Shown here: positions 1-64,000 of the stretch, one piece after another | Layout of the letters: each line of letters opens with the position of its first letter | Position numbering within the stretch: position 1 is the first letter of the stretch | Assembly: GCA_028284195.1 (NCBI GenBank) | Contig: JANQSE010000011.1 | Location: 18-64,017 of the forward strand | Length of the DNA: 64,000 nt | Direction of reading: 5' to 3' | Source of the DNA: Balneola sp. | Lineage (GTDB): Bacteria > Bacteroidota > Rhodothermia > Balneolales > Balneolaceae | Translations under genes and position numbers: made by a program | Notes under the pieces: generated by a model | The model's database searches: none | What the model saw: the letters and a program-made list of their open reading frames with translations, nothing else | Told to the model about the DNA's origin: nothing

Positions 1-219
1 CGAATTCATCTTCAACATAAGAATAACACGCATGCTATTCATGTTATCGGGGTTTCATCTTTAAGTGTAATTGTTGTTATTCTTGTAAAAAACAGGAATA
101 ACATGAAGAAAAGTGATTTATTAGAAAAGTACAAACACCGTGTTACCCGAAGATGATTAGTTCACGGTCTGTTCTTATTTTGAGCATCTTGTTTTGAATG
201 TTATGTAGAAACCCGATGG

Positions 220-1164
220 TTACTTTTTTCGGGTAATTTCTTTTCCAATCCGTTCGTATTCATTTTTTATATTTTCGGGCATACCTCTGGCCCCAATCGA
301 CCCTTCAACATCGAACCCATTTGGCCAGAAATAGCCCAGAATACCAATAACCGTTGTATCATTTTTAGCCAATTGATAATAGCTATTTGCAACGTCATCC
401 ATTTCACCTAATTCAATATTTCCAAAATCTCCATGTGCCCAGCTTATGTAATGACTGTCCATAATCACCATAATTTTTTGGGAGGAATCAGACAGTTTTG
501 ATTTCAGTGTTTGCCATTCCTGCCGGAATGTTGGATTGGAATTTGGATCTTTTATAAAATAATGATCGAACCCGATCCAATCGGCTGTTTCAGGAACCTG
601 TAAGTCATTCAATATCGGGTAAGCTTCGATGATCATTACAGGTATTTCGGGAAATTGCGATTTGATCAGAGCTGTAACCGTGCTTAGCTCTGCAAAAGAG
701 ATCCCATTCCAGGTGGGTTCTTCCCCTGCATAAAAAGTTCCTATTCTGTTTTTATCTAGTACCGCCTGGTTAATAGTAACAAATTGGTGCCATCGTTCTT
801 CGTAATCTGTCCGCAGGTTATAATCTGCTCCTGATGGGCTGTTTGTACCAACCAGTTCAAAGAACAACTCATTTAGATGCAAAACAGTTTTCATGTCCAA
901 ATTGTTGAACGCCTGAACTCTCTGGGTTAAGTTATCTGTCGGGCTAACAACTAATATATCAGCGAGGTTGCTAAAATCATGAACTTCGTCAGCGTAATTA
1001 CGTTTTGTTTCCGAATCAGTCGGATCATCCCAGTGTGTATCAATGATGGTAAACCCAAAGTACTTGATATGGGAACCGGAGTTTGTTTGAGGTTCCATTC
1101 CCTCATCTTTATCGCATGCTGCTAAGCAGATCAGAACAGATATGAGTATTGAGATTTTCTTCAT
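220..1164 (-). CDS. Lipoprotein of unknown function, possibly a glycoside-hydrolase-like TIM barrel
   Basis: 314-aa ORF; signal peptide II with lipobox (CLAAC); motifs GTFYAGEEPTWNG and DWIGFDHY are reminiscent of (beta/alpha)8 GH folds. Confidence 0.55.
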   Translation of the reverse strand: MKKISILISVLICLAACDKDEGMEPQTNSGSHIKYFGFTIIDTHWDDPTDSETKRNYADEVHDFSNLADILVVSPTDNLTQRVQAFNNLDMKTVLHLNELFFELVGTNSPSGADYNLRTDYEERWHQFVTINQAVLDKNRIGTFYAGEEPTWNGISFAELSTVTALIKSQFPEIPVMIIEAYPILNDLQVPETADWIGFDHYFIKDPNSNPTFRQEWQTLKSKLSDSSQKIMVIMDSHYISWAHGDFGNIELGEMDDVANSYYQLAKNDTTVIGILGYFWPNGFDVEGSIGARGMPENIKNEYERIGKEITRKK

Positions 1165-1251
1165 TCAATCTACATTTGGTGCTACAACTTTGGTATAAAA
1201 CGCAGGCCATAAGCAGTATCTTACCTAAACTTTCCAACTGTGTTATATTCT

Positions 1252-2154
1252 TTATAGGATACTGATTGCCAATTTAATACCCATTCTAATTTCATGTTTA
1301 TATGTTTTGCTAAAAGTTTCTGATGGGCCAAAGAATGCAGTAACAGGTATTTTTTCTGTATTGAAATTAAATAGTGAGTACTCTTCTTCTTTTCCAATTT
1401 TGAGTGAGCTTAGATTATAACTCTCTACGTAAAGGCTCACCTGGGCAAGCCGGGCATTTCCTATATGCCTTCCGATACTGGAAAACCATCCGGTGAACAG
1501 GTCTATTTCAAATCCATATCCATCAATTTCAATCTCTCCTGCTGTGTCGCTAAATGGGTCGGTGGTACTGGGATTATATGTTATAAAACCAACAGGCCTT
1601 GTTTTTTCCGATCCTGCTATGTAATGGTAAGATCTGTAAACCTTCATCAAAGGAATGTATTTAAACGGAAGCTTGAATGCCGCGCCATAGTAAAAACTCA
1701 GTTTGGTTTTAATATTATTGTTTGTGATATGATTGAACTCATCGGCTGCCAGTTCATATGATTCAAGCAGACCCCTCTCCTCATTGGATAAAAAGGATGG
1801 ATCCTGCATTTGCAGAGTGGAATATTCTATAGGGAACCCGACAAAGTCATCCTTTAGTTGTTGAATGAATCCACTTTGGTAACTTCTGGCTGACATGACA
1901 CCCAGCCCAACATACGGAGAAATAAGTGCTTTTTTTGTGAATGGACGGGCGAGGTTTATACCAACCTCTATAGAACCTCCCAGGCCACCTTTTGTAATGG
2001 TGGTAGGCAAATCAGTATTCATTGCAAAGCTTAGGTTGAACAAGGAAAAGCTTGTGTATTCAGGAAAGAGCCTGTTCGTTATTTTTTTGTTCTCTTGCGC
2101 AGTGGCAACACTTGTGATGAGGATAGAAGTTGATAGACAGATTAGTTTTATCAT
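1252..2154 (-). CDS. Secreted or outer-membrane hypothetical protein
   Basis: 300-aa ORF; N-terminal signal peptide (ATA-QE); alternating beta-strand-like segments and C-terminal IRMGIKLAISIL. Confidence 0.55.
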   Translation of the reverse strand: MIKLICLSTSILITSVATAQENKKITNRLFPEYTSFSLFNLSFAMNTDLPTTITKGGLGGSIEVGINLARPFTKKALISPYVGLGVMSARSYQSGFIQQLKDDFVGFPIEYSTLQMQDPSFLSNEERGLLESYELAADEFNHITNNNIKTKLSFYYGAAFKLPFKYIPLMKVYRSYHYIAGSEKTRPVGFITYNPSTTDPFSDTAGEIEIDGYGFEIDLFTGWFSSIGRHIGNARLAQVSLYVESYNLSSLKIGKEEEYSLFNFNTEKIPVTAFFGPSETFSKTYKHEIRMGIKLAISIL

Positions 2155-2263
2155 TGTTTGCAGGATATTGATTTGTTGACCATTGAATAATAACGAGTAA
2201 ATTCTTCGATAATCAAAACCTCTGATTCTCTTTTCGTTTCTTATTTTAAGTTCAAAAAAATAG

Positions 2264-3064
2264 ATGACTGCTCAAACTCATTGTCCTTTTTGCTCATTAC
2301 CTCGCAGAAGGATCATCCTTACCACTGATGGGATGGACCTGGTAAAATGCAGGGGGTGTGGCCTCATTTATCTGAAAGATGTTCCTGATGAACGTGTGCT
2401 GTATGAAGATTATCACGAATGTACAGGCTTTGATCCCGGGGATTATTCTGTAAACAGTGTTCATCCAAATCTTAAAGCCCTGTGGCATATCAATCAACAA
2501 AGAATAGAAGTGATTACAAGGCATAGGAACAGTGGTGCTTTGTTAGATATGGGATGCGGTTCGGGAGCGTTCATGCTCACCGCCAAAAAGGCTGGGTTCG
2601 ATGTTTTTGGAATAGATGTTTCTGAAAAAGCAGCCCGGTTTGCCAGAGAAGAATTAAACCTGAATGTTACTTCAAAAAACATAAATGAGCTTACCGGGCA
2701 GTTTAATGTAATTACGCTTTGGCATGTATTGGAGCATTTTCTTAACCCGGTTGCAGAGCTTGTAAAGATTCATAATAAACTTTGCACAGATGGAGTTTTG
2801 ATTGGGGAAGTGCCGAACTGGAATAGTATTAAGTTCCAGCTAAGCGGCAAAAAATGGAAGGGTGGGAATCATCCTTTGTATCACCGGTCTTTCTTTTCGT
2901 CGCAAACGCTCCGAAAAACAATTTTGAAAGCGGGGTTTTCAAAATGTAAGCTCATCCATTTGCCGTACACGTCTTCCGGAAAGAAAGGCCCTTACCATTT
3001 TCTCAAAAAGGCATTCAACTCCATTCATAGAGACGCTTTTTTAGCTTTTGCCGCTTGGAAGTAA
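2264..3064 (+). CDS. Class I SAM-dependent methyltransferase with N-terminal zinc ribbon
   Basis: CPFC...CRGC at N-terminus; SAM motif LLDMGCGSG; VITLWHVLEH; GEVPN. Confidence 0.9.
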   Translation: MTAQTHCPFCSLPRRRIILTTDGMDLVKCRGCGLIYLKDVPDERVLYEDYHECTGFDPGDYSVNSVHPNLKALWHINQQRIEVITRHRNSGALLDMGCGSGAFMLTAKKAGFDVFGIDVSEKAARFAREELNLNVTSKNINELTGQFNVITLWHVLEHFLNPVAELVKIHNKLCTDGVLIGEVPNWNSIKFQLSGKKWKGGNHPLYHRSFFSSQTLRKTILKAGFSKCKLIHLPYTSSGKKGPYHFLKKAFNSIHRDAFLAFAAWK

Positions 3065-3165
3065 GTGGACTATCGATACTGATGAGCTCCTATATTTTAT
3101 CAGGGCGGCCTTTGCAAGCACATTGATGAATTTTAGGAACAGGTTTTAAGAGAATGTTTTGGAGG

Positions 3166-3205
3166 CAACCAAATAGTCCAACTAAATGGTTGAACTATTT
3201 GGTTG
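3166..3205. promoter_or_regulatory. Probable TetR operator (long inverted repeat) upstream of the efflux operon
   Basis: CAACCAAATAGTCCAAC-N6-GTTGAACTATTTGGTTG; 17-bp arms with 1 mismatch, 35 bp upstream of the TetR ATG. Confidence 0.7.
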
Positions 3206-3240
3206 AAATTTATATTATGGCATCGCATTAACAAAACAGT

Positions 3241-3846
3241 ATGCCCACAGAAAAAGAAACAGAGCAAAAAATCTTCGATGCAGCACAAAAGGTATTTCAA
3301 AGAAGTGGCTTTAAAGGTGCCAGAATGCAGGAAATAGCTGATGAGGCAGGAATTAATAAATCTATGCTGCATTATTACTACCGAAATAAGGACACTCTTT
3401 TTTCTACGGTGTTTCAGTCGGCGGCTAAAAAAATAATGCCCAGAGTTTTCGGTATTCTTGCTTCTGAAAGTTCTCTGAGAGAGAAGGTAGTACAGGTTGT
3501 GGAGTTTTATCACAATGCGTTCCGGGAAAACCCGGAGCTGCCTTCGTTTGTGATCTACGAGATGAATCACCACCCGCAGCAATTCAAAGATTTTATAGGA
3601 TCAATGGAAATGCATTTGCCGGAAACTTTTATAGAGCAGGTTGAAGAAGCGGTAGAATCTGAAGAGTTAAGAACCATCACTCCGGATCAATTTCTGATGA
3701 ATGTAGTGAGCTTGTGCATGATGCCTATGCTTGCCAGAAATATGGTGCAGGCTCTGTTTCATCTTACCGACGAAGAATACTTTTCTTTTTTAGATGAAAG
3801 AAGGCAATTGATCCCAAATCTCATTTTTAACGGATTGGCATTATGA
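3241..3846 (+). CDS. TetR/AcrR family transcriptional regulator
   Basis: HTH KIFDAAQKVFQRSGFKGARMQEIADEAGINKSMLHYYYRNKDTLF. Confidence 0.95.
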   Translation: MPTEKETEQKIFDAAQKVFQRSGFKGARMQEIADEAGINKSMLHYYYRNKDTLFSTVFQSAAKKIMPRVFGILASESSLREKVVQVVEFYHNAFRENPELPSFVIYEMNHHPQQFKDFIGSMEMHLPETFIEQVEEAVESEELRTITPDQFLMNVVSLCMMPMLARNMVQALFHLTDEEYFSFLDERRQLIPNLIFNGLAL

Positions 3847-5120
3847 AAGAAATCACGTTTATAGTTTTATCCATGTTCTTTGTTCAGCAATCTGCTGCTC
3901 AGCAGACAAATGAGTTTTCGTTAAACGAAGCTTACCAACTCATTAAAACAAAATATCCTACCGTTGAAAAGATCGATATTCAAAGAAAAATAGCTGATTT
4001 CAATATGGGTATTTATCAATCCGGTTTATATCCCGATGTTTCCATGAGCGCAAGTGCGAGTTATCAGTCGGATGTTACCGAAGTTCCATTTGCGGCTCCC
4101 GGTACTGCTGCTCCAACATTTAGTAAAGATCATTACAATGTATCTATTGATGTTTCTCAGCCATTGTTTGATGGCGGCAAAGTTAACGCCCTGAAAAGTA
4201 TTGAAAGAAGCAAAGAGCTGGCAGAAATAGCTAATGTTGGCGTGGAACTGCAAAAAATAAGAGCTCAGGTAGATCAGCTCTTTTTTGGAATTCAACTGCT
4301 GAAAAAGAAAAGATCTTCCCTTGAATTACTTACACAGGATATAGAGAATCAATTAAAACTGGTGAAATCCAGAGTAGCTAACGGGGCATTACTGCCGGGC
4401 AATGAGCTTGCGTTAAAAGCGGAATTACTTAAAGTAAAGCAGCAACAGCTTGAAACGAACAGGTCTGTATCATCGGGCTACAGAATACTTGGCGAAATAA
4501 CAGGTAAAGACCTGAGTTCGGAACCCGAATTAATAGTTAAAGAAATACTCACTGTTAATGGCACCGGGGAATCAGAAAGAGCAGAGTACGAACTGCTGAA
4601 TAGCAGAAAGGAAATGCTCGAAAACCAAAAAAAGCTGTATAAAACGAACAAGCTCCCTGTGCTGTCAGCCTTTGCAAAAACGGCGTACAGCCGCCCGGGT
4701 TTAAACGCATTTGATGATGATTTACAACTTTTCTGGGTTGTTGGGTTAAGTGCCCGCTGGAATTTCAGGAGTTGGAGAAACTCCGGTAAACAGATAGAAA
4801 TTTTGAACCTTCAACAAAATAACCTGAGTGCAGAGAAAGATGCTTTTACCCGGCAGTTAAACTCCTTACTTATAGAAGCCGAAAACAGAATTGAGGTTCT
4901 CAAAGAACAGATAGCGTTAGATAAGCAGGTGTTGGAACTGCGGGAAAAGGTTGTTTTGGAGCAGAAAAAGCTGCTTGATGGAGGTGTTATCACATCAACA
5001 GAGTGGTTGATTGAGTTAAATGAAGAACATCGCGCCCGGCTCAATCTGGAAATTCATCAGGTACAGCTAATACAGGCGTACATCGAATATCAAACAAAAA
5101 AAGGAATGTCATGGAATTAA
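3843..5120 (+). CDS. TolC family outer-membrane efflux protein
   Basis: Signal peptide; YPDVSMSASASYQ, VSQPLFDGG and helical repeats; overlaps the TetR stop. Confidence 0.9.
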   Translation: MKEITFIVLSMFFVQQSAAQQTNEFSLNEAYQLIKTKYPTVEKIDIQRKIADFNMGIYQSGLYPDVSMSASASYQSDVTEVPFAAPGTAAPTFSKDHYNVSIDVSQPLFDGGKVNALKSIERSKELAEIANVGVELQKIRAQVDQLFFGIQLLKKKRSSLELLTQDIENQLKLVKSRVANGALLPGNELALKAELLKVKQQQLETNRSVSSGYRILGEITGKDLSSEPELIVKEILTVNGTGESERAEYELLNSRKEMLENQKKLYKTNKLPVLSAFAKTAYSRPGLNAFDDDLQLFWVVGLSARWNFRSWRNSGKQIEILNLQQNNLSAEKDAFTRQLNSLLIEAENRIEVLKEQIALDKQVLELREKVVLEQKKLLDGGVITSTEWLIELNEEHRARLNLEIHQVQLIQAYIEYQTKKGMSWN

Positions 5121-5998
5121 AGATCAACACGATTATTCTGTTAATGGTTATGGTTTTTGCATCTTGCTCGAAAGATGAAAAGTCGGATGCGTATGGCCAA
5201 TTTGAAGCAGGTAAGATTACAATTTCTTCAGAGGTTACAGGAAAGCTGCTTTGGTTACATATTGATGAAGGCGATAATCTGGAATCGAATTCGCAGGTAG
5301 GGCTGGTTGATACAGCCCAGTTGTTTTTAAAGAAAGGGGAACTCAAATCAGCGGTTAAAGCCATTCAAACCAGAATTACCAGTCTTAACGCTCAGGCCGA
5401 AGTGTACAAAGCCCAGCTTGTAACTGCCAAAAAAGAACTGAACAGACTTAAAGCCCTGAAAGCGGAAAGTGCAGCTACCGATCAGCAGCTAGATGCCAAA
5501 ATGGGACAGGTCAATACCCTGGAAAAACAGGTTGCTTCGGTTCAGGCCCAAAAAGAATCGGTGTATGCGGAGGTTGAAACAAACAAAATCCGGATCGCTC
5601 AGATTGATGACCAGATAAAGAGAACAAAAGTGATAAATCCTGTTAATGGGGTTGTGCTCAACGTTTTTTCTGAGGCAAATGAATTGGTTATGCAGGGACA
5701 GCCGCTGTATGAAATTGCAGATCTGAATGAGATGACCCTTAAAGTGTATGTATCCGGTGCTCAGTTACCATCGGTAAAATTAGATCAGCCTGTAGAAGTT
5801 CTGATAGACAGCGATGAAAACTCTAATGAAAGTATGAAAGGCAAAGTAAGTTGGATTTCGTCAGAGGCGGAATTCACACCGCGAATGATTCAGACAAAAG
5901 AGGAGAGGGTTACCCAGGTTTATGCAGTAGAAGTAAAGGTGATTAATAGTGACGGAAGAATAAAGATCGGAATGCCCGGAGAAGTAAACTTTAAATAA
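5111..5998 (+). CDS. HlyD family efflux periplasmic adaptor (YbhG-like)
   Basis: Lipobox FASC; SDAYGQFEA; coiled coil; WISSEAEFTPRMIQTKEERVTQVYAV. Confidence 0.93.
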   Translation: MELKINTIILLMVMVFASCSKDEKSDAYGQFEAGKITISSEVTGKLLWLHIDEGDNLESNSQVGLVDTAQLFLKKGELKSAVKAIQTRITSLNAQAEVYKAQLVTAKKELNRLKALKAESAATDQQLDAKMGQVNTLEKQVASVQAQKESVYAEVETNKIRIAQIDDQIKRTKVINPVNGVVLNVFSEANELVMQGQPLYEIADLNEMTLKVYVSGAQLPSVKLDQPVEVLIDSDENSNESMKGKVSWISSEAEFTPRMIQTKEERVTQVYAVEVKVINSDGRIKIGMPGEVNFK

Positions 5999-6002
5999 CC
6001 CT

Positions 6003-6926
6003 ATGCCTGCTGTTGAAGTATATAGTATTCACAAATCCTTTAAAAAAGTGCAGGCTTTACGGGATGTAAGTTTTTTTGTAAAACAGGGAGAACTTTACGG
6101 ATTTATTGGCCCCGATGGAGCCGGAAAAACCACGCTTTTCAGAATATTGAACACCCTATTGGTTCCCAATAAAGGTAACGCTGTTGTGCTTGGGCTGGAT
6201 GTTGTAAAAGACTACAAGCAAATCAGGCCGAAACTGGGCTACATGCCGGGAAGGTTCTCTCTCTATCATGATTTAAGCGTGCAGGAAAACCTGGAATTTT
6301 TTGCGTCGGTGTTTGGGGCAAGTATATCAGAGAATTACGAATTGGTAGCTCCGATTTACAGCCAGCTCGAGCCTTTTAAAAACAGATATGCCGGTAAATT
6401 ATCCGGCGGGATGAAGCAGAAGCTTGCACTGAGCTGTGCTTTAATACATAAACCTGAACTTTTGTTGTTAGATGAGCCAACCACCGGGGTTGATGCAGTT
6501 TCAAGAAAAGAGTTTTGGGAAATGCTGGGTAAACTGAAACAGAAAGGAATTACGATCATTGTTTCGACTCCTTATATGGATGAAGCAAAATTGTGTGACC
6601 GGGTAGCACTTATCCAGGATGGAAGCATTATGCAGATCGATACACCGGCGAATGTTGTAAAATCCTACGATCGTAAAATTCTTGGTATAAAATCGAGCCA
6701 AACGTATAGATTGTTAAAAGTACTGAAGCAGTACGAATGGATGCATTCAGTGCATCCTTTTGGGGAGTACATTCATTTTACGGAAAAAAGAGAGCAGCCT
6801 GATGTACAGGCCCTCCAATCATTTCTTGTTAACCAGGGAATCGGGGATGTAATCATCAAAGAGATAGAACCAAATATTGAAGACAGTTTTATGGCTTTGA
6901 TGAAGGAAGAGGCTGCTCATGAATGA
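6003..6926 (+). CDS. ABC transporter ATP-binding protein
   Basis: Walker A GPDGAGKTT; signature LSGGMKQK; Walker B LLLLDEPT. Confidence 0.95.
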   Translation: MPAVEVYSIHKSFKKVQALRDVSFFVKQGELYGFIGPDGAGKTTLFRILNTLLVPNKGNAVVLGLDVVKDYKQIRPKLGYMPGRFSLYHDLSVQENLEFFASVFGASISENYELVAPIYSQLEPFKNRYAGKLSGGMKQKLALSCALIHKPELLLLDEPTTGVDAVSRKEFWEMLGKLKQKGITIIVSTPYMDEAKLCDRVALIQDGSIMQIDTPANVVKSYDRKILGIKSSQTYRLLKVLKQYEWMHSVHPFGEYIHFTEKREQPDVQALQSFLVNQGIGDVIIKEIEPNIEDSFMALMKEEAAHE

Positions 6927-7662
6927 TTTCGCCATCGAAGCTAAAAATTTAACAAAAACATTTGGTGCATTTACTGCGGTCGATAGCATCAGTTTTGAAG
7001 TTAGCAAGGGCGAGATTTTTGGATTTCTGGGTGCTAATGGTGCCGGAAAAACCACAGCAATGAAAATGCTAACGGGATTATTGGCTCCAAGCTCCGGCAA
7101 AGCTTTTGTAAACGGTTTTGATGTTTATACCGAATCCGAGCAGATCAAAAAAAGCATCGGGTATATGAGTCAGAAGTTTTCGCTGTATAACGATTTAACC
7201 GTTGCCGAGAATATTGAGTTTTATGGCGGGGTGTATGGTTTGTCCTCAAAAATGTTAAGCAAAAAAACCGAGGAACTTTTACGGTCGGTAAATTTCACGG
7301 AGCTTAAAGATTCGCTTGCAGGGTCGCTGCCTTTAGGATGGAAACAAAAGCTGGCGTTTTCAATTTCTGTTCTTCATAACCCTCAACTGGTTTTTCTTGA
7401 TGAACCCACAGGGGGGGTGGATCCGGTAACCCGCCGGCAGTTTTGGGAACAGATCTACGAAGCCTCAGATCGGGGTATTACCGTGTTTGTAACCACACAT
7501 TATATGGACGAAGCGGAATACTGTGATCGTGTTTCAATTATGGTAGATGGAAAAATTGAAGTTCTTGATAATCCGGAAAATCTAAAGAGATCATTTAGTG
7601 CCAATTCTGTTGAAGATGTATTTATAGCTTTAGCAAGAGGGGCTAAAAGGGGGGATTCATGA
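6919..7662 (+). CDS. ABC transporter ATP-binding protein (second NBD, split YbhF-like)
   Basis: GANGAGKTT; degenerate signature LPLGWKQK; VFLDEPT; TTHYMDEAE. Confidence 0.95.
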   Translation: MNDFAIEAKNLTKTFGAFTAVDSISFEVSKGEIFGFLGANGAGKTTAMKMLTGLLAPSSGKAFVNGFDVYTESEQIKKSIGYMSQKFSLYNDLTVAENIEFYGGVYGLSSKMLSKKTEELLRSVNFTELKDSLAGSLPLGWKQKLAFSISVLHNPQLVFLDEPTGGVDPVTRRQFWEQIYEASDRGITVFVTTHYMDEAEYCDRVSIMVDGKIEVLDNPENLKRSFSANSVEDVFIALARGAKRGDS

Positions 7663-8768
7663 GCTCGTTCCGGGGATTTATAGTGAAAGAATTCAAGCAG
7701 ATCTACCGGGATACCAGAACTCTTGTGGTCTTATTCGGGATGCCCATAATCATGCTTGTTTTGTTTGGTTTTGCAATTAGGAATGAGGTTGATAATGTAA
7801 AAATTGCAGTTTTGGATTTGTCAAAAGATGAAGTTACCCGCGAGATTATTGGCAAAATTTCAGCATCTCCATCCTTCGAGCTTAACGGGTATTTGAATAC
7901 ATACGATGAAGTTAGAGATGTTTTTAAGGCAGGGGAGATCAAGGAGATCGTGGTATTTGGGCCAGGCTTCGGGAAAAAACTTACCCGCAATGGAACCGCT
8001 GATGTGCAAATTATTACCGATGCCACAAACCCTAATCTTGCTAACCTTGTACAGGCTTATACATCAAATATCCTGAGAGATTATATCTCTGAAAAAGCAA
8101 ATCAGTTACAAATCAGCCGGCTGGGCATTGCTCCGGAAGTACGAATGATTTACAATCCGGCACTCAAAAGCGTAAATCTTTTTGTACCGGGTATTATTGC
8201 GGTAATTCTGATGTTGGTTTCAGCTTTAATGACTTCAATTTCTATTACCAGAGAAAAAGAAATGGGCAATATGGAGATACTCTTGGTTTCTCCGCTTAAA
8301 CCAATTCATATTATTCTTGGCAAGGTGCTGCCTTATCTGGTTCTGTCGATTGTGAATGTGTTGGTAATTCTTATTCTGGCACGATTTATTTTTGATGTTC
8401 CATTCAAAGGTTCGTATCTGTTTTTTTTGCTGGAAGCCGGGCTTTTTATAATGACGGCTCTTTCTTTGGGGGTACTTATTTCTTCGAGTGCTAACAACCA
8501 GCAAACCGCAATGATGATTTCGTTAGCCGGGCTGTTGCTGCCAACGGTATTACTTTCCGGGTTTATTTTCCCGGTTGGCAGTATGCCGGTTGCCCTTCAA
8601 TTCATCAGTCATGTGGTTCCCGCTAAATGGTTTTTAATTATTGTTCGCGACATCATGCTGAAGGGAAGCGATATTTTTTTGCTATGGAAAGAGACACTCA
8701 TTTTAATGGCAACTACGATGGTTTTAATTGCTGCCAGTTTGAAAAAGTTTAAAGTAAGGCTGCAATGA
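7659..8768 (+). CDS. ABC-2 type permease (YbhS-like)
   Basis: KEFKQIYRD; YNPALKS; SITREKEMGNME; multiple TM segments. Confidence 0.93.
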   Translation: MSSFRGFIVKEFKQIYRDTRTLVVLFGMPIIMLVLFGFAIRNEVDNVKIAVLDLSKDEVTREIIGKISASPSFELNGYLNTYDEVRDVFKAGEIKEIVVFGPGFGKKLTRNGTADVQIITDATNPNLANLVQAYTSNILRDYISEKANQLQISRLGIAPEVRMIYNPALKSVNLFVPGIIAVILMLVSALMTSISITREKEMGNMEILLVSPLKPIHIILGKVLPYLVLSIVNVLVILILARFIFDVPFKGSYLFFLLEAGLFIMTALSLGVLISSSANNQQTAMMISLAGLLLPTVLLSGFIFPVGSMPVALQFISHVVPAKWFLIIVRDIMLKGSDIFLLWKETLILMATTMVLIAASLKKFKVRLQ

Positions 8769-9886
8769 AAACACTCCGTTTTATTCTTAAAAAAGAGTTT
8801 CTTCAGATTTTTCGAAATAAAGGAATGCTGCCCATTATTTTTGTGATGCCGGTAATTCAGCTGTTAGTTCTCTCTTTTGCGGCTACGTACGAGCTTAAAC
8901 AAGTACGGTTCGGGTTGGTAGATTTTGACCAGTCAATGGCATCTCGCGAGCTGGTATCCAGGCTTCAATCCGGTGGATATTTTAAGCTAGAGAGTGCATT
9001 CTTTTCAATAGAAAAAGCAAAAAAGGAACTGGATAACGGCTCTGTAAAAATGATTCTCCAGATTCCCTCCGGTTTGGACAAAAAACTGAATGAAGGGAAT
9101 AGTGCTCAGGTTCAAATTTTGATTGACGCCGTAGATGGAAGTACCGCAGGGCTGATCCAATCCTACATGGCATCCATTATTTCGGATTATAACCAGGAAC
9201 AACAGGCTGGGATATTTATTCGCTCTAGTGCAAGGCAGCAGATGGCATCCATCAATATCATTCCATCAAACTGGTATAACCCCGATTTGGATTACATCAC
9301 GTATATGGTACCCGGAATAATTGTAATACTTGTTTCTATGATCGGGCTGTTTCTTTCCGGTATGAATGTGGTAAGAGAATACGAGATCGGCACCATAGAG
9401 CAATTAAACGTTACTCCGATCAGGAAATCAGAATTTATGATCGGTAAACTTCTCCCATTCTGGATAATAGGAATGTTCGATTTGTGTATCGGACTTGCTT
9501 TAGCTCGTTTCGGGTTTCACATTCCTTTTTTGGGAAGTTTGGTTACTATTTTAATAATAGCCGGAATTTATCTTATTGTTGTACAGGGTTTGGGGTTATT
9601 TATTTCCACAATTACGCATACCCAACAACAGGCAATGTTTATCGCCTGGTTTATAATGGTTGTTTTTGTTTTGATGGGTGGTCTGTTTACACCCATCGAG
9701 AGTATGCCGGAATGGGCCCAGCAATTAACCATGATAAATCCGGTAGCCTATTTCATAGAAATTATGAGAATGGTTTTGCTAAAAGGCGCGGGCTGGATGG
9801 AGGTGTACAAAGCAGTTCTGGTTTTATTGGCAATGGGTTTTGGATTGATGGTTCTTTCAATCAACAGATATAAAAAAACATCCTGA
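8765..9886 (+). CDS. ABC-2 type permease (YbhR-like)
   Basis: KKEFLQIFRNK; WYNPDLD; REYEIGTIEQLNVTP; GGLFTPIESMP. Confidence 0.93.
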   Translation: MKTLRFILKKEFLQIFRNKGMLPIIFVMPVIQLLVLSFAATYELKQVRFGLVDFDQSMASRELVSRLQSGGYFKLESAFFSIEKAKKELDNGSVKMILQIPSGLDKKLNEGNSAQVQILIDAVDGSTAGLIQSYMASIISDYNQEQQAGIFIRSSARQQMASINIIPSNWYNPDLDYITYMVPGIIVILVSMIGLFLSGMNVVREYEIGTIEQLNVTPIRKSEFMIGKLLPFWIIGMFDLCIGLALARFGFHIPFLGSLVTILIIAGIYLIVVQGLGLFISTITHTQQQAMFIAWFIMVVFVLMGGLFTPIESMPEWAQQLTMINPVAYFIEIMRMVLLKGAGWMEVYKAVLVLLAMGFGLMVLSINRYKKTS

Positions 9887-9922
9887 TATTGGGGAAGTAG
9901 TTCCGGGGTTTAAATTTTTTAT

Positions 9923-9950
9923 GAACCTGTCTGTATTTGGTACGACTATA
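9923..9950 (+). promoter_or_regulatory. Putative ECF-type autoregulatory promoter
   Basis: GAACC, with 16 nt from the AAC core to CGACTATA, immediately upstream of the ECF sigma gene; resembles ECF -35/-10 architecture. Confidence 0.4.
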
Positions 9951-9958
9951 ACCATGAG

Positions 9959-10516
9959 ATGAATGCGATCACAAACCATAGGGTGTATGAGGTACTGGCA
10001 CGGAAAAGCCAATCCGGAGACAGCAAAGCTCTGGAGGAGTTGATTCTTACATTTAATCCGGTTCTAAGTTCAAAAATCTTTTATCACACCAGAGATAAAG
10101 ATTCTTTAAAAGATCTATGCCAGGAATGCTGGTACGCAATTATTGATAACATACAGACAGTGAAGTTCCAGGTTGGATTTGAGGCCTGGGCATTAAACAT
10201 CGCCAGAAATAAAGCCATCGATTGGATACGGCTTCAGCAGAAAAACCGGGAACGGGAGAGGACGGCTGCTGATATCGAAGAATCTGTTGATGTTGAAACA
10301 CCTGAGCTTTCGAAGCAGAAACAAATACGGCAGCTTCGAATATCCATAGCTTTGCTGCCCGATGCTCAAAGAATTGTGCTGGATCTTTTTTATAAAGAAA
10401 ACTTATCAATTAATGAGATTGCCGAAGTGCTAAACATTTCGGCTGGCACTGTTAAGTCAAGGTTGTTTCATGCCCGTGAACATCTCAAAGAAATTATTAG
10501 CAAACCAAAACAATGA
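9959..10516 (+). CDS. ECF RNA polymerase sigma-70 factor
   Basis: Region 2 (DLCQECWYAI...WALNIARNKAID) and region 4 (EIAEVLNISAGTVKSRLFHAR). Confidence 0.93.
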   Translation: MNAITNHRVYEVLARKSQSGDSKALEELILTFNPVLSSKIFYHTRDKDSLKDLCQECWYAIIDNIQTVKFQVGFEAWALNIARNKAIDWIRLQQKNRERERTAADIEESVDVETPELSKQKQIRQLRISIALLPDAQRIVLDLFYKENLSINEIAEVLNISAGTVKSRLFHAREHLKEIISKPKQ

Positions 10517-10524
10517 GGTGAATT

Positions 10525-10914
10525 ATGAATGCGAATAAAGAAGACATCGACAAATTGATTGAAGAAACCCTTAGCACTGAAGAAGCTAAATTCTATCATG
10601 ATCTGGAAGAGGAAGGGCTTTTTAAACAATGGGCCGGACTATATACAGGTAAACTGAAAGGCTGGGCAATACTCACCACCTTTTTTCAACTTGTACTTAC
10701 TGTGTTCACTTTTTATCTGGGATATAAGTTTTTTACGGCATCCGAGACACTCGGCCTGTTTAAATACGGCGCAGCTTTTTTCGTTGTATTTTTTGCAACA
10801 TCAATGATGAAGCTTTGGCATTGGATGCAAATGGACAAAAACTCAGTGCTTCGCGAAATGAAGCGGTTGGAATTTCAGGTGGCAGTACTTTCCGAAAAGC
10901 TGGGAAAGAAGTAG
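10525..10914 (+). CDS. DUF6768-like two-TM membrane protein, probable anti-sigma
   Basis: DIDKLIEETLSTEEAKFY N-terminus, two TM helices, KLWHWMQMDKNSVLREMKRLE; directly after the ECF sigma. Confidence 0.7.
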   Translation: MNANKEDIDKLIEETLSTEEAKFYHDLEEEGLFKQWAGLYTGKLKGWAILTTFFQLVLTVFTFYLGYKFFTASETLGLFKYGAAFFVVFFATSMMKLWHWMQMDKNSVLREMKRLEFQVAVLSEKLGKK

Positions 10915-11010
10915 AAACTGGTTTATGGGGCTTTTTCGATATCCATTGCCTTACAACGCCCCCTCCCCAACCTTTGGCAAGAGAAGGGGACTTTATGAAA
11001 ATATTCTCCC

Positions 11011-11043
11011 AACTCTGGCAGGGTTTAAAACCCTGCCAGAGTT
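11011..11043. repeat. Perfect 33-bp palindrome (REP-like)
   Basis: AACTCTGGCAGGGTTT-A-AAACCCTGCCAGAGTT. Confidence 0.85.
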
Positions 11044-11204
11044 GATTAAGCAGGAGGAAACTCCTTAAAATAGCTCGCAATTACATTAAAAAATCATCCA
11101 GAGCGCAGCGATGGATCTGCACCATTCTGATTTAGCTCTAATCCCTGAGTGGGGAGCAAGTGGTACTGTACATCATCAATCTTATCTTTATTTTTGGCTT
11201 GGGA

Positions 11205-11250
11205 AGACTCTTCGCTCCATCAACTTCGTTGATTCCACTTTGAGTGACTT
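11205..11250 (-). repeat. Intergenic repeat family A, copy 1
   Basis: Reverse complement matches 35313-35358 at 45/46 nt; internal hairpin ATCAAC-GAA-GTTGAT. Confidence 0.9.
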
Positions 11251-11389
11251 TCTTACCTGCTCAAATCCGTCTGACGACAGGCAGAAAATCAGGATAAAAT
11301 CCCGGTAAAACGGAAACTGAGAATAGCATGAAGAGTAGTATAACCTTTATACCTCTGTGGTTAAAAAGACCTGGTGGATATGTACCAGG

Positions 11390-11444
11390 GGGCTTCTTCG
11401 ATAAAATCCTCAACCCTAAGTTAATAGATACTCCTCGTAATGAC
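11390..11444 (+). repeat. Intergenic repeat family B, right arm
   Basis: CCTCAACCCTAAGTTAATAGATACTCCTCGTAATGAC, near-identical to segments of 35504-35562 and 36763-36818; abuts the GH125 stop codon. Confidence 0.85.
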
Positions 11445-12869
11445 TTAAAACACTTTATCCAGAATCTCCGGATGCTCGTTATGAACTTTTATAATCATTT
11501 CTCCGAACAAAGTATTTGCCCATGCAAACCAGTCCCTTGTGTACTTGATTGCATCATCTTTATGAAAACTTTCATGCATAAAACCGGTATCCGCATGAGT
11601 TTCCTTCAGCATTTTAATACATAGAGCGATTTCGTCAGGGTCGTTACTTGTAATAGCTCTCAGAATAATACCCATTGGCCAGATACTTTCTTTACCTGAA
11701 TGAGGACTTCCCTGGCCAGTTGCAGCCTTTCCTTTATTGAAGTATGGATTGTGCTCACTTAATAAAAATCTGCGGGTATTTCTGTATAGCTCACTGTCTC
11801 GCTCCACTGCTTCTATATAAGGAAGCGACATTAAAGAAGGGACATTCGCATCGTCCATAAAAAGTTTATTCCCGAAGCCATCTACTTCGTAAGCATAGAT
11901 CTTTCCAAAATCGAGATGTTCATGAACGGCGTATTCTTCAATGGCTTTGGTTACTTCTTTTGCCAGAGCATGACATTCATGTGCGAAGTCATGGTCATTC
12001 ATTTCTTTCATGTATATATCATGCAGCTGATTCAGAGAAACAACCGCAAACAGGTTCGATGGAATTAGATACTGGAAGATGGTTGAATCATCAGAAGGCC
12101 GGAAAGCAGAACAGATCAAGCCGGTAGGTTTTAGCTGTCGTCCGGTTCCGTTAAATGGCGGGCTGTCGATCATTACCGATGTGGTTCGTGCAAAACGGTA
12201 GGGAGTGGTTCCATCCATGCGCTGCTCGGTTCTGAGTGTTTGAACAGCAAGTTTCATGGCTTTGTCCCAGTCTTCATCAAAAGCAGAGATATCGCCAGTG
12301 ATTTGGTAATAAGCATTAGACAACCGGATTGCATAACAAAGAGAGTCCACTTCCCATTTGCGTTCGTGAATGCCTGGAAGCATTTGTGCTGAGTCATTTT
12401 TCCAGTAAGATTCTTTAGTTACATCTTTATAGAATGCATTTGCATAGGGATCGAGATTGATACATTTGGTTTGACGGTTTATAAGTCCTTTTACCAGTTC
12501 TTTGAGCTTCTCATCCTCTTTCATTAGTGGCATATATGGCCAAACCTGAGCGGTGGAATCCCGCAGCCACATGGCATCTATATCTCCGGTAATAATGAAT
12601 GTATCCGGTTTGCCATCTATGTATTCAAAATCAACGGTGGTATCGAGGGTGTTTGGGTAACAATTTTCGAATAGCCAGGCAACTTCCTCGTCCTTAATTA
12701 GAGGTTTAATCTTTTTGATAGTAGCTTCAACTGCTTTGCTGATAAATGTTCGTTCGGCAATCGGCGGGCGCTTACTTACAAACGGGGGAGTATTAAAGAG
12801 TTTCTGAAGTGGCAGAGCTGATGCACCAATAATAAAAGATGATTGTTTAATGAAAGTTCTTCTGTTCAT
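11445..12869 (-). CDS. Glycoside hydrolase family 125 (exo-alpha-1,6-mannosidase-like), Tat-exported
   Basis: Tat signal MNRRTFIK; ITGDIDAMWLRDS; HERKWEVDSLCY; MDDANVPSL; TRDWFAWANTLF. Confidence 0.93.
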   Translation of the reverse strand: MNRRTFIKQSSFIIGASALPLQKLFNTPPFVSKRPPIAERTFISKAVEATIKKIKPLIKDEEVAWLFENCYPNTLDTTVDFEYIDGKPDTFIITGDIDAMWLRDSTAQVWPYMPLMKEDEKLKELVKGLINRQTKCINLDPYANAFYKDVTKESYWKNDSAQMLPGIHERKWEVDSLCYAIRLSNAYYQITGDISAFDEDWDKAMKLAVQTLRTEQRMDGTTPYRFARTTSVMIDSPPFNGTGRQLKPTGLICSAFRPSDDSTIFQYLIPSNLFAVVSLNQLHDIYMKEMNDHDFAHECHALAKEVTKAIEEYAVHEHLDFGKIYAYEVDGFGNKLFMDDANVPSLMSLPYIEAVERDSELYRNTRRFLLSEHNPYFNKGKAATGQGSPHSGKESIWPMGIILRAITSNDPDEIALCIKMLKETHADTGFMHESFHKDDAIKYTRDWFAWANTLFGEMIIKVHNEHPEILDKVF

Positions 12870-12872
12870 TTT

Positions 12873-13562
12873 TTATCTAACAGATCTTGGTTTAATAGAT
12901 TCTATTTTTGTTGTTATAATATTATGAACAGAATCGAGGATATCATCTTCAGAAAAACTCAATCCTTGATCTTTTTTAATCGATCTTCTCAAAAAATTTA
13001 CGATTTCTTTTTTGTATAAATACTTACAAAGATTTTGAGGTTCAACGGCGAGAAATTTTTTCCAATACTTCTCTAAATCTCCTTTTGACACACATCTCTT
13101 AGTCAAATATTGAAAGTAAAGCGAAGAATTTTTTAATCCTTTTGTATCATTTAAATCGATAGAGAATATTTCTTTGTGGCTTACTTTTTTATCAATTATT
13201 ACCCTATAAAGATTAAAGCATTGTCCGTTTGTTAACAGAACCCAAGAAATCCCCTCATTGGCGCCATAATTAACAGCTTGTCTTATATGTTTATCAGAAA
13301 GTGATAATTGTATTGCTTTGACTTCTACAATTACATGTTGAACATTCCCTAATTGAATTACATAATCAGCATATGTACCCCGAATTGCATATTCAGTTTT
13401 GATTTCTTCTAGCTCTTCATATTCTAAAACGCTAGTAAGAAAGGCATTAATCATTATTCTTGTTCCAGATTCATCGAGCTCAGAATGCTTCTTAAGTAAA
13501 TATTTCTTTTTATAGTCTTTTATTCTGGTGTGCAGTTTTTTTCTTTGTATCTCTGTAAGCAT
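12873..13562 (-). CDS. Stand-alone HsdR N-terminal-like PD-(D/E)xK nuclease domain protein
   Basis: DESGTRIMINAFLTSVLEY; IKTEY...YADYVI...IVEVKA; RQAVNYGANEGISWVLLTNG; visibly AT-richer than neighbours. Confidence 0.8.
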   Translation of the reverse strand: MLTEIQRKKLHTRIKDYKKKYLLKKHSELDESGTRIMINAFLTSVLEYEELEEIKTEYAIRGTYADYVIQLGNVQHVIVEVKAIQLSLSDKHIRQAVNYGANEGISWVLLTNGQCFNLYRVIIDKKVSHKEIFSIDLNDTKGLKNSSLYFQYLTKRCVSKGDLEKYWKKFLAVEPQNLCKYLYKKEIVNFLRRSIKKDQGLSFSEDDILDSVHNIITTKIESIKPRSVR

Positions 13563-13676
13563 TGTATTCTATTAATTTAAACCATAATGAATAAAATGAA
13601 TTATTTATCAAGATTCTAAAAAAATAATAACTGTAAGTTTTAATCTTTCTACCTTTATACTTTGAAAACAAATGCT

Positions 13677-14813
13677 ATGAAAAAAGAACTCGAGTCCATT
13701 CGGGAGCGATTGGATGACATTGATAAAACGATTTTAAAGGCGGTTGCAGAACGACAGGATATAGTAAAAGAAGTAGCTGCTTTAAAGATTGACAAAGAAG
13801 CCGGGATACGTGACCTGGAGAGGGAGGAGCAATTACTAAACCGAATAAGACATTTTGCCCAAGAAATAGGGTTGGACCGGTATTATGCCGAGCATTTATT
13901 CAGAGAAATAATTACCAATTCTGTGCGGTTTCAAACTCATTCTTTGGTCGATCATCAGAATAAAAATAATGGCGATACGGTAAGAGTAAGTTTTCAGGGA
14001 ACAGACGGCGCATACAGCCATCTGGCTATTCAAAGGCACTTTGGAGAGCGATTTGGCAATGTTGAGAGCTATGGCTACGATACATTTTTACAGGCGGCTA
14101 AAGCGGTAAATAATGGGGAAGTGGATATGGCTTGTCTTCCCATAGAAAATACAACGGCTGGTTCCATCAACGATACATACGATATTCTTGGAGAAGCAGG
14201 CTTACATATTGTCGGAGAAGAGATCCTTAAGATTGTTCATTGCCTGTTAGCAGTTGATGAAGTTGATGTAAGTCAGATTCGTAGGATTCTTTCTCATCCT
14301 CAGGCTATTGCGCAGTGTACGAGATTCTTATCAAAGCTGAGTAGAAGCAGGGTAGAGTCATATTTAGATACTGCTATTTCGGCACGAAAGGTATTGGAAG
14401 ATGGAGATTTATCGCAAGCGGCTATTGCAGGGGCACATGCAGCAGATCATTATGGCTTGAAAGTAATTGCCCATGATATTGCTAATCAAAAAGATAATTT
14501 TACACGCTTTGTAATTGTTGCACCGGAACCGGTTCAGGTTGATGGACAAATTCCCTGCAAAACATCGCTAATGATGGTTACATCAAATGAAGAAGGTTCA
14601 CTTATTGAATGCCTGAACGTACTTCATAAGCATGGGATTAACATGAGCAAGTTGGAATCCCGTCCAAGAATGAATGAGCCGTGGCGGTATTCTTTTTATC
14701 TGGATATTGAAGCAAATACAGAGAATGAAGACACAAAAAAAGCTCTGCAGGAATTAGGAGAAAAATCCGCAGAGCTTAAAGTATTAGGGTGTTATCCCAA
14801 ACAAGAAAGCTAA
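13677..14813 (+). CDS. pheA: Bifunctional chorismate mutase / prephenate dehydratase
   Basis: LESIRERLDDID, RDLERE (CM); FQGTDGAYS, LPIENTTAG, SHPQAIAQC, NFTRF (PDT); ACT domain LESRP. TTG at 13662 is an alternative start. Confidence 0.95.
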   Translation: MKKELESIRERLDDIDKTILKAVAERQDIVKEVAALKIDKEAGIRDLEREEQLLNRIRHFAQEIGLDRYYAEHLFREIITNSVRFQTHSLVDHQNKNNGDTVRVSFQGTDGAYSHLAIQRHFGERFGNVESYGYDTFLQAAKAVNNGEVDMACLPIENTTAGSINDTYDILGEAGLHIVGEEILKIVHCLLAVDEVDVSQIRRILSHPQAIAQCTRFLSKLSRSRVESYLDTAISARKVLEDGDLSQAAIAGAHAADHYGLKVIAHDIANQKDNFTRFVIVAPEPVQVDGQIPCKTSLMMVTSNEEGSLIECLNVLHKHGINMSKLESRPRMNEPWRYSFYLDIEANTENEDTKKALQELGEKSAELKVLGCYPKQES

Positions 14814-14817
14814 AGAA

Positions 14818-16554
14818 CTAACCGGCAAGTTCCTGCATTATTAAATCGATCTTTTCATTCAGTTTTTGTGCTACAAAATCATATTCATGAGCTGTGGCAA
14901 TAGTATCATTTACACTGCAATAGAATTTGATTTTTGGTTCTGTTCCCGAAGGCCTGGCTGAAATAATTGCTCCATCTTCTGTTATAAATTGTAGCACATT
15001 GGAAGAAGGGAGGTCAATGGTATTGGTATCTCCTGTTTCAATATTTCTTTCGGTTTGGGATTTGTAATCCTTAATCACAGAAACAGGGGAACCGCCGAGT
15101 GATTTTGGTGGGTTTTCTCTGAAATCTTTCATCATATGCTGAATTTCTTCCGCTCCGGTTTTTCCTTTTTTAGTTACAGAAACCAAACGCTCCTGGAATA
15201 TCCCGTAATCCACATACATATTGATCAAAGCCTCATATAAGCTGCTGTCCATATCTTTGTAATAGGCAGCCATTTCAGCAATAATAACTGCAGAAACCAC
15301 TGCGTCTTTATCCCGCACATGTTCACCAATCAGGTAGCCATAGCTTTCTTCTCCACCGGCGATAAACTCTTTTTTGCCTTCGAATTTTGTCATCAACTCG
15401 CCAATGTATTTGAATCCGGTGAGAGTATTATGACAATCTACTCCATACGAATCAGCGATTCGGTCAATGAGGTAAGATGTAACAATGGTTTTAACTATAT
15501 ACTGATTGCCGTCAAGCTTTCCCGCTTTTTCCCAGGCTGTAAGCATATAATTAATGATTAGTGTACCGGTTTGGTTTCCATTGAGAAGTATCCATTCTCC
15601 CGAATTATTTTTTACTGCAATGCCAACCCGATCGGCATCGGGATCGGTAGCCATAACAAGATCGGCATCTATTTTTTTTGCAGTATCCAGTGCCATGGAA
15701 AGTGCTTCCTGTTCTTCGGGGTTTGGGTACACCACGGTAGGGAAATTACCGTCCACCACCATTTGTTCTTTAACCAGGGTTACATTTTCGAATCCATACT
15801 TTTGCAATGCGGGTGGAACCAAAACTCTGCCGGTTCCATGAATAGGGGAAAAGACAATGCTTAGATCTTTTTGGCTAGCAATAGCTTTTCTTGAAACAGA
15901 CAGCTTAACCAGTTCATCAAGATATTTATTATCAACTTTCTCCCCGATGATCTCCACCAGGTTTTCATTTCCTTCAAAGTCTATTTCATTAACGGAAGTG
16001 ATTTTTTGTACTTCTTCCATTACGGCTTTATCGTATGGGGCAACGAGCTGTCCTCCATCCGAACCATAAGCTTTAAAACCATTGTATTCTTTTGGATTGT
16101 GAGATGCCGTAAGAACCACGCCGCCCTGGCAGCCTAATTCACGAACCGCAAAAGAAAGCTCGGGAGTAGGTCGCAACCCTTCAAAGAAATAAACATGAAT
16201 GCCATTTGCTGAGAAAACATCAGCGACTACTTTTGCTAAGGTATCGGAATTATTTCTACAATCGTGAGCAATAGCTACTTTGATCAGCTCATTGGGGTAG
16301 GTTTTCTTCAGAAAGTTACTGAACCCTTGCGTAGCTGTACCAAAGGTATATTTATTAACCCGGTTGGAGCCAACTCCCATAATGCCACGTAATCCACCGG
16401 TCCCAAATTCGAGATCTTTATAAAAAGCGTCTGTTAACTGATCGAATTCCTGATTTTCGAGAAGTTCTTGAATTTCGTTTTTGGTATTCTGGTCATAACT
16501 ACCATTCAACCATTGATTGATTTTTTCCTGGACATTGGGATCAAGTGATTGCAT
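14818..16554 (-). CDS. pgm: Phosphoglucomutase / phosphomannomutase
   Basis: FGTGGLRG; phosphoserine TASHNP; metal DPDADR; GEESYG; RPSGTEPKIK. Confidence 0.95.
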   Translation of the reverse strand: MQSLDPNVQEKINQWLNGSYDQNTKNEIQELLENQEFDQLTDAFYKDLEFGTGGLRGIMGVGSNRVNKYTFGTATQGFSNFLKKTYPNELIKVAIAHDCRNNSDTLAKVVADVFSANGIHVYFFEGLRPTPELSFAVRELGCQGGVVLTASHNPKEYNGFKAYGSDGGQLVAPYDKAVMEEVQKITSVNEIDFEGNENLVEIIGEKVDNKYLDELVKLSVSRKAIASQKDLSIVFSPIHGTGRVLVPPALQKYGFENVTLVKEQMVVDGNFPTVVYPNPEEQEALSMALDTAKKIDADLVMATDPDADRVGIAVKNNSGEWILLNGNQTGTLIINYMLTAWEKAGKLDGNQYIVKTIVTSYLIDRIADSYGVDCHNTLTGFKYIGELMTKFEGKKEFIAGGEESYGYLIGEHVRDKDAVVSAVIIAEMAAYYKDMDSSLYEALINMYVDYGIFQERLVSVTKKGKTGAEEIQHMMKDFRENPPKSLGGSPVSVIKDYKSQTERNIETGDTNTIDLPSSNVLQFITEDGAIISARPSGTEPKIKFYCSVNDTIATAHEYDFVAQKLNEKIDLIMQELAG

Positions 16555-16639
16555 AAATCAATTAAGAATTAAGAATGAAAGATTAGGAGTAAAAGTAGCT
16601 AATCTTTCATTCTTAATTTTGAATCTTTAATTCAACTAT
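16550..16639. repeat. 90-bp heptamer-built palindromic repeat, copy 1
   Basis: Direct repeat of 17425-17514 (4 mismatches); core stem AATTAAGAATGAAAGATTAG / CTAATCTTTCATTCTTAATT. Confidence 0.9.
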
Positions 16640-16661
16640 AAAGATTGGTGGTAACTCATAT

Positions 16662-17429
16662 TTAAGCTTCCAATCTCTTAGATTGCTCCCAAAGTGCATC
16701 CATTTCTTCGAGCGTGGTTTCTTTAAGTGCTTTTCCTTGTAGCTTTAATTGTTCTTCGATGTATCGAAAGCGCTTTTCGAATTTAGCATTTGTTTGCCTT
16801 AAACTGTCTTCTGCTACCAAATTAAAGTACCGGGCTACATTTACCATAGAGAACAAAATGTCTCCGAATTCATCAGAAGAAGCATTTACATCATTTTTTG
16901 AGAGTGATTCTTTGAATTCGCCAAGTTCCTCTTCCAATTTTTCCCATGCCAGGTTCCACTTAGGCCAGTCAAAACCAACATTGGCAGCTTTTTCCTGCAT
17001 ACGCTGGGCACGAATTAAAGCAGGAAGCTGAACAGGAAGGCCATCAAGCGTGGATTTTTTGCCCTCTCTCAGTTTAATGGTTTCCCAGTTCTCGGCTACT
17101 TCGCCTTCATCCGATACGTTTTGTTCTCCGAACACATGTGGATGTCTCCGGATCAATTTGTCCATTAGTGTGTATATGACATTGCCGATTTCAAAAGTAT
17201 TAGTTTCGCTGGCTATGTTGCTGTGAAATACAACGTGCAAAAGCAGATCTCCGAGTTCTTTTTTGAACTCATCAAAATCGTTGTTATCGAGGGCCTCAAT
17301 GGCTTCATAAGCCTCTTCGATCAAATTATCTTTTATGGATTGATGGGTTTGTTTGCGATCCCAGGGACACTCTTTACGGAGTATAGAAACCAGTTCTACA
17401 AGGTCTTCAAACTTTTGGCTTGGCTGCAT
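16662..17429 (-). CDS. mazG: Nucleoside triphosphate pyrophosphohydrolase MazG
   Basis: LRKECPWDRKQT; EEAYE; ELGDLLLHVVFH; KLIRRHPHVF; tandem second domain EEELGE...DEFGD. Confidence 0.95.
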   Translation of the reverse strand: MQPSQKFEDLVELVSILRKECPWDRKQTHQSIKDNLIEEAYEAIEALDNNDFDEFKKELGDLLLHVVFHSNIASETNTFEIGNVIYTLMDKLIRRHPHVFGEQNVSDEGEVAENWETIKLREGKKSTLDGLPVQLPALIRAQRMQEKAANVGFDWPKWNLAWEKLEEELGEFKESLSKNDVNASSDEFGDILFSMVNVARYFNLVAEDSLRQTNAKFEKRFRYIEEQLKLQGKALKETTLEEMDALWEQSKRLEA

Positions 17430-17514
17430 AAATCAATTAAGAGTTAAGAATGAAAGATTAAGAATAAAAGTAGCTAATCTTTCATTCTTAATTTTGAATC
17501 TTTAACTCAACTAT
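17425..17514. repeat. 90-bp heptamer-built palindromic repeat, copy 2
   Basis: Direct repeat of 16550-16639; spans from the mazG start codon to the stop codon of the upstream gene. Confidence 0.9.
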
Positions 17515-18779
17515 GTTTTTCGCTTTTTCTTTTTTGCAGCGGGGAACAGGATGTTGTTAAGGATTAATCGATAGCCCGGGCTATTTGGATGAAGATCAAG
17601 ATCTGTAGGAGGATCGTTCACCCGATGTGTGTAATCTTCCGGGTCATGCCCTGCATAGAACGTCCATGTGCCTTGCCCGTAGTTACTGTGAATATACTTA
17701 ACCTGATTGCGGCCGGGCGATTCCCCCAGTATAACTACAGAAGATTTTACCTTTTCTTTTCGGAATGCAGTGGTCTGTCCATAAAAGCCTTTTACTGAAC
17801 TTACGTGGTTTTGAGTAAGCATAGTTGGAACCGGATCCCACTTGGCAGAGAAATCGAATAATGTGAAGAAATCGAGTGACCGATCCAATTGATTGGGACG
17901 CGTGGTTACATCCACATCAGCATGTTCATATTGGTAGGGGTCAATGATAATATTGAAATCCTGGAAGGCGAAAGTTTTTGAGAAATCCAGCTTTTCCTGA
18001 GCATTTGGATCAATTGCATCACCATCAAACTGGGTAGATGCAATATCAATACCTTCTGCAGCTAATGCGATATCGAATGTATCGGTTCCTGAGCACATAG
18101 CGAACAAAAATCCACCATTTCCTACATACTCTTTAATAGTTCGGGCTACTGCCTTTTTTTGCTCACTTACTTTGTTATAACCCAATTCTTTAGCCATTGC
18201 TTCCATCTGGCGTACTTGTGTGATATACCAGGGTACATTTCGGTAGTTTGCCCAGAATTTGCCGTATTGTCCTGTAAAATCTTCGTGGTGAAGATGAAGC
18301 CAGTCGTATTCTTTTAGTTTTCCTTCAAGTACTTCTACATCCCAAACTTTATCGTATTTAACTTCAGCGTATGTTAAAGCCAATGTTACTGCGTCGTCCC
18401 AAGGCAACGCCTGGTTAGGGGTATATACTGCTATTTTGGGTGCCTTTTCTAAATTAACAACAGATGTGTTTGAACCGGGCCTTTCTATTTCCTGTACAAT
18501 TGAAGTTGCGCGTGCACTGCTAACTGTTTCCAGGCTAACATTTCGTAGTCTCGATTTTCGTATGATATCATTATCAACAACGGCCAAAAAACTACCGCCA
18601 CGATAGTTGAGAAGCCATTTAACAGGATATCCATCTGTTACGTGGTTAAAAATTACGCCATATGCTTTAAGATGGTTTGTTTGGGATTCATCCATAGGGA
18701 TAAGCACCTGTTGCTGAGCGGGAGTTTCCATTACTATCGCAAGCATAAAAAAGGCGGAAAGAATGAACCGGTTCTTCAT
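17511..18779 (-). CDS. Conserved secreted Bacteroidota-type protein (family often labelled 'asparagine synthetase B'; probably class I glutamine-amidotransferase-like)
   Basis: Signal peptide from MKNRF (18779); LIPMDESQTNHLKAYG; WLHLHHEDFTGQYGKF; FLFAMCSGTD nucleophile-elbow-like motif. Confidence 0.7.
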   Translation of the reverse strand: MKNRFILSAFFMLAIVMETPAQQQVLIPMDESQTNHLKAYGVIFNHVTDGYPVKWLLNYRGGSFLAVVDNDIIRKSRLRNVSLETVSSARATSIVQEIERPGSNTSVVNLEKAPKIAVYTPNQALPWDDAVTLALTYAEVKYDKVWDVEVLEGKLKEYDWLHLHHEDFTGQYGKFWANYRNVPWYITQVRQMEAMAKELGYNKVSEQKKAVARTIKEYVGNGGFLFAMCSGTDTFDIALAAEGIDIASTQFDGDAIDPNAQEKLDFSKTFAFQDFNIIIDPYQYEHADVDVTTRPNQLDRSLDFFTLFDFSAKWDPVPTMLTQNHVSSVKGFYGQTTAFRKEKVKSSVVILGESPGRNQVKYIHSNYGQGTWTFYAGHDPEDYTHRVNDPPTDLDLHPNSPGYRLILNNILFPAAKKKKRKT

Positions 18780-18780
18780 A

Positions 18781-20655
18781 TCAAATATTCTTTTTAGAAA
18801 GTTCTTGTAAACGTTTGCGGGCATAAGGGGCATAAAAGCCCTGTGGATAGTTAATGATTATCTCTTCGTAATATGCTTCTACTTTTGATTTTGTTAACCC
18901 TGTGGTAATTACATATGCAGGATCTTTTTCGGACTTTTGCAAAGCTTCGTCAGCAAATTTCGCTCGTTCCCACATCAGGCGCTCCCTGTTAGCATCTGCG
19001 CTGTTGGCTTCAACAAAAGCATTGGTGAGTGTATATGATTCTTCAGGGCTAAACTCAGGATTTGTTGAAAGCTTTAAAAGTACATCATCATAAAGAGGTA
19101 TTCTTGGTTCGATGTTGAGCGCGGCAAGAAGTTTTTCTTTCGCAAGTGCGTCGTTCCCAATTGTGGTTTCATAGATTGCTTCTGCGAAAGGTTTTAAAAT
19201 TGTCCCAGTCGAATCAAAATTCAAGCCTTCGTGAATCCAAAGACGAAGCTCCAGCGCATTGTTAGCGTAATAAGATGTATTCTGGCGTCCTAATGATTTT
19301 AACTGAATTGTTGCGAACTCATAATCTTCGGAGAAGAAATCAGTGAGGGCTAAAAAGTAGCGTGTTTTTTCAGCTATTTCGCCAATACCCGCCAGTTTAT
19401 TGCTTTTAGTTAATGCAATTCTTGATGATGCATATTCTTTTTTTGCCATGTGAATTCTGCCTTGTAAGTAAAACTCTTCGGCAGTTTCTACATCCTGATT
19501 TATGCTTCGCAGCCTGGCCAGTGTTTTTTCAGCTGCAGGTAGGTCGTGGGCAAAATCGAGCACGATCTCGGATTTAAGGAGTAATACGCTTTGCATTTTT
19601 CGGTAGTTAAAACCATCTGTAATGATTCGATTTAACTCAGCAAGGGCTTTAGAAAAAAGAGCATCTCGCTTGTTGGTAAAATCAAGGTTAAAGTCGTCAA
19701 TTTCTTTAGCCCATTCGCTGTACACTTTGGCAAGTTCTTCCCGGCTTTGCCACAACAAGTTTCCATTTGCTTTGTCGATGTAATACTGAAAAGCCTGTGC
19801 TGCAAGTTCAAATTCTTTGTTTCTACGCAGGCTTCTTCCAAGCTGAAAAAGAGCATAATTAAAGTTAGAGGTGGAATTTTCAAAAGCGATAGCTGATGCG
19901 AGTGCCCGGCGGTATAATTTGTTTTCCTGGAGCAGCCAAACCTGGAATCTAAACAGGGTATTGTATGCCGGGTTGGTGATTGGGACTTCAACTAATTTAT
20001 CTTCGATTTCAAGAATGGTGATATCATTCAATAAGGGATCATTATAACGTAAAAGAGTACGTTGTATATTCGAGGTTTGATCGGGCTGTGCAACAAGCCA
20101 TGCGATCCATTCCCGGACCGCCCCTTCGTAATTCCCGGCTTGAAGTAAGGTGGTTGAAATCTCATTAAAAAACAGAAGCGGGTTATTGAAAACAATTCGC
20201 GCGTTCTGTAAAATATCAACAGATCGTTGAAATTCTTTTACATTAGTCATCGCATTAGCAGTAGCTATATATATCTGCAGGTTCCTGGAAGATTGTTGAA
20301 TGTTTTGTTCCCAAATGGAATATGCCCGGGAAGAATCTCCTTTAAAGTGATAGAGCTTACCTTTAAGCACGTTTATCTGGGATTGGTAATTGGGGCTTCC
20401 ATTCAGGTCGGCAATTGCCTTCAAAGCCTCATCGTACTGCTTTAGCTGAATGTAACATTCTATATAGCGCTCAAAAAAGTAATACTCATCAGGATTTTCT
20501 TGCACCAGTTTTTGGAAAACTGGCAAAGCCTGCTCGTAGTTTTGTTGCTGCATAAACCGGTTGCCAATCTGGAACTGATTACCTGCCTGGGCATATAATC
20601 CGGCTGGTAAAGCAAGAAATGCCAGCAAAGCTAATATGTATATGAGATCTCTCAA
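18781..20655 (-). CDS. Tetratricopeptide-repeat protein, secreted
   Basis: Signal peptide; repeated TPR-like helices; C-terminal YEEIIINYPQGFYAPYARKR. Confidence 0.85.
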   Translation of the reverse strand: MRDLIYILALLAFLALPAGLYAQAGNQFQIGNRFMQQQNYEQALPVFQKLVQENPDEYYFFERYIECYIQLKQYDEALKAIADLNGSPNYQSQINVLKGKLYHFKGDSSRAYSIWEQNIQQSSRNLQIYIATANAMTNVKEFQRSVDILQNARIVFNNPLLFFNEISTTLLQAGNYEGAVREWIAWLVAQPDQTSNIQRTLLRYNDPLLNDITILEIEDKLVEVPITNPAYNTLFRFQVWLLQENKLYRRALASAIAFENSTSNFNYALFQLGRSLRRNKEFELAAQAFQYYIDKANGNLLWQSREELAKVYSEWAKEIDDFNLDFTNKRDALFSKALAELNRIITDGFNYRKMQSVLLLKSEIVLDFAHDLPAAEKTLARLRSINQDVETAEEFYLQGRIHMAKKEYASSRIALTKSNKLAGIGEIAEKTRYFLALTDFFSEDYEFATIQLKSLGRQNTSYYANNALELRLWIHEGLNFDSTGTILKPFAEAIYETTIGNDALAKEKLLAALNIEPRIPLYDDVLLKLSTNPEFSPEESYTLTNAFVEANSADANRERLMWERAKFADEALQKSEKDPAYVITTGLTKSKVEAYYEEIIINYPQGFYAPYARKRLQELSKKNI

Positions 20656-21257
20656 GGGATAGATTTTATGTGCGTTAATACATAAGGGAAATGAGCCTTT
20701 AATTTCGAATATAATCTATTGAGTGGTAAACCAACTACATTATAATAGTCGCCATGTAATTTTTTAACAAATAACGCTCCCCAGTCATCCTGTATGCCAT
20801 AACTTCCCGCTTTGTCCATCGGGCTGCCTGTGGCTATATAATGATCAATTTCGTTTTGATTCAATACATCGAAAGTAACTTCGGTTTTCTCCGAAAAAGT
20901 TATAGAATTCTTGATATGGCTATGCTCGTTTGTTTCAATAAGTGCAACACCAGTATGTACAGAATGTTGTGTTCCACTTAGTTCATTTAACATTTTTGAT
21001 GCTTCAACAGCATTTTTTGGTTTACCCAGAATATTCCCATTATGCAGAACAATAGTATCAGCTCCGATTATTAAAGAGTTTGGACAACTTAAGGCAATAT
21101 CAACTGCTTTTTGATGTGCGAGGTCTTCAACCAGTTTTACCGGATCTGATTCTGAACTTGTTTCTTGAATGGCACTTGGGCTTACTTCAAAAGAAAATCC
21201 AAATAGTTCTAACAATTTTTTTCGTCTGGGGCTTTGTGAAGCCAGGATAATTCGCAT
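20652..21257 (-). CDS. maf: Maf family nucleotide pyrophosphatase
   Basis: IILASQSPRRKKLL; IIGADTIV; MDKAGSYGIQ; YNVVGLP; probable start MRIILAS at 21257. Confidence 0.95.
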   Translation of the reverse strand: MRIILASQSPRRKKLLELFGFSFEVSPSAIQETSSESDPVKLVEDLAHQKAVDIALSCPNSLIIGADTIVLHNGNILGKPKNAVEASKMLNELSGTQHSVHTGVALIETNEHSHIKNSITFSEKTEVTFDVLNQNEIDHYIATGSPMDKAGSYGIQDDWGALFVKKLHGDYYNVVGLPLNRLYSKLKAHFPYVLTHIKSIP

Positions 21258-21346
21258 TACGTATGATATAGCCTTTGCAGTTAGTTGATAATTAAATAAC
21301 TTCTGTCTCCGTTTCAAACACTGCAAACGTTAAGGTTTATAAAAAA

Positions 21347-21598
21347 ATGGCTAAACAGAAGCGAAAAAGGGAAGATGACAAGCCAATGTTCTTCTCATCA
21401 TTTAATTACAAACTCATTGGTATCGCAATTTTTTTGATATTTGCCGGGTTCTTAGCAATGTACATGGAAAATGAGGTGGACGGTTTTATTTCTCTCTTTG
21501 TTTCTCCCATTGTAATTATGGCTGGTTACATTATCGTTATTTTTGCCATTTTAAAACACAATCGTGGAGAACAGGATGAACAAAGCCAATCGGCTTAA
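21347..21598 (+). CDS. DUF3098-like small membrane protein
   Basis: 83 aa; NYKLIGIAIFLIFAGF and second TM SPIVIMAGY. Confidence 0.7.
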   Translation: MAKQKRKREDDKPMFFSSFNYKLIGIAIFLIFAGFLAMYMENEVDGFISLFVSPIVIMAGYIIVIFAILKHNRGEQDEQSQSA

Positions 21599-21604
21599 GC
21601 TAAG

Positions 21605-22423
21605 GTGACACATCGCCACATAAATATCTTTTTTCTATTCTGTCTTATCTTTGTTTTTATCATTTTTGGAGATGCCTACGATCATATAAGGATTGGAATT
21701 GCATTGGGATTGGCTGTTGTGTTTTCTGTTACTGCTTTTTTGCTTAATTGGCTTACCTATGATGGCTCTGTATCAGCTGGTATTTTTGGAACAATTGCCT
21801 ATGGTTTTGGAGATTGGCAAGTGGCAATAATTGTTCTGTTCTTTTTTATTTCTGCCTCTTTAGTGTCAAAAGATATTGCCGCTACCAAAGATACATTTTC
21901 AATTAAATTCAGGCGGGATGGACGACAAGTGTGGGCTAATGGTTTTTGGTTGAGTTTATGGACATTGATTTGGTTTATGACGGATAATACTATTTTTTTA
22001 ATAGCTGCAGTTGCAAGTATAGCCACTGCTACTGCTGATACCTGGGCTACAGAATTGGGAAGCAGGCTAAAAAGTAAAACGTATTTGATTTCGAATTTCT
22101 CAGAAGTATCAGCAGGTACGAACGGTGGCATTAGTATAAAAGGAAGTATAGCTGCTTTAGTGGGTGCATCAGTAATTTCGCTTTTATTTTGGCTGATGGT
22201 AAACGAAGTAAGCCTGTTGATATTTATTATTATTGCAGCAGCAGGTTTGCTGGGCTGTTTTGTAGATTCGTTTTTAGGAGCCAACCTTCAGGGACGCTCT
22301 TTAAAACTTCCGTTTTTAACGAACAACCAGCCAGGAAGTGTAACTGTTAACAATAATATTGTAAATTGGCTTTCTACCGGTTCGGCATCAATTCTGGTAC
22401 TTTTAACAACTCTAATTATTTAA
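21605..22423 (+). CDS. DUF92 (TMEM19-like) membrane protein
   Basis: RRDGRQVWANG; ATADTWATELG; GTNGGISIKG; GCFVDSFLGA; NNIVNW. Confidence 0.85.
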   Translation: MTHRHINIFFLFCLIFVFIIFGDAYDHIRIGIALGLAVVFSVTAFLLNWLTYDGSVSAGIFGTIAYGFGDWQVAIIVLFFFISASLVSKDIAATKDTFSIKFRRDGRQVWANGFWLSLWTLIWFMTDNTIFLIAAVASIATATADTWATELGSRLKSKTYLISNFSEVSAGTNGGISIKGSIAALVGASVISLLFWLMVNEVSLLIFIIIAAAGLLGCFVDSFLGANLQGRSLKLPFLTNNQPGSVTVNNNIVNWLSTGSASILVLLTTLII

Positions 22424-22424
22424 T

Positions 22425-23726
22425 ATGAAATGGTATAAAAAATTACATTGGCAAATTATCCTTGGGCTTATTCTTGGTTTGTTTTGGGGATTAATATCTG
22501 CGTTAGCTGGATTTAATGAGTTTACACTCGACTTCATAAAACCATTTGGTACCATTTTCATAACTCTGTTAAAACTGATTGCAGTTCCATTAGTTCTTGC
22601 TTCTTTAGTTGCGGGTGTTACAAGCTTAAATGATACAGCGTCGCTTTCAAGAATGGGTGGTAAAACGGTTATTATCTATTTGGTTACTACTGTTTTTGCG
22701 ATATCCATAGGTCTGGTTGCTGTAAATGTTATTCAACCCGGTAAAGCGTTACCTGATGAAACTAAAACCGAGCTCCAGGAAACATACCAGGGGAATGTAG
22801 GAGAACGTGAAGAAGGAGCTATGAAGATTCAGGAGCGTCGCCCTTTGGATTTTATCGTTGGAATAGTACCTGATAACTTTTTTAAATCGGCCAGTGAAAA
22901 CTCTAATATGCTTCAGGTTGTTTTTGTTGCGATTCTTTTAGGGCTTGGAATTATTAAAGTGGGAGGGAAGCAAGCCGAAATTTTGGTTGGAGTATTTGAT
23001 TCTCTTAACGATGTGATTATTAAAATTGTTGACATGATTATGAAAACAGCACCTTATGGTGTTTTTGCGCTAATGGCAGCTTTAATAGTTGATCTGGCTG
23101 GCGATGATCTGAGCAGAGCTATTGGCCTGTTAAGGGCTTTAGGCTGGTATTGTTTGACGGTTGTAATTGCTCTGCTAATCCATGTGTTTTTGGTGTATGC
23201 CTCATTGTTCAGGTTTTCAAGTAAAATGAAGCTGAAAGATTTCTTTTCTGCCATTCGTCCGGCTATGTTATTAGGCTTTAGTACCAGTTCCAGTTCTGCA
23301 ACTTTACCTGTAACCATGGAAAGAGTAGAAAACAACCTTGGCGTTGATGAGGAAGTAGCAAGTTTTGTACTACCTATCGGCGCAACCATTAATATGGATG
23401 GTACGAGTCTGTACCAGGCAGTTGCAGCCGTATTTATAGCCCAGGCTTTAGGAATGGATTTAACCATAATGCAACAGTTAATAATTGTAGTAACAGCAAC
23501 GCTTGCTTCAATAGGCGCAGCGGGAGTGCCGGGAGCTGGAATTGTTATGCTTGTAGTTGTTCTGCAGGCCATTGATGTCCCGGTTGAAGGTATTGCTTTA
23601 ATACTTGGCGTGGATCGAATTCTTGACATGTGCCGTACTACAGTAAATATAACCGGAGATGCTGCTGTTGCACTTACAGTGGCTTCCTCAGAAGGTAAAT
23701 TAGGAGAGCCAAACCTGGATGATTAA
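22425..23726 (+). CDS. Dicarboxylate/amino acid:cation symporter (GltP-like)
   Basis: FSTSSSSATLP; GATINMDGT; ASIGAAGVPG; GVDRILDMCRTTVNITGD. Confidence 0.95.
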   Translation: MKWYKKLHWQIILGLILGLFWGLISALAGFNEFTLDFIKPFGTIFITLLKLIAVPLVLASLVAGVTSLNDTASLSRMGGKTVIIYLVTTVFAISIGLVAVNVIQPGKALPDETKTELQETYQGNVGEREEGAMKIQERRPLDFIVGIVPDNFFKSASENSNMLQVVFVAILLGLGIIKVGGKQAEILVGVFDSLNDVIIKIVDMIMKTAPYGVFALMAALIVDLAGDDLSRAIGLLRALGWYCLTVVIALLIHVFLVYASLFRFSSKMKLKDFFSAIRPAMLLGFSTSSSSATLPVTMERVENNLGVDEEVASFVLPIGATINMDGTSLYQAVAAVFIAQALGMDLTIMQQLIIVVTATLASIGAAGVPGAGIVMLVVVLQAIDVPVEGIALILGVDRILDMCRTTVNITGDAAVALTVASSEGKLGEPNLDD

Positions 23727-23795
23727 AAATCAAAAATAATTGAAATTTAATATGCCATTTAGCTTAGAAATACTTTAATTGGTAGAAATGGATTT

Positions 23796-26597
23796 GTGAT
23801 TAAAAAGGAATTGCCTATGGCTTTACCGCTACAAAACACAGCACTCCTTAAAAAACTACATATCACCCTTTTTTTGCTTGTGGCTACAATCACAAATATT
23901 GCTCAAGCACAGTCGCTGTTGTTACCGGGAGATATCACATTCATCTCTGTAAACTCCACTACAGATTCCTTCGAGTTTATACCTTTAATAGATTTAGAGA
24001 AAGGAACAGAGTTTAAGATCAGCAATGGCTTGTGGGATGATAAGAAACAAGAATTTGTTGATGGTAATGTGGTTCATTTTTCTGTTCGGGAAAGAGTTGT
24101 GGCGGGAACTCCGATTCTTTATCAAAAAGGAAAAGAAATGGAGTTTTTTAATATGGAGGGTACTATGAGCCTTTCTGAAGAGGAAGAACAGCTCTTGGTA
24201 TTTCAGGTTGACGAACAAACAAACCGGTTTATTTATGCAATAGGGTGGGGAGAAAAACAGAAACGACGTGATCGATCTTTATTTGGTTCTGATATTCCCC
24301 AGGTTCTTGCTGAAAACCCAGAAGCAGTACTGCGGTTAGGCACCTATAATAACTACCAATACTTTATTAGAAACGGAGCAAGTGGAACAGTAAAAATGCT
24401 CCAAAATTTCATAGCTGATGCCGCTCATTGGCGAGGGCAAGATGAGGTATCATTCAAGCCTGTAAGAACCTCATTTCATATACTTAATGCTCCGGTTGTA
24501 CTTTTTGATGAAAGCACCAGTTCTATAAAAGAAGGGAAGAAAAACACCTCACTTAAAGTAGCAATATATGAGCATGACGGCTCTAAATTGACAGTTGATG
24601 TAGTTTTTGATTCCATGTACAGTTCGATTGACAGAAGTGAAATACAAGGCTTCAGAAACCAACAAATAAATTTTACAGGGCTAATTGGGGATGCTGTTTA
24701 TGAGATAGAAATTCCGTTGAATAATGATGAAGACTATGAAGGAATAGAAACCGGGATTTTTACTCTTAAAAACCTTAGTAAAGGGAAATATGGAGACTTT
24801 ATTTCGCACACTTTGTTATTAGATGACGACGAGATTCCGGAATTAAAACTTGAAACAGTAAAAGATATGGATCAGAATATATTGTTGATTCATAATCTGG
24901 AACGTACAGCAATCGATTTGTTTAACTGGGAACTGCGAGGAGGAAATGCTAAAATTGACTTTCCGAAAGGAACATATCTGGAAGTAGGAGAAACCCTTTT
25001 TATACTACCCAAGCACTACGAGGAATCTGTTTTTTTATCAGGTAGTTTATTTGAACTGGCAGAATCTGATGCAAAGCTTCTTGATGTGGAGGGTAAAATA
25101 GAACTACGTGATAGAAATGGGCAAAGAATTGAAGAAACAGAGATTAAAAAGAGGGATGATAATAAACGAGAAATCCTTGCCAGCACGACTAACAAAGAAA
25201 CAGGTACAGGGGAAGTTAGCACAGAAAGTTTGTTTTCGGGTGAGAAAATGCAGTTACCTGCTGCTCCAAGTGATATATTGCCCGGCTGGAAATCGATATC
25301 CAGTAATGAAATCAATAGCGAGGAGTTTGCCAATGTCGATCTTTATTATTGGAGTGAGTCCAATGCTGTTTTCTTTAAGTTAGGTGATGAAGCTTTAACA
25401 GCACCCAAAAATAGTATTTTAGTAGGTTTCTTTGATGAAGTTGCCGCTTCTGAATTACAAAAAAAGAAAAAACCAATAGCCAATTCTGAAAAGGAAGGAA
25501 TACTTGAGATCCAGATTTCCGCAACAGACGTTGATGAAAACGGGAGCATTCAGGGAATCGAAGGCTTGAATCTTGTGAAAAATAATACAGGCATTAGTTT
25601 TTTGGCGGCTGAATTAAAAACTAACCTGATCAAAGAATTAGGGTTGAAAACACATCCCGTTATTTTGAGAAGCTCTTTCAACTATGGCAAAATTACGATG
25701 CTTGATGATGCAGATGTACTTATTCCTGGTAGTACATTTTGGATAAAGATAGATGAAATTGTGTCCCCAAAAGAAATAGCTTTAAATACTGCTTTCTTTG
25801 AAGAAATAATTCCTGATGTAGAAGAAACAGAAAAAGGACTTCTCTCATTTGAAGTGAAAGGAGAGAATGGGGTTTCTACTTTTAACGTCTCTTTTTTGTC
25901 GGAAGAAAATCTGCAGAGAAACCTTCTGGATTTGACAGCCTATCAGGAAGTTTATTTATCTGAACCTTCTGATTTGATCTCTTTCTCAGCAGAAGCTTCA
26001 GGTAACAGGTATCATGAGTTTGGCATTTCCGAAGTTTCAGAGAATGTGATTCGGTTGCCCATCAATTTTATAGCTCTACAGGGTGGTGAGTTTGAACTTC
26101 ATATTTCAGAATGGAATAATGTTCCTGATGGATGGATGATAAAGCTTGTAGATGAAAGGGAGGGTAAATCTTATGAATTAACGGACAAAAATTGGTCGTT
26201 AAAGTTTGATTACTATCCCAAGAAAAATCCAGGTGAAAGTGATAACATTCGGTTACCGGAGTTTGAAAATCGCTTTATTTTAAGGATCATCCCAGAATCT
26301 CAGGTAGTAAACGAAATCACCGAAGATATACCTGAAAGCATCGAACTTCATCAAAATTACCCCAACCCTTTTAATCCGGCTACAACCATTTCTTTTTATT
26401 TGCCGGAAAGTAGTGAGGTTAAACTTTCTGTATTTAATATTGTGGGTCAGCCTGTGGCTGTATTATTGCAGGACACAAAAGCACAGGGCGAACATTCTGT
26501 TGAATGGGATGCATCAGACATGCCAAGTGGAATGTATATTTACCAACTGGAAGTGGGTACCAAAATAATGACGAGAAAAATGACGCTCGTTAAATAA
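23796..26597 (+). CDS. Large secreted protein with T9SS type A C-terminal sorting domain
   Basis: Signal peptide (AQA-QS); LLPGDITFIS; lamin-tail-like IDLFNWELR; C-terminal LHQNYPNPFNPATTISF...ASDMPSGMYIYQL...RKMTLVK. Confidence 0.85.
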   Translation: MIKKELPMALPLQNTALLKKLHITLFLLVATITNIAQAQSLLLPGDITFISVNSTTDSFEFIPLIDLEKGTEFKISNGLWDDKKQEFVDGNVVHFSVRERVVAGTPILYQKGKEMEFFNMEGTMSLSEEEEQLLVFQVDEQTNRFIYAIGWGEKQKRRDRSLFGSDIPQVLAENPEAVLRLGTYNNYQYFIRNGASGTVKMLQNFIADAAHWRGQDEVSFKPVRTSFHILNAPVVLFDESTSSIKEGKKNTSLKVAIYEHDGSKLTVDVVFDSMYSSIDRSEIQGFRNQQINFTGLIGDAVYEIEIPLNNDEDYEGIETGIFTLKNLSKGKYGDFISHTLLLDDDEIPELKLETVKDMDQNILLIHNLERTAIDLFNWELRGGNAKIDFPKGTYLEVGETLFILPKHYEESVFLSGSLFELAESDAKLLDVEGKIELRDRNGQRIEETEIKKRDDNKREILASTTNKETGTGEVSTESLFSGEKMQLPAAPSDILPGWKSISSNEINSEEFANVDLYYWSESNAVFFKLGDEALTAPKNSILVGFFDEVAASELQKKKKPIANSEKEGILEIQISATDVDENGSIQGIEGLNLVKNNTGISFLAAELKTNLIKELGLKTHPVILRSSFNYGKITMLDDADVLIPGSTFWIKIDEIVSPKEIALNTAFFEEIIPDVEETEKGLLSFEVKGENGVSTFNVSFLSEENLQRNLLDLTAYQEVYLSEPSDLISFSAEASGNRYHEFGISEVSENVIRLPINFIALQGGEFELHISEWNNVPDGWMIKLVDEREGKSYELTDKNWSLKFDYYPKKNPGESDNIRLPEFENRFILRIIPESQVVNEITEDIPESIELHQNYPNPFNPATTISFYLPESSEVKLSVFNIVGQPVAVLLQDTKAQGEHSVEWDASDMPSGMYIYQLEVGTKIMTRKMTLVK

Positions 26598-26631
26598 TTC
26601 AGATAAGGAATAAATATCTAATCAAATATGA

Positions 26632-26742
26632 ATGCTGAGCAAGAATATCCAGAGTGTTAATGTTCCGGAAATTGGACTTGGAACTTTTAAACTGATTGGA
26701 AAGGAATGTGAGCATGCAGTAGACGTTCCGTTGACTTTGTAA
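26632..26742 (+). pseudogene. Truncated aldo/keto reductase remnant
   Basis: MLSKNIQSVNVPEIGLGTFKLIGKECEHAV matches the AKR N-terminus (PxIGLGT); stops at codon 37 where GYRHIDTA would follow. Confidence 0.7.
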
Positions 26743-26776
26743 CATCATCCGGTTCCATGTTGATCGTCTAATCCTC

Positions 26777-27514
26777 TTAAGAAATAACGGCCTGAGCTAC
26801 GATCTCTCCTCGTTGATTTTCTAATTGATGAAGTGTACCCGAATCGTTCAAACTTTTCTCTTTTGAGATGATTATATCCCCGGCTATACTTTCTCTGGTA
26901 AATACAATGTCAACCTGAGTCGTTCTTGAAAGTTGTCCCTCATTCAAAACCTCTGCCATCCATTCCAGATAGCGGGCATTGTTTACGTGTTGATTCATAT
27001 CCAAATCAGCTCTGCGAGCCGTAATTTCTTTTTGTGATTGAGGCTCTTCCATCTTTGGAATGCGATCTGATTTAACAAGTAGTACGTGATCTCTGTCAGA
27101 TAATTTGAGCTCAAGTATTTCGTGTGTTATTCTGGTAGGGCGGCGCGTTTTAAAGTTTATCATCATCCAATAGCTAAGGCAAACGATTAGTTCATTATCA
27201 TGCTCATCCAGCACACGGTAGTTTCTATATGCTCTTAAAGCATCGCCAGCAGCCGGCCATGTTTCAATCTTTATTTTTTGCCTCCATACAGGGTATGAAT
27301 TGATCTTGATATCCATACGATGCAAGACCCAGGTTAAATTCTGCTTTTGGAGATCTGTAATATCAAAGTTCAAAAGCAGTGCATGATTACCTGCAACCTC
27401 CTGGAATAATTCGCAAATGGAAGAAAGGGTGATGTTACCGGAAGTATCTACTTCGCTGGCTCGAACTTTAAAGCTTTCTGAATAAATTGCTGTTGTGCTC
27501 AATTTTTTATTCAA
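26777..27514 (-). CDS. Acyl-ACP thioesterase
   Basis: FQEVAGNHA; WVLHRM; IETW; ARRADLDMNQHVNNARYLEW. Confidence 0.93.
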   Translation of the reverse strand: MNKKLSTTAIYSESFKVRASEVDTSGNITLSSICELFQEVAGNHALLLNFDITDLQKQNLTWVLHRMDIKINSYPVWRQKIKIETWPAAGDALRAYRNYRVLDEHDNELIVCLSYWMMINFKTRRPTRITHEILELKLSDRDHVLLVKSDRIPKMEEPQSQKEITARRADLDMNQHVNNARYLEWMAEVLNEGQLSRTTQVDIVFTRESIAGDIIISKEKSLNDSGTLHQLENQRGEIVAQAVIS

Positions 27515-27541
27515 ACATAGGGAATAAAATCTAAAGGAAAC

Positions 27542-27569
27542 AAAAAAGGCGATTCAAAGAATCGCCTTT
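27542..27569 (-). terminator. Rho-independent terminator of the RND operon
   Basis: AAAGGCGATTC-AAA-GAATCGCCTTT hairpin followed by a U-run on the minus strand. Confidence 0.8.
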
Positions 27570-27573
27570 CGCT

Positions 27574-30500
27574 TTACTTATAACTTGTTCCAACTCTTGC
27601 AGCCCAAAGTTTAATGTCATCAAGGATGATGTAAATAGAAGGCAAAACAATGAGTGTAACTACTGTTGAGAATGTAAGTCCGCCAACAATAGCACGTGCC
27701 ATAGGGAAGTAAGGAGGACCGTCACCACCAATTTGTGTAGTTCCTATACAAAGTGGAATTAACCCGAGAACGGTTGTTCCTGCTGTCATTAAAATAGGGC
27801 GCATACGATCTTTGCCGCCTTGTACAACGGCTTCTGTTCTGCTCATACCCTCACTTCGCAAATGGATGATATGATCGATGAGGACAATACCATTATTCAC
27901 CACAATTCCCATCAGTATCAGTATTCCGATCATGGCCATCAGATCGAACGTGGTGCCTGTAATAAAGAAAAACCAGAAAATCCCGACAATACCGTATAAG
28001 ATACAGGCAAGCACACTGGTTGGATACATAAGCGATTCGAATAAAGCAGCCATTACCAGGTAAATAAGAAAGAATGCCACTGCTATGTTAAAGAGCATAA
28101 CATTGCCGGCTTCGGCATCATCATCAAAACTGCGCCCATAACCCCAAGAATAACCAGCTGGATATACAATCTGATCCATTACTTCAGAAATTTTCTTCCG
28201 CGCATCTTCCATGGTAGTTCCATCCACCAGGCTTAAAGAAATACCCAGGGAGGTTTTCCTGTTTTCTCTGAAAATTCTTCCTGGCCCGGCAGTTTGCTGG
28301 TAATCTGCAATGGATGCCAGTTTTACGGTTTGATTATTACCAATAGAAATAGGCAGCTGCATCAGGTCTTCCACTGATTGACGATCAACATTTTGGAGTG
28401 CCAGTACTACATCTATTTCTGATTGAGTGCCGCGGATCCGTCTGAGATTCTGCCCTCTTACTGCACTCGAAACAGAATTAGCAACATTTTGTGAAGTTAA
28501 CCCAAAGCTCCGGGCTCTGTCATGATCGATAGTTAAGCGTATTTCATCTTTACCGCGCTCTGCATCAGATTTAACATCTGCAAAACCTTCGATTTGGCCC
28601 ATACGCCATTCTACCTGCTCAGCAAGTTGGGTAAGTACATCCATCGATTCACCATTCACATACACTCTGGCTGTTTCCGATCCATTTCTGCTTCTGAATT
28701 CGAAGGCGGGTTCCCCGATAGTAACTACTGGCAGGTTTTCTTCTATTTCTTCTTTAATTAATTGCACAGCCTTTGTTGCGTCTTCTTCGTCTACAAGAAT
28801 AATGGTGGAGTTTGCAAACTCAGGTTCGTAGTAGGTGTACACCGATTTGATCTCGAATTTTTCCTGATTTTCGTACAGGTATTCTTCCACTTTATCTACA
28901 GTTTCTTTAACGCGGTCTAATGTGTAGGAGCCGTTCAGGTTATATCGTAAATCCAATTCACGTTCTTCTACACGAGGGAACATATCAATATTGAGCCCCA
29001 GTGCGATAGGGATAACTGCACTAAAGAATAACAACACAATACTTATCGTTGAAACCCATCGCCTTGCAATAAACCAACTAAGGAATTGAGAATATTTATC
29101 GGATAAACGGTCGATGACAGTGCGCTTCTTCTCTTTTGTATTAGGTTTTAGCTTAGCTGATAATAGCGGTATTACTGTGAGTGATATCAACAAAGAAGCA
29201 ATCAGGGAGATGATGATCGGCATTCCTACATAATACATGTGCTGTTTAATAAAACTCTCATTTATGATGTTTGGAAGAAATACCACCGCCGATGTAAATG
29301 TACCTGCTGTAACCGCTATACCTACTTCGCGGGCTCCGAAGATAGCTGCCTTTGAAGGTGCCATTCCTTTTCGCTGGTAGCGGTGAATATTCTCAGTAAC
29401 AACTACTGCATTATCTACCAGCATACCCACAGCAAGCATTAAGCCCATCATAGATAAAATGTTCAGAGAAATTCCCAAAAAGTAAAAGAAGCCAAGAGTT
29501 ACAATAAGCGAAAAGGGTACGGCAGTAGCTACAATCATGGTAGTACTAAACTGGCGAAGGAAGAAGAAAAGCATAAAAATAGACAACCCTGCTCCAAGCA
29601 CCCCTGCACTAAGAAGTTCTTTAAGCGAACTTATGATTCCATCTGCCTGGTTATGCATTTCGTAGATCAAAATACCCTGCATTTCAGGAAGCTTATTAAT
29701 TTCATCTATTTCTTCCAGCACTTCCTGAACTACTGCAACTGTATTGGCGGAGGATTCCTTTACGATGTCGAGCCCGATAGCGTATTTGCGGTCTAAATGA
29801 CGAGCGTAGTTTCTGACGGGGGAGGTGAATGAAACGTTGGCTATATCTTTTACACGCAGATTGTTGTCATCTATAATAAGGTTCTGAATATCTTCAACAC
29901 CGGTAAGCTCACCCATTGGGCGAACGTTGTATCGCATGCCTGAGTCGCTGATTTTTCCTGCTGAAACCGAAAAGTTTGCCATTCTCAGTTTTCTGCTCAA
30001 CTCATTCAGGTTAATATTGTACCTGAGTATGCGATCTGTTAGCAGCTCAATGCGAATTTCTTTCTTTTCAACTCCGTACAAAGTAACCTGTCCAACGCCT
30101 TCAATACGTTCGATGCGTTGCTTAAGATTTCGATTCAGGAGGTCATAAGAATCTGAAAGGTCTCTTTGGCTGGAAATACGAAGTTGCAACGTATTTCCAC
30201 CGCCATCCTGAAATTTGAAGATATTATAGTATTCAAAATCATCGGGCAATTGGTTTCGAACACTTTCTATTTTTTCCTTAATCTCAATGGCTTTCAGATT
30301 TATGTCGCTTCCTTGTTTGAACATAACCTGAATACCACCGTTATTTTCTCCGGCGTTTGAATTCATTCTTTCCAAACCACTTATGGTGGCCAGGGCTTCT
30401 TCTATGGGGCGAATAACCTGCTCTTCAACTTCATTAGGACTGGCATTGGGGTAAGGGATCTGTACAAAAGCTCCCGGGAAGGAAATATCAGGGAAGTACT

Positions 30501-30603
30501 CAAGCGGGACAAGCCTGGTTGCAATAAGCCCAACCACAACCAAACTTACAAAAACCATAATGGTTGTAACCGGGCGTTTTATGGAAAGTTCTGTAAAGTT
30601 CAT
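27574..30603 (-). CDS. RND efflux permease (AcrB/AcrD/AcrF family)
   Basis: SIKRPVTT; GMLVDNAVVVTENI; GIVVNNGIVLID; RMRPILMT. Confidence 0.95.
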   Translation of the reverse strand: MNFTELSIKRPVTTIMVFVSLVVVGLIATRLVPLEYFPDISFPGAFVQIPYPNASPNEVEEQVIRPIEEALATISGLERMNSNAGENNGGIQVMFKQGSDINLKAIEIKEKIESVRNQLPDDFEYYNIFKFQDGGGNTLQLRISSQRDLSDSYDLLNRNLKQRIERIEGVGQVTLYGVEKKEIRIELLTDRILRYNINLNELSRKLRMANFSVSAGKISDSGMRYNVRPMGELTGVEDIQNLIIDDNNLRVKDIANVSFTSPVRNYARHLDRKYAIGLDIVKESSANTVAVVQEVLEEIDEINKLPEMQGILIYEMHNQADGIISSLKELLSAGVLGAGLSIFMLFFFLRQFSTTMIVATAVPFSLIVTLGFFYFLGISLNILSMMGLMLAVGMLVDNAVVVTENIHRYQRKGMAPSKAAIFGAREVGIAVTAGTFTSAVVFLPNIINESFIKQHMYYVGMPIIISLIASLLISLTVIPLLSAKLKPNTKEKKRTVIDRLSDKYSQFLSWFIARRWVSTISIVLLFFSAVIPIALGLNIDMFPRVEERELDLRYNLNGSYTLDRVKETVDKVEEYLYENQEKFEIKSVYTYYEPEFANSTIILVDEEDATKAVQLIKEEIEENLPVVTIGEPAFEFRSRNGSETARVYVNGESMDVLTQLAEQVEWRMGQIEGFADVKSDAERGKDEIRLTIDHDRARSFGLTSQNVANSVSSAVRGQNLRRIRGTQSEIDVVLALQNVDRQSVEDLMQLPISIGNNQTVKLASIADYQQTAGPGRIFRENRKTSLGISLSLVDGTTMEDARKKISEVMDQIVYPAGYSWGYGRSFDDDAEAGNVMLFNIAVAFFLIYLVMAALFESLMYPTSVLACILYGIVGIFWFFFITGTTFDLMAMIGILILMGIVVNNGIVLIDHIIHLRSEGMSRTEAVVQGGKDRMRPILMTAGTTVLGLIPLCIGTTQIGGDGPPYFPMARAIVGGLTFSTVVTLIVLPSIYIILDDIKLWAARVGTSYK

Positions 30604-30615
30604 GATGTAATTTCC

Positions 30616-33600
30616 TTAAATAAGTTCTTCTTCAACCTGATAGTTCTTTCTATCCATTAATGAATACATCACAGGAATAACTACAAGCGTTAGTAAGGTG
30701 GAAACCAAAAGTCCGCCAATTACAGTAATGCCCATTGGTGCTCGTAATTCGGCTCCATCACCAAAACCGATTGCAAGGGGCAGCAAGCCAAGGGTTGTGG
30801 TTAGGGTAGTCATCAAAATTGGGCGTAAACGGGATTTTCCACCTTCCATGATGGCTGCATACTTGTCCATTCCCCGTTGGCGTAATTGATTTATCAGGTC
30901 GATAAGGACGATGGCATTATTTACCACAATCCCGGCAAGAAGAATTAAACCAATAAATACAACTACACTTATTGTTGTATTGGTGATGTACAATGCCAGA
31001 ATAGCACCAACCAAAGCAAGTGGTATGGTAAACAGGATAATGAAAGGATGAAGCAGAGACTCGAACTGGGAAGCCATTACCAAATAAACAAGAAATACAG
31101 CCAGGGCTAATGCAAACAAGAGCGATTGGAATGATTCACTCATTTCTTCATTCTGGCCGGCAATGCGGGCAAAAATACCTGTTGGCATAGTTGTTTCGCT
31201 GATGATTTGCTGAACCTCCTGAGCGGCCTCTCCCAGATCGCCGTAATTCAGATTTGCAGAGACAAGAGCTACGCGTTGTTGCGAAACTCTGCGTATTTCT
31301 CCCGGCCCATTAGCAATTTTAACTTCAGCAATGGCACTTAATGGAATAGAACGTTCGCTGTTTGGGTTAACAACCAGCTGTTTTATCTCTTCGATAGAAG
31401 AGCGGTCTTCTTCCTGGGCTCGAACCATTACATCAATCTTACGGTCTCTCCATGAATATCTTGTGGCAACATCGCCGCGAACATTACTTACCACACGGTT
31501 GGCAACTTCGTTAACTTGAAGGCCAAGTGCAGCTGCACGATCTCTGTCAAAAAGAATCTGAATTTCAGGGCTACCGGTTTCCATTGTATTCTTTACGTCA
31601 GCAAATCGGGGATCCGCATTCATTTTTCTAGCAATCTCATCGCTTACCTGTTTTAAATCTGTAAGATCAAAGCCGCTTATTTCTACTTCAACAGGAGTCG
31701 AAAACGTGAATAAAGACGGACGGGCAAATTTATATTGTAAACCCGGTACGGTTTGTAAAGAGTTTCTCATAAACGCCATTACTTCTTCTTCATCGGCTGA
31801 TGAAGAGCCGGAAGCGAGTAAAACGTTTAATTCTCCCCAATTTTCCCCACCCTGATCGGGGTTAGCGTCCATACGGTTACCGGTTCCTGCAACTGCAAAG
31901 GTAGAATTTACATGTTGGGTACTTCTTGTTGCCTGCTGAACACTCCTAAGAGCTTCATCGGTTTGTTCAATCGGTGTTCCGGGAGGTAGTTCAAATTCTA
32001 CCTTAAATTCACCCTGCGAAAGCTGAGGGATCAATTCAATTCCTATTTGTTGAACCAGCAGCATAGAACCGGCAAACGTTCCAAATGCTATAAGCAAAAC
32101 AAGGAGCCGGTTATTCAGAGAGCCTTTTAATAAGACCAAATAGGAGCTTTCTGCCATTGTATAAACTTTATCGAACAACCATACAAAAGGAGAAAAAATA
32201 AATCTGAAGAACTTCGAAAATATATTGGCTATCCATCTTATGAGAGTAGTAACCGCAGTAGGGATGGTGTAGAAAAGAAAGAGCCGGATAGCTCTTAAAA
32301 CTCTGCCAAAGCCTGTTCTTGGTTCTCGCAGTTCTAAGGGGGGTATTTCTTTCTTTTTCCCACCCAGAGAAGACATCATGGGTATCAGAGTAACAGCCAC
32401 AACAAGCGATGCAATAAGAGAAAATGTTACTGTAAGTGCCTGATCGCGGAATAATTGTCCGGCAATTCCATCTACAAATACTAGAGGGAAGAAAACAGCT
32501 ACCGTAGTAAGGGTAGAGGCAATCACCGCTGTTCCCACTTCGCTGGCTCCATCTTTTGCAGCCTCAAGGGTGTTTTTACCCATATCTTTGTGCCTGGCAA
32601 TATTTTCCAGAACCACGATGGAGTTATCAACCAGCATTCCGATGCCAAGGGCTATACCGCCCAGCGACATAATGTTCAGGGTAATGTCATTTCCATACAT
32701 CAGGTTAAAAGTGGCGATGATAGAAACAGGAATAGACACCGAAATGATTACCGTACTCCAGAAATTTCTTAGAAAGAAATAGAGAACAAGAACTGCTAAC
32801 ACACCGCCAATAATTCCGGCAGTTTTCACTTCATTAACAGCAGAAGAAATAAAGATGGATTGATCATAGACTTTTTCCAGTTTCATTCCGGCTGGTAGTG
32901 TTTTTTTTATCCTGTTGATTCTGTTTTCAACCGATTCAGCTACCGCAACAGTGTTTGCATCTCCTTCTTTGTAGATGGCGATTTCTACTGCTTCTTGGGC
33001 ATTAAGACGGGTAATTGCCTCTCTTTCTTTATATCCTTGCGATACTTCAGCTACATCTTTCAGGTAAACAGGATTGCCATCAATTACGGTGAGCACCACA
33101 TTTCGAATTTGGTCAACATTCCTGAACTCGTTCAGTGTTCTTACCAGGTATTGTTGTACGCCTTCTTCCAGCCGTCCGCCAGAGAGATTTATATTTTCTG
33201 CATTAAGAATTTGAGTGATTGACTCAATAGGAATGTTAAGATAAGCCAGCCGCTGCTGGTCGATATACACCTGGATTTCTTCTTCCAATCCACCACTTAT
33301 TTTTACTGAGGCAACCCCGCCGGATGATTCAAGGCTTTTTTTCAAAAGTTCATCAGAAACGATCCTGAGCTGTTTAAGTCTGGCGATTGCATCAGGGTCG
33401 TTAAGATCCTGATAGGAAGCGCGTTCTACTTTTACGGATTCTTTATCTCCATCCTGGTCTCCATCCTGGGCAGCCGGATTATCATAATAAAGAGCATATC
33501 TGATGATAGGGTCTAAGGTAGGATCGAACCGCAATGTAACTGGTTTTTTAGCTTCCAGAGGAAGTTGAATAGCATCCAGTTTTGATATTACATCCAGGTT

Positions 33601-33912
33601 GGCGATATCCATACCTGTTCCCCAGGCAAACTCTAATACAACATCGCTTTGGCTTGCTCTGGAAATGGATCGAACCAGTTTTACCCCTTTAACAACACCA
33701 ACCGCTTCTTCAATAGGTTTTGTAATGAGGTTTTCAACTTCAACCGGAGCAGCGCCTTCAAATTCTGTTCGAATGGTTAACGTAGGATAGCTTAAATCGG
33801 GCAGCAGGTTTACATTTAGTCGGGTAAGGGAAACGATCCCGAAGAGGAGAATCGCAACCGTAAACATTGAAATGGTTACTTTTCTCTTTACAGAAAATTC
33901 GATGAGTTTCAT
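30616..33912 (-). CDS. RND efflux permease (second subunit)
   Basis: GMLVDNSIVVLENI; GIVVNNAIVLID; RLRPILMTT. Confidence 0.95.
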   Translation of the reverse strand: MKLIEFSVKRKVTISMFTVAILLFGIVSLTRLNVNLLPDLSYPTLTIRTEFEGAAPVEVENLITKPIEEAVGVVKGVKLVRSISRASQSDVVLEFAWGTGMDIANLDVISKLDAIQLPLEAKKPVTLRFDPTLDPIIRYALYYDNPAAQDGDQDGDKESVKVERASYQDLNDPDAIARLKQLRIVSDELLKKSLESSGGVASVKISGGLEEEIQVYIDQQRLAYLNIPIESITQILNAENINLSGGRLEEGVQQYLVRTLNEFRNVDQIRNVVLTVIDGNPVYLKDVAEVSQGYKEREAITRLNAQEAVEIAIYKEGDANTVAVAESVENRINRIKKTLPAGMKLEKVYDQSIFISSAVNEVKTAGIIGGVLAVLVLYFFLRNFWSTVIISVSIPVSIIATFNLMYGNDITLNIMSLGGIALGIGMLVDNSIVVLENIARHKDMGKNTLEAAKDGASEVGTAVIASTLTTVAVFFPLVFVDGIAGQLFRDQALTVTFSLIASLVVAVTLIPMMSSLGGKKKEIPPLELREPRTGFGRVLRAIRLFLFYTIPTAVTTLIRWIANIFSKFFRFIFSPFVWLFDKVYTMAESSYLVLLKGSLNNRLLVLLIAFGTFAGSMLLVQQIGIELIPQLSQGEFKVEFELPPGTPIEQTDEALRSVQQATRSTQHVNSTFAVAGTGNRMDANPDQGGENWGELNVLLASGSSSADEEEVMAFMRNSLQTVPGLQYKFARPSLFTFSTPVEVEISGFDLTDLKQVSDEIARKMNADPRFADVKNTMETGSPEIQILFDRDRAAALGLQVNEVANRVVSNVRGDVATRYSWRDRKIDVMVRAQEEDRSSIEEIKQLVVNPNSERSIPLSAIAEVKIANGPGEIRRVSQQRVALVSANLNYGDLGEAAQEVQQIISETTMPTGIFARIAGQNEEMSESFQSLLFALALAVFLVYLVMASQFESLLHPFIILFTIPLALVGAILALYITNTTISVVVFIGLILLAGIVVNNAIVLIDLINQLRQRGMDKYAAIMEGGKSRLRPILMTTLTTTLGLLPLAIGFGDGAELRAPMGITVIGGLLVSTLLTLVVIPVMYSLMDRKNYQVEEELI

Positions 33913-33922
33913 GGGATGCTCC

Positions 33923-34969
33923 TTAGCTTCGAACTACATTTACTTTTGCGCTGTCTTTAAGGCTTCCCTGGCCGGTGGTAACTACAATTTCGCCTTCTTC
34001 CAGGCCTTCAAGTACTTCAATACTGGTACCATTTACATATCCGGTTTTTATGATTTTTTTGTAAGCTAATGAGTCTTTTACCACAAATACAGTTTGTGTT
34101 TGGTCTTCAGACATTACAGCTATTTTAGGGATCATTTTAGTTGCCACACGAGTATCGTACACAATTTTTACACGGCCAAACATGCCTGGTTTCAGGCGGT
34201 TGTTTTTTTCATCGATGATGACAGTTACTTTAAATGTTCCGGAAGTTGGATCTACAATTGGGCTGATGCGCTCAACATGTCCGTTAAAGACCTGGCCTGG
34301 CAGGGCATCTACCTTTATTTCAGCTGGTTGATTTTTGTCAATCTTAGCCATTTCGTGTTCGGGGATATAGAGAATTGCCTGGAGAGGATCAAAATCAGTA
34401 ACCCGATATACTTGTTGGTCTGTACCGATCATATTTCCCACTTTTATAAATCTCTCAGAAACTACCCCGTTGATAGGCGACTTAATGGATGTGTATTCCT
34501 GGTTTAATTTAGCAAGCTCATAGGCTGATTTCTGCGCTTCATATTCAAAACGTTTGCTCTCGAATTCTTCAGCTGAAATAGCCGTTCTATCAAACAACTC
34601 TTTACTTCTTTGATATTCATTATAAAGACGATCCATGGTAGATTTAGCTCGTTCAGCCTCAATACGGTATTGATTATCTTCAATTTTAGCGATCACTTGT
34701 CCGGCGCGAACCCGGTCTCCTTCTTCTACTAAAACCTGTTTTACAATTCCTCTTACCTTAGCAACTACAAGTGCTTCTTGCTCTGCTTCTAATGTAGCTG
34801 TATTAGAGTAATAAGCTGAAATATCTCCCCGCTCAACCAACGATGCTTCAACCGGAATTACCAGCGTTGAATCGTTGTCTTCGTTCTCATTGTCTTGATT
34901 TTCATTGTTGCAAGCCGTGAAGGTGAGAAATAATGCAGCTGTGAAAATCCCAAATAGTCTTGTTTTCAT
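33923..34969 (-). CDS. RND membrane fusion protein (lipoprotein)
   Basis: Probable start MKTRL at 34969 with lipobox FTAC; AKVRGIV; SIKSPINGVV; LKPGMF. Confidence 0.93.
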   Translation of the reverse strand: MKTRLFGIFTAALFLTFTACNNENQDNENEDNDSTLVIPVEASLVERGDISAYYSNTATLEAEQEALVVAKVRGIVKQVLVEEGDRVRAGQVIAKIEDNQYRIEAERAKSTMDRLYNEYQRSKELFDRTAISAEEFESKRFEYEAQKSAYELAKLNQEYTSIKSPINGVVSERFIKVGNMIGTDQQVYRVTDFDPLQAILYIPEHEMAKIDKNQPAEIKVDALPGQVFNGHVERISPIVDPTSGTFKVTVIIDEKNNRLKPGMFGRVKIVYDTRVATKMIPKIAVMSEDQTQTVFVVKDSLAYKKIIKTGYVNGTSIEVLEGLEEGEIVVTTGQGSLKDSAKVNVVRS

Positions 34970-35099
34970 GATAGAATAAAAAGTGTTTGATTGGATTACC
35001 AAACGCTTAGACGGCATCAATAAACAGATGTTACAGGAACCAAGAAATATTGAGATTAGTATTTACGGGACTTGCCGAAGGCATCTCTTCGGGAAAAGT

Positions 35100-35640
35100 T
35101 CCTGGGCTTGCTTACTTTCTTTGTCCTGTTTCGTCCATAAACAAGAAAGGGATTATCCCTGGGTAAAAAATGAGGAAAACCCCTGCCTGAGTTGAATCAA
35201 AGAGAGAGCTCAATACAATGCAGAACGTTAAAACGAACGAAAGCGAACACCTTTGATTCCTCCCCCGATCCCGGCAGCGGTCGGGACAAAATGGGGTTTT
35301 GAATGACAAGTGAAGTCACTCAGAGTGGAATCAACGAAGTTGATGGAGCGAAGAGTCTGCCCGATCACAAATCAAGTTAAATCCAAGTTGAGCAGATTAT
35401 TCTGGATGACGTGAAATGTCTTTGCGAGGAGTATGGATTGAGTAAAAGTATATAAATGATTCGACGCGGCAATCCCCATTAATTCAGCGATGTGTGATAA
35501 GGAGATTACGTCGTCGATAATACACCTCAACCCCAAAGTTAATAGATACTCCTCGTAATGACCCGGAAGAGTCTTTATCCCTTCGGGCTTCTGAACGAGG
35601 AAGCTTGAACTAAGTCTGGGGCAAGTACGTAAGCAAGCAA
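35100..35640. repeat. Cluster of palindromic intergenic elements (MITE/REP-like)
   Basis: Outer inverted GCTTGCTTAC (35106) / GTAAGCAAGC (35630); family A copy at 35313-35358; family B composite palindrome at 35418-35562. Confidence 0.75.
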
Positions 35641-35687
35641 GGATTTTAATCCTTGCAGCTTTTAAGAATAGCTTTTAAAAGTCCTAA

Positions 35688-36422
35688 TCATTTCTTTTTT
35701 CTGAACACAATATTTCCGTAATAAGCGGTAGCCGATCCTTTTGAATTATCTGAATCCGTCATAATTGCCACGCCTGTTATCTTTTTTGGTTCTTCATCAA
35801 ATGCTTCTTTATAAGTGTTATACACATTTGCTGTTGATGTAATCCATTGTTCGGCTTTTTCATTTCCTGATTCAGTAGCAACCATATTTACCCAATTAGT
35901 AAATACATTTTTCCGAATGGTTCCGATTTCAGCTTTATTGGCCCATACGAAATTTAAGGCACGAAGGGGAATATCAAAGCTGGTAAAAGTTTTCATAGCT
36001 CCGTATTTAATGCGTTCACCGAGGGGCAGATCACGGCGACTGTAATCATAGGTGATGTAGATCCTTGCTGCGTAATCGTCGCCTTTCTTTTCATTCATAT
36101 CTCCATTTTCAAGAACGCCGTCAATTTTCCATTGCCATTCTATAATAGGATATTCTTTTGGATCAATTTCGATGTTGTATCTCCAGCCGGAAGCGGAATT
36201 TTCACTTACTGCCTTGATGAATGTTTTTCCGTTTTCGGTGATTAGTTCATACTCAGTCCAATCTTTTTTTGGGAGAGTAAGCCGTTCCCATTTCTGGCCT
36301 TCCATGTCTTCGTTAAACTCGGCAGGGTTAAAACCAGTGATAGGGATTACTAAAGAATCCTGTGCAAATGCAACAGAGCTTAAAATTGCAATTAGTAAAA
36401 GAGTTGATAGTGTAGATCTCAT
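35688..36422 (-). CDS. DUF3047 domain protein
   Basis: Signal peptide; PIIEWQWKI; GDDYAARIYITY; LNFVWAN; GVAIMTDSDNS; YYGNI. Confidence 0.85.
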   Translation of the reverse strand: MRSTLSTLLLIAILSSVAFAQDSLVIPITGFNPAEFNEDMEGQKWERLTLPKKDWTEYELITENGKTFIKAVSENSASGWRYNIEIDPKEYPIIEWQWKIDGVLENGDMNEKKGDDYAARIYITYDYSRRDLPLGERIKYGAMKTFTSFDIPLRALNFVWANKAEIGTIRKNVFTNWVNMVATESGNEKAEQWITSTANVYNTYKEAFDEEPKKITGVAIMTDSDNSKGSATAYYGNIVFRKKK

Positions 36423-36661
36423 AAGATCGGGTGTTTGATTAAAATTGTCGTCTATTTTGCAATGAGTGTGAAAAACTATCTAATTCAAATTTAAATAGTT
36501 CTCCAAAAGCTAACAGACAAAAGTTCAACGAGCATCACGAATGTGTAAACAATAGTAACTTAAAAAGCCAAGTATGTGTTAATTAGACGGGCTCGTGAAG
36601 ACGGATGGGAGAGAGGGGAAAACCAAGTGCAGGTCAAAAAATGAATAGTTCAGAACGAAAA

Positions 36662-36818
36662 AAAGTCACTCCGAAGCATTGAGGAGTCTGCCCAATCAAG
36701 AAACGGGCTGGATTAGAATTGTGTGGATCCATCAGTCGCCCCGGCTCCTTCTGGATGACATTGATTACGTCGTCGATACCAATTTTACCCCAAGTTAATA
36801 GATGCTCCTCGTAATGAC
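36662..36818 (+). repeat. Family A-like short arm plus family B right arm
   Basis: AAGTCACTCCGAAGCATTGAGGAGTCT; TTCTGGATGAC; GATTACGTCGTCGAT...AAGTTAATAGATGCTCCTCGTAATGAC. Confidence 0.8.
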
Positions 36819-36865
36819 TCAAGAAAGTCTTTGTGGATCAGGGAAAGAAGAAATTCCCAACACAT

Positions 36866-36896
36866 AAAAACCCACTAATTATATTTATATAGTGGG
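36866..36896 (-). terminator. Probable terminator of sucA
   Basis: CCCACTA-N12-TAGTGGG hairpin with an A-run (U-run on the minus strand). Confidence 0.6.
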
Positions 36897-36925
36897 CTTC
36901 TGAATTTGATTGGTAGAAATGTATG

Positions 36926-39900
36926 TTATTTTTTCAGAGCATCTTCTACCAAAGCTTCCTGTTCGGCATCGTGAACTTTTTTCTGCCCGGCTGCTGTGGA
37001 AGCAGATGCCTGCCGGCCTGCATACGTTAGTTTTTGTCCTCCATTCAGTTTATCCATAATGCGGGGAGCAACAAAAGTCCACGCTCCCATATTCTTGGGT
37101 TCTTCCTGGCACCAAACTATTTCAGTAACATTTTTTAGTTTTTTTAATAAATCAGAAACGTCCTTATCCGGGAAAGGATAGAATTGTTCAAGCCTTGCAA
37201 CTGCTACATCTTTGATGTCATTTTCTGCGCGGTATTTAATAAGATCATAATAAACCTTACCCGAACATATAACCAATCGTTTTGGGTTGGTTACCTCATC
37301 ATCTGCAATAAACGGCTGGAATTTCCCTTCAGCCAGATCAGTAGTATTTGAAGTTGCCATAGGGTGGCGCAGCAGGCTTTTTGGTGTCATTAGAATTACA
37401 GGTTTTTTTACGTCCTGTAGTGTTTGCTTCCTTAGCATATGGAAATACTGCGCGGGAGTAGTCAGATTCATTACCTGCATATTATCTTCAGCACAAAGCT
37501 GCAGGAAGCGTTCTAGCCGGGCCGAAGAATGTTCGGGGCCTTGTCCTTCATACCCATGGGGCAGGTTCAGAATCAGAGAAGTTGTTTGTCTCCACTTTGC
37601 TTCGCTCGAAGAAAGGAACTGATCGATAATGATCTGAGCCCCGTTCACAAAATCACCAAACTGTGCTTCCCAGATGACTAAAGCATCTTTTTGTTGAGCA
37701 CTGTATCCAAACTCAAAGCCCATAGCGGCATATTCGCTCAACAAACTGTTATGAATATGAAAATATCCTTGATCCCCAGACAGGTGGTTCAGCGGAGTAA
37801 ATGTCTGATTGGTTTCCGTGCCATGTAATACAGCGTGGCGGTGAGAAAAGGTGCCTCGTTCCACATCCTGTCCGGTAACTCTAACCGTGGTTCCTGACTT
37901 CAGTAACGAACCAAATGCTAAGGCTTCCGCAAACCCCCAGTCTATTTTGTTTTCATTTTTATCTACAACTTCTGCCCGTTTGGCAAGTAAACGGAGAAGC
38001 TTGGGATTGGCATCAAAGTCTTTTGGAACGGTATTAATTTTTACGGCGATGTCTTTCAACTCATCCGCAGGGTAGGTAGTATCAGGAAACTCCACCCGGT
38101 TTTTCTGGATGGTTTCTGATCGGTCGATCAGATCGTCGGTTATATCGACATTGGGTGACTGTTTAGCGTCTTCAAATGCTTCTTGCAGAAGCTTGTCGAA
38201 CTCATCGAAAATTTGCTGAGTTTCTTCTTCTGATAACTCCCCGTTTTTAACAAGGTACTGCGTGTACAGATCCCTTACCGGTGGATGATTGTTAATTTCT
38301 TTGTACATGTCTGGCTGAGTGAAAGCCGGCTCATCGCCTTCATTATGGCCATGCTTACGATAACCGATTAAGTCAATGATTACATCTTTGCCAAACTTCT
38401 GGCGATACTCAACAGCCATCTGTATAGCGTGAACTGCAGCCTCAGGCTGGTCTCCGTTTACATGAAAAATTGGAGCCAGAATCATCTTTGCCAGGTCTGA
38501 AGCATACTCAGTAGATCGCCCGTCTTTTGGAAGGGTGGTAAAGCCAATCTGGTTGTTGATGATAATATGAACTGTTCCTCCTGTCTTGTATCCCTCAAGC
38601 TGAGACATGTTCAATGTTTCAGGAACAACGCCCTGACCGGCGAATGCCGCATCGCCATGCATTAAAACCGGAAGAATTTTCTTTTCAGCCTCATCGCTTT
38701 CGTGGTGATCCTGCATTGCGCGAACAGCACCTTCTACCACAGGATTAACTGCTTCCAAATGGCTCGGGTTTGGCATTAACTCAAGCTCTACTTCTTTATC
38801 ATCTGGTGTCTTATGCACTCCTTTTGTTCCCAGATGATATTTTACATCACCTGAGCCCTGAATGGATTCGGGGTCAATATTCCCTTCAAATTCGGCGAAT
38901 ACCTTGCGGTATGGTTTGTTCATAATATTTACAAGCATATTCAACCGTCCGCGATGGGCCATGCCAAAGAAGGCTTTTTCTATTCCATTATCAGCTGCTT
39001 TGTTAAGCATAAAATGGATCATCGGAATAAGTGAATCAGCACCTTCCAGAGAAAAGCGCTTATGCCCGATATACTTTTTGTGCAAGAACTCCTCGAAGGC
39101 CATTGCCTGATTCAATTTATGCAGAATCTGCTTTTTGTCATCTTTAGAAAGATCTGCTTGATTAGCTGTAGATTCCATCGCATTGCGTAACCAGCGGCGT
39201 TCTTCCAAATCAAGCAGGTGCATATAGTCAGCACCAATATTTCCGCAGTAAGTGTCTCTCAGCAGTTTAACAATTTCACGAAGCGGTGCTTTTTCTTTAC
39301 CCCCAAAACCGCCGCAATAGAATTCACGATCTAAATCCCAAAGAGAAAGGCCGTAGTATTCGAGATCGAGCTCAGGAACATGTTTAGGATCTTTTCCAAG
39401 TGGATCCAGGTCAGCAAGAACATGCCCTCGCATCCGGTACATGTTGATTAACCTCCACACACCAATGGCCCGTTTGTCATATTGCAGAGAATCAGATTTT
39501 CCACCAAATGGGCCTGAATAGGTATCTGTTGAATAAGGAATGGGCTCGTAAAGAATTTCCAGGTCAGCAAAAATATCTTCGTAGAACGTTTCCTGGCCGG
39601 TTAAAAGGTCGTTGACTTTTTTAAGGAACGAACCCGATTCAGCTCCTTGAATTACCCGGTGGTCATAAGTACAGGTTATCGTCATTACCTTACTGATGCC
39701 CAACTGGTTCAAAATCTCTTTCGACATGGACAAGTATTCTGCCGGATAATCAATAGCTCCGGTTGCGATAATTGCACCCTGTCCCTGCATTAATCGTGGC
39801 ACCGAAGAAACCGTACCAATAGTACCCGGGTTTGTTATGCTGATGGTGGTACCCTGATAATCGTCAATTTCAAGTTTGCCATTCCTGGCTTTATCGATGA

Positions 39901-40549
39901 GCTCTGCATAGGCATGCAGGAACTCTTTAAAGTTCATTTTGTCAACGCCCTTCAGATTCGGTACAACAAGGTTTCTGCTGCCGTCTTTGTTTGGCAGGTC
40001 GATTGCTATTCCCAGGTTAACCTGATTTGAAACAACTTTGAAATGATTATTGCCATCAAAATGATAAGCGTTGTTTAATGAAGGAAATTCTTTTAAAGCT
40101 TTAATGATTGCCCAGGCAATGAAATGAGTAAACGAAGCTTTTGGTTCGTTTCGCTGCAGAAGATGTGTGTTGATGATGGTACGATCTTCAATCAGCATTT
40201 TAACCGGAAGTACTCTCAAAGAAGTAGCAGTAGGTACTTCGAGGCTTTGATCCATATTCTCAACAATCTTGGTAGCAACGCCTTTTATTTTTTCCAGCTC
40301 TGCATTTTTTGGAACCACAGAACTTACTTCCGGCTTTTTCTTTGGGGCAGGTTTGTCTTCTTTAGCTGAAACAGTTGGGGCAACCTGTTCTGCTGCTACG
40401 GTTTCGCCGTTGGTTGAAGCTTTCCCATCGTGTTCATCAAAAAAATTACGCCAATGTTGGGGGACAGAGCTTGGGTTTTCCTGATACTGATTGTAGAGCT
40501 CTTCAACAAGTGCTGAATTGGGCCCGAAAACTTCTTCAAGAGATTTCAA
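36926..40549 (-). CDS. sucA: Multifunctional 2-oxoglutarate dehydrogenase/decarboxylase (Kgd-type E2-E1 fusion)
   Basis: GPNSALVEELY; E2 domain TITNPGTIG...TYDHRVIQG; E1 GMAHRGRLN, ThDP motif HGDAAFAGQG, HSSARLERFLQ. Confidence 0.95.
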   Translation of the reverse strand: MKSLEEVFGPNSALVEELYNQYQENPSSVPQHWRNFFDEHDGKASTNGETVAAEQVAPTVSAKEDKPAPKKKPEVSSVVPKNAELEKIKGVATKIVENMDQSLEVPTATSLRVLPVKMLIEDRTIINTHLLQRNEPKASFTHFIAWAIIKALKEFPSLNNAYHFDGNNHFKVVSNQVNLGIAIDLPNKDGSRNLVVPNLKGVDKMNFKEFLHAYAELIDKARNGKLEIDDYQGTTISITNPGTIGTVSSVPRLMQGQGAIIATGAIDYPAEYLSMSKEILNQLGISKVMTITCTYDHRVIQGAESGSFLKKVNDLLTGQETFYEDIFADLEILYEPIPYSTDTYSGPFGGKSDSLQYDKRAIGVWRLINMYRMRGHVLADLDPLGKDPKHVPELDLEYYGLSLWDLDREFYCGGFGGKEKAPLREIVKLLRDTYCGNIGADYMHLLDLEERRWLRNAMESTANQADLSKDDKKQILHKLNQAMAFEEFLHKKYIGHKRFSLEGADSLIPMIHFMLNKAADNGIEKAFFGMAHRGRLNMLVNIMNKPYRKVFAEFEGNIDPESIQGSGDVKYHLGTKGVHKTPDDKEVELELMPNPSHLEAVNPVVEGAVRAMQDHHESDEAEKKILPVLMHGDAAFAGQGVVPETLNMSQLEGYKTGGTVHIIINNQIGFTTLPKDGRSTEYASDLAKMILAPIFHVNGDQPEAAVHAIQMAVEYRQKFGKDVIIDLIGYRKHGHNEGDEPAFTQPDMYKEINNHPPVRDLYTQYLVKNGELSEEETQQIFDEFDKLLQEAFEDAKQSPNVDITDDLIDRSETIQKNRVEFPDTTYPADELKDIAVKINTVPKDFDANPKLLRLLAKRAEVVDKNENKIDWGFAEALAFGSLLKSGTTVRVTGQDVERGTFSHRHAVLHGTETNQTFTPLNHLSGDQGYFHIHNSLLSEYAAMGFEFGYSAQQKDALVIWEAQFGDFVNGAQIIIDQFLSSSEAKWRQTTSLILNLPHGYEGQGPEHSSARLERFLQLCAEDNMQVMNLTTPAQYFHMLRKQTLQDVKKPVILMTPKSLLRHPMATSNTTDLAEGKFQPFIADDEVTNPKRLVICSGKVYYDLIKYRAENDIKDVAVARLEQFYPFPDKDVSDLLKKLKNVTEIVWCQEEPKNMGAWTFVAPRIMDKLNGGQKLTYAGRQASASTAAGQKKVHDAEQEALVEDALKK

Positions 40550-40797
40550 TGGGGGTTAACCTCGTGCAGATTTTTTGTGCGACTTATAATTACCTGAAAT
40601 TTTGATTCTTAAACCACTATCAATTGGCGATAATTGATTTAAGTAGGACCAAAATTAAGGATTACATTCATAAAAAACGAGGTTTGAATGTGTCAGGTAT
40701 CAAAAAGAAGAGAGAGTCTTTTTGCATAAATAAAAAAGGGTTAAATGATAAATTATTTAATTTATTAGTTGAATAGTTAAGGAGATTGGCTTTTATT

Positions 40798-40907
40798 AAA
40801 AAAAAATAGCCCCACAGAAGCAGGGCATAAGGATACTCGTATGAGCAGAGCCGACAGAGTCTAAAAGACATCTTTGATGTGATAAGACTCTTTTCGAGAT
40901 GAATAAA
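40798..40907 (-). ncRNA. tracrRNA
   Basis: 18-nt anti-repeat at 40887-40904 (ATTCATCTCGAAAAGAGT on the minus strand), then nexus-like hairpin (GUCU-UUU-AGAC), terminator GCCCUGCUUCUGUGGGGC plus U9; TATACT -10-like element at 40910-40915 (minus). Confidence 0.88.
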
Positions 40908-40943
40908 TGAGTATAACCATCTCATTCTTAAAATCAAATTGTC

Positions 40944-43900
40944 ATGAAGAAAATACTGGGAGTAGATTTAGGAGTAGCATCCATAGGTTGGAGCTTACTT
41001 GAAAAAGGAGAAGAAACGGGAAGAATAATTAAAAGCGGTTCAAGGATTTTTCAATCTAATGAACAACGGGCAGACTCAGCACCGGGGAAATCAGCCAAAT
41101 CGGATTGGGGTACAAAACGATCTGTTCGTAGGCAAAGAGATAGAAGAACACGCAGAAAGCAAAAATTATACAATCTGTTATTTAAAAATGGATTGGCACC
41201 TAAAAAAGAACTTCGAGATGAGTGGATAAAACTAAATCCATATTTACTTCGTGCTAAGGGATTGGATGAAGAATTGAGCTTAATTGAATTGGGGAGAGCT
41301 TTTTATCATTTAAATCAACATAGAGGATATAAGAGTAATCGAAAAGACGGAGAAGAAAAAGATGGGCCTGTAAGCAAGGGTATATCAAAAGTTGAAAACT
41401 TAATGAAAGAATATGAAGCCAGAACCTTTGGCGAATATTGCTTTAAGATATTTGAAAACCATTTTGAAGAAAGTAAAAAACCAGTCGATGACGATTGGAG
41501 AATACGAGACAACTATACTCATCGTAGTATGTTTATAGATGAATTCGAAAAGATTTGGGGTGCCCAACAGAAGTTTAATCCAGCTAAACTCAATAATGAT
41601 TTAAAGAAAGAAGTTTTCGATACCATTTTTTTCCAAAGAAAAATGAAAAGTCAAGCTCATCTGATTGGGAAATGTCCTCTTGAAAAAAACAAGAAACGAA
41701 TTCCCAAAGCACATTTACTTTTTCAGGAATTCAGAATTCAAAAAAATCTAAATAACCTTTCTTTGGCCGATGAAAACGGTATTCCAATATCAATGAGTTT
41801 GGAAAACAAGAAAAGTCTCTTTGAATTAATGAACAAGAAAGGTAAAGTTACCTTCACGGCACTTAAAACTGTTTTGGTTAAAGAGGGATTGATTGCAAAT
41901 AAGAACAACGTAGTTTTTAATCTTGAAGCTGGTGGTCGAAAAGAAATTGAAGGGAACAGAACTAATCAAAAGTTGTCAGATGACAAGGCTTTTGGAGAAG
42001 ACTGGTATAAATTAGATAGAGAATTACAGGATTACATTGTGTATGTGCTCATTCACTTTGACGATCCGAACAAGGTTAAAGAGAAAGCTTTGAACGAATG
42101 GAACCGGAACGAAGACCAGGCAATCTATCTCAGTCATCTTGTTCTTGAGAAGAACTATGCGGGTTTTTCTGAGAAAGCCATTAAAAAGCTACTTCCGTTT
42201 TTAAAAAAGGGAATGGAAGAAAGTACAGCTATCGAAGCTGTAGGATATGACTTATTTGATCAAAAGCAGGGTACTCATGATAAGCTTCTTATGCCTCCCG
42301 ATATTAGAAACTCAGTAGTATATCATGCACTTATTGAATTGCGAAAGGTAGTCAACGGGATCATTAGAGAATATGGAATGCCAGACATTATTCGAGTAGA
42401 GCTTACTAGGGATATAAAAGCAGGGTACGAACGGCGGCAGAAGATGACTGAAAAAATGCGGGAGTTAGAGAAGAGAAATGACAAAGCTCGTAAAGAATTA
42501 AAGAAGGCTCCTTTTAACAGGGAAGAACCTACTTATAGTGATATTCTTTGGTACAATCTCTGGCAAGAATGTGATAAAATATGCCCGTATACTGAAAAAT
42601 CTATTCCTGCGTCAGCATTTAATTCAGGAGAATTTCAGGTAGAGCATATCATTCCTTTTAGCCGCTCATTGGATGATTCTTATGCCAATAAAACGTTGTG
42701 TGAAGCCGATTTTAACAGAAAAAAGGGAAATAAAACACCTTGGGAATGTGTACAAGGGCGTTTAATTAGTGAAGATGACCTGCTACAACGAAAACGCCGT
42801 TTGCCCTGGAATAAACAGAAAAAGTTTATCCAGAAAACTACTGAAGAAAACTCTTTTATAAACCGACAGTTAAGTGATACCCGATACATTAGCAGAGAGG
42901 CTAGTTCGTATTTAAAGCAACTTGCATGTGAACGTGTGGAAGTAGTGAAAGGGCAAACGACTTCCCTTCTTCGCCACGTTTGGGGATTGAATGGAGTGTT
43001 AAATAAAGAAGACGAAGAAATGAAAACTCGGGATGATCATCGCCACCACGCTGTTGATGCTATTGTTGTAGCATTGACCTCCCGATCCATTCTAAAGCGT
43101 TTAAGCGATGAAAACAAAAAATTAAGTTTTGATGAATGGAAAAGCATAGAAGAAACAGGCAAGGAGCAATATGAGGAATTGAAACGCAGAGCAGAAGGAA
43201 GGCTTTGGCTAAGCTATCCCTGGCTAAGCTTTAGACAGGATGTGGAGCGAAGCATTAATGATATTACTGTTTCTCATAGGGTAAACAGGAAAGTCTCTGG
43301 AGCTTTGCACGAAGAAACATTTTACGGACCTACGGATGAACCTGCTCCTAAAAATAAAGAAATGATGGTTGTTCGAAAACCTGTACACAAGCTTAAAATA
43401 ACTAAACGCACAAATGATTTAGAAGCTATACGAGATGAAGGAATCAGAAAAATTGTAGACGAAGAGATAAAGAAGAGAGTAGGTACTGGACTTAGTTTAG
43501 AAAATGCGGTAAAGAGCCTGGAAAACGATCCCCCATATATTATTTCACCCAAAGCAAAAGTACCCATTCGTAAAGTGCGCTTATTAATGGAGAAACAACC
43601 TGAAATAATGCATGCTTTCGAAGATGAAACAGGTAAGGTATTTAAGCATGCTTTGTATGGTAGTAACCATCATATAGCTATATATGAAACCTTAGATAAG
43701 AAGGGGCAGCGAAAACAAGTTGGTTTTGTGGTTCCAACTCTAGAAGCTGCCCGAAGAATAAAAGACGGAGAGCCTATCGTTGATAAAACCTATCTACCAA
43801 ATCATACTTTTCTTTTTTCACTTTCTATAAATGATATGATTATAAATCATGAAGACGAAGAAATTTATAGAGTACAGAAAATCACTTCAGATACTCAAAT

Positions 43901-44033
43901 GACTTTTCGTAAAAATGAAGTTTCCTTAAAGGGATCAGTAGATCCAGGTGTATTAAGAAAAATGCCAGGAACTCTAAAAGCAACAAAAATTAAAATTTCT
44001 CCTATTGGAGAAGTTTTCCCGGCCAATGATTAA
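40944..44033 (+). CDS. cas9: Type II-C CRISPR-associated endonuclease Cas9 (compact, 1029 aa)
   Basis: RuvC-I ILGVDLGVASIG; Arg-rich bridge helix; RuvC-II IRVELTRD; HNH QVEHIIPFSRSLDDSYANKTLC...N; RuvC-III RHHAVDA. Confidence 0.97.
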   Translation: MKKILGVDLGVASIGWSLLEKGEETGRIIKSGSRIFQSNEQRADSAPGKSAKSDWGTKRSVRRQRDRRTRRKQKLYNLLFKNGLAPKKELRDEWIKLNPYLLRAKGLDEELSLIELGRAFYHLNQHRGYKSNRKDGEEKDGPVSKGISKVENLMKEYEARTFGEYCFKIFENHFEESKKPVDDDWRIRDNYTHRSMFIDEFEKIWGAQQKFNPAKLNNDLKKEVFDTIFFQRKMKSQAHLIGKCPLEKNKKRIPKAHLLFQEFRIQKNLNNLSLADENGIPISMSLENKKSLFELMNKKGKVTFTALKTVLVKEGLIANKNNVVFNLEAGGRKEIEGNRTNQKLSDDKAFGEDWYKLDRELQDYIVYVLIHFDDPNKVKEKALNEWNRNEDQAIYLSHLVLEKNYAGFSEKAIKKLLPFLKKGMEESTAIEAVGYDLFDQKQGTHDKLLMPPDIRNSVVYHALIELRKVVNGIIREYGMPDIIRVELTRDIKAGYERRQKMTEKMRELEKRNDKARKELKKAPFNREEPTYSDILWYNLWQECDKICPYTEKSIPASAFNSGEFQVEHIIPFSRSLDDSYANKTLCEADFNRKKGNKTPWECVQGRLISEDDLLQRKRRLPWNKQKKFIQKTTEENSFINRQLSDTRYISREASSYLKQLACERVEVVKGQTTSLLRHVWGLNGVLNKEDEEMKTRDDHRHHAVDAIVVALTSRSILKRLSDENKKLSFDEWKSIEETGKEQYEELKRRAEGRLWLSYPWLSFRQDVERSINDITVSHRVNRKVSGALHEETFYGPTDEPAPKNKEMMVVRKPVHKLKITKRTNDLEAIRDEGIRKIVDEEIKKRVGTGLSLENAVKSLENDPPYIISPKAKVPIRKVRLLMEKQPEIMHAFEDETGKVFKHALYGSNHHIAIYETLDKKGQRKQVGFVVPTLEAARRIKDGEPIVDKTYLPNHTFLFSLSINDMIINHEDEEIYRVQKITSDTQMTFRKNEVSLKGSVDPGVLRKMPGTLKATKIKISPIGEVFPAND

Positions 44034-44922
44034 ACGCACGGTTGAAATATCGAGTGGTCCTGTTCATCTTACTATAAAGCATAAACAAATGCTGTTAAAG
44101 AAAGGGGAGGATGTACATTCCATTCCGGTAGAAGATCTAGGATTACTGGTGCTTTCTCATCCTGCCATCAGCTATACCCATCAGCTGCTATATGAGTTGT
44201 TAGAGCAAAATGTAGCTGTGCTTTTTTGTAACCGACAGCATATGCCCGAAGGACTATTGCTTCCTTTCGAGGACAACCAACTTCATCAAGCTCGTTTACA
44301 AATACAGGCAGAGGCAACTAAACCACTAAAAAAGAGACTATGGCAACAAGTTGTAAAGCAGAAAATTAAAGCTCAGTCAACAGTTCTTAAAGAAAAACAT
44401 GGGAATGATGATGGCTTAAAACTATTAATTCCAAAAGTTAAATCAGGTGATCCATCAAATGTGGAGGCAAGAGCTGCAAAACAATATTGGAAGAGTTTAT
44501 TTAAAGACAGCGAATTTCGTCGCAAATATGACTCTCCCGATCTGAATGCATTATTAAATTATGGATATGCGGTGATTCGGGCTGCGGTGGCGAGAAGTTT
44601 AACAGCGGCAGGACTTCATCCATCTATGGGGATTCATCATCATAACCAATACAACCCATATTGTTTAGCCGATGATATGATGGAGCCTTTACGGCCATTG
44701 GTGGATGCTGAGGTATATGATTTGTATGAACACCATAGCACGTTGAAAATTGAAGTAAACAAAAAAACAAAAAAGCCGTTACTCCAGCTTCTTACGAAAG
44801 AGGTTCGAATTAACGGGATGAAGTATCCTTTGTTAGAGAGCCTTCATTTGATGGCTTCATCTCTGGCTCAATGCTATGCCAGAGAAATAAAAAGAATTGA
44901 ATTTCCAACTCAGCCCGGTTAA
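44026..44922 (+). CDS. cas1: CRISPR-associated endonuclease Cas1 (type II)
   Basis: Probable start MIKRTVEIS overlapping the cas9 stop; VEARAAKQYW; LNALLNYGYAVIRA; LHPSMGIHH; LADDMMEPLRP. Confidence 0.96.
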   Translation: MIKRTVEISSGPVHLTIKHKQMLLKKGEDVHSIPVEDLGLLVLSHPAISYTHQLLYELLEQNVAVLFCNRQHMPEGLLLPFEDNQLHQARLQIQAEATKPLKKRLWQQVVKQKIKAQSTVLKEKHGNDDGLKLLIPKVKSGDPSNVEARAAKQYWKSLFKDSEFRRKYDSPDLNALLNYGYAVIRAAVARSLTAAGLHPSMGIHHHNQYNPYCLADDMMEPLRPLVDAEVYDLYEHHSTLKIEVNKKTKKPLLQLLTKEVRINGMKYPLLESLHLMASSLAQCYAREIKRIEFPTQPG

Positions 44923-44924
44923 GC

Positions 44925-45269
44925 ATGAGTAAACGAATGATTACATTTGGAGGGATGAAGACGATGTGGATGATAGTAATGTTTGATTTACCTGTTGATA
45001 CAAAAGCTGCGGTTAAAGAAGCTAATGATTTTAGAATACGGATAAAGAAAGATGGGTTTATGATGATGCAATTGTCTGTATATACCCGACACTGTCCTAG
45101 CCGAGAGAATGCAGATGTACATGAGCGTAGAGTAAAAAAAATCTTGCCCCCTGATGGAGAAGTACGCATTTTGCGCATTACTGATAAGCAGTTCGGAAAT
45201 ATGAAAATATTTCACGGAAAGCGAAGAAAACCCACCGAGAATGCCCCGAAGCAATTACAAATGTTTTAG
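44925..45269 (+). CDS. cas2: CRISPR-associated endoribonuclease Cas2
   Basis: MWMIVMFDLPV; GFMMMQLSVYTR; GEVRILRITDKQF; PKQLQMF. Confidence 0.95.
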   Translation: MSKRMITFGGMKTMWMIVMFDLPVDTKAAVKEANDFRIRIKKDGFMMMQLSVYTRHCPSRENADVHERRVKKILPPDGEVRILRITDKQFGNMKIFHGKRRKPTENAPKQLQMF

Positions 45270-45291
45270 TTTTTGTAGAGTTGGAACTGAA

Positions 45292-45316
45292 CAAGTTCTT
45301 GGGAGCCAAAAACTTG
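45292..45316. terminator. Hairpin in the cas2-array leader (probable terminator)
   Basis: Minus strand CAAGUUUUUGG-CUC-CCAAGAACUUG, 11-bp stem with one G-U pair. Confidence 0.5.
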
Positions 45317-45326
45317 AACAGAACCT

Positions 45327-46219
45327 AATCTAATTCATCTCGAAAAGAGTTCAAACCACAGCAATCCCGTGTTGTAGTTGTCTTCAATTCGGAATCTAAT
45401 TCATCTCGAAAAGAGTTCAAACCACAGCATGTTATCATTTTAGTCCCGTCATTTTAATAATCTAATTCATCTCGAAAAGAGTTCAAACCACAGCATGAGA
45501 TATTACCTGCTTTAATATTATTAGAATCTAATTCATCTCGAAAAGAGTTCAAACCACAGCGAAGTCTGACTGAGAGGTTGCGACTTCAGGAATCTAATTC
45601 ATCTCGAAAAGAGTTCAAACCACAGCCCCTTGTTAGATATTTCTATGATTGTCATAAATCTAATTCATCTCGAAAAGAGTTCAAACCACAGCTGATAAGA
45701 ACTCTGTTTCTATTACCATGACAATCTAATTCATCTCGAAAAGAGTTCAAACCACAGCATCGGCTTCGTTTATTTCATCAATGAGAAAATCTAATTCATC
45801 TCGAAAAGAGTTCAAACCACAGCGATTTCACACAGTTGATCAATGGAGGGTTGAATCTAATTCATCTCGAAAAGAGTTCAAACCACAGCCATCTCCAAAT
45901 AATCTTTAAGCTGCACTAAAATCTAATTCATCTCGAAAAGAGTTCAAACCACAGCAGATAGATTCTACTGGATTAAAGGGTTATAAATCTAATTCATCTC
46001 GAAAAGAGTTCAAACCACAGCAGAGACGGGTCATGCGATTACAGAGAATGAAATCTAATTCATCTCGAAAAGAGTTCAAACCACAGCGAAGTATTATGAT
46101 TAGTCCCATCGTCAATGAATCTAATTCATCTTGATAAGAGTTCAAGCCCCAACACTGTATTGTATTTACTAAATAATAGCGTTAACCTAATTCATCTTAA
46201 TAAGAGATCAAATCCCAAC
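45327..46219 (-). CRISPR. Type II-C CRISPR array: 14 repeats (12 identical, 2 variant) and 13 spacers
   Basis: 36-bp repeat AATCTAATTCATCTCGAAAAGAGTTCAAACCACAGC starting at 45327, 45393, 45459, 45525, 45591, 45657, 45723, 45788, 45854, 45920, 45986, 46052; variants at 46118 and 46184; spacers 30 bp (one 29 bp); crRNA strand deduced from tracr complementarity. Confidence 0.98.
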
Positions 46220-46274
46220 CCCAACCTCCTGTCCAAGTGAATTGGTTAAAATTTAAATAAACATCCATTCTCCT

Positions 46275-47648
46275 ATGGCTCATAAAATTCTCAGGAAAGA
46301 TGATTATCTGCCCAAATCAAGTCCGGTTGGGCCATTCATATTCCTCATGCTTCTGTCCGCAATTCTCATGCTTGTTGACATTGAGAGGATGGTATTTTGG
46401 GGAGTCCTGGCTGGAGTATCACCTTTTTTCGGTCTCTGGTTTCATGCGAGGTGCACTAAAAAGGCATACGCTCGCTGGGCCCAAGATATATCGAACCTTA
46501 TAAGTAGCAAGCAGGCCATTAACTACAATGATCTGTTCTATTGGACCGATTTAACCGTATGGCACAAAATAGATTTTAACGTCGCCAGCGATAAGTTTCT
46601 AAAAGAAGTTTTCGCCCGGACAGAAAAGAACTGGGAACTCGATGGCCTCTACACTGCTTTCCTCAAGCGCTATTCTATAGAGGAGCTGACTAAGATCATA
46701 GCTTCAAACCAGAAACTCAGGTATGAAGATCAGCAAACCATGCTTAAATATGTTGAACGGATCAAGGACGGGGTCCCCACCTCTTTCTGGGACCTAACTC
46801 TAGAAGAAATCAACGGAGTGGACTATTATGAAGCTGAATTAGAGCGAGCCTTGCGCGAAGATGACATTCCTGCCCTAGAAAAAGCACTTCAAAAAATAGA
46901 TGAATTCAGTTTCAACGACTATCCATACGAAGAAGCATCGACGCAAGCCTTGCTCACTATCGTAGAAAAAGCACTGACTCAAGAGGGTGCCTTTAATGGA
47001 GCTTATCATCTCATTGGACGCGATAGTACCTTAAGCGATTTGGCCCACGCAGTAGCAAAAAACCCCAACCTCACCTTACAAGAAAAAGCAGGATTCCTGA
47101 TGCCTAGGATCGAAGATGAGGGCTATGACTTGAATCTTATTGATGAAAACCAGCCTGAGTATGCTTTCATTGAGATGGCACGAAAACAAGCCCGCAGGGA
47201 AGTAAAAGCAAAAGAAGCTTTAAAACAAAAAGAAAGCGAACTCATAGCTGTAATGGATAATGTTCGAGCGAAGCGCGAAGATCGAATCCGTGCGACAAAA
47301 GCCTTCGCAACGATACATTCAAAGTGGGCTATCAGCGTGTGTTCTGGTACTCAAGCCGCATGGCATTGTCCCGAATGCGCCATCAAGGGAACCTATTCGA
47401 TGAAGCGTGACATGCGAGACGTTTACGAAAAGCAGCTTGAAGCAGGAGCTATGCTGCGAGGAGAAGAAATCTGCGGAACCTGCAACATATCTTTTACCAC
47501 CGCGCAAATATACCGAGGTGAGCTAGATGCTGTATTTATCGATATAAGCTGCAAAAACTGCCACTATGATTGGACCGGGCCTGTTGAATCTTTTATCGAC
47601 AGTAATTGCAAGCAATGTAACGCTCCTTTTATTTCCAGTCATCTATAA
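46275..47648 (+). CDS. Hypothetical membrane protein: 2 TM, coiled coil and four CxxC motifs
   Basis: 457-aa ORF; two N-terminal hydrophobic segments; CPEC, CGTC, CKNC, CKQC at the C-terminus. Confidence 0.8.
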   Translation: MAHKILRKDDYLPKSSPVGPFIFLMLLSAILMLVDIERMVFWGVLAGVSPFFGLWFHARCTKKAYARWAQDISNLISSKQAINYNDLFYWTDLTVWHKIDFNVASDKFLKEVFARTEKNWELDGLYTAFLKRYSIEELTKIIASNQKLRYEDQQTMLKYVERIKDGVPTSFWDLTLEEINGVDYYEAELERALREDDIPALEKALQKIDEFSFNDYPYEEASTQALLTIVEKALTQEGAFNGAYHLIGRDSTLSDLAHAVAKNPNLTLQEKAGFLMPRIEDEGYDLNLIDENQPEYAFIEMARKQARREVKAKEALKQKESELIAVMDNVRAKREDRIRATKAFATIHSKWAISVCSGTQAAWHCPECAIKGTYSMKRDMRDVYEKQLEAGAMLRGEEICGTCNISFTTAQIYRGELDAVFIDISCKNCHYDWTGPVESFIDSNCKQCNAPFISSHL

Positions 47649-47734
47649 ATAATATCTTCCTAATTAAATAATATCTTTCTAATTTATTCAGAGCCTCGAG
47701 TCACACACACTCTTAACTTCAGCCATCTTTAAAC

Positions 47735-48232
47735 ATGTCCGATTCATTTATAGTCATTGTTATCATCAGTATCGTTGCGATTGTCTTTATACTCAGCTCT
47801 ATTAAGAATAAAAAGATCAATGAACTCCCTTTCGTCATGCGACTGCATAAGATTAAAGAAGAGATGGAAAGCAAGTGTTCTGAGTGTAAGCAAGAAATGG
47901 ATCAATTAAAAAATTCAGATCCGAATAAAGTAGAAGTCATTCGTTATAAATTAGACGCATACAACGCAGAGAAAGCAAAGTATGTTAGAATGGTCGATGC
48001 TGCTAAAAGAATTGCTAAAAAGATCGGCTCAGAATCTGATACCCAAGCATACAATGCAAAACTTGAAGGAGTCCTAAAAGCCAGTGGACGAGACACACTC
48101 GCAAGCCTTTCTCAGTTACAAGCCATATTTGCCGTGCGTGGAGAATCGCCTTTCAACCAAACGGTGGAGCAGTTAATTCAAGCTTACAAAAGTAATAAAA
48201 CGATTACGCCTGAATTATTTCTGGATACTTAG
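47735..48232 (+). CDS. Hypothetical signal-anchored coiled-coil protein
   Basis: 165-aa ORF; N-terminal FIVIVIISIVAIVFIL; Lys/Glu-rich helical body. Confidence 0.75.
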   Translation: MSDSFIVIVIISIVAIVFILSSIKNKKINELPFVMRLHKIKEEMESKCSECKQEMDQLKNSDPNKVEVIRYKLDAYNAEKAKYVRMVDAAKRIAKKIGSESDTQAYNAKLEGVLKASGRDTLASLSQLQAIFAVRGESPFNQTVEQLIQAYKSNKTITPELFLDT

Positions 48233-48284
48233 TCAAAAGCAGCCATTCTCGATGGCTTACTCCGATGTCATTACATAGACGCCA

Positions 48285-48487
48285 TCCCAATCTTCATCGG
48301 CTGGATATGTTATTTTATCTTTAACAAATCATTTTCCATCTTTTTTTAAAAATGCTACTTTGCTCGAATCTTTTTTAATTTCCATTTCTTTTATTTGATC
48401 GATATCAAATGAAAGAAGAGACTTTACCTTGGGAGATGTATTTTTAGTTTTTTTAAAAGCTAAATCATATAAGAATAAGAAGTATAA
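48285..48487 (-). pseudogene. Decayed DUF4340-like gene fragment
   Basis: LYFLFLYD...KSLLSFDIDQIKEMEIKKDSSKVAFLKKDGK*FVKDKITYPADED; TGA where DUF4340-type proteins have W; no start codon. Confidence 0.55.
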
Positions 48488-48501
48488 CCTAACCTCGCAT
48501 C

Positions 48502-49980
48502 ATGAAGTACATCCAAGTATCCGGTAACCAACGATCTCCTGCTTATTGTTCAGACAATGCCTGCCCTTGTCCTGGTCTCGGAGCGGAAATCCCTCACGGG
48601 CAGGGATATATGTATATATCCAAGGATGTAGCTGACTTTCGCCAAGATGCTCTCTCTGAGAGTGAAGCCGAGCGTAAAATTAAAAGCCTGGCGACATCGG
48701 GGAATTTCACCATGTTCGACGCGAGTGTATTTTCTCCCACTTTGATGTGTGAGCTAGGGGCAAAGAAGAGACAGCTCGATTTGGAAATGGCTGCGAGTGA
48801 TGCCAAGCACTGGTGGAATACGGGTGAAGTGCCTTGCCGTCCAACATCCATTAAGGGTGAAGAGGATAGCTCTATCGGTAGTGATGAAGACGCCAGCAAA
48901 CTCTTGAGCGATGCAGATGATGTTGTAGCAGACCTCAATGCGCTTCTAGGGAAAGAGGGCGATCTGGATACGGATGCTTTGCAAGCCATCAACGATAGGA
49001 TGGATACGCTTGTAAAAGATGCCGGGGCATATGTAGCTAACGATTCGCTTTCGGCAGCATTTAAAGAGATCTTAGAACAATTTCGCGAGACAGAAAGTGG
49101 GATCAATGAATTATTCGCATCTTCAGATTGGGAAGATAACCATTATAACTTAGTGGATCTTTACACTGAAAAATTGGGGCTCCTTGCTGAGTATGCTGAA
49201 GAGGTCTTGGAGGGTGAAGAATTGGAGATGGCACTAACCCGTTACCATAACATCCTAACGGAATTTAAAAATAAATTAGAAGTGCTGGAGAAGGATATTG
49301 AATCCGATTTAGCAGACGCGAAACGTGATGAGTCAAAGAATGTTTCATCAGGAGATCCTAAACCTAAATCAAATAAAACGGTTGTTTGGGGGGGTGTCCT
49401 TTTATTAATCATAGCTGTCTGGTTCCTCTACAATAGAGCTGAAAATAATGCTAAAGAGTATGAAGCTCTTTTAAAAGAAATGAATGAGACTGAGCGTAGC
49501 ATTGAGAGCGACACGGAACAGAATGCTCAGACCATAGAGTTTCTTGGGTATTGGAATTGGTATATTGAGAATCCTCAAACTCAAGGGGTCTCGGTTGGTT
49601 TTCAGAATAACTCGACGAAGCCAGTGAAGGCTTTTAAAGGAACGATTGCGAGTTTAGATGACTTTGGAGATCCTACAGATAATCGGATCGATTTTCTATT
49701 CGACTCAAAGTCTATTTATCGAGGCGTGGACGAGTCTGGTGCCTTTTATAGTACTTTGCACTATGTGATTCCTCCCGGTGAAAAATTGTTTATAACCCAA
49801 ATAGCCTCAGGTGCTGGGGTAGTTGGCTACGTTTCTTCAGAATTTATAGACGTATTTTATGACTACTATATAAAGGTGGGTGATGGCTTTGAAGTGACGA
49901 GTTATAATTATTTAAATAATATTACTGCTAGCCCTAAAGATATAGAATTAAGGATAGAAAAAGTTTTGTACGATGAGTAG
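48502..49980 (+). CDS. Hypothetical bitopic membrane protein with Cys-rich N-terminal domain
   Basis: 492-aa ORF; CSDNACPC...LMCE...HWWNTGEVPC; acidic helical linker; TM VVWGGVLLLIIAVWFLY; coiled coil; beta-rich C-terminal domain. Confidence 0.8.
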   Translation: MKYIQVSGNQRSPAYCSDNACPCPGLGAEIPHGQGYMYISKDVADFRQDALSESEAERKIKSLATSGNFTMFDASVFSPTLMCELGAKKRQLDLEMAASDAKHWWNTGEVPCRPTSIKGEEDSSIGSDEDASKLLSDADDVVADLNALLGKEGDLDTDALQAINDRMDTLVKDAGAYVANDSLSAAFKEILEQFRETESGINELFASSDWEDNHYNLVDLYTEKLGLLAEYAEEVLEGEELEMALTRYHNILTEFKNKLEVLEKDIESDLADAKRDESKNVSSGDPKPKSNKTVVWGGVLLLIIAVWFLYNRAENNAKEYEALLKEMNETERSIESDTEQNAQTIEFLGYWNWYIENPQTQGVSVGFQNNSTKPVKAFKGTIASLDDFGDPTDNRIDFLFDSKSIYRGVDESGAFYSTLHYVIPPGEKLFITQIASGAGVVGYVSSEFIDVFYDYYIKVGDGFEVTSYNYLNNITASPKDIELRIEKVLYDE

Positions 49981-50042
49981 CCGAGGCTCTCTAGGAGTTA
50001 AAGTGCTGATACCGGTCAGGCAAATGCCGGGCTTACCCATCC

Positions 50043-50256
50043 CAGTTGAAACAATGTTCTCAACCGGTCTGAAATAAGATCTTCGCCGAGGGGGGGAGAA
50101 AAAATCATAGGCTAGGGTTTCATAGTCGGGAAACTATATCACATCGGCAGACTCAACAAAGAAGCTTAAAGCCGAATAAAGTTGCTGGGTGGTTTGGAGC
50201 GAAGCCGTGATCACCAGCACGGACTGGCCTGCCTCGACGTGCCGCTGATAATACCA
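50043..50256 (-). pseudogene. mfd: Decayed N-terminal fragment of transcription-repair coupling factor
   Basis: RHVEAGQSVLVITASLQTTQQLYSALSFFV...I*FPDYETLAYDFFSPP, frameshift in the G7 run, then EDLISDRLRTLFQL; matches the Mfd motif ETLPYDxFSPHQDIISxRLxTLYQL. Confidence 0.8.
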
Positions 50257-50260
50257 GGAG

Positions 50261-50428
50261 AAATTACCTATTTTTCGATTTTCGATAAAGCCATTAAAGT
50301 CAATCTTGCCACTGGCATTGGTTGCAACTCTGATTTCGCCCGGTGTGCAGGCTGAAAGGGCTCGTGTTGCGGTAGCGGCCAATTTTTATTCTGTGATGAA
50401 AGAGTTGTCGGATTCTTTTGAAATCTAA
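50261..50428 (+). pseudogene. modA: 5' fragment of molybdate ABC substrate-binding protein, truncated by a CRISPR repeat
   Basis: Signal peptide KPLKSILPLALVATLISPGVQA, then ERARVAVAANFYSVMKELSDSFE (ModA VAVAANF motif); no ATG; stop TAA supplied by the repeat at 50426-50428. Confidence 0.75.
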
Positions 50429-50457
50429 TTCATCTTGATAAGAGATCAAATCCCAAC
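50422..50457 (-). CRISPR. Isolated CRISPR repeat (variant type)
   Basis: AATCTAATTCATCTTGATAAGAGATCAAATCCCAAC; 34/36 to the repeat at 46184, 33/36 to 46118, 30/36 to consensus. Confidence 0.93.
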
Positions 50458-50623
50458 GGAACGAGAATCCTTACTGGTAACAGCTTTGTGGTTACATCAA
50501 AATCTTTCATACAACTTAGCTGAGAATTGGAGTGCTTTACTTCGAAAAATTGGTATGGGTTGTTTTAAAAAATCTTGAATAGATTTGTTAGCAAGGATAT
50601 CTCTGATAAACACACAAAACATT

Positions 50624-51523
50624 ATGAAACACATCCACAAAATATTCTTCATCCTCTTACTTACAACAACTACCATGGTACAAGCTCAGAACAAAAAACT
50701 AAAGATATACATCTCTGCCGATATGGAGGGGGTTGTCGGGGCAGTTACCGGCGACCAACTCGGTCCCGGAGGCTTTGAATACGAACGCTTTCGCAAGTTT
50801 ATGACTGCAGAAGTAAATGCCTGCATAGCAGCAGCCCGCGAAGCCGGTGCAGACGAGATTCTTGTCAGCGATTCGCACGGCAACGGGCAGAATATCCTCA
50901 TCGAAAAATTGCCTGATGATGTGATGATCGTAAGATCGTGGCCACGCGTACTGGGCATGATGGAAGGCATTGACGATTCTTTTGACGGAGCCATCTTCCT
51001 GGGCTACCACGCCAGTACCAACAGCAAAGAAGGTGTAAGGGCGCATACCATGTCCAGCGCCAACATCACCTCGCTTAAAATCAACGATATGGTAATGCCC
51101 GAAGCAGGCATCAATGCACTGATTGCCGGACATTTTAATGTGCCCGTTATTCTGGTTACAGGAGACGATATTGCCGTGAAAGAAACACAAGACCTGATCG
51201 GGGATGTAGAAGGCGCTGTTGTGAAATGGGCGAACAGCTTCCACTCAGCAAAAACCCTTACCCCCAATGCCGCTTATGAGGTAATCGGCAAAAAAACCAA
51301 AGCGGCCATAAAGAGAATCAAAGAGTTTAAACCTTACCAATTAGAAGGCCCCTTAACCCTCGACCTCAGCCTGAAAAACTACCGCCCCGTAGAGCTTTTA
51401 CAGTATTATCCCGGAGCCGAGCGAATCGATTCGCATACCATCCGCTTCGTTGGTAAAGACATTGTTGAAATCTCCGTATTCCTTCGGTTTGTAACCGGGT
51501 ACAACATCACGCTGAAACCCTAA
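50624..51523 (+). CDS. dppA: M55 family D-aminopeptidase (DppA-like), secreted
   Basis: IYISADMEG; VSDSHGNG; LGYHA; AHTMSS; PEAGINA; VTGDD; signal peptide; probable start MKHIHK. Confidence 0.92.
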   Translation: MKHIHKIFFILLLTTTTMVQAQNKKLKIYISADMEGVVGAVTGDQLGPGGFEYERFRKFMTAEVNACIAAAREAGADEILVSDSHGNGQNILIEKLPDDVMIVRSWPRVLGMMEGIDDSFDGAIFLGYHASTNSKEGVRAHTMSSANITSLKINDMVMPEAGINALIAGHFNVPVILVTGDDIAVKETQDLIGDVEGAVVKWANSFHSAKTLTPNAAYEVIGKKTKAAIKRIKEFKPYQLEGPLTLDLSLKNYRPVELLQYYPGAERIDSHTIRFVGKDIVEISVFLRFVTGYNITLKP

Positions 51524-51528
51524 CCGGA

Positions 51529-52584
51529 ATGAAAAAAACCGCCATAGCCATTACCGGAGGTGAACTGCACACCAACTATGCAAAAACAACCCACGGCCTT
51601 ATCAGAGGTTCCGATCGTTTTGAGTTATTGGCCGTCATCGACCATAAGCATGCAGGAGCGGATGTGGGGGAGTTTCTGGACGGCAAAAACAGAAATATTC
51701 CAATAGTTGCTTCCGTAGATGAAGCAGTAAAACAATTTGCGCACATCGACTGCCTTATTGTAGGCGTGGCAACCAAAGGGGGTATTTTATCTGCTGATTT
51801 ATTAAATGCCATAAAAAAAGCCATTGCCTGTAAACTTAATATCGTTAACGGGTTGCACCATTTATTGTGCGAACAGCCGGATATTGTATCACTGGCACAG
51901 GAGTACGATGTAGAATTGATCGATATTCGAAAACCCAAACCAATCAAAGACCTGCATTTCTGGACGAGTGAAATATTTAATGTGGATGTTCCCGTAGTGG
52001 CGGTTTTGGGTATGGATTGTGCTTTGGGCAAGCGCACTGCCACCCGGCTGATGCTGGAAGCGTGCCGGGCAAAAGGCATAAAAGCAGAGATGATCTATAC
52101 CGGCCAGACCGGCTGGATGCAGGGCAGCAAATATGGCTTTATCTTCGACTCCACACTCAACGACTTCGTCTCGGGTGAACTGGAACATGCAATTGTTTCT
52201 TGTTGGAAAGAAGAAAAACCGGACGTGATATTTTTGGAAGGGCAGTCTGGCCTCCGAAACCCCAGCGGGCCTTGCGGCTTGGAAATGCTCATTTCCGGAA
52301 ATGCCAAAAAAGTGATTCTGGTATGTGCGCCCGGGAGACAATACTTTGACCATGAGCCTGCGTGGGGGGAGATCCCGTCCATCGAATCGGAAATGGAAAT
52401 CATTGCAACATTTGGCAGCGAGGTAGTCGGTCTGGCATTAAATACCGAAGGACTTTCTTCGGAAGAAGCAGAAGCCGTTCAGTCTGAGTTAGAAGCCTCA
52501 TTGAATATTCCGGTTGTTAACCCCATTAAGGAAGGAGTACAAAGATTAGTAACTGCGCTAAAAATGACCGTCCATGAAAATTAA
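51529..52584 (+). CDS. DUF1611 family protein (DgcN-like D-amino-acid N-acetyltransferase)
   Basis: YAKTTHGLIR; IVNGLH; GMDCALGKRT; TGQTG; FLEGQSGL. Confidence 0.85.
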   Translation: MKKTAIAITGGELHTNYAKTTHGLIRGSDRFELLAVIDHKHAGADVGEFLDGKNRNIPIVASVDEAVKQFAHIDCLIVGVATKGGILSADLLNAIKKAIACKLNIVNGLHHLLCEQPDIVSLAQEYDVELIDIRKPKPIKDLHFWTSEIFNVDVPVVAVLGMDCALGKRTATRLMLEACRAKGIKAEMIYTGQTGWMQGSKYGFIFDSTLNDFVSGELEHAIVSCWKEEKPDVIFLEGQSGLRNPSGPCGLEMLISGNAKKVILVCAPGRQYFDHEPAWGEIPSIESEMEIIATFGSEVVGLALNTEGLSSEEAEAVQSELEASLNIPVVNPIKEGVQRLVTALKMTVHEN

Positions 52585-53638
52585 AGCAATCGAGGCCTTT
52601 TCAAAAAATCTGGCGCTTACCAAACCGTACAGTATTGCTTACAAAACAGTTTCCGATGTTGAAAGTGCTTTTCTGTTCATCACGCTCGAAAATGGAATTA
52701 CCGGCATCGGAGCCGCCAACCCTGCTAAGGAAGTCGTCAACGAAACTCCTGCGGAAACCCTTGCAAATTGTCAGTCTGACTATTTCCAATCCTTTGTTGG
52801 CAAAGACATCCGGCATTTCCGAAAAATGATTCAGGATATTCATGTTGCTTTTCCCGACAAACCGGGTACACAGGCCGTTTGGGATATTGCCCTGCATGAT
52901 GCTTTTGCAAAATACCTTGGGATTCCTGTGGTAGCGATTTACGGGCAGCACATCAAATCGCTGCCCACATCGGTAACCATTGGTATTATGGGCGTGGAAG
53001 ACACACTAAAGGAAGCTGCTGAGTACAAAAAATCGGGCTTCAATGTGCTCAAAGTAAAGACCGGAGAATCTGTTGAGCTGGATATTGAACGAATCCTGAA
53101 ACTCCGCGAACAGCATAGCGGCATGGTTATCCGTGTAGATGCCAACCAGGGCTATGACCGGGAAGCATTGCTGCAATTTGTGAGTGCAGTAGAAAAAGCG
53201 GGTGTAGAATTGATAGAACAGCCCATTCCTGTGGGGAAAGAACAAGAACTAGCTGATGTTGACGAAAATATCAGGAAAATACTGGTGGCCGATGAAAGCC
53301 TGAAAAACAGCGCCAGTGCTATACAATATGCCGGTGTGCCTCAACTCTTCGGTATTTATAACATCAAACTGATGAAATGTGGTGGAATTTTCGGGGCGTT
53401 CGAAATAGCTGCTATTGCAAAAGCAGCCAATATTGACCTGTTTTGGGGCTGCAACGATGAAAGCATCGTGAGCATTACGGCGGCCTTGCATGCCGCGTTC
53501 GCTTGTCCCCATACCAAATACCTCGACCTCGATGGCAGCTTTGACCTGGCAGAAGATCTGGTAAGCGGGGGATTTACGCTAAAAGACGGAATACTAAGTA
53601 TCAACGAAAAACCGGGGTTCGGTTTTGAACTCAACTAA
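52574..53638 (+). CDS. Enolase-superfamily dipeptide epimerase (L-Ala-D/L-Glu epimerase / DgcA-like)
   Basis: DIALHD; TSVTIGI; KVK catalytic motif; RVDANQG; IEQP; ADES; NIKLMKCGG; LDLDG. Confidence 0.92.
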   Translation: MKIKAIEAFSKNLALTKPYSIAYKTVSDVESAFLFITLENGITGIGAANPAKEVVNETPAETLANCQSDYFQSFVGKDIRHFRKMIQDIHVAFPDKPGTQAVWDIALHDAFAKYLGIPVVAIYGQHIKSLPTSVTIGIMGVEDTLKEAAEYKKSGFNVLKVKTGESVELDIERILKLREQHSGMVIRVDANQGYDREALLQFVSAVEKAGVELIEQPIPVGKEQELADVDENIRKILVADESLKNSASAIQYAGVPQLFGIYNIKLMKCGGIFGAFEIAAIAKAANIDLFWGCNDESIVSITAALHAAFACPHTKYLDLDGSFDLAEDLVSGGFTLKDGILSINEKPGFGFELN

Positions 53639-53639
53639 A

Positions 53640-53831
53640 ATGAAGACTATGAAAAAAACATTGTTACTCGCTTCTTTTTTACTTCTCCTTACGGGGGTAG
53701 CAACTGCCCAAACAAGTATCGAGGCATTGCTGTCGGCTCCTTTTCCTTCCGGGCTTACCGGCTCGCCCGATAGCAAAGCGGATATCAGTATTGAGCAATT
53801 TTTAATCGATGAGTTGCAATCAGTAGATTAA
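53640..53831 (+). pseudogene. Truncated S9-family peptidase-like remnant
   Basis: Signal peptide then SIEALLSAPFPSGLTGSPD, typical of the secreted S9 peptidase N-terminus; ends after about 63 aa. Confidence 0.55.
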
Positions 53832-53950
53832 TGCTCTTTCATTTTTTCATCAAAAGCATTTTTTTCTAAGCCCATCAGCTCCGGGTCTTTCAATTTTTAT
53901 TTTAACTGATACGTATTTTAAAAATTATCTTTCTTAACGACTTTTGTTGC

Positions 53951-55411
53951 CTATTTCCCTTCAATATGCTTCACCAGATTTTCTAACTGCGTATCTCTAT
54001 TGCCTAATACCTGCTGCACATCTTTTGGAATGACAATATCAGGCTCTGTGCCGTTGGTGTCTAGTGTTTTTCCATTGCGCTGAAATGATATCATCGAAGA
54101 TAGCCTTATATCGAATTTTGAGTGTTTTAGCTCAAAATATTGACTTCTTCCACTGGAACCATCGGTACCCATACCTGCAATTTTTACGTTACCCATACCT
54201 TTCAGTGCCGAAGTAAATACGCTGGCAGCGCTAAAAGAGCGTTCGTTTACCAAAACATATACAGGTTTATCGTAGTAATAATGATCTACACCCAAATCAT
54301 GGCTTAGTACCATATAAAAGGCATCAGAAAAACGTTCAGGGTTATAGGCCCATTCGGTTTTAAAATCTTTACTAAATGCTTTTATTGCTTCAATGTCATC
54401 TCTGGTAAAACGTCTTGAACGTGTGTTATACAAGTAACGTGCCTGCATGGTACGCATATCCTCACTAATCTTCTGGTCGCTTCTGATTCTTGTAACATTT
54501 GCAACCCAGGGTTTGGCATCAGGGCTTAAAAAATAAGGGGCTAACATCATTAAAAAATCACGAGTACCACCTCCATTATATCTCAGGTCAATAATCAATG
54601 CATCTGTATTTTTATAATCGTGCATTTTTGCGGGAACATACCGATGTAGATTTCCGCCCTTCCGGTCTCTTTTGCTCACCATGGCTGGCAAACTGATATA
54701 TCCAATGTTATTGCCAACTATTTTAAACAAACTTGGCAAATCTTTTATATTCGGACTGTAGGCCAGATCTCTCCAGCGTTTGGGGTTTTCTGTTAACGGT
54801 AGTGTTAGTGATTTGTCTTTACTACCATTGGTAAAGGTAAATTTATACGTATCTGACTTGCCAAAAACGGCTGTCAAAAAATAATCGTAATTGCGCTCCC
54901 TGGTGGCCTGATGTATTTTAGCGTACTTTGGTGCATGCTTATGCCTCCACGAAATCTTTTCGATAAATTCCTGAATAGGCATGTCATTAATAGATTTTAG
55001 GTAAGGATAATTTTTCTGAAACAGTTGATATGTATCCTTTACTAATTCCTTTTTCAGCGCTACTATGTTCCCGTCTACGGGCGCCATCATAAAAGGCATT
55101 CCTAATGAATCATTTTTGATATTTTCAGGGTACACTCCGGAATGCCGGTCTCCAATGTTTCCTAAAATTTTCACCAAATCATAGTACAAATCTTTAAGGA
55201 CAACAGTCTCGTCCAAACCGGCTATTACCTTATCTATAGCCGCCTCATGATGAGCCCCTTTTGAATACAAATAAGACGATTCTCTGTTTAAAACATCCCG
55301 GAATTTTTCAATATCCTCAATGGCTTGTTGCCTGGTAATGGTCTGTGCATAACCTGTTACAGAAATAAGGAATGTTATAACAGTAAAAAGACTAAAAAGT
55401 AATTTCTTCAT
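53951..55411 (-). CDS. S41 family peptidase, secreted
   Basis: GNNIGYISL; ALIIDLRYNGGG; VYVLVNERSFSAASVF; GMGTDG; NGTEPDIVI. Confidence 0.9.
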   Translation of the reverse strand: MKKLLFSLFTVITFLISVTGYAQTITRQQAIEDIEKFRDVLNRESSYLYSKGAHHEAAIDKVIAGLDETVVLKDLYYDLVKILGNIGDRHSGVYPENIKNDSLGMPFMMAPVDGNIVALKKELVKDTYQLFQKNYPYLKSINDMPIQEFIEKISWRHKHAPKYAKIHQATRERNYDYFLTAVFGKSDTYKFTFTNGSKDKSLTLPLTENPKRWRDLAYSPNIKDLPSLFKIVGNNIGYISLPAMVSKRDRKGGNLHRYVPAKMHDYKNTDALIIDLRYNGGGTRDFLMMLAPYFLSPDAKPWVANVTRIRSDQKISEDMRTMQARYLYNTRSRRFTRDDIEAIKAFSKDFKTEWAYNPERFSDAFYMVLSHDLGVDHYYYDKPVYVLVNERSFSAASVFTSALKGMGNVKIAGMGTDGSSGRSQYFELKHSKFDIRLSSMISFQRNGKTLDTNGTEPDIVIPKDVQQVLGNRDTQLENLVKHIEGK

Positions 55412-55417
55412 AACTGT

Positions 55418-58396
55418 CTACTTTATTTTTTGTTTAATGGTGTTTATTTGATTGATAATTTCTTCTAACTCTTTATAAAGTTCAGCAAATACTTTTTCGG
55501 CCTGTACGGTAGGGGGGAAATCACCGCGCTGCTGATCTGCTAATAAAAATGCCAACCTGTTATTTAAGCGAACACCGTATTTCAAAGGGTCTCGGCCTCC
55601 TACAATGCGTTCGTCTTGCATTTGATTTTCTATCTTTTTTAGTTGATCGGCTATTTTTGATCTTTTGTGCTTTTTAGGAAGTGATTTTCGCAATGCCCTG
55701 ACTTCTGTCAACGTATTGTTGGCTTTACTTACAGCGTCTCTTACTTTGATCAGGAAATCAAATTGCTGTTGTAATTCTTCCTGGGTTACTATAAGTCTGG
55801 GGTCTTTCAGAATTTCAAAGGATTGTGAAATGATATCCTCACCTGAAACAAACTGTGCGATGTAAGTACCGGGAACAGCTCTCGGACCTCTGTTTGGAGA
55901 AGAATAAAAATGCATGCCCTCGAATCGCTCAAAGCCGGGATAACGCATGTCCCAGGACTGTAACTTACCTCCGTTTAGTTTTTTAAAATTAAAACTTCGT
56001 ACGGTGTCTTTGTCCGTTGTTAAAATATGAAGCGTAGCATCTGTACCACGATCAGAAAACAAGCTGAAATTTACGTTGCCGGGCCTGTATGCCACATTGG
56101 GTTTAAATAAATACGAATGTTTGGCGGATATAGCGTCGCTTATTTGATGTAAAACTCCCAGGTCATCTATGATCCAAAAACCTCTGCCATGCGTTGCCGC
56201 GATAAGTTTATTATCTTTTACCAATAAGTCTCTGACGGGTGTTATGGGCAGATTCAATTGAAATGATTTCCAGGAAGCGCCATCGTCAAAAGACACGTAG
56301 ATTCCCCGCTCGGTACCTGCGTACAACAAGCCTTTTCTACCTGGGTCTGCTTCGATAGTTCGGGTGTATTGTTCCGAAGGAATAGTCGCATCAATTCGTT
56401 GCCAGTTTTCCCCGTAATCTGTCGTTTTGTATAAATAGGGCGTATAGTCTCCAAACTTATATGCCGTAGCAGCCATATATGCGCCACCTTTTACAAATGG
56501 ATGCGCAACAATGTCATTCACCATTGCGTTTTTCGGCAGATCTTTAGGGGTGACATTCCGCCAATCGTCTCCGTCATTTTTAGATATGTGTATATATCCG
56601 TCATCAGAGCCTGTCCATAAAACGCCTTTTTCATAAGGCGACTCTGTTGCGGTAATGATGGTACCGTAAAATTCGACCCCTGTATTGTCATCAGAAATTA
56701 ATCCGCCCGATGATTTTAACGTATGAGGTTCGCCACGTGTCAGGTCGGGGCTTATTACTTTCCAGGAGTGCCCTTCGTTGGTAGTGACATGCAAATAATT
56801 GGATGCCGTATATAACTTATTATTTTGATGCGGGCTGAAGAATACCGGAAAGTTCCAGTTGAACCGGTACTTCATCACCTCCACACCCCAGCCCGCCGGA
56901 TTCACCGGCCATATATTGACAGAACGTACCTGCCCTGTTTTGTGGTCTTTGCGCATCATATAGCCTTTATAAGTGCCCGCATACACAATATCAGGGTTGG
57001 TGGGGTCGGCAGCAACATAACCACTTTCGCCTCCGGCGGTAGATTCCCAGGCAGCATTTTTACTGTCTTCTTCATAACTGAAAGGCCGTTCGGTATGTGG
57101 TATACGAATTGTTCCCCAATCCTGCTGTCCTCCGTAAATATTAAACGGGAATTCATTATCTGCTGAAACACGGTATATCTGGGCTGTGGTTTGATTGTGT
57201 GGACTACTCCATGACCGCATACCATTTTGTGAGATCTGAATACCGCCATCATTTGCCAGAGCAGCAATGTTGGGATGCTTGGGGTTTATCCATAGGTCGT
57301 GATGATCTACGTGTTCTCCGCGCCTCGATTCAAACGTGTGGCCCCCGTCGGTGGAGGTGTGATAACGTGTGTTTAACACATATACTTTATCTACATTCGC
57401 GGGGTCTGCATATACACGCATATAGTAATATGCTTTTTGATACAACTCTACATAATCACTGGTGTGTGTCCACGTTTTCCCTCCGTCATCACTACGATAT
57501 AAACCACCTTGTTTGGATTCTACGATAGCCCATACTCTTTCAGCGTTTACAGGGGACACCGCAACACCAATATTCCCCATCAATCCTTTGGGCATACCGG
57601 GGTTGTCCGAAAGGATATCCCACGTTTCTCCTCCGTCAACAGATTTCCATAAATGACTACCCTCGCCACCACTATCCAGCCTGTAGCCGTTACGCCTCAC
57701 ATTATATGTTGAGGCATATATAGTATTAAAATTGTTAGGGTCCAGCGTTAGATCTACGGCACCGGAACGCGCATTGGAGTACAGGATTTTTTTCCATGTT
57801 TTTCCTCCGTTAGTTGTTTTATAGACTCCGCGATCTTCACTGTCTTTCCAAAGGTTTCCAAGCACAGCAGCATATACGATATCAGGATTGTCCGGATGAA
57901 TTCTGATCCGTGCGATCAATTTAGAATTCTTTAACCCGATGTGTGTCCATGTTTTTCCCGCATCAGTAGATTTCCACATACCATTTCCGCTTGACACATT
58001 ACCGCGAACGGTTTTTTCGCCCTCACCCACATAAATGATATTGGGGTCTTTTTGATATACGGCAACTGCTCCGATGGAGCCTCCAAAATAACCATCAGAA
58101 ATATTCTTCCAGCTCAGGCCGGCATCGGTGGTTTTCCATACACCACCACCTGTATAACCTGCATAAAATACCATAGGATCGTTTTCTATACCGGTAACTG
58201 TACATGAGCGGCCTCCACGTGCAGGGCCGATTTCCCGCCACCGGATGCTTTCTTCTAAAAAAGTATCCGAAATATTGCCCGTATATGTGAGTGGGGTTTT
58301 AGCGTTTGACTGGCCGTATGCGACAGGCGTTAGAAAAAACAGACCATGTATCAACGCAATAGCCAGACTGGTAATTTGTAATCGTGTAAAATTCAT
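55418..58396 (-). CDS. VPS10/sortilin-like BNR-repeat protein ('glycosyl hydrolase')
   Basis: WREIGPARGGR; multiple Asp-box repeats (KSTDAGKTW, RSDDGGKTW); HVDHHDLWINP; ATHGRGFW. Confidence 0.88.
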   Translation of the reverse strand: MNFTRLQITSLAIALIHGLFFLTPVAYGQSNAKTPLTYTGNISDTFLEESIRWREIGPARGGRSCTVTGIENDPMVFYAGYTGGGVWKTTDAGLSWKNISDGYFGGSIGAVAVYQKDPNIIYVGEGEKTVRGNVSSGNGMWKSTDAGKTWTHIGLKNSKLIARIRIHPDNPDIVYAAVLGNLWKDSEDRGVYKTTNGGKTWKKILYSNARSGAVDLTLDPNNFNTIYASTYNVRRNGYRLDSGGEGSHLWKSVDGGETWDILSDNPGMPKGLMGNIGVAVSPVNAERVWAIVESKQGGLYRSDDGGKTWTHTSDYVELYQKAYYYMRVYADPANVDKVYVLNTRYHTSTDGGHTFESRRGEHVDHHDLWINPKHPNIAALANDGGIQISQNGMRSWSSPHNQTTAQIYRVSADNEFPFNIYGGQQDWGTIRIPHTERPFSYEEDSKNAAWESTAGGESGYVAADPTNPDIVYAGTYKGYMMRKDHKTGQVRSVNIWPVNPAGWGVEVMKYRFNWNFPVFFSPHQNNKLYTASNYLHVTTNEGHSWKVISPDLTRGEPHTLKSSGGLISDDNTGVEFYGTIITATESPYEKGVLWTGSDDGYIHISKNDGDDWRNVTPKDLPKNAMVNDIVAHPFVKGGAYMAATAYKFGDYTPYLYKTTDYGENWQRIDATIPSEQYTRTIEADPGRKGLLYAGTERGIYVSFDDGASWKSFQLNLPITPVRDLLVKDNKLIAATHGRGFWIIDDLGVLHQISDAISAKHSYLFKPNVAYRPGNVNFSLFSDRGTDATLHILTTDKDTVRSFNFKKLNGGKLQSWDMRYPGFERFEGMHFYSSPNRGPRAVPGTYIAQFVSGEDIISQSFEILKDPRLIVTQEELQQQFDFLIKVRDAVSKANNTLTEVRALRKSLPKKHKRSKIADQLKKIENQMQDERIVGGRDPLKYGVRLNNRLAFLLADQQRGDFPPTVQAEKVFAELYKELEEIINQINTIKQKIK

Positions 58397-58425
58397 GGTG
58401 TGACTTTAAAACAGGTTATACCGTG

Positions 58426-59415
58426 TTAGTTTTTTTCAGGAGCATAGCAAAGCAGTTCTTTATTGCGCTGAGCAACGACTCCGTCTATTTCAATAGTAGG
58501 TTCAAACATGATCAGGTCGTAATGCATAGGCGCTACTACATCGCCTCCAAGTGTTAGGCTTGTCCCTATACCGATGTGAATGGTGCCTACGATACCTTCA
58601 TCATCCAGCATATTTCCTGTTAATTGTGCTTTAGGGTTCATACCAACTCCTAGTTCTGCGACATTATAGCAGTTGGGGTCATTGTATGAGTCTAATTTTT
58701 CCTTTAAGAATTTTGCCTGTTCACCACCTTCCATAGATACAATAAGCCCGTCTTTTACTTCACAAATAATATCTTCTTTTAATATTCCTATTCCCAGATA
58801 GGGCACACTGGCATCAATGACCAATCTTCCATTGGCAGAACCTGTTACGGGCACTACATTCACTTCAATATCCGGTACAGGAGCTAATTCTCCCGGATTT
58901 GGAATATTCGTTAATACATTAGTTTTTTCACCACCAATGACAAATGTGAGGTCTGTACCTTTTGGTGATGTTAGCCTGACATTGGTGCCTTTGGTAAAGG
59001 CATCGCCAAGCTCCTTACATCTTGGGACTTGCGCTGCAAAATCTGTTTCTAACAGGGCAGAACTTAACAGTACATCTTCGTTATAGGCTGTCATTAAAAT
59101 AGCCCTTGCTCCATTTTTGAGAGCTTCTTTCATGGCAATGGTATGAGTAATCGAATAGCGAACAGGTGAAAAAATAACATCAGCCTCTCTCATCGCAGCT
59201 GCTACCGGTTTTGGTGGTTCTTGTCCATCCAGTTTTCGTTGCTCCATCACGCATACTGTGACCTGTGCATCGGCAGCTCTTGCTGCTACAGCTAATTGGC
59301 GCGCAATACCGGTCATAGAATAATCGGTGACAATGACAACTGTCTCATCGGGCTGAACATTTCCATTTACTTCTACTAATTTTTTAAAACTTTTCGCAAA
59401 TCTTACATCATTCAT
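58426..59415 (-). CDS. M29-like metallo-aminopeptidase
   Basis: SPKGTDLTF; PDIEV; AELGVGMN; DEGIVGTIHIGIG; HYD. Confidence 0.75.
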   Translation of the reverse strand: MNDVRFAKSFKKLVEVNGNVQPDETVVIVTDYSMTGIARQLAVAARAADAQVTVCVMEQRKLDGQEPPKPVAAAMREADVIFSPVRYSITHTIAMKEALKNGARAILMTAYNEDVLLSSALLETDFAAQVPRCKELGDAFTKGTNVRLTSPKGTDLTFVIGGEKTNVLTNIPNPGELAPVPDIEVNVVPVTGSANGRLVIDASVPYLGIGILKEDIICEVKDGLIVSMEGGEQAKFLKEKLDSYNDPNCYNVAELGVGMNPKAQLTGNMLDDEGIVGTIHIGIGTSLTLGGDVVAPMHYDLIMFEPTIEIDGVVAQRNKELLCYAPEKN

Positions 59416-59442
59416 TTTGTAACTATTTTTATTAGCTTTACT

Positions 59443-60642
59443 TTAATTATTAACTGGTTCATCTGTACCAAAAACTTTATTAAAAAAGATAGCGGCAAAA
59501 CCATCACTGGTACAATTGGTAGCCGTTCTGAACATATCAGGAATACCTCCTGATAAAGCTATCCAGGTGGCAATAAATTCGGTTTCAACTTCTCCTTCCA
59601 AACCTATTAACGAAGCAAATAATGTAGAGCTCCATAAGGCTGTTCCCATACCTGCCGGCAAGCCGGGAGCGGCAATGGTAAATAATACAATGGCCGGCCA
59701 GGCTATAAATAATACCGACCAGCTTATTTGTATATCAAAAACAACGGTTAAGATAAAGGGTGCATAGGCTACATAGGCAAGAGCACTTGTATCTAAATTG
59801 ATGATTGATCCAACGGGTAAGATAAAATCGGCAATATCTTTTTTCACACCGTATTTCTTTATATTGCCCATATTAATAGGCAAGGTAGCTAAAGAAGAAC
59901 AGGTGCCTGCGGCAAATACTGCGGTGGGGAAATAATATTCTTTTAATACTTTTTTAATCGGTTGTTTTGCCAAACCCTTCACAACAACAAAAAGGTAAAG
60001 CAAAAACCACAATGCGCATAATCCCAACGTATATAAAGACATCAATAAATAATAATTGATACTTTCTTTTGCCCCGCTTTTAATACCCAGGGTTATTCCC
60101 AAAAAGAAAACCAGTGGTACCATAATATACCCCAAATAACCCGATGAGTGGTCTATCCCTTTTTGTACTTTATTTAAAAAGCGATCCAATGGTTCAATTT
60201 TAATAGCGAGTAAGCCAGCCAAGACTGCAACTACAATAGCCATTAAAGGTAATGAAGCACCGGCCTGACCATTTAATATCGTAAACATCCTGACAGCTTG
60301 TGAGAGACCGCCACCGTCAGACGATGGTGTCAAATCAAAGAAAACAGACGAGATCATGACCCCGAGTAAACCCGCAACAACGGATGTAGCAACATACCAT
60401 AAGATAACATAGCCTGCGAGCCTACCGCCTTTACCTTTCTTTACCAGGCTGGATATGGCAGGGCTTAAAGCAAAAAATATCAATAACGGTACAACAGTAA
60501 TAAAGCCATTTAAAAAAGCGCCAACTCCTGTACCCACAAAGGCCAATTGATCAGGAAAAAGGCCACCGGATGTGACACCCAACACCAAAGCCGCTAATGT
60601 CCAAACGTACTGTGGAACAGACGATAGTTTCCATGTCATCAA
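59443..60642 (-). CDS. Dicarboxylate/amino acid:cation symporter family protein (divergent)
   Basis: AAGTCSSLATLP; GSIINLDTSA; AAPGLPAG; DMFRTATNCTSD. Confidence 0.85.
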   Translation of the reverse strand: MMTWKLSSVPQYVWTLAALVLGVTSGGLFPDQLAFVGTGVGAFLNGFITVVPLLIFFALSPAISSLVKKGKGGRLAGYVILWYVATSVVAGLLGVMISSVFFDLTPSSDGGGLSQAVRMFTILNGQAGASLPLMAIVVAVLAGLLAIKIEPLDRFLNKVQKGIDHSSGYLGYIMVPLVFFLGITLGIKSGAKESINYYLLMSLYTLGLCALWFLLYLFVVVKGLAKQPIKKVLKEYYFPTAVFAAGTCSSLATLPINMGNIKKYGVKKDIADFILPVGSIINLDTSALAYVAYAPFILTVVFDIQISWSVLFIAWPAIVLFTIAAPGLPAGMGTALWSSTLFASLIGLEGEVETEFIATWIALSGGIPDMFRTATNCTSDGFAAIFFNKVFGTDEPVNN

Positions 60643-60705
60643 ACAATCCTATTAAGTTCAAATTAAATTCAAGACGAAGATATATAGTCAACTAATCTGC
60701 TAAAA

Positions 60706-60735
60706 GTACCAAATTTGGTTATTTTTACCATACCA
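60706..60735. promoter_or_regulatory. Putative MocR/GabR operator in the divergent intergenic region
   Basis: GTACCA, TTACCA and ATACCA hexamers plus palindrome ACCAAATTTGGT. Confidence 0.5.
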
Positions 60736-60757
60736 GTTTATTGCACATAATTACGGC

Positions 60758-62254
60758 ATGAGCTTTAAAAAACTAGACTTATTTCGAGGCATCACTATTT
60801 CCAGTGATCACAAAGATCCACTGTATCTACAAATTTACAATGAGATAAGAAATGCGATCCTAAAGGGAAGGTTCAAGGCTGGGATAAGGTTGCCTTCTCC
60901 CAGGCTGTTGTCAAAGATATGGAGTGTGTCCAGATCTACTGTTTTGCTGGCATTTGAGCACCTAATTGTGGAAGGCTATATTGAAACAAAACCAAAATCC
61001 GGAACATTTGTATGCCAACATATACCAGACAAATATATTGAGGTGCAAAGTGAAAACGCTGTTGATGATGATTTGAGTGAAGTGAAAATTAAATATTCCA
61101 ATCAGTTTGAATTTATAAACAAACGTTTTCGTGAGCATCGAAAATTAGTGGATATTCCGGTACCATTCAGGCCGGGAATTCCCGATAAAAATGTTTTTCC
61201 AATATCTAAATGGCGTAATGCCAGCAATTCAATATATAGAACCGGACTTTTGGAATCTACAAAATTACCTTTGGGATATTCACCACTTAAAGAAAATTTA
61301 AAAGAGTATTTGACGGTCATTCATGGAATTAGTTGTAAGACTGAACAAATAGTTTTAGTGTCCAGTACACAACAAGCCCTGTCCATAATTTGCGATATTT
61401 TATTGAATTCCAACGATGGCGTAGTGATCGAAGATCCCGGTTATATCAGGGTGCAATCCGCTTTGTACAATGCAGGAGTACAAGTTCACCCTGTCCCTGT
61501 CGATAAAGAGGGGTTACAAATACCATCAAAAAATGAGTTCAAAAAGCCGCCAAAGCTTATCTATACCACACCTTCTCATCAATATCCACTTGGTATAAAT
61601 ATGAGCCTGAAGCGCAGATTTGAGCTTTTAGAATATGCAAAAGAGGCAAATGCTATTATTTTAGAAGATGATTACATTAGTGAATTTAGGTATAGCGGAG
61701 TGCCGAAAACGCCATTATATGGTTTAGATACCGGTAATCGGGTTATTTTTATGGGTACATTCAGTAAGTTATTTTCTCCCGCACTTAAGCTCAGTTATCT
61801 GGTAGTACCTGAAAGGTTGATCGAAGGCTTTGAAACAGTTATGTCTATGATTCACAGAGGGCCGTCCATTCACGACCAGGCCACCATGTCGTTATTTATC
61901 AGCAATGGAAACTTTCAAAAACACATACGCAAAGTCAGAAAGTTATACTCCGAAAAAAGAAATTACATCATAGCACTCTTAAAAAAGAGCTTAAAGGGAC
62001 ACATTGAAATCCAGAAAAACAATGCCGGGTTGCATATTATCGGATGGCTTCCGGAAGGTGTAAGTGATTTGGAGGTTTCCCGTTTTATGGCTGAAAATAA
62101 TATTGTTGTACCTGCATTGTCCAGTTATACGCTAAAAAGTATAGGAAACAAGGGTGCTCTTTTATTCGGATTTACCGGCTGGGATATTATGACTATTGAG
62201 CATAAGATCGAAAAGTTTTGCCTTCTATATAAGGAGTTTTTAAAAGGCAGGTAG
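60758..62254 (+). CDS. MocR/GabR family PLP-dependent transcriptional regulator
   Basis: GntR wHTH (LYLQIY...RLPSPR...VSRSTV...EGYI); aminotransferase domain YTTPSHQYPLG, EDDY, GTFSK. Confidence 0.95.
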   Translation: MSFKKLDLFRGITISSDHKDPLYLQIYNEIRNAILKGRFKAGIRLPSPRLLSKIWSVSRSTVLLAFEHLIVEGYIETKPKSGTFVCQHIPDKYIEVQSENAVDDDLSEVKIKYSNQFEFINKRFREHRKLVDIPVPFRPGIPDKNVFPISKWRNASNSIYRTGLLESTKLPLGYSPLKENLKEYLTVIHGISCKTEQIVLVSSTQQALSIICDILLNSNDGVVIEDPGYIRVQSALYNAGVQVHPVPVDKEGLQIPSKNEFKKPPKLIYTTPSHQYPLGINMSLKRRFELLEYAKEANAIILEDDYISEFRYSGVPKTPLYGLDTGNRVIFMGTFSKLFSPALKLSYLVVPERLIEGFETVMSMIHRGPSIHDQATMSLFISNGNFQKHIRKVRKLYSEKRNYIIALLKKSLKGHIEIQKNNAGLHIIGWLPEGVSDLEVSRFMAENNIVVPALSSYTLKSIGNKGALLFGFTGWDIMTIEHKIEKFCLLYKEFLKGR

Positions 62255-62350
62255 CTTTTTAGCAATAAAAAAGTGAGGAAGCTCAACTTAGCAACGGCCC
62301 GGATCCACGATTGGGCAGTCTCATATTAGGCTCTTGAATTTAGGCATTGC

Positions 62351-63511
62351 CTACTTTTCCCGGGCTTTGTACTTATCCATTATTTTCAAGGTTTCTTTTA
62401 CTGGAAGTGCCTTCATCACCCGGTCTTTTTGCCCTTTCATATCTGTTGCCATAAACAACGAGTTATAGATGGCCTCTTCGGTAGCTTCTACTGCCGCCAG
62501 AAAAAGAGGGGACATGTAATCGTTAGCAACTTCAAGCGTGGCCTGTTCTCTTTCTTTTGCACTGTACGGAATACGAAGCTGAGGGTGGGTGCTGAAGGCG
62601 ATACTGTAATCACCGCTGCCGTTGGATGAAAATGAGCCTACTTTTCCAAAAGCCAGGAACGAACGTTTTGCCAGGCGTTTTAGGTTCCTGGCTGACAGCG
62701 GAGCATCAGTAGCAATTACGATCATACAGGAGCCGTCAACCACATGGGGAACATCTCGGGCCATATAAAAGTTATTCAGCTCTTCTCCCACCGGAGCGCC
62801 ATTGATTTGTAAGATGCCTCCAAAGTTGGTTTGTACAAGTACACCTACCGTGTAGCCGCCTCTTTCTTTCGGAAGCACTCGGGATGAGGTACCAATGCCT
62901 CCTTTAAATCCTAACGCCCTTGTGCCTGTTCCTGCCCCTACATTTCCTTCGGCAACTTTTCCGGTGGTTGCGGTGTTGATGGCTTCCATTACATGTTCAT
63001 CTTTTACATGCCTTCCTCTGATATCGTTGAGCCAGCCGTCATTGGTTTCACCTACTACGGGGTTTACTGATCTTATGTCGGCATTTTCGGGGATTGACAG
63101 CGTGTAGTTCACCAGGCTGTTGGCCACCAAAAAGGCGTTGAGGGTATTGGTGAGGGCAATGGGCGTTTCGATATTACCAAGTTCCTCGATTTGTGTAAAC
63201 CCCAGGGCTTTGCCAAAGCCATTGCCGACAAATACGGCTGCCGGTACTTTTTCCCGGAAGATATTTCCCTGATGAGGTAAAATTACGGTTACTCCTGTCC
63301 GGATGGAATCGCCAATAATCAATGTTTTTTGCCCGACCGAAACGCCTTGTACATCGGTAATGGCATTCCATTTTCCCGGGGTTAGGATTCCGGGCTCAAT
63401 ACCCAGGTCTCTTGCTCTGTGGCGTTGGTCTTGTGCCTGGGCAAATGAAAGAAAGGTTATAAGCACTGCTATAACAGCTATCGGTTTTTTCATTAGTTTA
63501 AATTTGGTCAT
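62351..63511 (-). CDS. dmpA: P1 (S58) family aminopeptidase DmpA, secreted
   Basis: RARDLGI; NAITDV; GNGFGK; ETNDG; EGNVGAGTG; autoprocessing site NG/SGD; EATEEAIYN. Confidence 0.92.
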   Translation of the reverse strand: MTKFKLMKKPIAVIAVLITFLSFAQAQDQRHRARDLGIEPGILTPGKWNAITDVQGVSVGQKTLIIGDSIRTGVTVILPHQGNIFREKVPAAVFVGNGFGKALGFTQIEELGNIETPIALTNTLNAFLVANSLVNYTLSIPENADIRSVNPVVGETNDGWLNDIRGRHVKDEHVMEAINTATTGKVAEGNVGAGTGTRALGFKGGIGTSSRVLPKERGGYTVGVLVQTNFGGILQINGAPVGEELNNFYMARDVPHVVDGSCMIVIATDAPLSARNLKRLAKRSFLAFGKVGSFSSNGSGDYSIAFSTHPQLRIPYSAKEREQATLEVANDYMSPLFLAAVEATEEAIYNSLFMATDMKGQKDRVMKALPVKETLKIMDKYKAREK

Positions 63512-63528
63512 TTACAAAGGAAATTAAT

Positions 63529-63999
63529 TTACTTTCGTCTTTCAAACCATACATTTCGGGCCCTGCTGTTTGAAACCAAAGCCCCGGTGATATCGCCTTC
63601 TTTGTTTCGTTTCAATTTAACAAACTGAAAAGCACTGTTTCCCTGCAAAACATCCTGCTTGATTATTTTTATTTCAAAGTTTCCATGCCTGGTATGATTT
63701 CCAATCAGGTTTTCATCGTCTATTGAAATATAGTAGCTGGTTTTTAACTCCGGGCTGAAATATTCACCGGCAATGGATTGCAATAATTCTTTTGCATAAG
63801 GGGTGGAAACGGGTTGAAATGCCTTGAAAACAGTAGAATTGCTGCCGCTGACTACCGTTATTGTTTTTTCTTTTTTATCCGGTTCAAAACGGACTTTTAC
63901 CGAACTTCCGGATAATAGAAATTCATTTTTTTTAACAGGGATCAGCGGGGTCTCGTTATTCCCGGAACGGGCATACCTTAGCGTATCATTTTTTACATA
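63529..63999 (-). CDS. C-terminal part of a probable serine hydrolase / D-aminopeptidase (partial, runs off the window)
   Basis: Frame open to the window edge (YVKNDTLRYARSGNNETPLIP...GEYFSPELKTSY...VSNSRARNVWFER), typical C-terminal domains of beta-lactamase-fold peptidases. Confidence 0.55.
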   Translation of the reverse strand, partial: YVKNDTLRYARSGNNETPLIPVKKNEFLLSGSSVKVRFEPDKKEKTITVVSGSNSTVFKAFQPVSTPYAKELLQSIAGEYFSPELKTSYYISIDDENLIGNHTRHGNFEIKIIKQDVLQGNSAFQFVKLKRNKEGDITGALVSNSRARNVWFERRK

Positions 64000-64000
64000 G

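Follow-up and report, generated by a model that had tools for sequence, protein, structure and literature searches.

Here, we propose that a 4.2-kb block of genes lying between two CRISPR repeats in a Balneola sp. contig (JANQSE010000011.1) looks like an inclusion in the broken tail of a recombined array and not like a gene-sized spacer. The window, by which we mean the whole 64,000-nt stretch of this contig that was analysed, carries a type II-C locus whose array of identical repeats (type A) ends in two variant repeats (R13 and R14), with a solitary repeat (R15) standing on the far side of the block. The explanation that we favour, and to which we give about an even chance of being right, is a recombinant II-C array with a fossil tail from a sister system (type B), the block having been placed there by an ordinary event in which Cas proteins took no part. 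Such an ordinary event is, in our assessment, the most likely cause of the block's arrival.

Two repeat families in a type II-C array

The locus runs in the order tracrRNA, cas9, cas1, cas2, leader and a 14-repeat array (Table 1), and it is of type II-C, having a Cas9 with RuvC and HNH domains together with cas1 and cas2, and neither csn2 nor cas4. The tracrRNA has a minus-strand anti-repeat (about 40888-40916) that is predicted to be complementary to the crRNA repeat; this orientation, with the terminator, implies that crRNAs would be read from the minus strand, toward cas2. In addition to the leader at the cas2 end, comparison of two sister arrays (L004 and L005) places the polymorphic spacers at that same end, which points to the cas2 side as the site of spacer acquisition and hence to the end holding R14 and R15 as leader-distal and oldest.

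Table 1 Features of the II-C locus, the gene block and its borders in the window
Feature	Coordinates	Strand	Description
tracrRNA (predicted, type A)	40798..40916	-	anti-repeat TTATTCATCTCGAAAAGAGTCTTATCAC, stem-loops, terminator GCCCTGCTTCTGTGGGGC then T9
cas9	40944..44033	+	1029 aa, II-C size; RuvC_III, HNH_4 and Cas9_a domains
cas1	44005-44922	+	directly after cas9
cas2	44925-45269	+	followed by leader and array
Leader, 57 bp	45270..45326	+	adjoins cas2; kept in all sister loci; contains GGAACYGAACAAGTT and CTTGAACAGAACCT
Active array part	45327..46087	+	12 identical type A repeats AATCTAATTCATCTCGAAAAGAGTTCAAACCACAGC, 11 spacers of 29-30 nt
R13, A/B mosaic repeat	46118..46153	+	B-like at 15, 18, 32 and 35; A-like at 24 and 30; unique G at 29
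R14, type B repeat with two private changes	46184..46219	+	changes C3 and A16; last array-contiguous repeat
Left junction	46220..46274	+	between R14 and ORF-A
ORF-A, 457 aa	46275..47648	+	N-terminal membrane helices; C-terminal CxxC pairs (zinc-ribbon-like, judged by eye)
ORF-B, 165 aa	47735..48232	+	N-terminal membrane helix and coiled-coil-like region
ORF-C, 492 aa	48502..49980	+	Cys-rich N-terminal domain; acidic coiled coil, membrane helix, C-terminal domain
Gene-free stretch, 441 bp	49981..50421	.	no verifiable gene; holds open frame 50279-50421
R15, solitary repeat	50422..50457	+	full-length, co-oriented; identical to canonical type B repeat of sister systems
Unique sequence, 56 bp	50458..50513	.	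between R15 and start of M55-operon homology

The array proper (45327-46219) has 12 identical repeats followed by R13 and R14. R15, on the other side of a 4202-bp gap, differs from R14 at 2 positions (34/36 identical) and from R13 at 3, where none of these matches would be expected by chance. The original prediction had picked out the last array repeat and the isolated one as co-oriented near-copies, which stands; it had also taken them for the same variant type, and both are indeed type B, with the two qualifications that R14 carries changes of its own and that neither is a copy of the resident repeat. Both private changes of R14 fall within positions 1-16, and from position 17 onward R14 and R15 are identical.

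Repeat families A and B can be told apart by sequence. The type B repeat is canonical in six marine metagenome loci (L002, L003, L007, L010, L011 and L012), and the type B loci carry a co-varying tracrRNA anti-repeat, ATTCATCTTGATAAGAG. Since R15 is exactly this canonical repeat, its sequence argues that the variant repeats are not decay products of the resident type A repeat. The array is therefore recombinant in the sense that it joins two repeat families, both of them the standard repeat of other loci, where each goes with a distinct effector module. Predicted duplexes with the resident tracrRNA follow the same division, at -35.4 kcal/mol for the type A repeat vs -19.0 to -21.9 kcal/mol for R13-R15, so that the relic repeats appear mismatched to the tracrRNA beside them. 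The Cas9 of the window is 76% identical in amino acids to that of a type A locus (L013) and 47-50% to those of type B loci, whereas cas1 and cas2 are 83-91% identical to type A and type B sister loci alike, and the leader too is about equally similar to both. Modules have thus been exchanged within the locus family. Read outward from the leader, the repeats form the series A (12 times), mosaic, B with two changes, B, a pattern that would be kept at the old end by an array changing its repeat type. All 287 spacers of the window and sister arrays are 29-30 nt long; no spacer was found in common between the window and any sister array, and none of the 287 matches the block.

Content and borders of the block

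The 4202 bp between R14 and R15 hold three intact ORFs, as originally predicted, and these have no match in Pfam, PHROGs, PADLOC or NCBIfam. Among 5.8 billion proteins the sole match of ORF-A is itself. No homologue of ORF-B was found, and neither ORF-B nor ORF-C has relatives in phages, plasmids or viral contigs. The N-terminal ~115 aa of ORF-C are a widespread uncharacterised Cys-rich domain and the remainder is unique; a confident model of this domain resembles no fold in the PDB or BFVD, and one of its homologues lies among housekeeping genes. The block lacks the hallmarks of a mobile element: searches of Pfam, PHROGs and NCBIfam gave no transposase or integrase in or around it, it has no replication or transfer genes, and apart from the CRISPR repeats no direct or inverted repeats bracket it (terminal inverted repeats, att core or target-site duplication). 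Composition was rejected as a sign of foreign origin, the GC content (0.42 vs 0.40 for the rest of the window) and codon usage of the block being host-like.

The right part of the block had been described as containing three broken foreign gene fragments, the last of them a modA gene cut at the first base of the repeat. An open frame does run from ~50279 up to the first base of R15, but its 47-aa peptide, like the other candidate fragments in 49981-50421, has no match in Pfam (E up to 10), NCBIfam, a plasmid tblastn or the 5.8-billion-protein search. The ModA identity found no support, there being no similarity to periplasmic-binding-protein families in these searches, a comparison in which a 47-aa N-terminal piece is near the detection limit. 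Neither a Moco riboswitch nor any other Rfam family occurs in 40000-52000, and the window has no tRNA.

At the left edge, the first 6 nt of the block (CCCAAC) duplicate the last 6 nt of R14. A spacer-sized 30 nt (46220-46249) follows R14, and 46250-46264, exactly 30 nt after it, matches the start of the repeat at 10/15 positions (background frequency 0.0025) and may be the stump of a further repeat. We treat the stump and the CCCAAC duplication as leads, each being weak evidence. The 30 nt after R14 have no exact 20-mer match in viral contigs. It had been suggested that part of a spacer, together with mobile-element ends and a target-site duplication, would betray an ordinary insertion; the left edge offers a possible spacer and stump, but element ends and a target-site duplication were not found.

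On the right, related Bacteroidales metagenome-assembled genomes share an M55 peptidase operon with the window, with homology (78% in nucleotides) from 50514 on; the start codon of the M55 peptidase is 166 bp downstream of R15. The region upstream of this operon is variable in the related genomes, often with integrase and conjugative genes, and shared synteny begins only at 50514. No residual repeats were found to the right of R15 or to its left at -66, and leader- or trailer-like sequences on either side of R14 or R15 reach chance-level matches only. For the pseudo-spacers adjoining R14 and R15 the window offers not even a partial target, which leaves a regulatory, crRNA-like role for them unsupported. 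An inverted partial copy of the repeat within ORF-A (46819-46843, 21/25) was judged to be chance, as the search pattern expects 0.3 per window.

Possible origins of the arrangement

In light of the two repeat families, how might the block have come to lie in this array? The array would have switched repeat type by recombination, with R13, R14 and R15 as the fossil, leader-distal tail of a sister type B system. The block may then have entered by insertion, or by replacement of at least one repeat-spacer unit, through illegitimate or homologous recombination, its source possibly a mobile element whose hallmarks have since been lost, and R15 would have been cut off from the array, on its own in front of the M55 peptidase gene. 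We infer that R15 was once contiguous with R14 and that Cas proteins did not cause the break between them. In type II-C arrays, each repeat can contain a promoter for crRNA transcription. Because of these promoters and of the poor pairing of the relic repeats with the tracrRNA, an insertion at the array end would have cost nothing functional and was probably tolerated. Several observations weigh against this explanation. Both flanking repeats are complete, an outcome that a random break would give in roughly 20-45% of cases; R15 has no mutation, vs 2-3 in R13 and R14, which fits a recent import slightly better than a long-resident relic; there is no transposase, integrase, terminal inverted repeat or target-site duplication in or around the block; and the sequencing-run searches yielded neither an empty site nor a related strain. 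The organism occurs in a single run, so that the comparison with an empty site proposed in the original prediction found no partner; a Cas9 search of genome contigs for related genomes returned only a distant Elusimicrobia match, and an exact Cas2 look-up returned none.

The arrangement could in principle be an artefact, the contig having been misjoined through a 36-nt repeat that is present elsewhere in the metagenome. The k=31 graph does break inside R15, because other B-like repeats occur in the sample, and it branches exactly there, with alternative 31-mers at depths of 4, 20 and 23.5 as well as a unitig (depth 63) that holds the repeat with one mismatch; depth is also higher on the block side (54) than on the flank (43). 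Yet the 31-mer linked to the block (depth 55) can be extended in one way only, along an unbranched contig that leads to the M55 flank, the other predecessors have too little depth to account for the 43 of that flank, and depths of 43-58 alternate along the whole window, the block being single-copy in the sample at the depth of the chromosome. One 9-kb Logan contig passes unbroken through cas9, the array (its identical repeats collapsed), R12-R14 and the whole block into R15, and 36 nt is less than any modern read, so that the primary assembler could span it. The left junction lies within this one contig, the right junction (R15 to the M55 flank) is plausible as assembled, and we regard a misjoin as very improbable. 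The original prediction's leading idea, a 'giant spacer' made by Cas1-Cas2 through integration of 4.2 kb at a trailer repeat, which was duplicated in the process, has the right topology in its favour (a full direct repeat on either side, 34/36 identical), as well as the open frame that reaches the first base of R15, and Cas1 and Cas2 so alike across A and B systems that recognition of B repeats by the integrase of this locus is plausible. In type II systems the integrase is guided to the repeat next to the leader and gauges repeat length with a ruler (PMC6895254). Canonical integration of this kind likewise yields repeat, insert and repeat, but it is leader-proximal and adds ~30 bp (PMC6895254), whereas here the site is leader-distal and the insert, at 4202 bp, is ~140 times the 30-nt spacer. 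Moreover, the flanking repeats belong to a foreign family and do not look like copies of the resident repeat, the left edge is untidy, with extra repeat-derived bases and a possible spacer and stump, and 12 related loci gave no second example of repeat, cargo and repeat. We consider this idea barely tenable.

Recombination at the repeats themselves, also raised in the original prediction, stays plausible and suits the chimeric history of the locus, while no donor has come to light. A circle with one type B repeat would enter by a single, Campbell-type crossover with a B repeat of the array, or a linear fragment with B repeats at its ends by a double crossover in which array units are replaced, and both routes yield full repeat, cargo and full repeat. 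The flanking repeats are complete, co-oriented and of one family, their identity from position 17 on is what a crossover in the 3' part would leave, R15 is a perfect B repeat like those of active foreign arrays, and other B-like repeats are present in the sample; there are clear signs of inter-locus recombination in the family, and arrays are known to evolve in part by recombination (PMC4524480). Against it, no viral contig was found to carry the repeat, plasmid and phage records hold no relative of ORF-B or ORF-C and ORF-A has none at all, genes for replication or transfer are absent from the block, neither a circle junction nor a collapsed-allele branch is seen in the run's graph, homologous recombination would have had only a short stretch of 36 bp to work on, and neither the duplicated repeat end nor the possible stump at the left edge would be expected; we hold this route to be unlikely, with a chance that is far from negligible. 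A wider version, in which CRISPR repeats serve as a recombination site for cassette capture, would have DNA bearing a single type B repeat enter by homologous recombination or by the integrase acting at repeat borders, the array tail being a landing pad of the integron kind, with L006 and other solitary repeats as its footprints, and this we find improbable. Excision from such a pad had been foreseen, along with homologous cargo downstream of other II-C arrays; neither is borne out by the graph, by the viral contigs or by the four sister array ends, none of which (0/4) has an orphan repeat or second array within 3.7-8 kb. These ends also count against a history without any insertion, in which a neighbouring second array of type B, or a tail once far longer than now, shrank by repeat-repeat deletions until R15 alone was left, the three genes having lain between two arrays all along. 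Solitary repeats or mini-arrays of the family without cas genes or a canonical leader do exist (L006, L009 and a 505-nt contig of the same run), the composition of the block is host-like, and a single repeat is the stable end state of repeat-mediated spacer loss (PMC11472070). However, leader-like sequence is absent on both sides of R15, and the gradation from A through mosaic to B over R12-R15 is more simply that of one array; this history, too, is unlikely, if well short of far-fetched.

Returning to the recombinant array with a fossil tail, known systems resemble it in part. Like the window, PhiAP1.1-like prophages in the II-A repeats of S. pyogenes put kilobases of DNA between the repeats of a type II array, in many cases at its degenerate last repeat, and spacers can be lost or relocated as they integrate and excise (Varble et al., bioRxiv 10.1101/2020.10.09.333658). 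They rely on a phage integrase acting on an 8-bp attP/repeat core, and a complete prophage splits the repeat (bioRxiv 10.1101/2020.10.09.333658); the window, in contrast, has 4.2 kb of orphan genes between two full-length repeats, with no integrase or phage gene. Tn7-like transposons that target cyanobacterial CRISPR arrays also carry cargo inside an array with flanking repeats intact, but at a spacer and in a fixed position, with tnsABCD-type genes and defined ends (PMC11837452), none of which the window has. An integrase or transposase and element ends, by which a mobile element integrated in the array (prophage, Tn7-like or IS) would be recognised, were not found. Chimeric arrays made by recombination likewise have repeats or spacer blocks of mixed ancestry, with the older type at the trailer (PMC4524480; bioRxiv 10.1101/2022.05.19.492656); those described swap spacer-repeat units, whereas the window mixes two co-evolved Cas9-tracrRNA-repeat modules and has a gene block in the older part. 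Lastly, solitary repeat units of Racr RNA anti-CRISPRs resemble R15 in being lone repeats beside non-CRISPR genes, but they are encoded by plasmids or viruses and imitate the repeat that the host's system uses (PMC10651486). R15 is chromosomal and of type B in a locus with a type A effector module, which, with no viral contig carrying the repeat, argues against its being a Racr.

Implications for array history

A CRISPR-linked route of gene acquisition would follow only if the repeats themselves had mediated capture, for which the present data hold no positive evidence. If the ordinary reading holds, the window is a natural example of an effector-module swap in a II-C system (cas9, tracrRNA and repeat) in which the adaptation module (cas1, cas2 and leader) was kept. 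It would also mean that the trailer of an array can keep the repeats of a previous system as fossils and can tolerate kilobases of unrelated genes. This has relevance for array-finding software, by which such an array would be truncated and R15 missed, and for inferring the history of arrays from their repeat variants.

Locus anatomy and two repeat families

The layout of the locus is given in the table, with repeats numbered R1 to R15 from the cas2 side. R1-R12 are all identical, and the spacers of the window array are 29-30 nt long. Over its 36 positions, R15 has two mismatches to R14 and three to R13; no match this close arose in shuffled sequence.

Features of the CRISPR locus and its flanks, in window positions
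Feature	Position	Strand
sucA	36926-40549	minus
Predicted tracrRNA	about 40916-40798	minus
cas9 (1029 aa, RuvC/HNH)	40944-44033	+
cas1	44005-44922	+
cas2	44925-45269	+
Leader (57 bp)	between cas2 and array	+
Array (14 repeats)	45327-46219	+
Cargo (4202 bp, three ORFs)	between R14 and R15	+
Solitary repeat R15	50422-50457	+
M55 D-aminopeptidase / DUF1611 / MR_MLE operon	begins 166 bp past R15	

A repeat-core scan of metagenome contigs returned 12 loci, six of which (L002, L003, L007, L010, L011 and L012) have as their canonical repeat, in 4 to 50 copies each, the type B sequence AATCTAATTCATCTTGATAAGAGATCAAATCCCAAC, to which R15 is identical at every base. The 12 main repeats of the window are type A, near those of L004/L005, L006, L009 and L013, and the two types differ at six positions (15, 18, 24, 30, 32 and 35). 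R15 is pure B, R14 departs from B by two private changes, and R13 is a mosaic that follows B at positions 15, 18, 32 and 35 and A at 24 and 30 and carries a G29 of its own. On these alignments, the variant repeats R13-R15 represent a second repeat family and not decay.

Solitary repeats of the same repeat family also occur at L006 (1777-1812) and on a 505-nt contig of the organism's run, and an orphan mini-array of four such repeats at L009 (181-413) adjoins a (TTTTAGC)x4 tandem; all three are without a cas gene or canonical leader on the available DNA. Both ends of the 29-kb scaffold TARA_R100000655_G_scaffold44302_3, which includes L003 and L008, lie within the same type B array, and its trailer flank aligns colinearly, at 94% nt, with Ga0207417_1000001, a 1.45-Mb contig that likewise starts and stops inside the array. 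L007 joins the two ends of Ga0207417_1000001, making that contig circular; for the TARA scaffold the options are a small circle or mis-scaffolding.

Effector module, adaptation module and array polarity

Modules are shuffled within this II-C family, which has two types of cas9, tracrRNA and repeat and a cas1, cas2 and leader common to both. The anti-repeat upstream of cas9 is ATTCATCTTGATAAGAG in the type B loci, matching the B repeat, and ATTCATCTCGAAAAGAG in the window. The window Cas9 shares 47-50% aa identity with type B loci and 76% with the type A locus L013, whereas Cas1 and Cas2 are 83-91% identical to those of A and B loci alike. At the nucleotide level (compared with L002, L003, L012, L013 and L005), cas9 is clearly A-like, and cas1, cas2 and leader resemble A and B loci to about the same degree (65-88% nt). 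Since Cas9, anti-repeat and repeat split A from B and cas1, cas2 and leader do not, A and B are two co-evolved effector modules (Cas9, tracrRNA and repeat) on a common adaptation module; in the window, an A module is followed by a tail of type B.

Which end of the array is the old one? The stretch of ~57 bp from cas2 to the first repeat is conserved in all loci extending that far, and L004 and L005 have 20 consecutive spacers in common through to the trailer, differing only in the cas2-proximal part. Hence spacers enter beside cas2, which makes R13-R15 the array's oldest part. With the anti-repeat of the resident tracrRNA, the A repeat is predicted to form a duplex of -35.4 kcal/mol, and R13, R14 and R15 duplexes of -19.0, -19.6 and -21.9 kcal/mol; these relic repeats are probably poor substrates for the resident system. 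The predicted tracrRNA diverges from cas9 and has an anti-repeat and a clear intrinsic terminator; it implies that crRNAs would be transcribed from the minus strand, toward cas2. Four sister loci end their arrays in a degenerate terminal repeat with housekeeping genes directly after, with no orphan repeat beyond the array end in any of the four, and the trailer sequence common to type B arrays was not found in the window.

The cargo, its junctions and its assembly

Might the R14-cargo-R15 structure be an assembly artefact? We consider this very improbable from the Logan contigs of the single public run holding the organism, in which a 9074-nt contig extends from cas9 through R12-R14 and the entire cargo to position 29 of R15, its identical repeats being collapsed as k=31 predicts. 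The graph does branch within R15, because the sample holds other B-like repeats (a one-change 36-nt unitig of depth 63, a depth-4 contig and a depth-32 contig with a single B-like repeat). From the cargo-linked 31-mer (depth 55) the path continues solely into a 3673-nt contig, which leads unbranched via the R15 end to the M55 operon. Other predecessors at R15 (depths 23.5 and 4) are too shallow to explain the depth-43 flank, and unitig depths alternate 43-58 along the whole window. With no branches at the R14 end and the R15 end, any collapsed allele or circle junction would have to lie below detectable depth in the run's graph, whose contigs drop rare variants.

In the cargo, ORF-A (457 aa) has membrane helices at its N-terminus and CxxC pairs at its C-terminus and finds itself as the sole match among 5.8 billion proteins, and ORF-B (165 aa) had no match in the protein searches. 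ORF-C (492 aa) starts with a Cys-rich domain of ~115 aa (48502-48850; motif CSDxxCPC..GxGY..MCEQGAxKRxLD..AAADAKHWWxTGxVPLRPTP), beyond which its sequence is unique. This is a widespread uncharacterised domain, found in 539 cluster representatives (E<1e-3) and joined elsewhere to ankyrin, HEAT, WD40-kinase, TPR or TM2 modules; its AlphaFold model is confident (pLDDT 91), with no fold match in PDB or BFVD and no Pfam family. None of the three ORFs matched phage, defence or mobility protein families. The cargo has a GC of 0.42, against 0.40 for the window, and host-like codon usage. Other than the CRISPR repeats, nothing brackets it: there are neither terminal inverted repeats nor direct repeats, and no target-site duplication. 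An inverted partial repeat within ORF-A (46819-46843; 21 of 25 bases shared with R13 in reverse complement) is probably due to chance, the search pattern being expected to match 0.3 times per window. Elsewhere in the window, a 229-aa ORF (12876-13562; GC 0.295 and GC3 0.22, against ~0.40 GC in neighbouring genes) is possibly a recent acquisition.

The last 441 bp of the cargo (49981-50421) contain no verifiable gene and no Rfam family. The original prediction had placed broken foreign gene fragments in the cargo, with a modA fragment cut at the first base of R15 as its right edge. As the peptide before R15 that was read as a ModA N-terminus found no match in any search, and the other candidate fragments matched nothing, that argument is left without a confirmed basis.

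At the left junction, CCCAAC (46220-46225) duplicates the final six bases of R14 (chance ~2e-4) and may be a leftover of repeat sequence or reflect slippage of the repeat border. The 15 nt starting exactly 30 nt past R14 match the repeat start at 10 of 15 positions (window background frequency 0.0025), which hints, as a lead, that the left edge may run from R14 through an ordinary spacer and the stump of a further repeat into the cargo, an array-internal break rather than an insert abutting R14.

On the right, no repeat remnant is found at -66 or +66 from R15. The M55 operon is homologous to that of related Bacteroidales metagenome-assembled genomes (92% aa, 78% nt) from 50514 onward, 56 bp past R15, and the DNA upstream of this point varies among relatives. 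A tyrosine integrase lies just upstream of the operon in L015, L016 and L018-L021, with conjugative-transfer genes beside it where the contig reaches far enough (L016), and L014 and L017 have other genes there; none of these relatives has a CRISPR repeat. The region is an integration hotspot, at which the window has the CRISPR locus and cargo. The segment 50514-53654 (M55 / DUF1611 / MR_MLE) has a GC of 0.46, against 0.40 in the rest of the window. Within the window it alone is homologous to the related metagenome-assembled genomes at the nucleotide level, and its neighbouring genes on both sides differ.

How the cargo came to lie between repeats

In light of this anatomy, how were 4202 bp placed between two repeats? 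The original prediction was right that a solitary, near-identical repeat lies past a three-ORF cargo, but the 'giant spacer' origin it proposed, integration by Cas1-Cas2, fails on position, length and repeat family. Type II spacer integration is leader-anchored (PMC6895254) and the cargo is at the leader-distal end; its length compares with spacers of 30 nt; and the flanking repeats come from a non-resident family. Such an origin, which also leaves the untidy left edge unexplained, is extremely unlikely.

Kilobase inserts between CRISPR repeats are known from IS insertion, from prophages that integrate at an att core in the repeat (10.1101/2020.10.09.333658) and from array-targeting Tn7-like elements (PMC11837452), and the cargo differs from all of these in that the hallmarks of prophage, Tn7-like or IS insertion are absent from it. 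The explanation we prefer, and give about an even chance, is that the effector module and leader-proximal repeats would have turned type A by recombination, the B-type tail surviving this switch, and that an ordinary insertion or replacement would have broken this once longer tail, stranding R15. Recombination via the repeats themselves with repeat-bearing foreign DNA seems unlikely to us. Similarly doubtful is the option that R15 is the leftover of a separate collapsed array and that nothing was ever inserted.

The cargo is probably tolerated because it sits among non-functional relic repeats at the array's old end. In type II-C arrays, according to work in Neisseria and Campylobacter, every crRNA can have its own promoter within the repeat; if this holds here, an old-end insertion need not silence the active spacers. 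The CRISPR-linked route of gene acquisition that had been suggested drew no support from any test run. The locus is a little unusual within its family and is best placed among the interrupted and chimeric arrays already known; the finding worth keeping is that R15 and the neighbouring variant repeats are fossils of a sister II-C system.

Follow-up and report, generated by a model that had tools for sequence, protein, structure and literature searches.

Horizontally acquired gene remnants are short, promoterless pieces of truncated housekeeping genes that keep a donor-like composition, carry disabling lesions and lie in a variable region of the recipient genome. In CRISPR arrays interrupted by insertion sequences (IS) or transposons, a repeat is parted from its array by kilobases of non-spacer DNA, and old variant repeats are found at the break. 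SPDIR uses microhomologies to insert ectopic strands, needs neither a dedicated recombinase nor Ku, and leaves patchwork insertions of unrelated origin; the patches are reportedly tens of bases long. The Cas1-Cas2 integrase measures prespacers of about 30 nt and cuts at the first base of a repeat, and spacer acquisition is leader-proximal. A newly integrated spacer lies between near-identical, co-oriented repeats, with its boundary at the first base of a repeat.

Here we describe a locus that resembles each of these systems in some respects and differs from each of them in others. In the window, which is the whole 64,000-nt stretch of a Balneola sp. contig that was analysed, a decayed fragment of mfd lies beside a fragment of modA, and the modA fragment abuts a CRISPR repeat that is detached from its array (Table 1). 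The mfd scrap belongs to two known classes, the horizontally acquired gene remnants and the CRISPR arrays interrupted by insertions. Unlike the usual gene remnants, it has a donor and a recipient of different phyla, it is one of two non-neighbour genes placed head-to-head, and one end of the pair is flush with a CRISPR repeat. At this locus, unlike in the IS-interrupted arrays, neither a transposase nor terminal inverted repeats were found, and no target-site duplication apart from the CRISPR repeat; its insert includes chromosomal scraps from another phylum. The two pieces, of about 140 and 250-290 bp, exceed the patches of SPDIR, and in contrast to Cas1-Cas2 spacer integration the insert has 4202 nt rather than 30 nt and sits at the old end of the array. 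What is unusual in the scrap is its cross-phylum donor and its repeat-flush boundary. We think it probable, with some reserve, that the pair is a dead relic of horizontal acquisition, in which a 5' piece of a gammaproteobacterial mfd and the first 46 codons of modA were brought together by illegitimate recombination.

Table 1. Features of the mfd-modA locus and of the neighbouring CRISPR array (positions in the window).
Feature	Position	Strand	Remarks
cas9	40944-44033		array lies downstream
cas1	44005-44922		array lies downstream
Type II-C CRISPR array	45327-46219	+	36-nt repeats, 12 of them identical; two variants at 46118 and 46184
R14, last repeat of the array	46184-46219		
Rest of the R14-R15 stretch	46220-49980	+	three intact ORFs, of no assigned family, after 55 nt
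Intact ORFs of the R14-R15 stretch	46275-47648, 47735-48232, 48502-49980		
Decayed Mfd N-terminal fragment, core	49998-50241	-	residues ~31-112 of P0009, the closest intact Mfd
1-nt deletion in the mfd scrap	50040-50041	-	first frame restored, LFQLG/MGKPGICL
G7 run (C7 on the coding strand)	50088-50096	-	4-nt insertion (CCTC, coding strand) relative to three intact relatives
In-frame TAG stop in the mfd scrap	50134-50136	-	CAG (Gln) in the closest relative, L021
Junction zone	50242-50284	.	mfd identity at random level, without ModA homology; TTTTCGA twice
modA 5' fragment	50285-50421	+	signal peptide and first strand/helix; cut after codon 46
R15, detached variant CRISPR repeat	50422-50457	+	34/36 identical to R14; abuts the modA scrap directly

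The translation of the mfd scrap matched NCBIfam NF007966 (transcription-repair coupling factor) at positions 41-114 of 1148 (E=2.1e-9), and the match falls in the N-terminal (UvrB-like D1a) module of Mfd. For a search of 5.8 billion proteins, the fragment was set into a full-length Mfd scaffold to pass the length filter, and the fragment alone was scored. This search returned 13 full-length Mfd proteins with complete sets of Mfd Pfam domains, the best of them P0009 (E=1.2e-27), and gave 71% identity over a 96-residue query region. The scrap and the gene for P0009, which is the mfd gene of metagenome contig L021, share 80% nucleotide identity over 240 nt and 64 of 80 amino acids. An earlier note on this DNA had described a decayed Mfd N-terminal fragment, and the family and full-length matches on the minus strand bear this out.

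The note had also ended the fragment at 50043 after about 70 codons, which is too short: the homology runs to at least 49998, and weak homology possibly extends to 49981 on one side and to about 50256 on the other, giving a scrap of about 250-290 bp or 80-95 codons. An edge at 49981 would be flush with the stop codon (49978-49980) of the 492-aa ORF. The 5' end of mfd is missing, as had been seen before, and the loss there amounts to only about 30 codons; everything beyond codon 112-120 or so, the downstream 90% of the gene, is absent as well. Upstream of about 50245 the identity to the L021 gene falls to random (3-6 of 15 in a gapless nucleotide comparison). The same random identity rules out an mfd 5' end concealed beneath the modA signal peptide.

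Both the TAG codon and the frameshift in the G7 run that the note had reported are real. The frameshift is caused by an insertion of 4 nt, placed at 50088-50091 with its exact spot within the run ambiguous, which shifts the frame by +1, and a third lesion, the 1-nt deletion at 50040/50041, had been missed. The conceptual translation of the minus strand reads ...HVEAGQSVLVITASLQTTQQLYSALSFFVESADVI, the stop, FPDYETLAYDFFSP, a frameshift, GEDLISDRLRTLFQLG, a frameshift back, and MGKPGICLTGISTL...; past the deletion, tblastn with an intact relative and DNA alignments follow the first frame again, through MGKPGICLTGISTL, to at least 49998. In addition to the stop, the +4 insertion and the -1 deletion, the scrap has no start codon, and the RNA-polymerase-interacting, helicase and TRCF C-terminal parts of Mfd are all absent. 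The scrap is a pseudogene fragment and not a member of the working Mfd family.

The nearest relatives of the mfd scrap are of gammaproteobacterial type, in agreement with the earlier proposal that it came from another taxon. A scan of the genome collection with the scrap returned two loci, both in gammaproteobacterial metagenome-assembled genomes (MAGs). The scrap shares 57 of 87 amino acids with a Pseudomonadales MAG (66-67% identity), versus 13 of 40 with the N-terminus of the host Mfd, and its signature FPDYETLAYDFFSP..GEDLISDRLRTLFQLG, rightly called gammaproteobacterial-like before, is identical over 30 residues to the Mfd of the Pseudomonadales MAG. Among 81 Pseudomonadales-order genomes, 79 have an Mfd match to the scrap; since the best reaches 67% (G041) and the next only 48%, the donor clade is narrow. 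No donor closer than 80% was found in the genome, metagenome and protein libraries searched.

Around the mfd gene of L021 there are genes for proteins with PF06835 LptC and PF03968 OstA-like domains, an ABC ATPase, SIS/CBS and Hydrolase_3 domains, in a layout like kdsD-kdsC-lptC-lptA-lptB, together with genes for a BipA/TypA-like GTPase and FliP/FliQ-type export genes. This neighbourhood would fit a gammaproteobacterium. Separately, the region 513-5365 of L021, 4-9 kb upstream of mfd, contains a group II intron reverse transcriptase gene, two DDE transposase genes and a MerF gene; mobile DNA borders the mfd region in this lineage and could have aided the mobilisation of part of mfd.

The composition of the scrap (GC 0.50, GC3 0.63) can be set beside a GC3 of 0.59 in the relative's mfd and of 0.29-0.45 in host genes. 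The scrap differs from the L021 gene at 16, 4 and 28 sites in the first, second and third codon positions, respectively, with no drift towards A+T (24 versus 20). Such a pattern indicates that most of the divergence arose between working genes and that the time spent as junk was short.

The modA scrap opens with ATA at 50285, which is probably a former ATG. It reads I (perhaps once M) and then KPLKSILPLALVATLISPGVQA/ERARVAVAANFYSVMKELSDSFE, in which a Sec-type signal peptide (KPLKSILPLALVATLISPGVQA/E) runs in frame into the first strand/helix of ModA, RVAVAANFYSVMKELSDSFE. We built a custom ModA profile (HMM) from four Pseudomonadales-order ModA sequences and searched the host genome as 76,759 six-frame pieces: the scrap was the sole match (E=1.7e-6), and no gammaproteobacterial-type ModA was found with this profile elsewhere in the genome. 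TIGR01256 and the Pfam SBP models did not match the scrap; TIGR01256 starts at about ModA residue 29 and overlaps it by about 20 residues. The piece of 46-47 residues gave no significant match in two very large libraries, where the lone match, P0022, was a spurious repetitive protein.

In 10 of the 81 Pseudomonadales-order genomes, the best match of the modA scrap lies in an open frame of 191-307 aa. The best six-frame match in G041 is the N-terminus of a 256-aa ORF that TIGR01256 identifies as ModA, with ModB after it; the ModA of the reference L004 scores 199 bits with TIGR01256 and adjoins ModB. Three further matched frames that we inspected have ModA-like N-termini. Against 150 other genomes from the class of the host, the scrap gave a single match, which was spurious. 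On weaker statistics than those for mfd, we take the modA scrap to be ModA-derived and of gammaproteobacterial type. Since the mfd scrap lacks a start codon and about 90% of the gene and carries a stop and two frameshifts, and since the modA scrap lacks its ATG and ends at codon 46, neither can make a protein.

The two scraps lie head-to-head with their 5' ends facing each other, and not back-to-back as the earlier note had it. Its statement that no intergenic DNA separates them is approximately right; about 30-40 nt that cannot be assigned to either gene lie between the last clear mfd base (about 50241-50256) and the start of modA at 50285, and a 7-nt tandem duplication, TTTTCGA, occupies 50272-50286. 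The mosaic of many scraps that the note had envisaged was reduced to two pieces: 49981-50042 is a continuation of mfd, and in six frames nothing recognisable as a third scrap was found in 48233-48501, 46220-46274 or 50458-50623.

Could the two scraps have arrived as one piece? If mfd and modA were divergent neighbours in the donor, a single fragment of about 0.6-1 kb would have been captured, and an internal deletion of mfd codons 1-30 and of the intergenic promoter region would later have left the 7-nt duplication. Both scraps are indeed 5' parts that point away from each other, as divergent neighbours do, and both are gammaproteobacterial in type; moreover, the clade is not uniform in the gene 5' of mfd (a GGDEF gene in L002 and L003, a GST gene in L021). 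However, the two genes are not neighbours in any of the nine order genomes that have both, a comparison that the earlier note had called for: they are 686 kb apart in G041, 711 kb apart in G059 and on separate contigs in the seven others. L021 has no modA within 10 kb of its mfd, nor do L002 and L003 in the roughly 6 kb on each side of theirs, and the GC3 of the scraps is unequal (0.63 for mfd and 0.44 for modA, both pieces being short). Since mfd and modA are not neighbours in the relatives examined, a join by rearrangement is the simplest reading, and we consider the capture of one piece doubtful.

The scraps form the right end of a 4202-nt stretch (46220-50421) between R14 and R15. In addition to cas9 and cas1, an ORF of the size of cas2, a candidate for that gene, lies upstream of the array. 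R14 and R15 are co-oriented and have common substitutions that are absent from R13, and there is no gap between the last modA base (50421) and the first base of R15 (50422). This setting, which the note on the scraps did not draw on, weighs most in the reading of the locus. The other 13 spacers are 29-30 nt long. Beyond R15, inspection by eye showed no additional repeat (8/36 matches), and in relatives with the same repeat the arrays finish in a truncated repeat followed by unrelated genes, without any scrap material. We also considered R15 as the tracrRNA anti-repeat and rejected this; the anti-repeat and a terminator were located at about 40798-40910 (minus strand), on the upstream side of cas9, and no tracrRNA-type element was found after the arrays of relatives. 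No RNA family, promoter or terminator was found above chance in the scrap region.

The three intact ORFs of the stretch have a host-like GC3 of 0.37-0.45, versus 0.63 for the mfd scrap. Searches with Pfam, PHROG and PADLOC did not point to a transposase among them, and no terminal inverted repeats were found at 46220/50421. A plasmid or phage vector was rejected, as 46220-50457 had no match in PLSDB or INPHARED. A search of 5.8 billion proteins gave no full-length homologue of the 492-aa ORF. Its only homologues are N-terminal: the homology covers 21-24% of the query at 46-54% identity, in proteins that vary widely in length and domain composition.

Two further repeat-like sequences were observed. 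Inside the 457-aa ORF, positions 46819-46843 form an inverted partial CRISPR repeat (21/25 to positions 3-27 of R13), which may be a relic of recombination or a repeat-like stretch of the mRNA able to pair with the tracrRNA. Outside the array and R15, only this sequence and one orphan repeat match that well in the 2.68-Mb genome. The orphan, AATCTAATTCATCTTGATGAGGTTTCTTTTCACAAC at 6020-6055 of contig C3, is of the variant type, with its first 18 nt identical to the variant repeats, and by eye it lies in a non-coding-looking gap before an ORF with an ATG start. It points to an earlier site of an array or to a further rearrangement mediated by repeats.

The repeats on both sides of the stretch invite a reading of it as a 'giant spacer'. 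On this reading Cas1-Cas2, by a full, half-site or otherwise aberrant reaction, would have integrated 46220-50421 at a repeat border and duplicated the variant repeat to give R14 and R15. In accordance with this, R14 and R15 are 34/36 identical and co-oriented, with substitutions missing in R13; the modA scrap stops exactly at the first base of R15, the point at which the integrase cuts; and the stretch has neither a transposase nor terminal inverted repeats. These are points of position only. Against them, the stretch is 4202 nt long, far from the usual prespacer length, and we know of no multi-kb integration by Cas1-Cas2; the site is the old, cas-distal end of the array and not the leader-proximal end. 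Furthermore, the 30 nt after R14 (46220-46249) have a normal spacer length, and an equally good parse is R14 plus this spacer plus an insertion at the border between the spacer and R15, in which case the inserted DNA may begin at 46250 without any duplication of the repeat. Thus, we regard a Cas1-Cas2 integration of the entire stretch as improbable, and we are equally sceptical of the broader proposal that either the adaptation machinery or repeat-templated recombination inserted kilobases of mixed foreign DNA at the repeat border with duplication of the repeat.

An assembly chimera or contamination, with reads from a gammaproteobacterium sequenced alongside the host built into the contig, is very unlikely. 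The genome is a draft of 19 contigs, and the junctions are known from the assembly alone. However, a living contaminant would give an intact essential gene, and these scraps are broken by a stop, the +4 and -1 changes and a lost ATG; two opposed pieces of less than 300 bp, 14 kb inside the contig end, are unlike the output of an assembler. In addition, the estimated contamination is 0.05%, and the assembly holds no other part of either gene. Finally, a local duplication and later decay of the host's own mfd, which lies intact on contig C4 (about 411084-408055), can be set aside almost entirely, as the comparison with the host gene called for earlier gives 13/40 amino acids, where the gammaproteobacterial-type relative shares 64/80; the scrap has no DNA match elsewhere in the genome, and no second copy was found in the 2.68-Mb host genome or in 40 relatives.

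To the right of R15, positions 50624-53638 hold an operon of dppA (M55 peptidase), DUF1611 and dipeptide epimerase genes with a GC of 0.46-0.48. DppA, the only protein of the operon that was searched for, is absent from 24 close relatives; a different family of the host's class gives its best matches (58-66%), and it occurs in 1 of 81 Pseudomonadales-order genomes, at 46%. On the strength of these matches we rejected a larger gammaproteobacterial transfer that included the operon and had the scraps at its edge. The operon looks like a separate acquisition from within the class beside the stranded repeat. Since the operon would come from within the class and the scraps from a gammaproteobacterium, the neighbourhood appears to be a patchwork of separate acquisitions, of which the scraps would be the only gammaproteobacterial part.

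We return to the reading that we favour, a dead relic acquired by horizontal transfer and illegitimate recombination. The mfd piece would have come from a gammaproteobacterium of a narrow clade in GTDB Pseudomonadales. Illegitimate recombination, either independent of homology or using microhomology, would then have linked the foreign chromosomal fragments with one another and with host DNA; dependence on microhomology is probable for this join. The old end of the CRISPR array may have offered a recombination-prone and non-essential site for the insertion, and decay of the fragments would have begun since then. The data show what the scraps are, that they are foreign, which lesions they carry and where they lie; the joining mechanism and the order of events are those that we infer. 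Because no Ku domain was found anywhere in the host genome, classical NHEJ is an unlikely joining route. Random illegitimate recombination leaves unexplained why modA is cut flush at the first base of a CRISPR repeat.

Taken alone, the scrap is what horizontal transfer ordinarily leaves behind, a scar and not a working part. It also gives a clean mark, open to dating, of the passage of DNA from a gammaproteobacterium to a distantly related host, and the retained donor composition together with the few neutral changes suggests recent contact. The larger interest lies with the whole 4.2-kb stretch rather than with the scrap. Its repeat-flush position makes it a locus for asking whether the ends of arrays, or the adaptation enzymes, take up long foreign DNA. 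If Cas1-Cas2 or repeat-templated recombination did place the stretch at the repeat border, CRISPR arrays would occasionally capture genes and cross-phylum DNA, beyond the 30-nt spacers.

Follow-up and report, generated by a model that had tools for sequence, protein, structure and literature searches.

How does a fragment of a gene for a molybdate-binding protein come to end at the first base of a CRISPR repeat that stands alone? The joint lies in a 64,000-nucleotide stretch of a metagenomic Balneola contig (JANQSE010000011.1), hereafter called the window. An initial annotation had explained it as the product of Cas1-Cas2 strand transfer, either as the end of an oversize prespacer or as off-target integration in a donor genome. 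We find that the lone repeat and the scrap of foreign DNA beside it are most likely an evolutionary scar, left where foreign DNA entered a CRISPR array, and not a working element.

The lone repeat and the resident CRISPR-Cas locus

The lone repeat occupies positions 50422-50457 on the plus strand (36 bp, AATCTAATTCATCTTGATAAGAGATCAAATCCCAAC; crRNA sense on the minus strand). It lies 4.2 kb past a type II-C array and has the same orientation as that array (45327-46219). Scanning the whole 64 kb revealed no other repeat-like 36-mer outside the array at 12 or fewer mismatches, which agrees with the earlier statement that no second repeat follows. There were likewise no in-phase repeats at ±66 nt, no further copies in the 13.5 kb downstream, and no leader upstream. 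Two other candidates, a degenerate repeat at 50501 (not significant) and an inverted repeat-like 25-mer within an open reading frame of 457 codons (46819-46843; the top score outside the arrays, 34 versus 31 for random sequence), were dropped.

The resident locus, here termed A type, begins with a tracrRNA gene on the minus strand, upstream of cas9 (40798-40918). It was recognized as an inverted partial copy of the repeat (the anti-repeat, 40876-40904) followed by a hairpin and a run of nine T residues near 40798-40826. The same design is present at a related locus, L003, and a search of Rfam returned no match for either this gene or the lone repeat. On the plus strand follow cas9 of the type II-C A variant (40944-44033, 1,029 aa; Pfam RuvC_III, HNH_4, and Cas9_a), cas1 (44005/44026-44922; Pfam Cas_Cas1), cas2 (44925-45269; Pfam CRISPR_Cas2), and a conserved leader between cas2 and the first repeat (45270-45326). 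The leader ends in ..CTTGAACAGAACCT directly before the repeat, aligns across A- and B-type loci, and is the same in other sequencing runs. The array opens with 12 identical A-type repeats of 36 nt (45327-46087; plus strand), identical to those of L003 and separated by spacers of 29 to 30 nt. At its trailer end (46118-46219) lie two decayed B-type repeats, R13 (46118-46153; 3 mismatches to the B repeat and 5 to the A repeat) and R14 (46184-46219; 2 and 8 mismatches, respectively); B-like trailer units were absent from the other A-type arrays (12 arrays). A possible last and strongly decayed terminal repeat (46250-46264) is in phase after a 30-nt spacer and matches the repeat start at 10 of 15 positions (background, 0.0022 per position); this assignment is tentative, and a gapped local alignment was not significant. 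No protospacer for the spacers of 16 arrays was found in the window or in any of the fetched loci. The array's crRNA is read from the minus strand.

The lone repeat has 6 mismatches to the local A repeat and matches the B consensus at 36 of 36 positions, that is, every full or consensus repeat in the arrays of three B-type sister genomes (L001, L002, and L014). It is also identical to repeats in several marine runs. It is thus neither a stray unit of the local array nor a degenerate one. In two of the three B-type sister genomes, the locus lies beside the same OGDH gene as in the window. DNA identity to the A- and B-type loci is about 50% on the cas9 side of the cas9/cas1 border and jumps to about 80% beyond it; the resident Cas9 is 78% identical to that of L003 and 47 to 50% identical to those of the three B-type loci, and the tracrRNAs of the B-type loci carry compensatory changes in the anti-repeat (CTTGATAAGAG). 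The identity break, the common leader, and the compensatory changes together show a modular organization. Balneola-like genomes have one adaptation module (cas1, cas2, the leader, and the leader-side part of the repeat), which is combined with an effector module of type A or type B; an effector module comprises a cas9, its tracrRNA, and that part of the repeat with which the tracrRNA pairs.

Duplex energies follow the same division. The lone repeat pairs with the B-type tracrRNA at -37.4 kcal/mol and with the resident A-type tracrRNA at -21.3 kcal/mol, while the A repeat and the resident tracrRNA reach -34.8 kcal/mol; for R13 and R14, the values are -33.6 and -34.7 kcal/mol with the B-type tracrRNA versus -18.4 and -19.5 kcal/mol with the resident one. 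The exact match to B, the A-type cas9 and tracrRNA now present at the locus, and the decayed B-type units at the end of the array mark the lone repeat as a fossil, a genuine B-type repeat stranded from a former B-type array at this locus. Among 15 related CRISPR loci, none shared a right flank with the window. The same sample contained no B-type cas9 at least 85% identical to that of L014, and other runs with the B repeat held ordinary leader-adjacent arrays, in which the M55 gene that flanks the lone repeat was not found. In the run that holds the DNA of the window, a 339-nt contig of depth 4 ends in the sequence of the lone repeat.

The repeat could alternatively have been kept under selection as a scaRNA- or crRNA-like regulator, a promoter, or a terminator, which would fit its 0 of 36 changes beside decayed DNA. 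Standalone repeats with regulatory roles (PMC10120712) and a scaRNA in the type II-C system of Neisseria (PMC13431127) are known. We nevertheless regard a functional repeat as very improbable. Its pairing with the resident tracrRNA is poor by the energies given above, no promoter-like site was found at the repeat, Rfam gave no match, and orphan repeats were absent from the 15 related loci. The would-be guide (the reverse complement of 50458-50487) had no seed match of at least 10 nt in the window, cas9 promoter included; with this result and the weak duplex, a regulatory cr-like RNA from the lone repeat was rejected. The sole nearby terminator-like stem (50366-50379) lies about 40 nt upstream, inside the modA relic, and such stems occur at background frequency (5 sites versus a shuffle mean of 4.3).

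Foreign gene relics and their joint with the repeat

The DNA that runs into the repeat from the left is a relic of modA (modA'; 50270-50421, plus strand) that encodes a signal peptide and, of the mature molybdate-binding protein, the 24 N-terminal residues, and is cut after ..FE. Its start is lost, since a Shine-Dalgarno sequence (AGGAGA, 50256-50261) is followed not by ATG but by ATT at 50270 and ATA at 50285. The frame, ..KLPIFRFSIKPLKSILPLALVATLISPGVQAERARVAVAANFYSVMKELSDSFE, reaches GAA at 50420-50422, and its stop, TAA at 50426-50428, lies within the repeat; the coding run up to 50422 with a stop supplied by the repeat was therefore correctly described in the initial annotation. Untargeted searches with modA' returned no match in Pfam, NCBIfam, or PDB, in a word search of 5.8 billion proteins, or by tblastn against plasmids, and exhaustive phmmer over 1.84 billion protein representatives returned one spurious repetitive protein only. 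These null results are expected, because a genuine 23-aa ModA N-terminus alone, used as a control, also failed, scoring just E = 0.088 against Pfam.

Targeted comparisons, by contrast with those scans, support modA'. It aligns without gaps to the N-termini of solved ModA structures, including that of P. aeruginosa (7t4z; 23 residues, then KDTGH), for which two-sequence BLASTP gives E = 3e-5 with 9/23 identities. In shuffle tests, 0 of 1,000 sequences reached the score for 7t4z or 1atg, with p = 0.001 for 9wgd and p = 0.04 for E. coli ModA. When modA' was joined to the true Pseudomonas continuation, the composite matched SBP_bac_11 (E = 7e-9), with the relic at profile positions 2-21. These tests support its identification as the 5' end of modA, with a signal peptide and the beta1-alpha1 N-terminal motif of the family. 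The alignments extend to the last residues of the relic, where ..FE corresponds to ..FE(K) of ModA. The homology thus reaches the last codon ahead of the repeat and does not end well before it, which places the cut within 3 nt of the repeat start, and because the alignment is gapless to the last residue, any spacer remnant between modA' and the repeat is at most 3 nt long. The proposed cut at the repeat's first base therefore holds to within 3 nt. A donor reading TTT GAA AAR would have AA(A) in common with the first bases of the repeat. Past the repeat, neither reading frame resumes the ModA domain; the region gave weak, non-collinear similarities and no Pfam match, and a resumption of modA was rejected.

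Back to back with modA' lies a relic of the N-terminal part of the transcription-repair coupling factor gene (mfd'; 49990-50268, minus strand), with one in-frame stop and two frameshifts, one of them in a C7/G7 run around 50093-50099. The relic spans only about 95 codons, and its reading frame is not intact. This relic matches NCBIfam NF007966 (E = 1.4e-7; profile positions 41-101), and is 61 to 62% identical to the Mfd N-termini of two Pseudomonadales MAGs, with tblastn locating the matching segment from 50217 down to 49990; one matching MAG contig has the gene order nqrA-gap-GGDEF-mfd. The two relics touch or overlap, without a divergent promoter region to separate them, and the patch that they form may be composite. 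At 0.48, the GC content of the patch (441 bp in all) exceeds the window mean (0.414 ± 0.027). The stop and frameshifts in mfd' and the lost start of modA' indicate that the patch is old; from its similarities, in which both relics are Pseudomonadales-like, it is a foreign and decayed patch and not a fresh capture. The donor genome was not found in protein, plasmid, and fetched-locus searches, in which only mfd' gave matches, and the fetched loci held no donor of modA'. Off-target integration in a donor genome, as previously proposed, does not fit, with a Balneola repeat beside a Balneola CRISPR locus and a Pseudomonadales-like scrap.

A joint of this kind could be an assembly artefact, in which unrelated contigs were fused via a 36-bp repeat that is common to another B-type array in the metagenome. 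As an independent check, we used Logan contigs (k = 31) from one coral-metagenome run (SRR20820731), the sole run with this DNA. One contig, of depth 54, extends from the cas genes to 50450 and spans the joint; the next, of depth 43, runs unbranched from 50422 to 54094. The bridging 31-mer has a depth of 55, close to the 54 of the left contig, and the flanks have depths of 43 to 62 on both sides. In the k = 31 graph, the left contig enters the repeat, and the exact B repeat has one exit only, into the M55 flank, with no second high-depth path. The sample does contain other B-like repeat contexts, with depths from 4 to 63, and the evidence is at the level of contigs; even so, an artefact is hardly credible. 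At that level the joint itself is confirmed, since the independent assembly carries it with even depth on both sides.

The 4.2-kb block between the array and the lone repeat also holds three intact ORFans on the plus strand, without homologues (46275-47648, 457 aa; 47735-48232, 165 aa; and 48502-49980, 492 aa). Searches of Pfam, PHROG, PADLOC, and NCBIfam gave no significant match, only sub-threshold noise; exact-protein look-ups returned a sole contig on record, from the same sample, and about 120 aa of the 492-aa ORFan (24% of its length) are in common with other proteins. Composition and codon use of the ORFans resemble those of the rest of the window. The mfd' relic ends about 10 nt from the stop of the 492-aa ORFan. 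To the right of the repeat, the native flank (50458-51523, plus strand; Pfam) consists of a 166-nt intergenic region and a gene for an M55 D-aminopeptidase (50624-51523), followed by DUF1611 and epimerase-like genes. The order M55-DUF1611-orf354 is kept in a metagenome contig (L025), but upstream of M55 both L025 and a second contig (L026) have different DNA, and none of 80 metagenome M55 loci has a repeat in this variable upstream region.

A mobile element might have brought the repeat as a solitary repeat unit or RNA anti-CRISPR mimic beside captured host DNA and entered by repeat-array recombination, with the ORFans as its remains. Solitary repeat units exist in viruses and plasmids, according to two reports (PMC10651486 and PMC11656645), and here the block sits between two B-like repeats (R14 and the orphan) and contains three genes without homologues. 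We consider this origin improbable, however. Genes for an integrase, a transposase, or phage proteins are absent; 2.9 million viral contigs contained neither the A-type nor the B-type repeat; the ORFans are compositionally native; and no spacer of the 16 arrays targets the 4.2-kb block. Moreover, a B-type mimic would aim at a system no longer used by the host.

Routes by which the joint may have formed

The joint lies on that edge of the repeat which faces the leader, the place taken in every normal spacer by its old-repeat end. One end of the modA piece is flush with the leader-side edge of an older repeat, as in a normal spacer. The length, however, is not that of a spacer: the coding-derived run is at least 150 nt (modA') or 441 nt with mfd', and there is no second repeat, whereas 473 of 473 spacers in 16 related arrays are 29 to 31 nt long and none is oversize. 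We favor, with a probability of about 0.4, an ordinary spacer derived from modA that was later extended by recombination with its donor DNA. The genome once had a B-type array. The B module would then have been swapped for the A module, all later spacers being added with A-type repeats, and the B units would have been left unusable; the survivors would be the two decayed units at the array tail and one intact unit 4.2 kb on. Cas1-Cas2 would have integrated an ordinary spacer of about 30 bp from the modA region, which would have fixed the joint at the first base of the repeat. Incoming donor DNA may later have recombined with this spacer (spacer-protospacer homologous recombination), the far end being joined illegitimately, so that the spacer would have grown to the left as uninterrupted donor sequence and the neighboring repeat or repeats would have been lost. 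Finally, the patch would have decayed, and the three ORFans would have come to lie between it and the array. Whereas the nature of the repeat, the A and B modules, the identity and decay of the scrap, and the position of the joint come from the comparisons above, the order of events and the recombination step are what we infer from them.

Several observations support an extended spacer: the joint is on the expected repeat edge, modA' is gapless up to its last residue and is not resumed past the repeat, the orphan matches the B repeat of three sister genomes at 36/36 while the last two array units are B-like, and the patch is foreign and old (Pseudomonadales mfd' matches, a stop, and frameshifts). 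Spacer-protospacer recombination that moves CRISPR-adjacent DNA was reportedly demonstrated in staphylococci by Varble et al. in 2019. In homology-facilitated illegitimate recombination, a one-sided homologous anchor raises the integration of foreign DNA by orders of magnitude. An anchor of 30 bp, however, is near the lower limit of RecA-type recombination, and donor continuity across the presumed spacer edge (about 50391/50392) is an assumption. None of the 473 spacers from the 16 related arrays resembles 50392-50421. The protospacer-adjacent motif was previously expected just beyond the junction; because the crRNA is read from the minus strand, the modA end is PAM-distal, and the motif should lie about 30 nt inside the scrap, around 50384-50391, with the reverse complement of that segment, GAATAAAA, as the predicted PAM. 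It is also mildly unexpected, if all units are equally old and neutral, that the orphan has 0 of 36 changes when R13 has 3, R14 has 2, and the patch is decayed (p of about 0.07 to 0.14, a rough estimate that assumes equal age and neutrality). Also against it are the abutting or overlapping scraps, which may be a composite, and the history of the three ORFans, for which it offers no explanation.

An exact joint could also arise by coincidence, if the patch, or a larger element since eroded, joined an old B-type array illegitimately, by microhomology or with later deletions, and without any action of Cas proteins. We regard this account as somewhat less probable than the extended spacer. A random break would fall in the 3- to 4-nt zone of the 66-nt repeat-spacer period in about 6% of insertions, a chance that counts against the extended spacer as well, and the joint was picked post hoc from 64 kb. 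Microhomology at the joint is at most 2 to 3 nt (AA/AAA). The other borders look arbitrary: mfd' stops close to the end of the neighboring ORFan, and on its left side the block probably does not begin flush with a repeat. In addition, synteny among relatives breaks in the region to the right of the array. On the other side, coincidence needs a chance of about 1 in 16, and nonhomologous foreign DNA is integrated through two illegitimate joints far less often than through an anchor.

A third route, that of the initial annotation, is direct joining by Cas1-Cas2. Here, a long fragment (a prespacer left untrimmed, with a length of at least 150 to 440 bp) would have been linked through its 3' end to the leader-side repeat edge by half-site or oversize integration, with host repair finishing the insertion. 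The geometry is that of leader-side strand transfer, in which the plus-strand 3' end of the fragment meets the 5' end of the repeat, and the joint is exact to within 3 nt. Half-site products and disintegration by type II-A Cas1-Cas2 are documented in vitro in two studies (PMC8390005 and PMC6895254). Direct joining is unlikely, however: no oversize unit occurs among the 473 spacers, the reaction normally needs a leader, and none adjoins the lone repeat; a clean repeat duplication is missing at the left end of the block; and the patch is possibly composite. Spacer length is measured by Cas1-Cas2, and we know of no in vivo spacers of hundreds of base pairs. That Cas1-Cas2 acted as a general integrase, with long untrimmed foreign DNA joined in vivo in a casposase-like manner and fixed in a wild genome, is doubtful, slightly more so than direct joining as such. 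Of the original Cas1-Cas2 explanation, one part stands, in that the joint is real, is placed within 3 nt, and lies on the edge that faces the leader, which makes a Cas1-Cas2 transesterification a legitimate candidate for its origin; the oversize prespacer is not required, since a 30-bp spacer followed by spacer-protospacer recombination yields the same joint.

The scar among known systems

With a single scar, from one metagenomic contig, the readings can only be graded, at about 0.4 for the extended spacer, with coincidence somewhat less probable and direct joining well below both. If the extended-spacer reading is true, the locus is a natural, fixed case in which a spacer became the landing pad of the very DNA that it was meant to exclude; to our knowledge, the evidence for gene flow through such landing pads has until now come mainly from phages and Staphylococcus in the laboratory. 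Should the integrase instead have joined long DNA, which is the rarer reading, the scar would bear on the transposon-like ancestry of CRISPR adaptation. Independently of these readings, the fossils of an effector-module swap within one array offer a clean natural case for studying the co-evolution and cross-compatibility of repeat, tracrRNA, and Cas9.

Compared with decayed trailer-end and orphan repeats, which are known as array remnants, the lone repeat is alike in three respects: it is a true repeat with the orientation of the array, it lies to the trailer side of a cas9-cas1-cas2 array, and it no longer matches the resident effector. It differs in that it is not degenerate but identical to the repeat of a sister effector variant, and in that it lies 4.2 kb from the array, flanked by genes and foreign scrap and not by spacers. 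Solitary repeat units or RNA anti-CRISPRs and cr-like or scaRNA regulators, as reported earlier (PMC10651486, PMC10120712, and PMC13431127), share the standalone repeat near CRISPR-cas; here, however, there are no mobile-element hallmarks and no pseudo-guide target, and the repeat is mismatched to the resident tracrRNA.

The joint resembles half-site, off-target, or ectopic products of Cas1-Cas2 (PMC8390005, PMC6895254, and PMC6698737) in its position at the repeat border that the integrase attacks first. The known products contain fixed-length spacers, and off-target events duplicate a pseudo-repeat, whereas here the fragment is at least 150 bp, the repeat is single, and the leader is not adjacent. 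Spacer-protospacer recombination (Varble et al. 2019) would leave an arrangement like the one at this locus, with donor sequence that continues into a spacer and a far spacer edge flush against a repeat. That work reportedly concerned staphylococcal phages in the laboratory, with CRISPR DNA moved into phage genomes; in the present case, judged from a single scar, bacterial (Pseudomonadales-like) DNA would have been inserted into a type II-C array on the chromosome and become fixed. Non-canonical integration is also said to have been described by Nivala et al. in 2018.

The shuffling of adaptation and effector modules is a general principle of CRISPR-Cas evolution. The Balneola-like loci conform to it in having cas1, cas2, and the leader in common, whereas the exchange of cas9 takes along, en bloc, the tracrRNA and the repeat portion that pairs with it. 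At this locus, the exchange left its fossils in the same array, with B-type units behind twelve of A type.

Two exchangeable effector modules in the CRISPR-Cas locus

A type II-C CRISPR-Cas locus lies in the window: cas9 (40944-44033) is followed by cas1 and by cas2, which ends at 45269, and 57 nt of leader then separate cas2 from an array of 36-nt repeats and 29-30-nt spacers (45327-46219). The leader on the cas2 side is conserved, and degenerate repeats lie at the opposite end of the array. Thus, the right end of every spacer meets the left edge of an older repeat, and it is Cas1-Cas2, attacking where leader and repeat meet, that makes this joint. The crRNAs are encoded on the minus strand.

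When Cas1 was used as a query, 15 related loci were recovered, each of them from a Balneola/Balneolaceae genome. Repeat A (..CTCGAAAAGAGTTCAAACCACAGC or near variants) is found in 12 of the 15; it is the repeat of the window array and is identical in L003. Repeat B (..CTTGATAAGAGATCAAATCCCAAC) is found in the other three (L001, L002, and L014). The window Cas9 is 65-78% identical to A-type Cas9s and 47-50% identical to those of the B loci, while Cas1, Cas2, and the leader show ~80% DNA identity in all loci; between the window and L001-L015, DNA identity rises from ~50% to ~80% exactly at the cas9/cas1 border. A and B loci each encode a distinct tracrRNA on the minus strand, upstream of cas9, with anti-repeat changes that compensate for the repeat of that type. 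Duplex energies confirmed this pairing by type (-34.8 kcal/mol for A with tracrA and -37.4 for B with tracrB, versus -21.3 for B with tracrA and -25.4 for A with tracrB). Collectively, these data define one adaptation module common to A and B, which comprises cas1, cas2, the leader, and the 14 nt of the repeat nearest the leader. Combined with it is either of two exchangeable effector modules, each made up of cas9, a tracrRNA, and the portion of the repeat that pairs with the tracrRNA. The 2-oxoglutarate dehydrogenase gene next to the window locus also neighbors the B-type locus of L002 and that of L014.

Among the related arrays, many of the L007 spacers (3358-6745) are duplicates, with several of 30 nt occurring two or three times, which suggests segmental duplications within that array. 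In a separate sequencing run (X20, organism D), a 32-kb contig from what seems to be an isolate genome has a B-type leader with only one repeat before unique sequence begins, and so has the appearance of a naive array.

B-type repeats at the array end and beyond it

Two B-like units, unique to the window, close its array. The last two repeats, R13 (46118) and R14 (46184), differ from B by three and two changes and pair with tracrB, not with the resident tracrA. In other A-type arrays with a visible trailer end, the last repeat alone is degenerate and is still A-like. The decayed R13 and R14 behind pure A-type units appear to be fossils left by a module swap. A solitary 36-bp repeat (50422-50457), ~4.2 kb past the array and in the same orientation, matches repeat B at 36/36 positions; it is a third B-type fossil rather than a degraded form of the current A repeat. 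Taken together, the B match, the two modules, and the B-like array end point to a former B-type array: the lineage would first have carried that array, and the A module would have taken over later. One feature fits poorly, as the lone repeat is perfect whereas R13, R14, and the DNA to its left are decayed.

A scan of all 64 kb at ≤12 mismatches found no repeat copy outside the array and the lone repeat, so nothing follows the latter, which bears out the initial annotation. It is unlikely that the repeat arrived on a mobile element as a solitary unit. To the right, the sequence upstream of the M55 (D-aminopeptidase) gene contains TAGATTTG (50581-50588), in agreement with TAnnTTTG, the -7 promoter motif of Bacteroidota type. 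The predicted M55 promoter is thus probably located downstream, past the lone repeat, and does not depend on it. That the lone repeat is a functional regulatory repeat is likewise improbable. No ancestral right flank could be recognized in relatives.

Directly after R14, CCCAAC copies the last 6 nt of the repeat, forming a tandem CCCAACCCCAAC (46214-46225) that could reflect slippage, mis-set integration, or chance (~1 in 4096 at a fixed position). In phase after a 30-nt spacer, 46250-46264, which overlaps the start region of orf457, matches the repeat start at 10/15 positions (per-position frequency 0.002; not significant by gapped alignment) and may be a true, heavily decayed terminal repeat. 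If so, the array would have ended before the genes that follow, and the lone repeat would lie outside the array proper. These are three intact genes of native composition (46275-49980; 457, 165, and 492 amino acids) with membrane-like segments and no recognizable family. About 120 amino acids of orf492 (24% of its length) are shared with multidomain proteins having TPR or FGE-sulfatase domains. Within orf457, an inverted 25-nt stretch (46819-46843) shows 84-86% complementarity to the portion of the repeat on the leader side. No repeat-like match outside the arrays scored higher, but it exceeds random matches only marginally.

The modA fragment and its joint with the lone repeat

Between these genes and the lone repeat lies a 441-bp patch (49981-50421; GC 0.48 versus a window mean of 0.414 ± 0.027) consisting of two gene scraps back to back, for which we identified no donor genome. 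The minus-strand scrap (50268 down to 49990) is an N-terminal part of Mfd (NCBIfam NF007966, E = 1.4e-7), disrupted by one in-frame stop and two frameshifts. Among 5.8 billion proteins, its only relatives were Mfd N termini of two Pseudomonadales metagenome-assembled genomes (61-62% identity), both sharing its FPDYETLAYDFFSP motif; one contig (L023, encoding Mfd P0002) has the gene order nqrA-gap-GGDEF-mfd, and the other is 530 nt with no gene besides mfd.

The plus-strand scrap (50270-50421) went unseen in untargeted searches because it is too short, and a genuine 23-residue ModA N terminus likewise fails (E = 0.088). Targeted sequence comparison clearly identifies it as a modA 5' end: its mature part gives gapless alignments with ModA proteins of known structure, the best being with Pseudomonas aeruginosa 7t4z (VAVAANF identical; two-sequence E = 3e-5), with a score reached by 0 of 1,000 shuffles, and with the true ModA continuation appended the relic falls at positions 2 to 21 of Pfam SBP_bac_11. 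Its start codon is lost (ATT or ATA after a good Shine-Dalgarno site), and the scraps abut or overlap with no promoter region between them, indicating an old patch that has decayed and may be composite. Within the M55 gene, 564 nt downstream, a stretch (50958-50985) resembles the final 28 nt of the modA scrap (50394-50421) at 20/28 positions, both encoding ..M.E..DSF(E/D); the likeness is probably due to chance.

An open frame, ..IKPLKSILPLALVATLISPGVQAERARVAVAANFYSVMKELSDSFE, stands directly left of the lone repeat; its last codon ends on base 1 of the repeat, which also contains the stop codon, just as initially described. ModA alignments reach the final residues (..FE in the relic, ..FE(K) in ModA), so modA is cut ≤3 nt from the repeat, which upholds the reported truncation at its first base to within 3 nt. 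Two or three nucleotides (AA or AAA) could come from either side, and no ModA continuation was found past the repeat in either reading frame. The modA end has exactly the geometry of a spacer's right end against the left edge of an older repeat.

The joint proved to be real rather than artefactual. The window DNA was found in one public run only, a coral metagenome, whose independent k=31 contigs show the same structure. One contig of 9,074 nt (depth 54), its array collapsed, begins upstream of cas9, crosses the joint, and ends at 50450; the next (depth 43) begins at 50422 and is unbranched up to 54094. A 31-mer bridging the joint has depth 55, flanking contigs have depths of 43-62 on both sides, and no signs of a chimera were seen in these contigs; misassembly is therefore unlikely. 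B-like repeat variants occur in other contexts of the sample at depths of 4 to 63, while the exact lone-repeat sequence has one exit only, to the M55 flank. Aligning the run contigs to window 50380-50460 and L014 located three such contexts: a variant differing by one letter (internal depth 63, junctions ~20), a 339-nt contig (depth 4) that is neither array nor leader and ends in the lone-repeat sequence, and a repeat with >255 nt of unique DNA behind it. Another strain or an alternative allele may be their source.

Origin of the joint

Three routes yield a joint of this geometry. We tentatively favor, at a probability of about 0.4, a normal spacer later extended by recombination. A 30-bp modA-derived spacer would have been integrated, and donor DNA would then have recombined with it, extending it leftwards into continuous donor sequence. 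For this route, known processes suffice and the exactness of the joint is explained for free. Somewhat less probable is that the patch was joined illegitimately and ended at the repeat edge by chance; a break in the 3-4-nt zone of a 66-nt period is expected ~6% of the time, and the other border of the patch looks arbitrary, as probably does the left end of the 4.2-kb block. The initial annotation had the integrase join a long fragment directly to the repeat, which we consider clearly less likely than either: the geometry fits, but no oversize unit occurs among 473 spacers in 16 arrays, the lone repeat has no adjoining leader, and the left end of the block lacks a clean repeat duplication. The initial reading thus finds partial support. 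The repeat border is very probably the site of a past Cas1-Cas2 reaction, or else a ~6% coincidence; there is no need to invoke an oversize prespacer, and the suggested integration in a donor genome is contradicted.

Neither the window nor the related loci yielded a protospacer for the spacers of the 16 arrays, and a PAM could thus not be deduced. With crRNAs encoded on the minus strand, the modA end is PAM distal, and a PAM would be expected at the reverse complement of ~50384-50391 rather than just beyond the joint, where it had been placed. The element, though a single case, is most probably an evolutionary scar in a locus with a swapped effector module, and it is of interest for CRISPR evolution and spacer-mediated gene flow.
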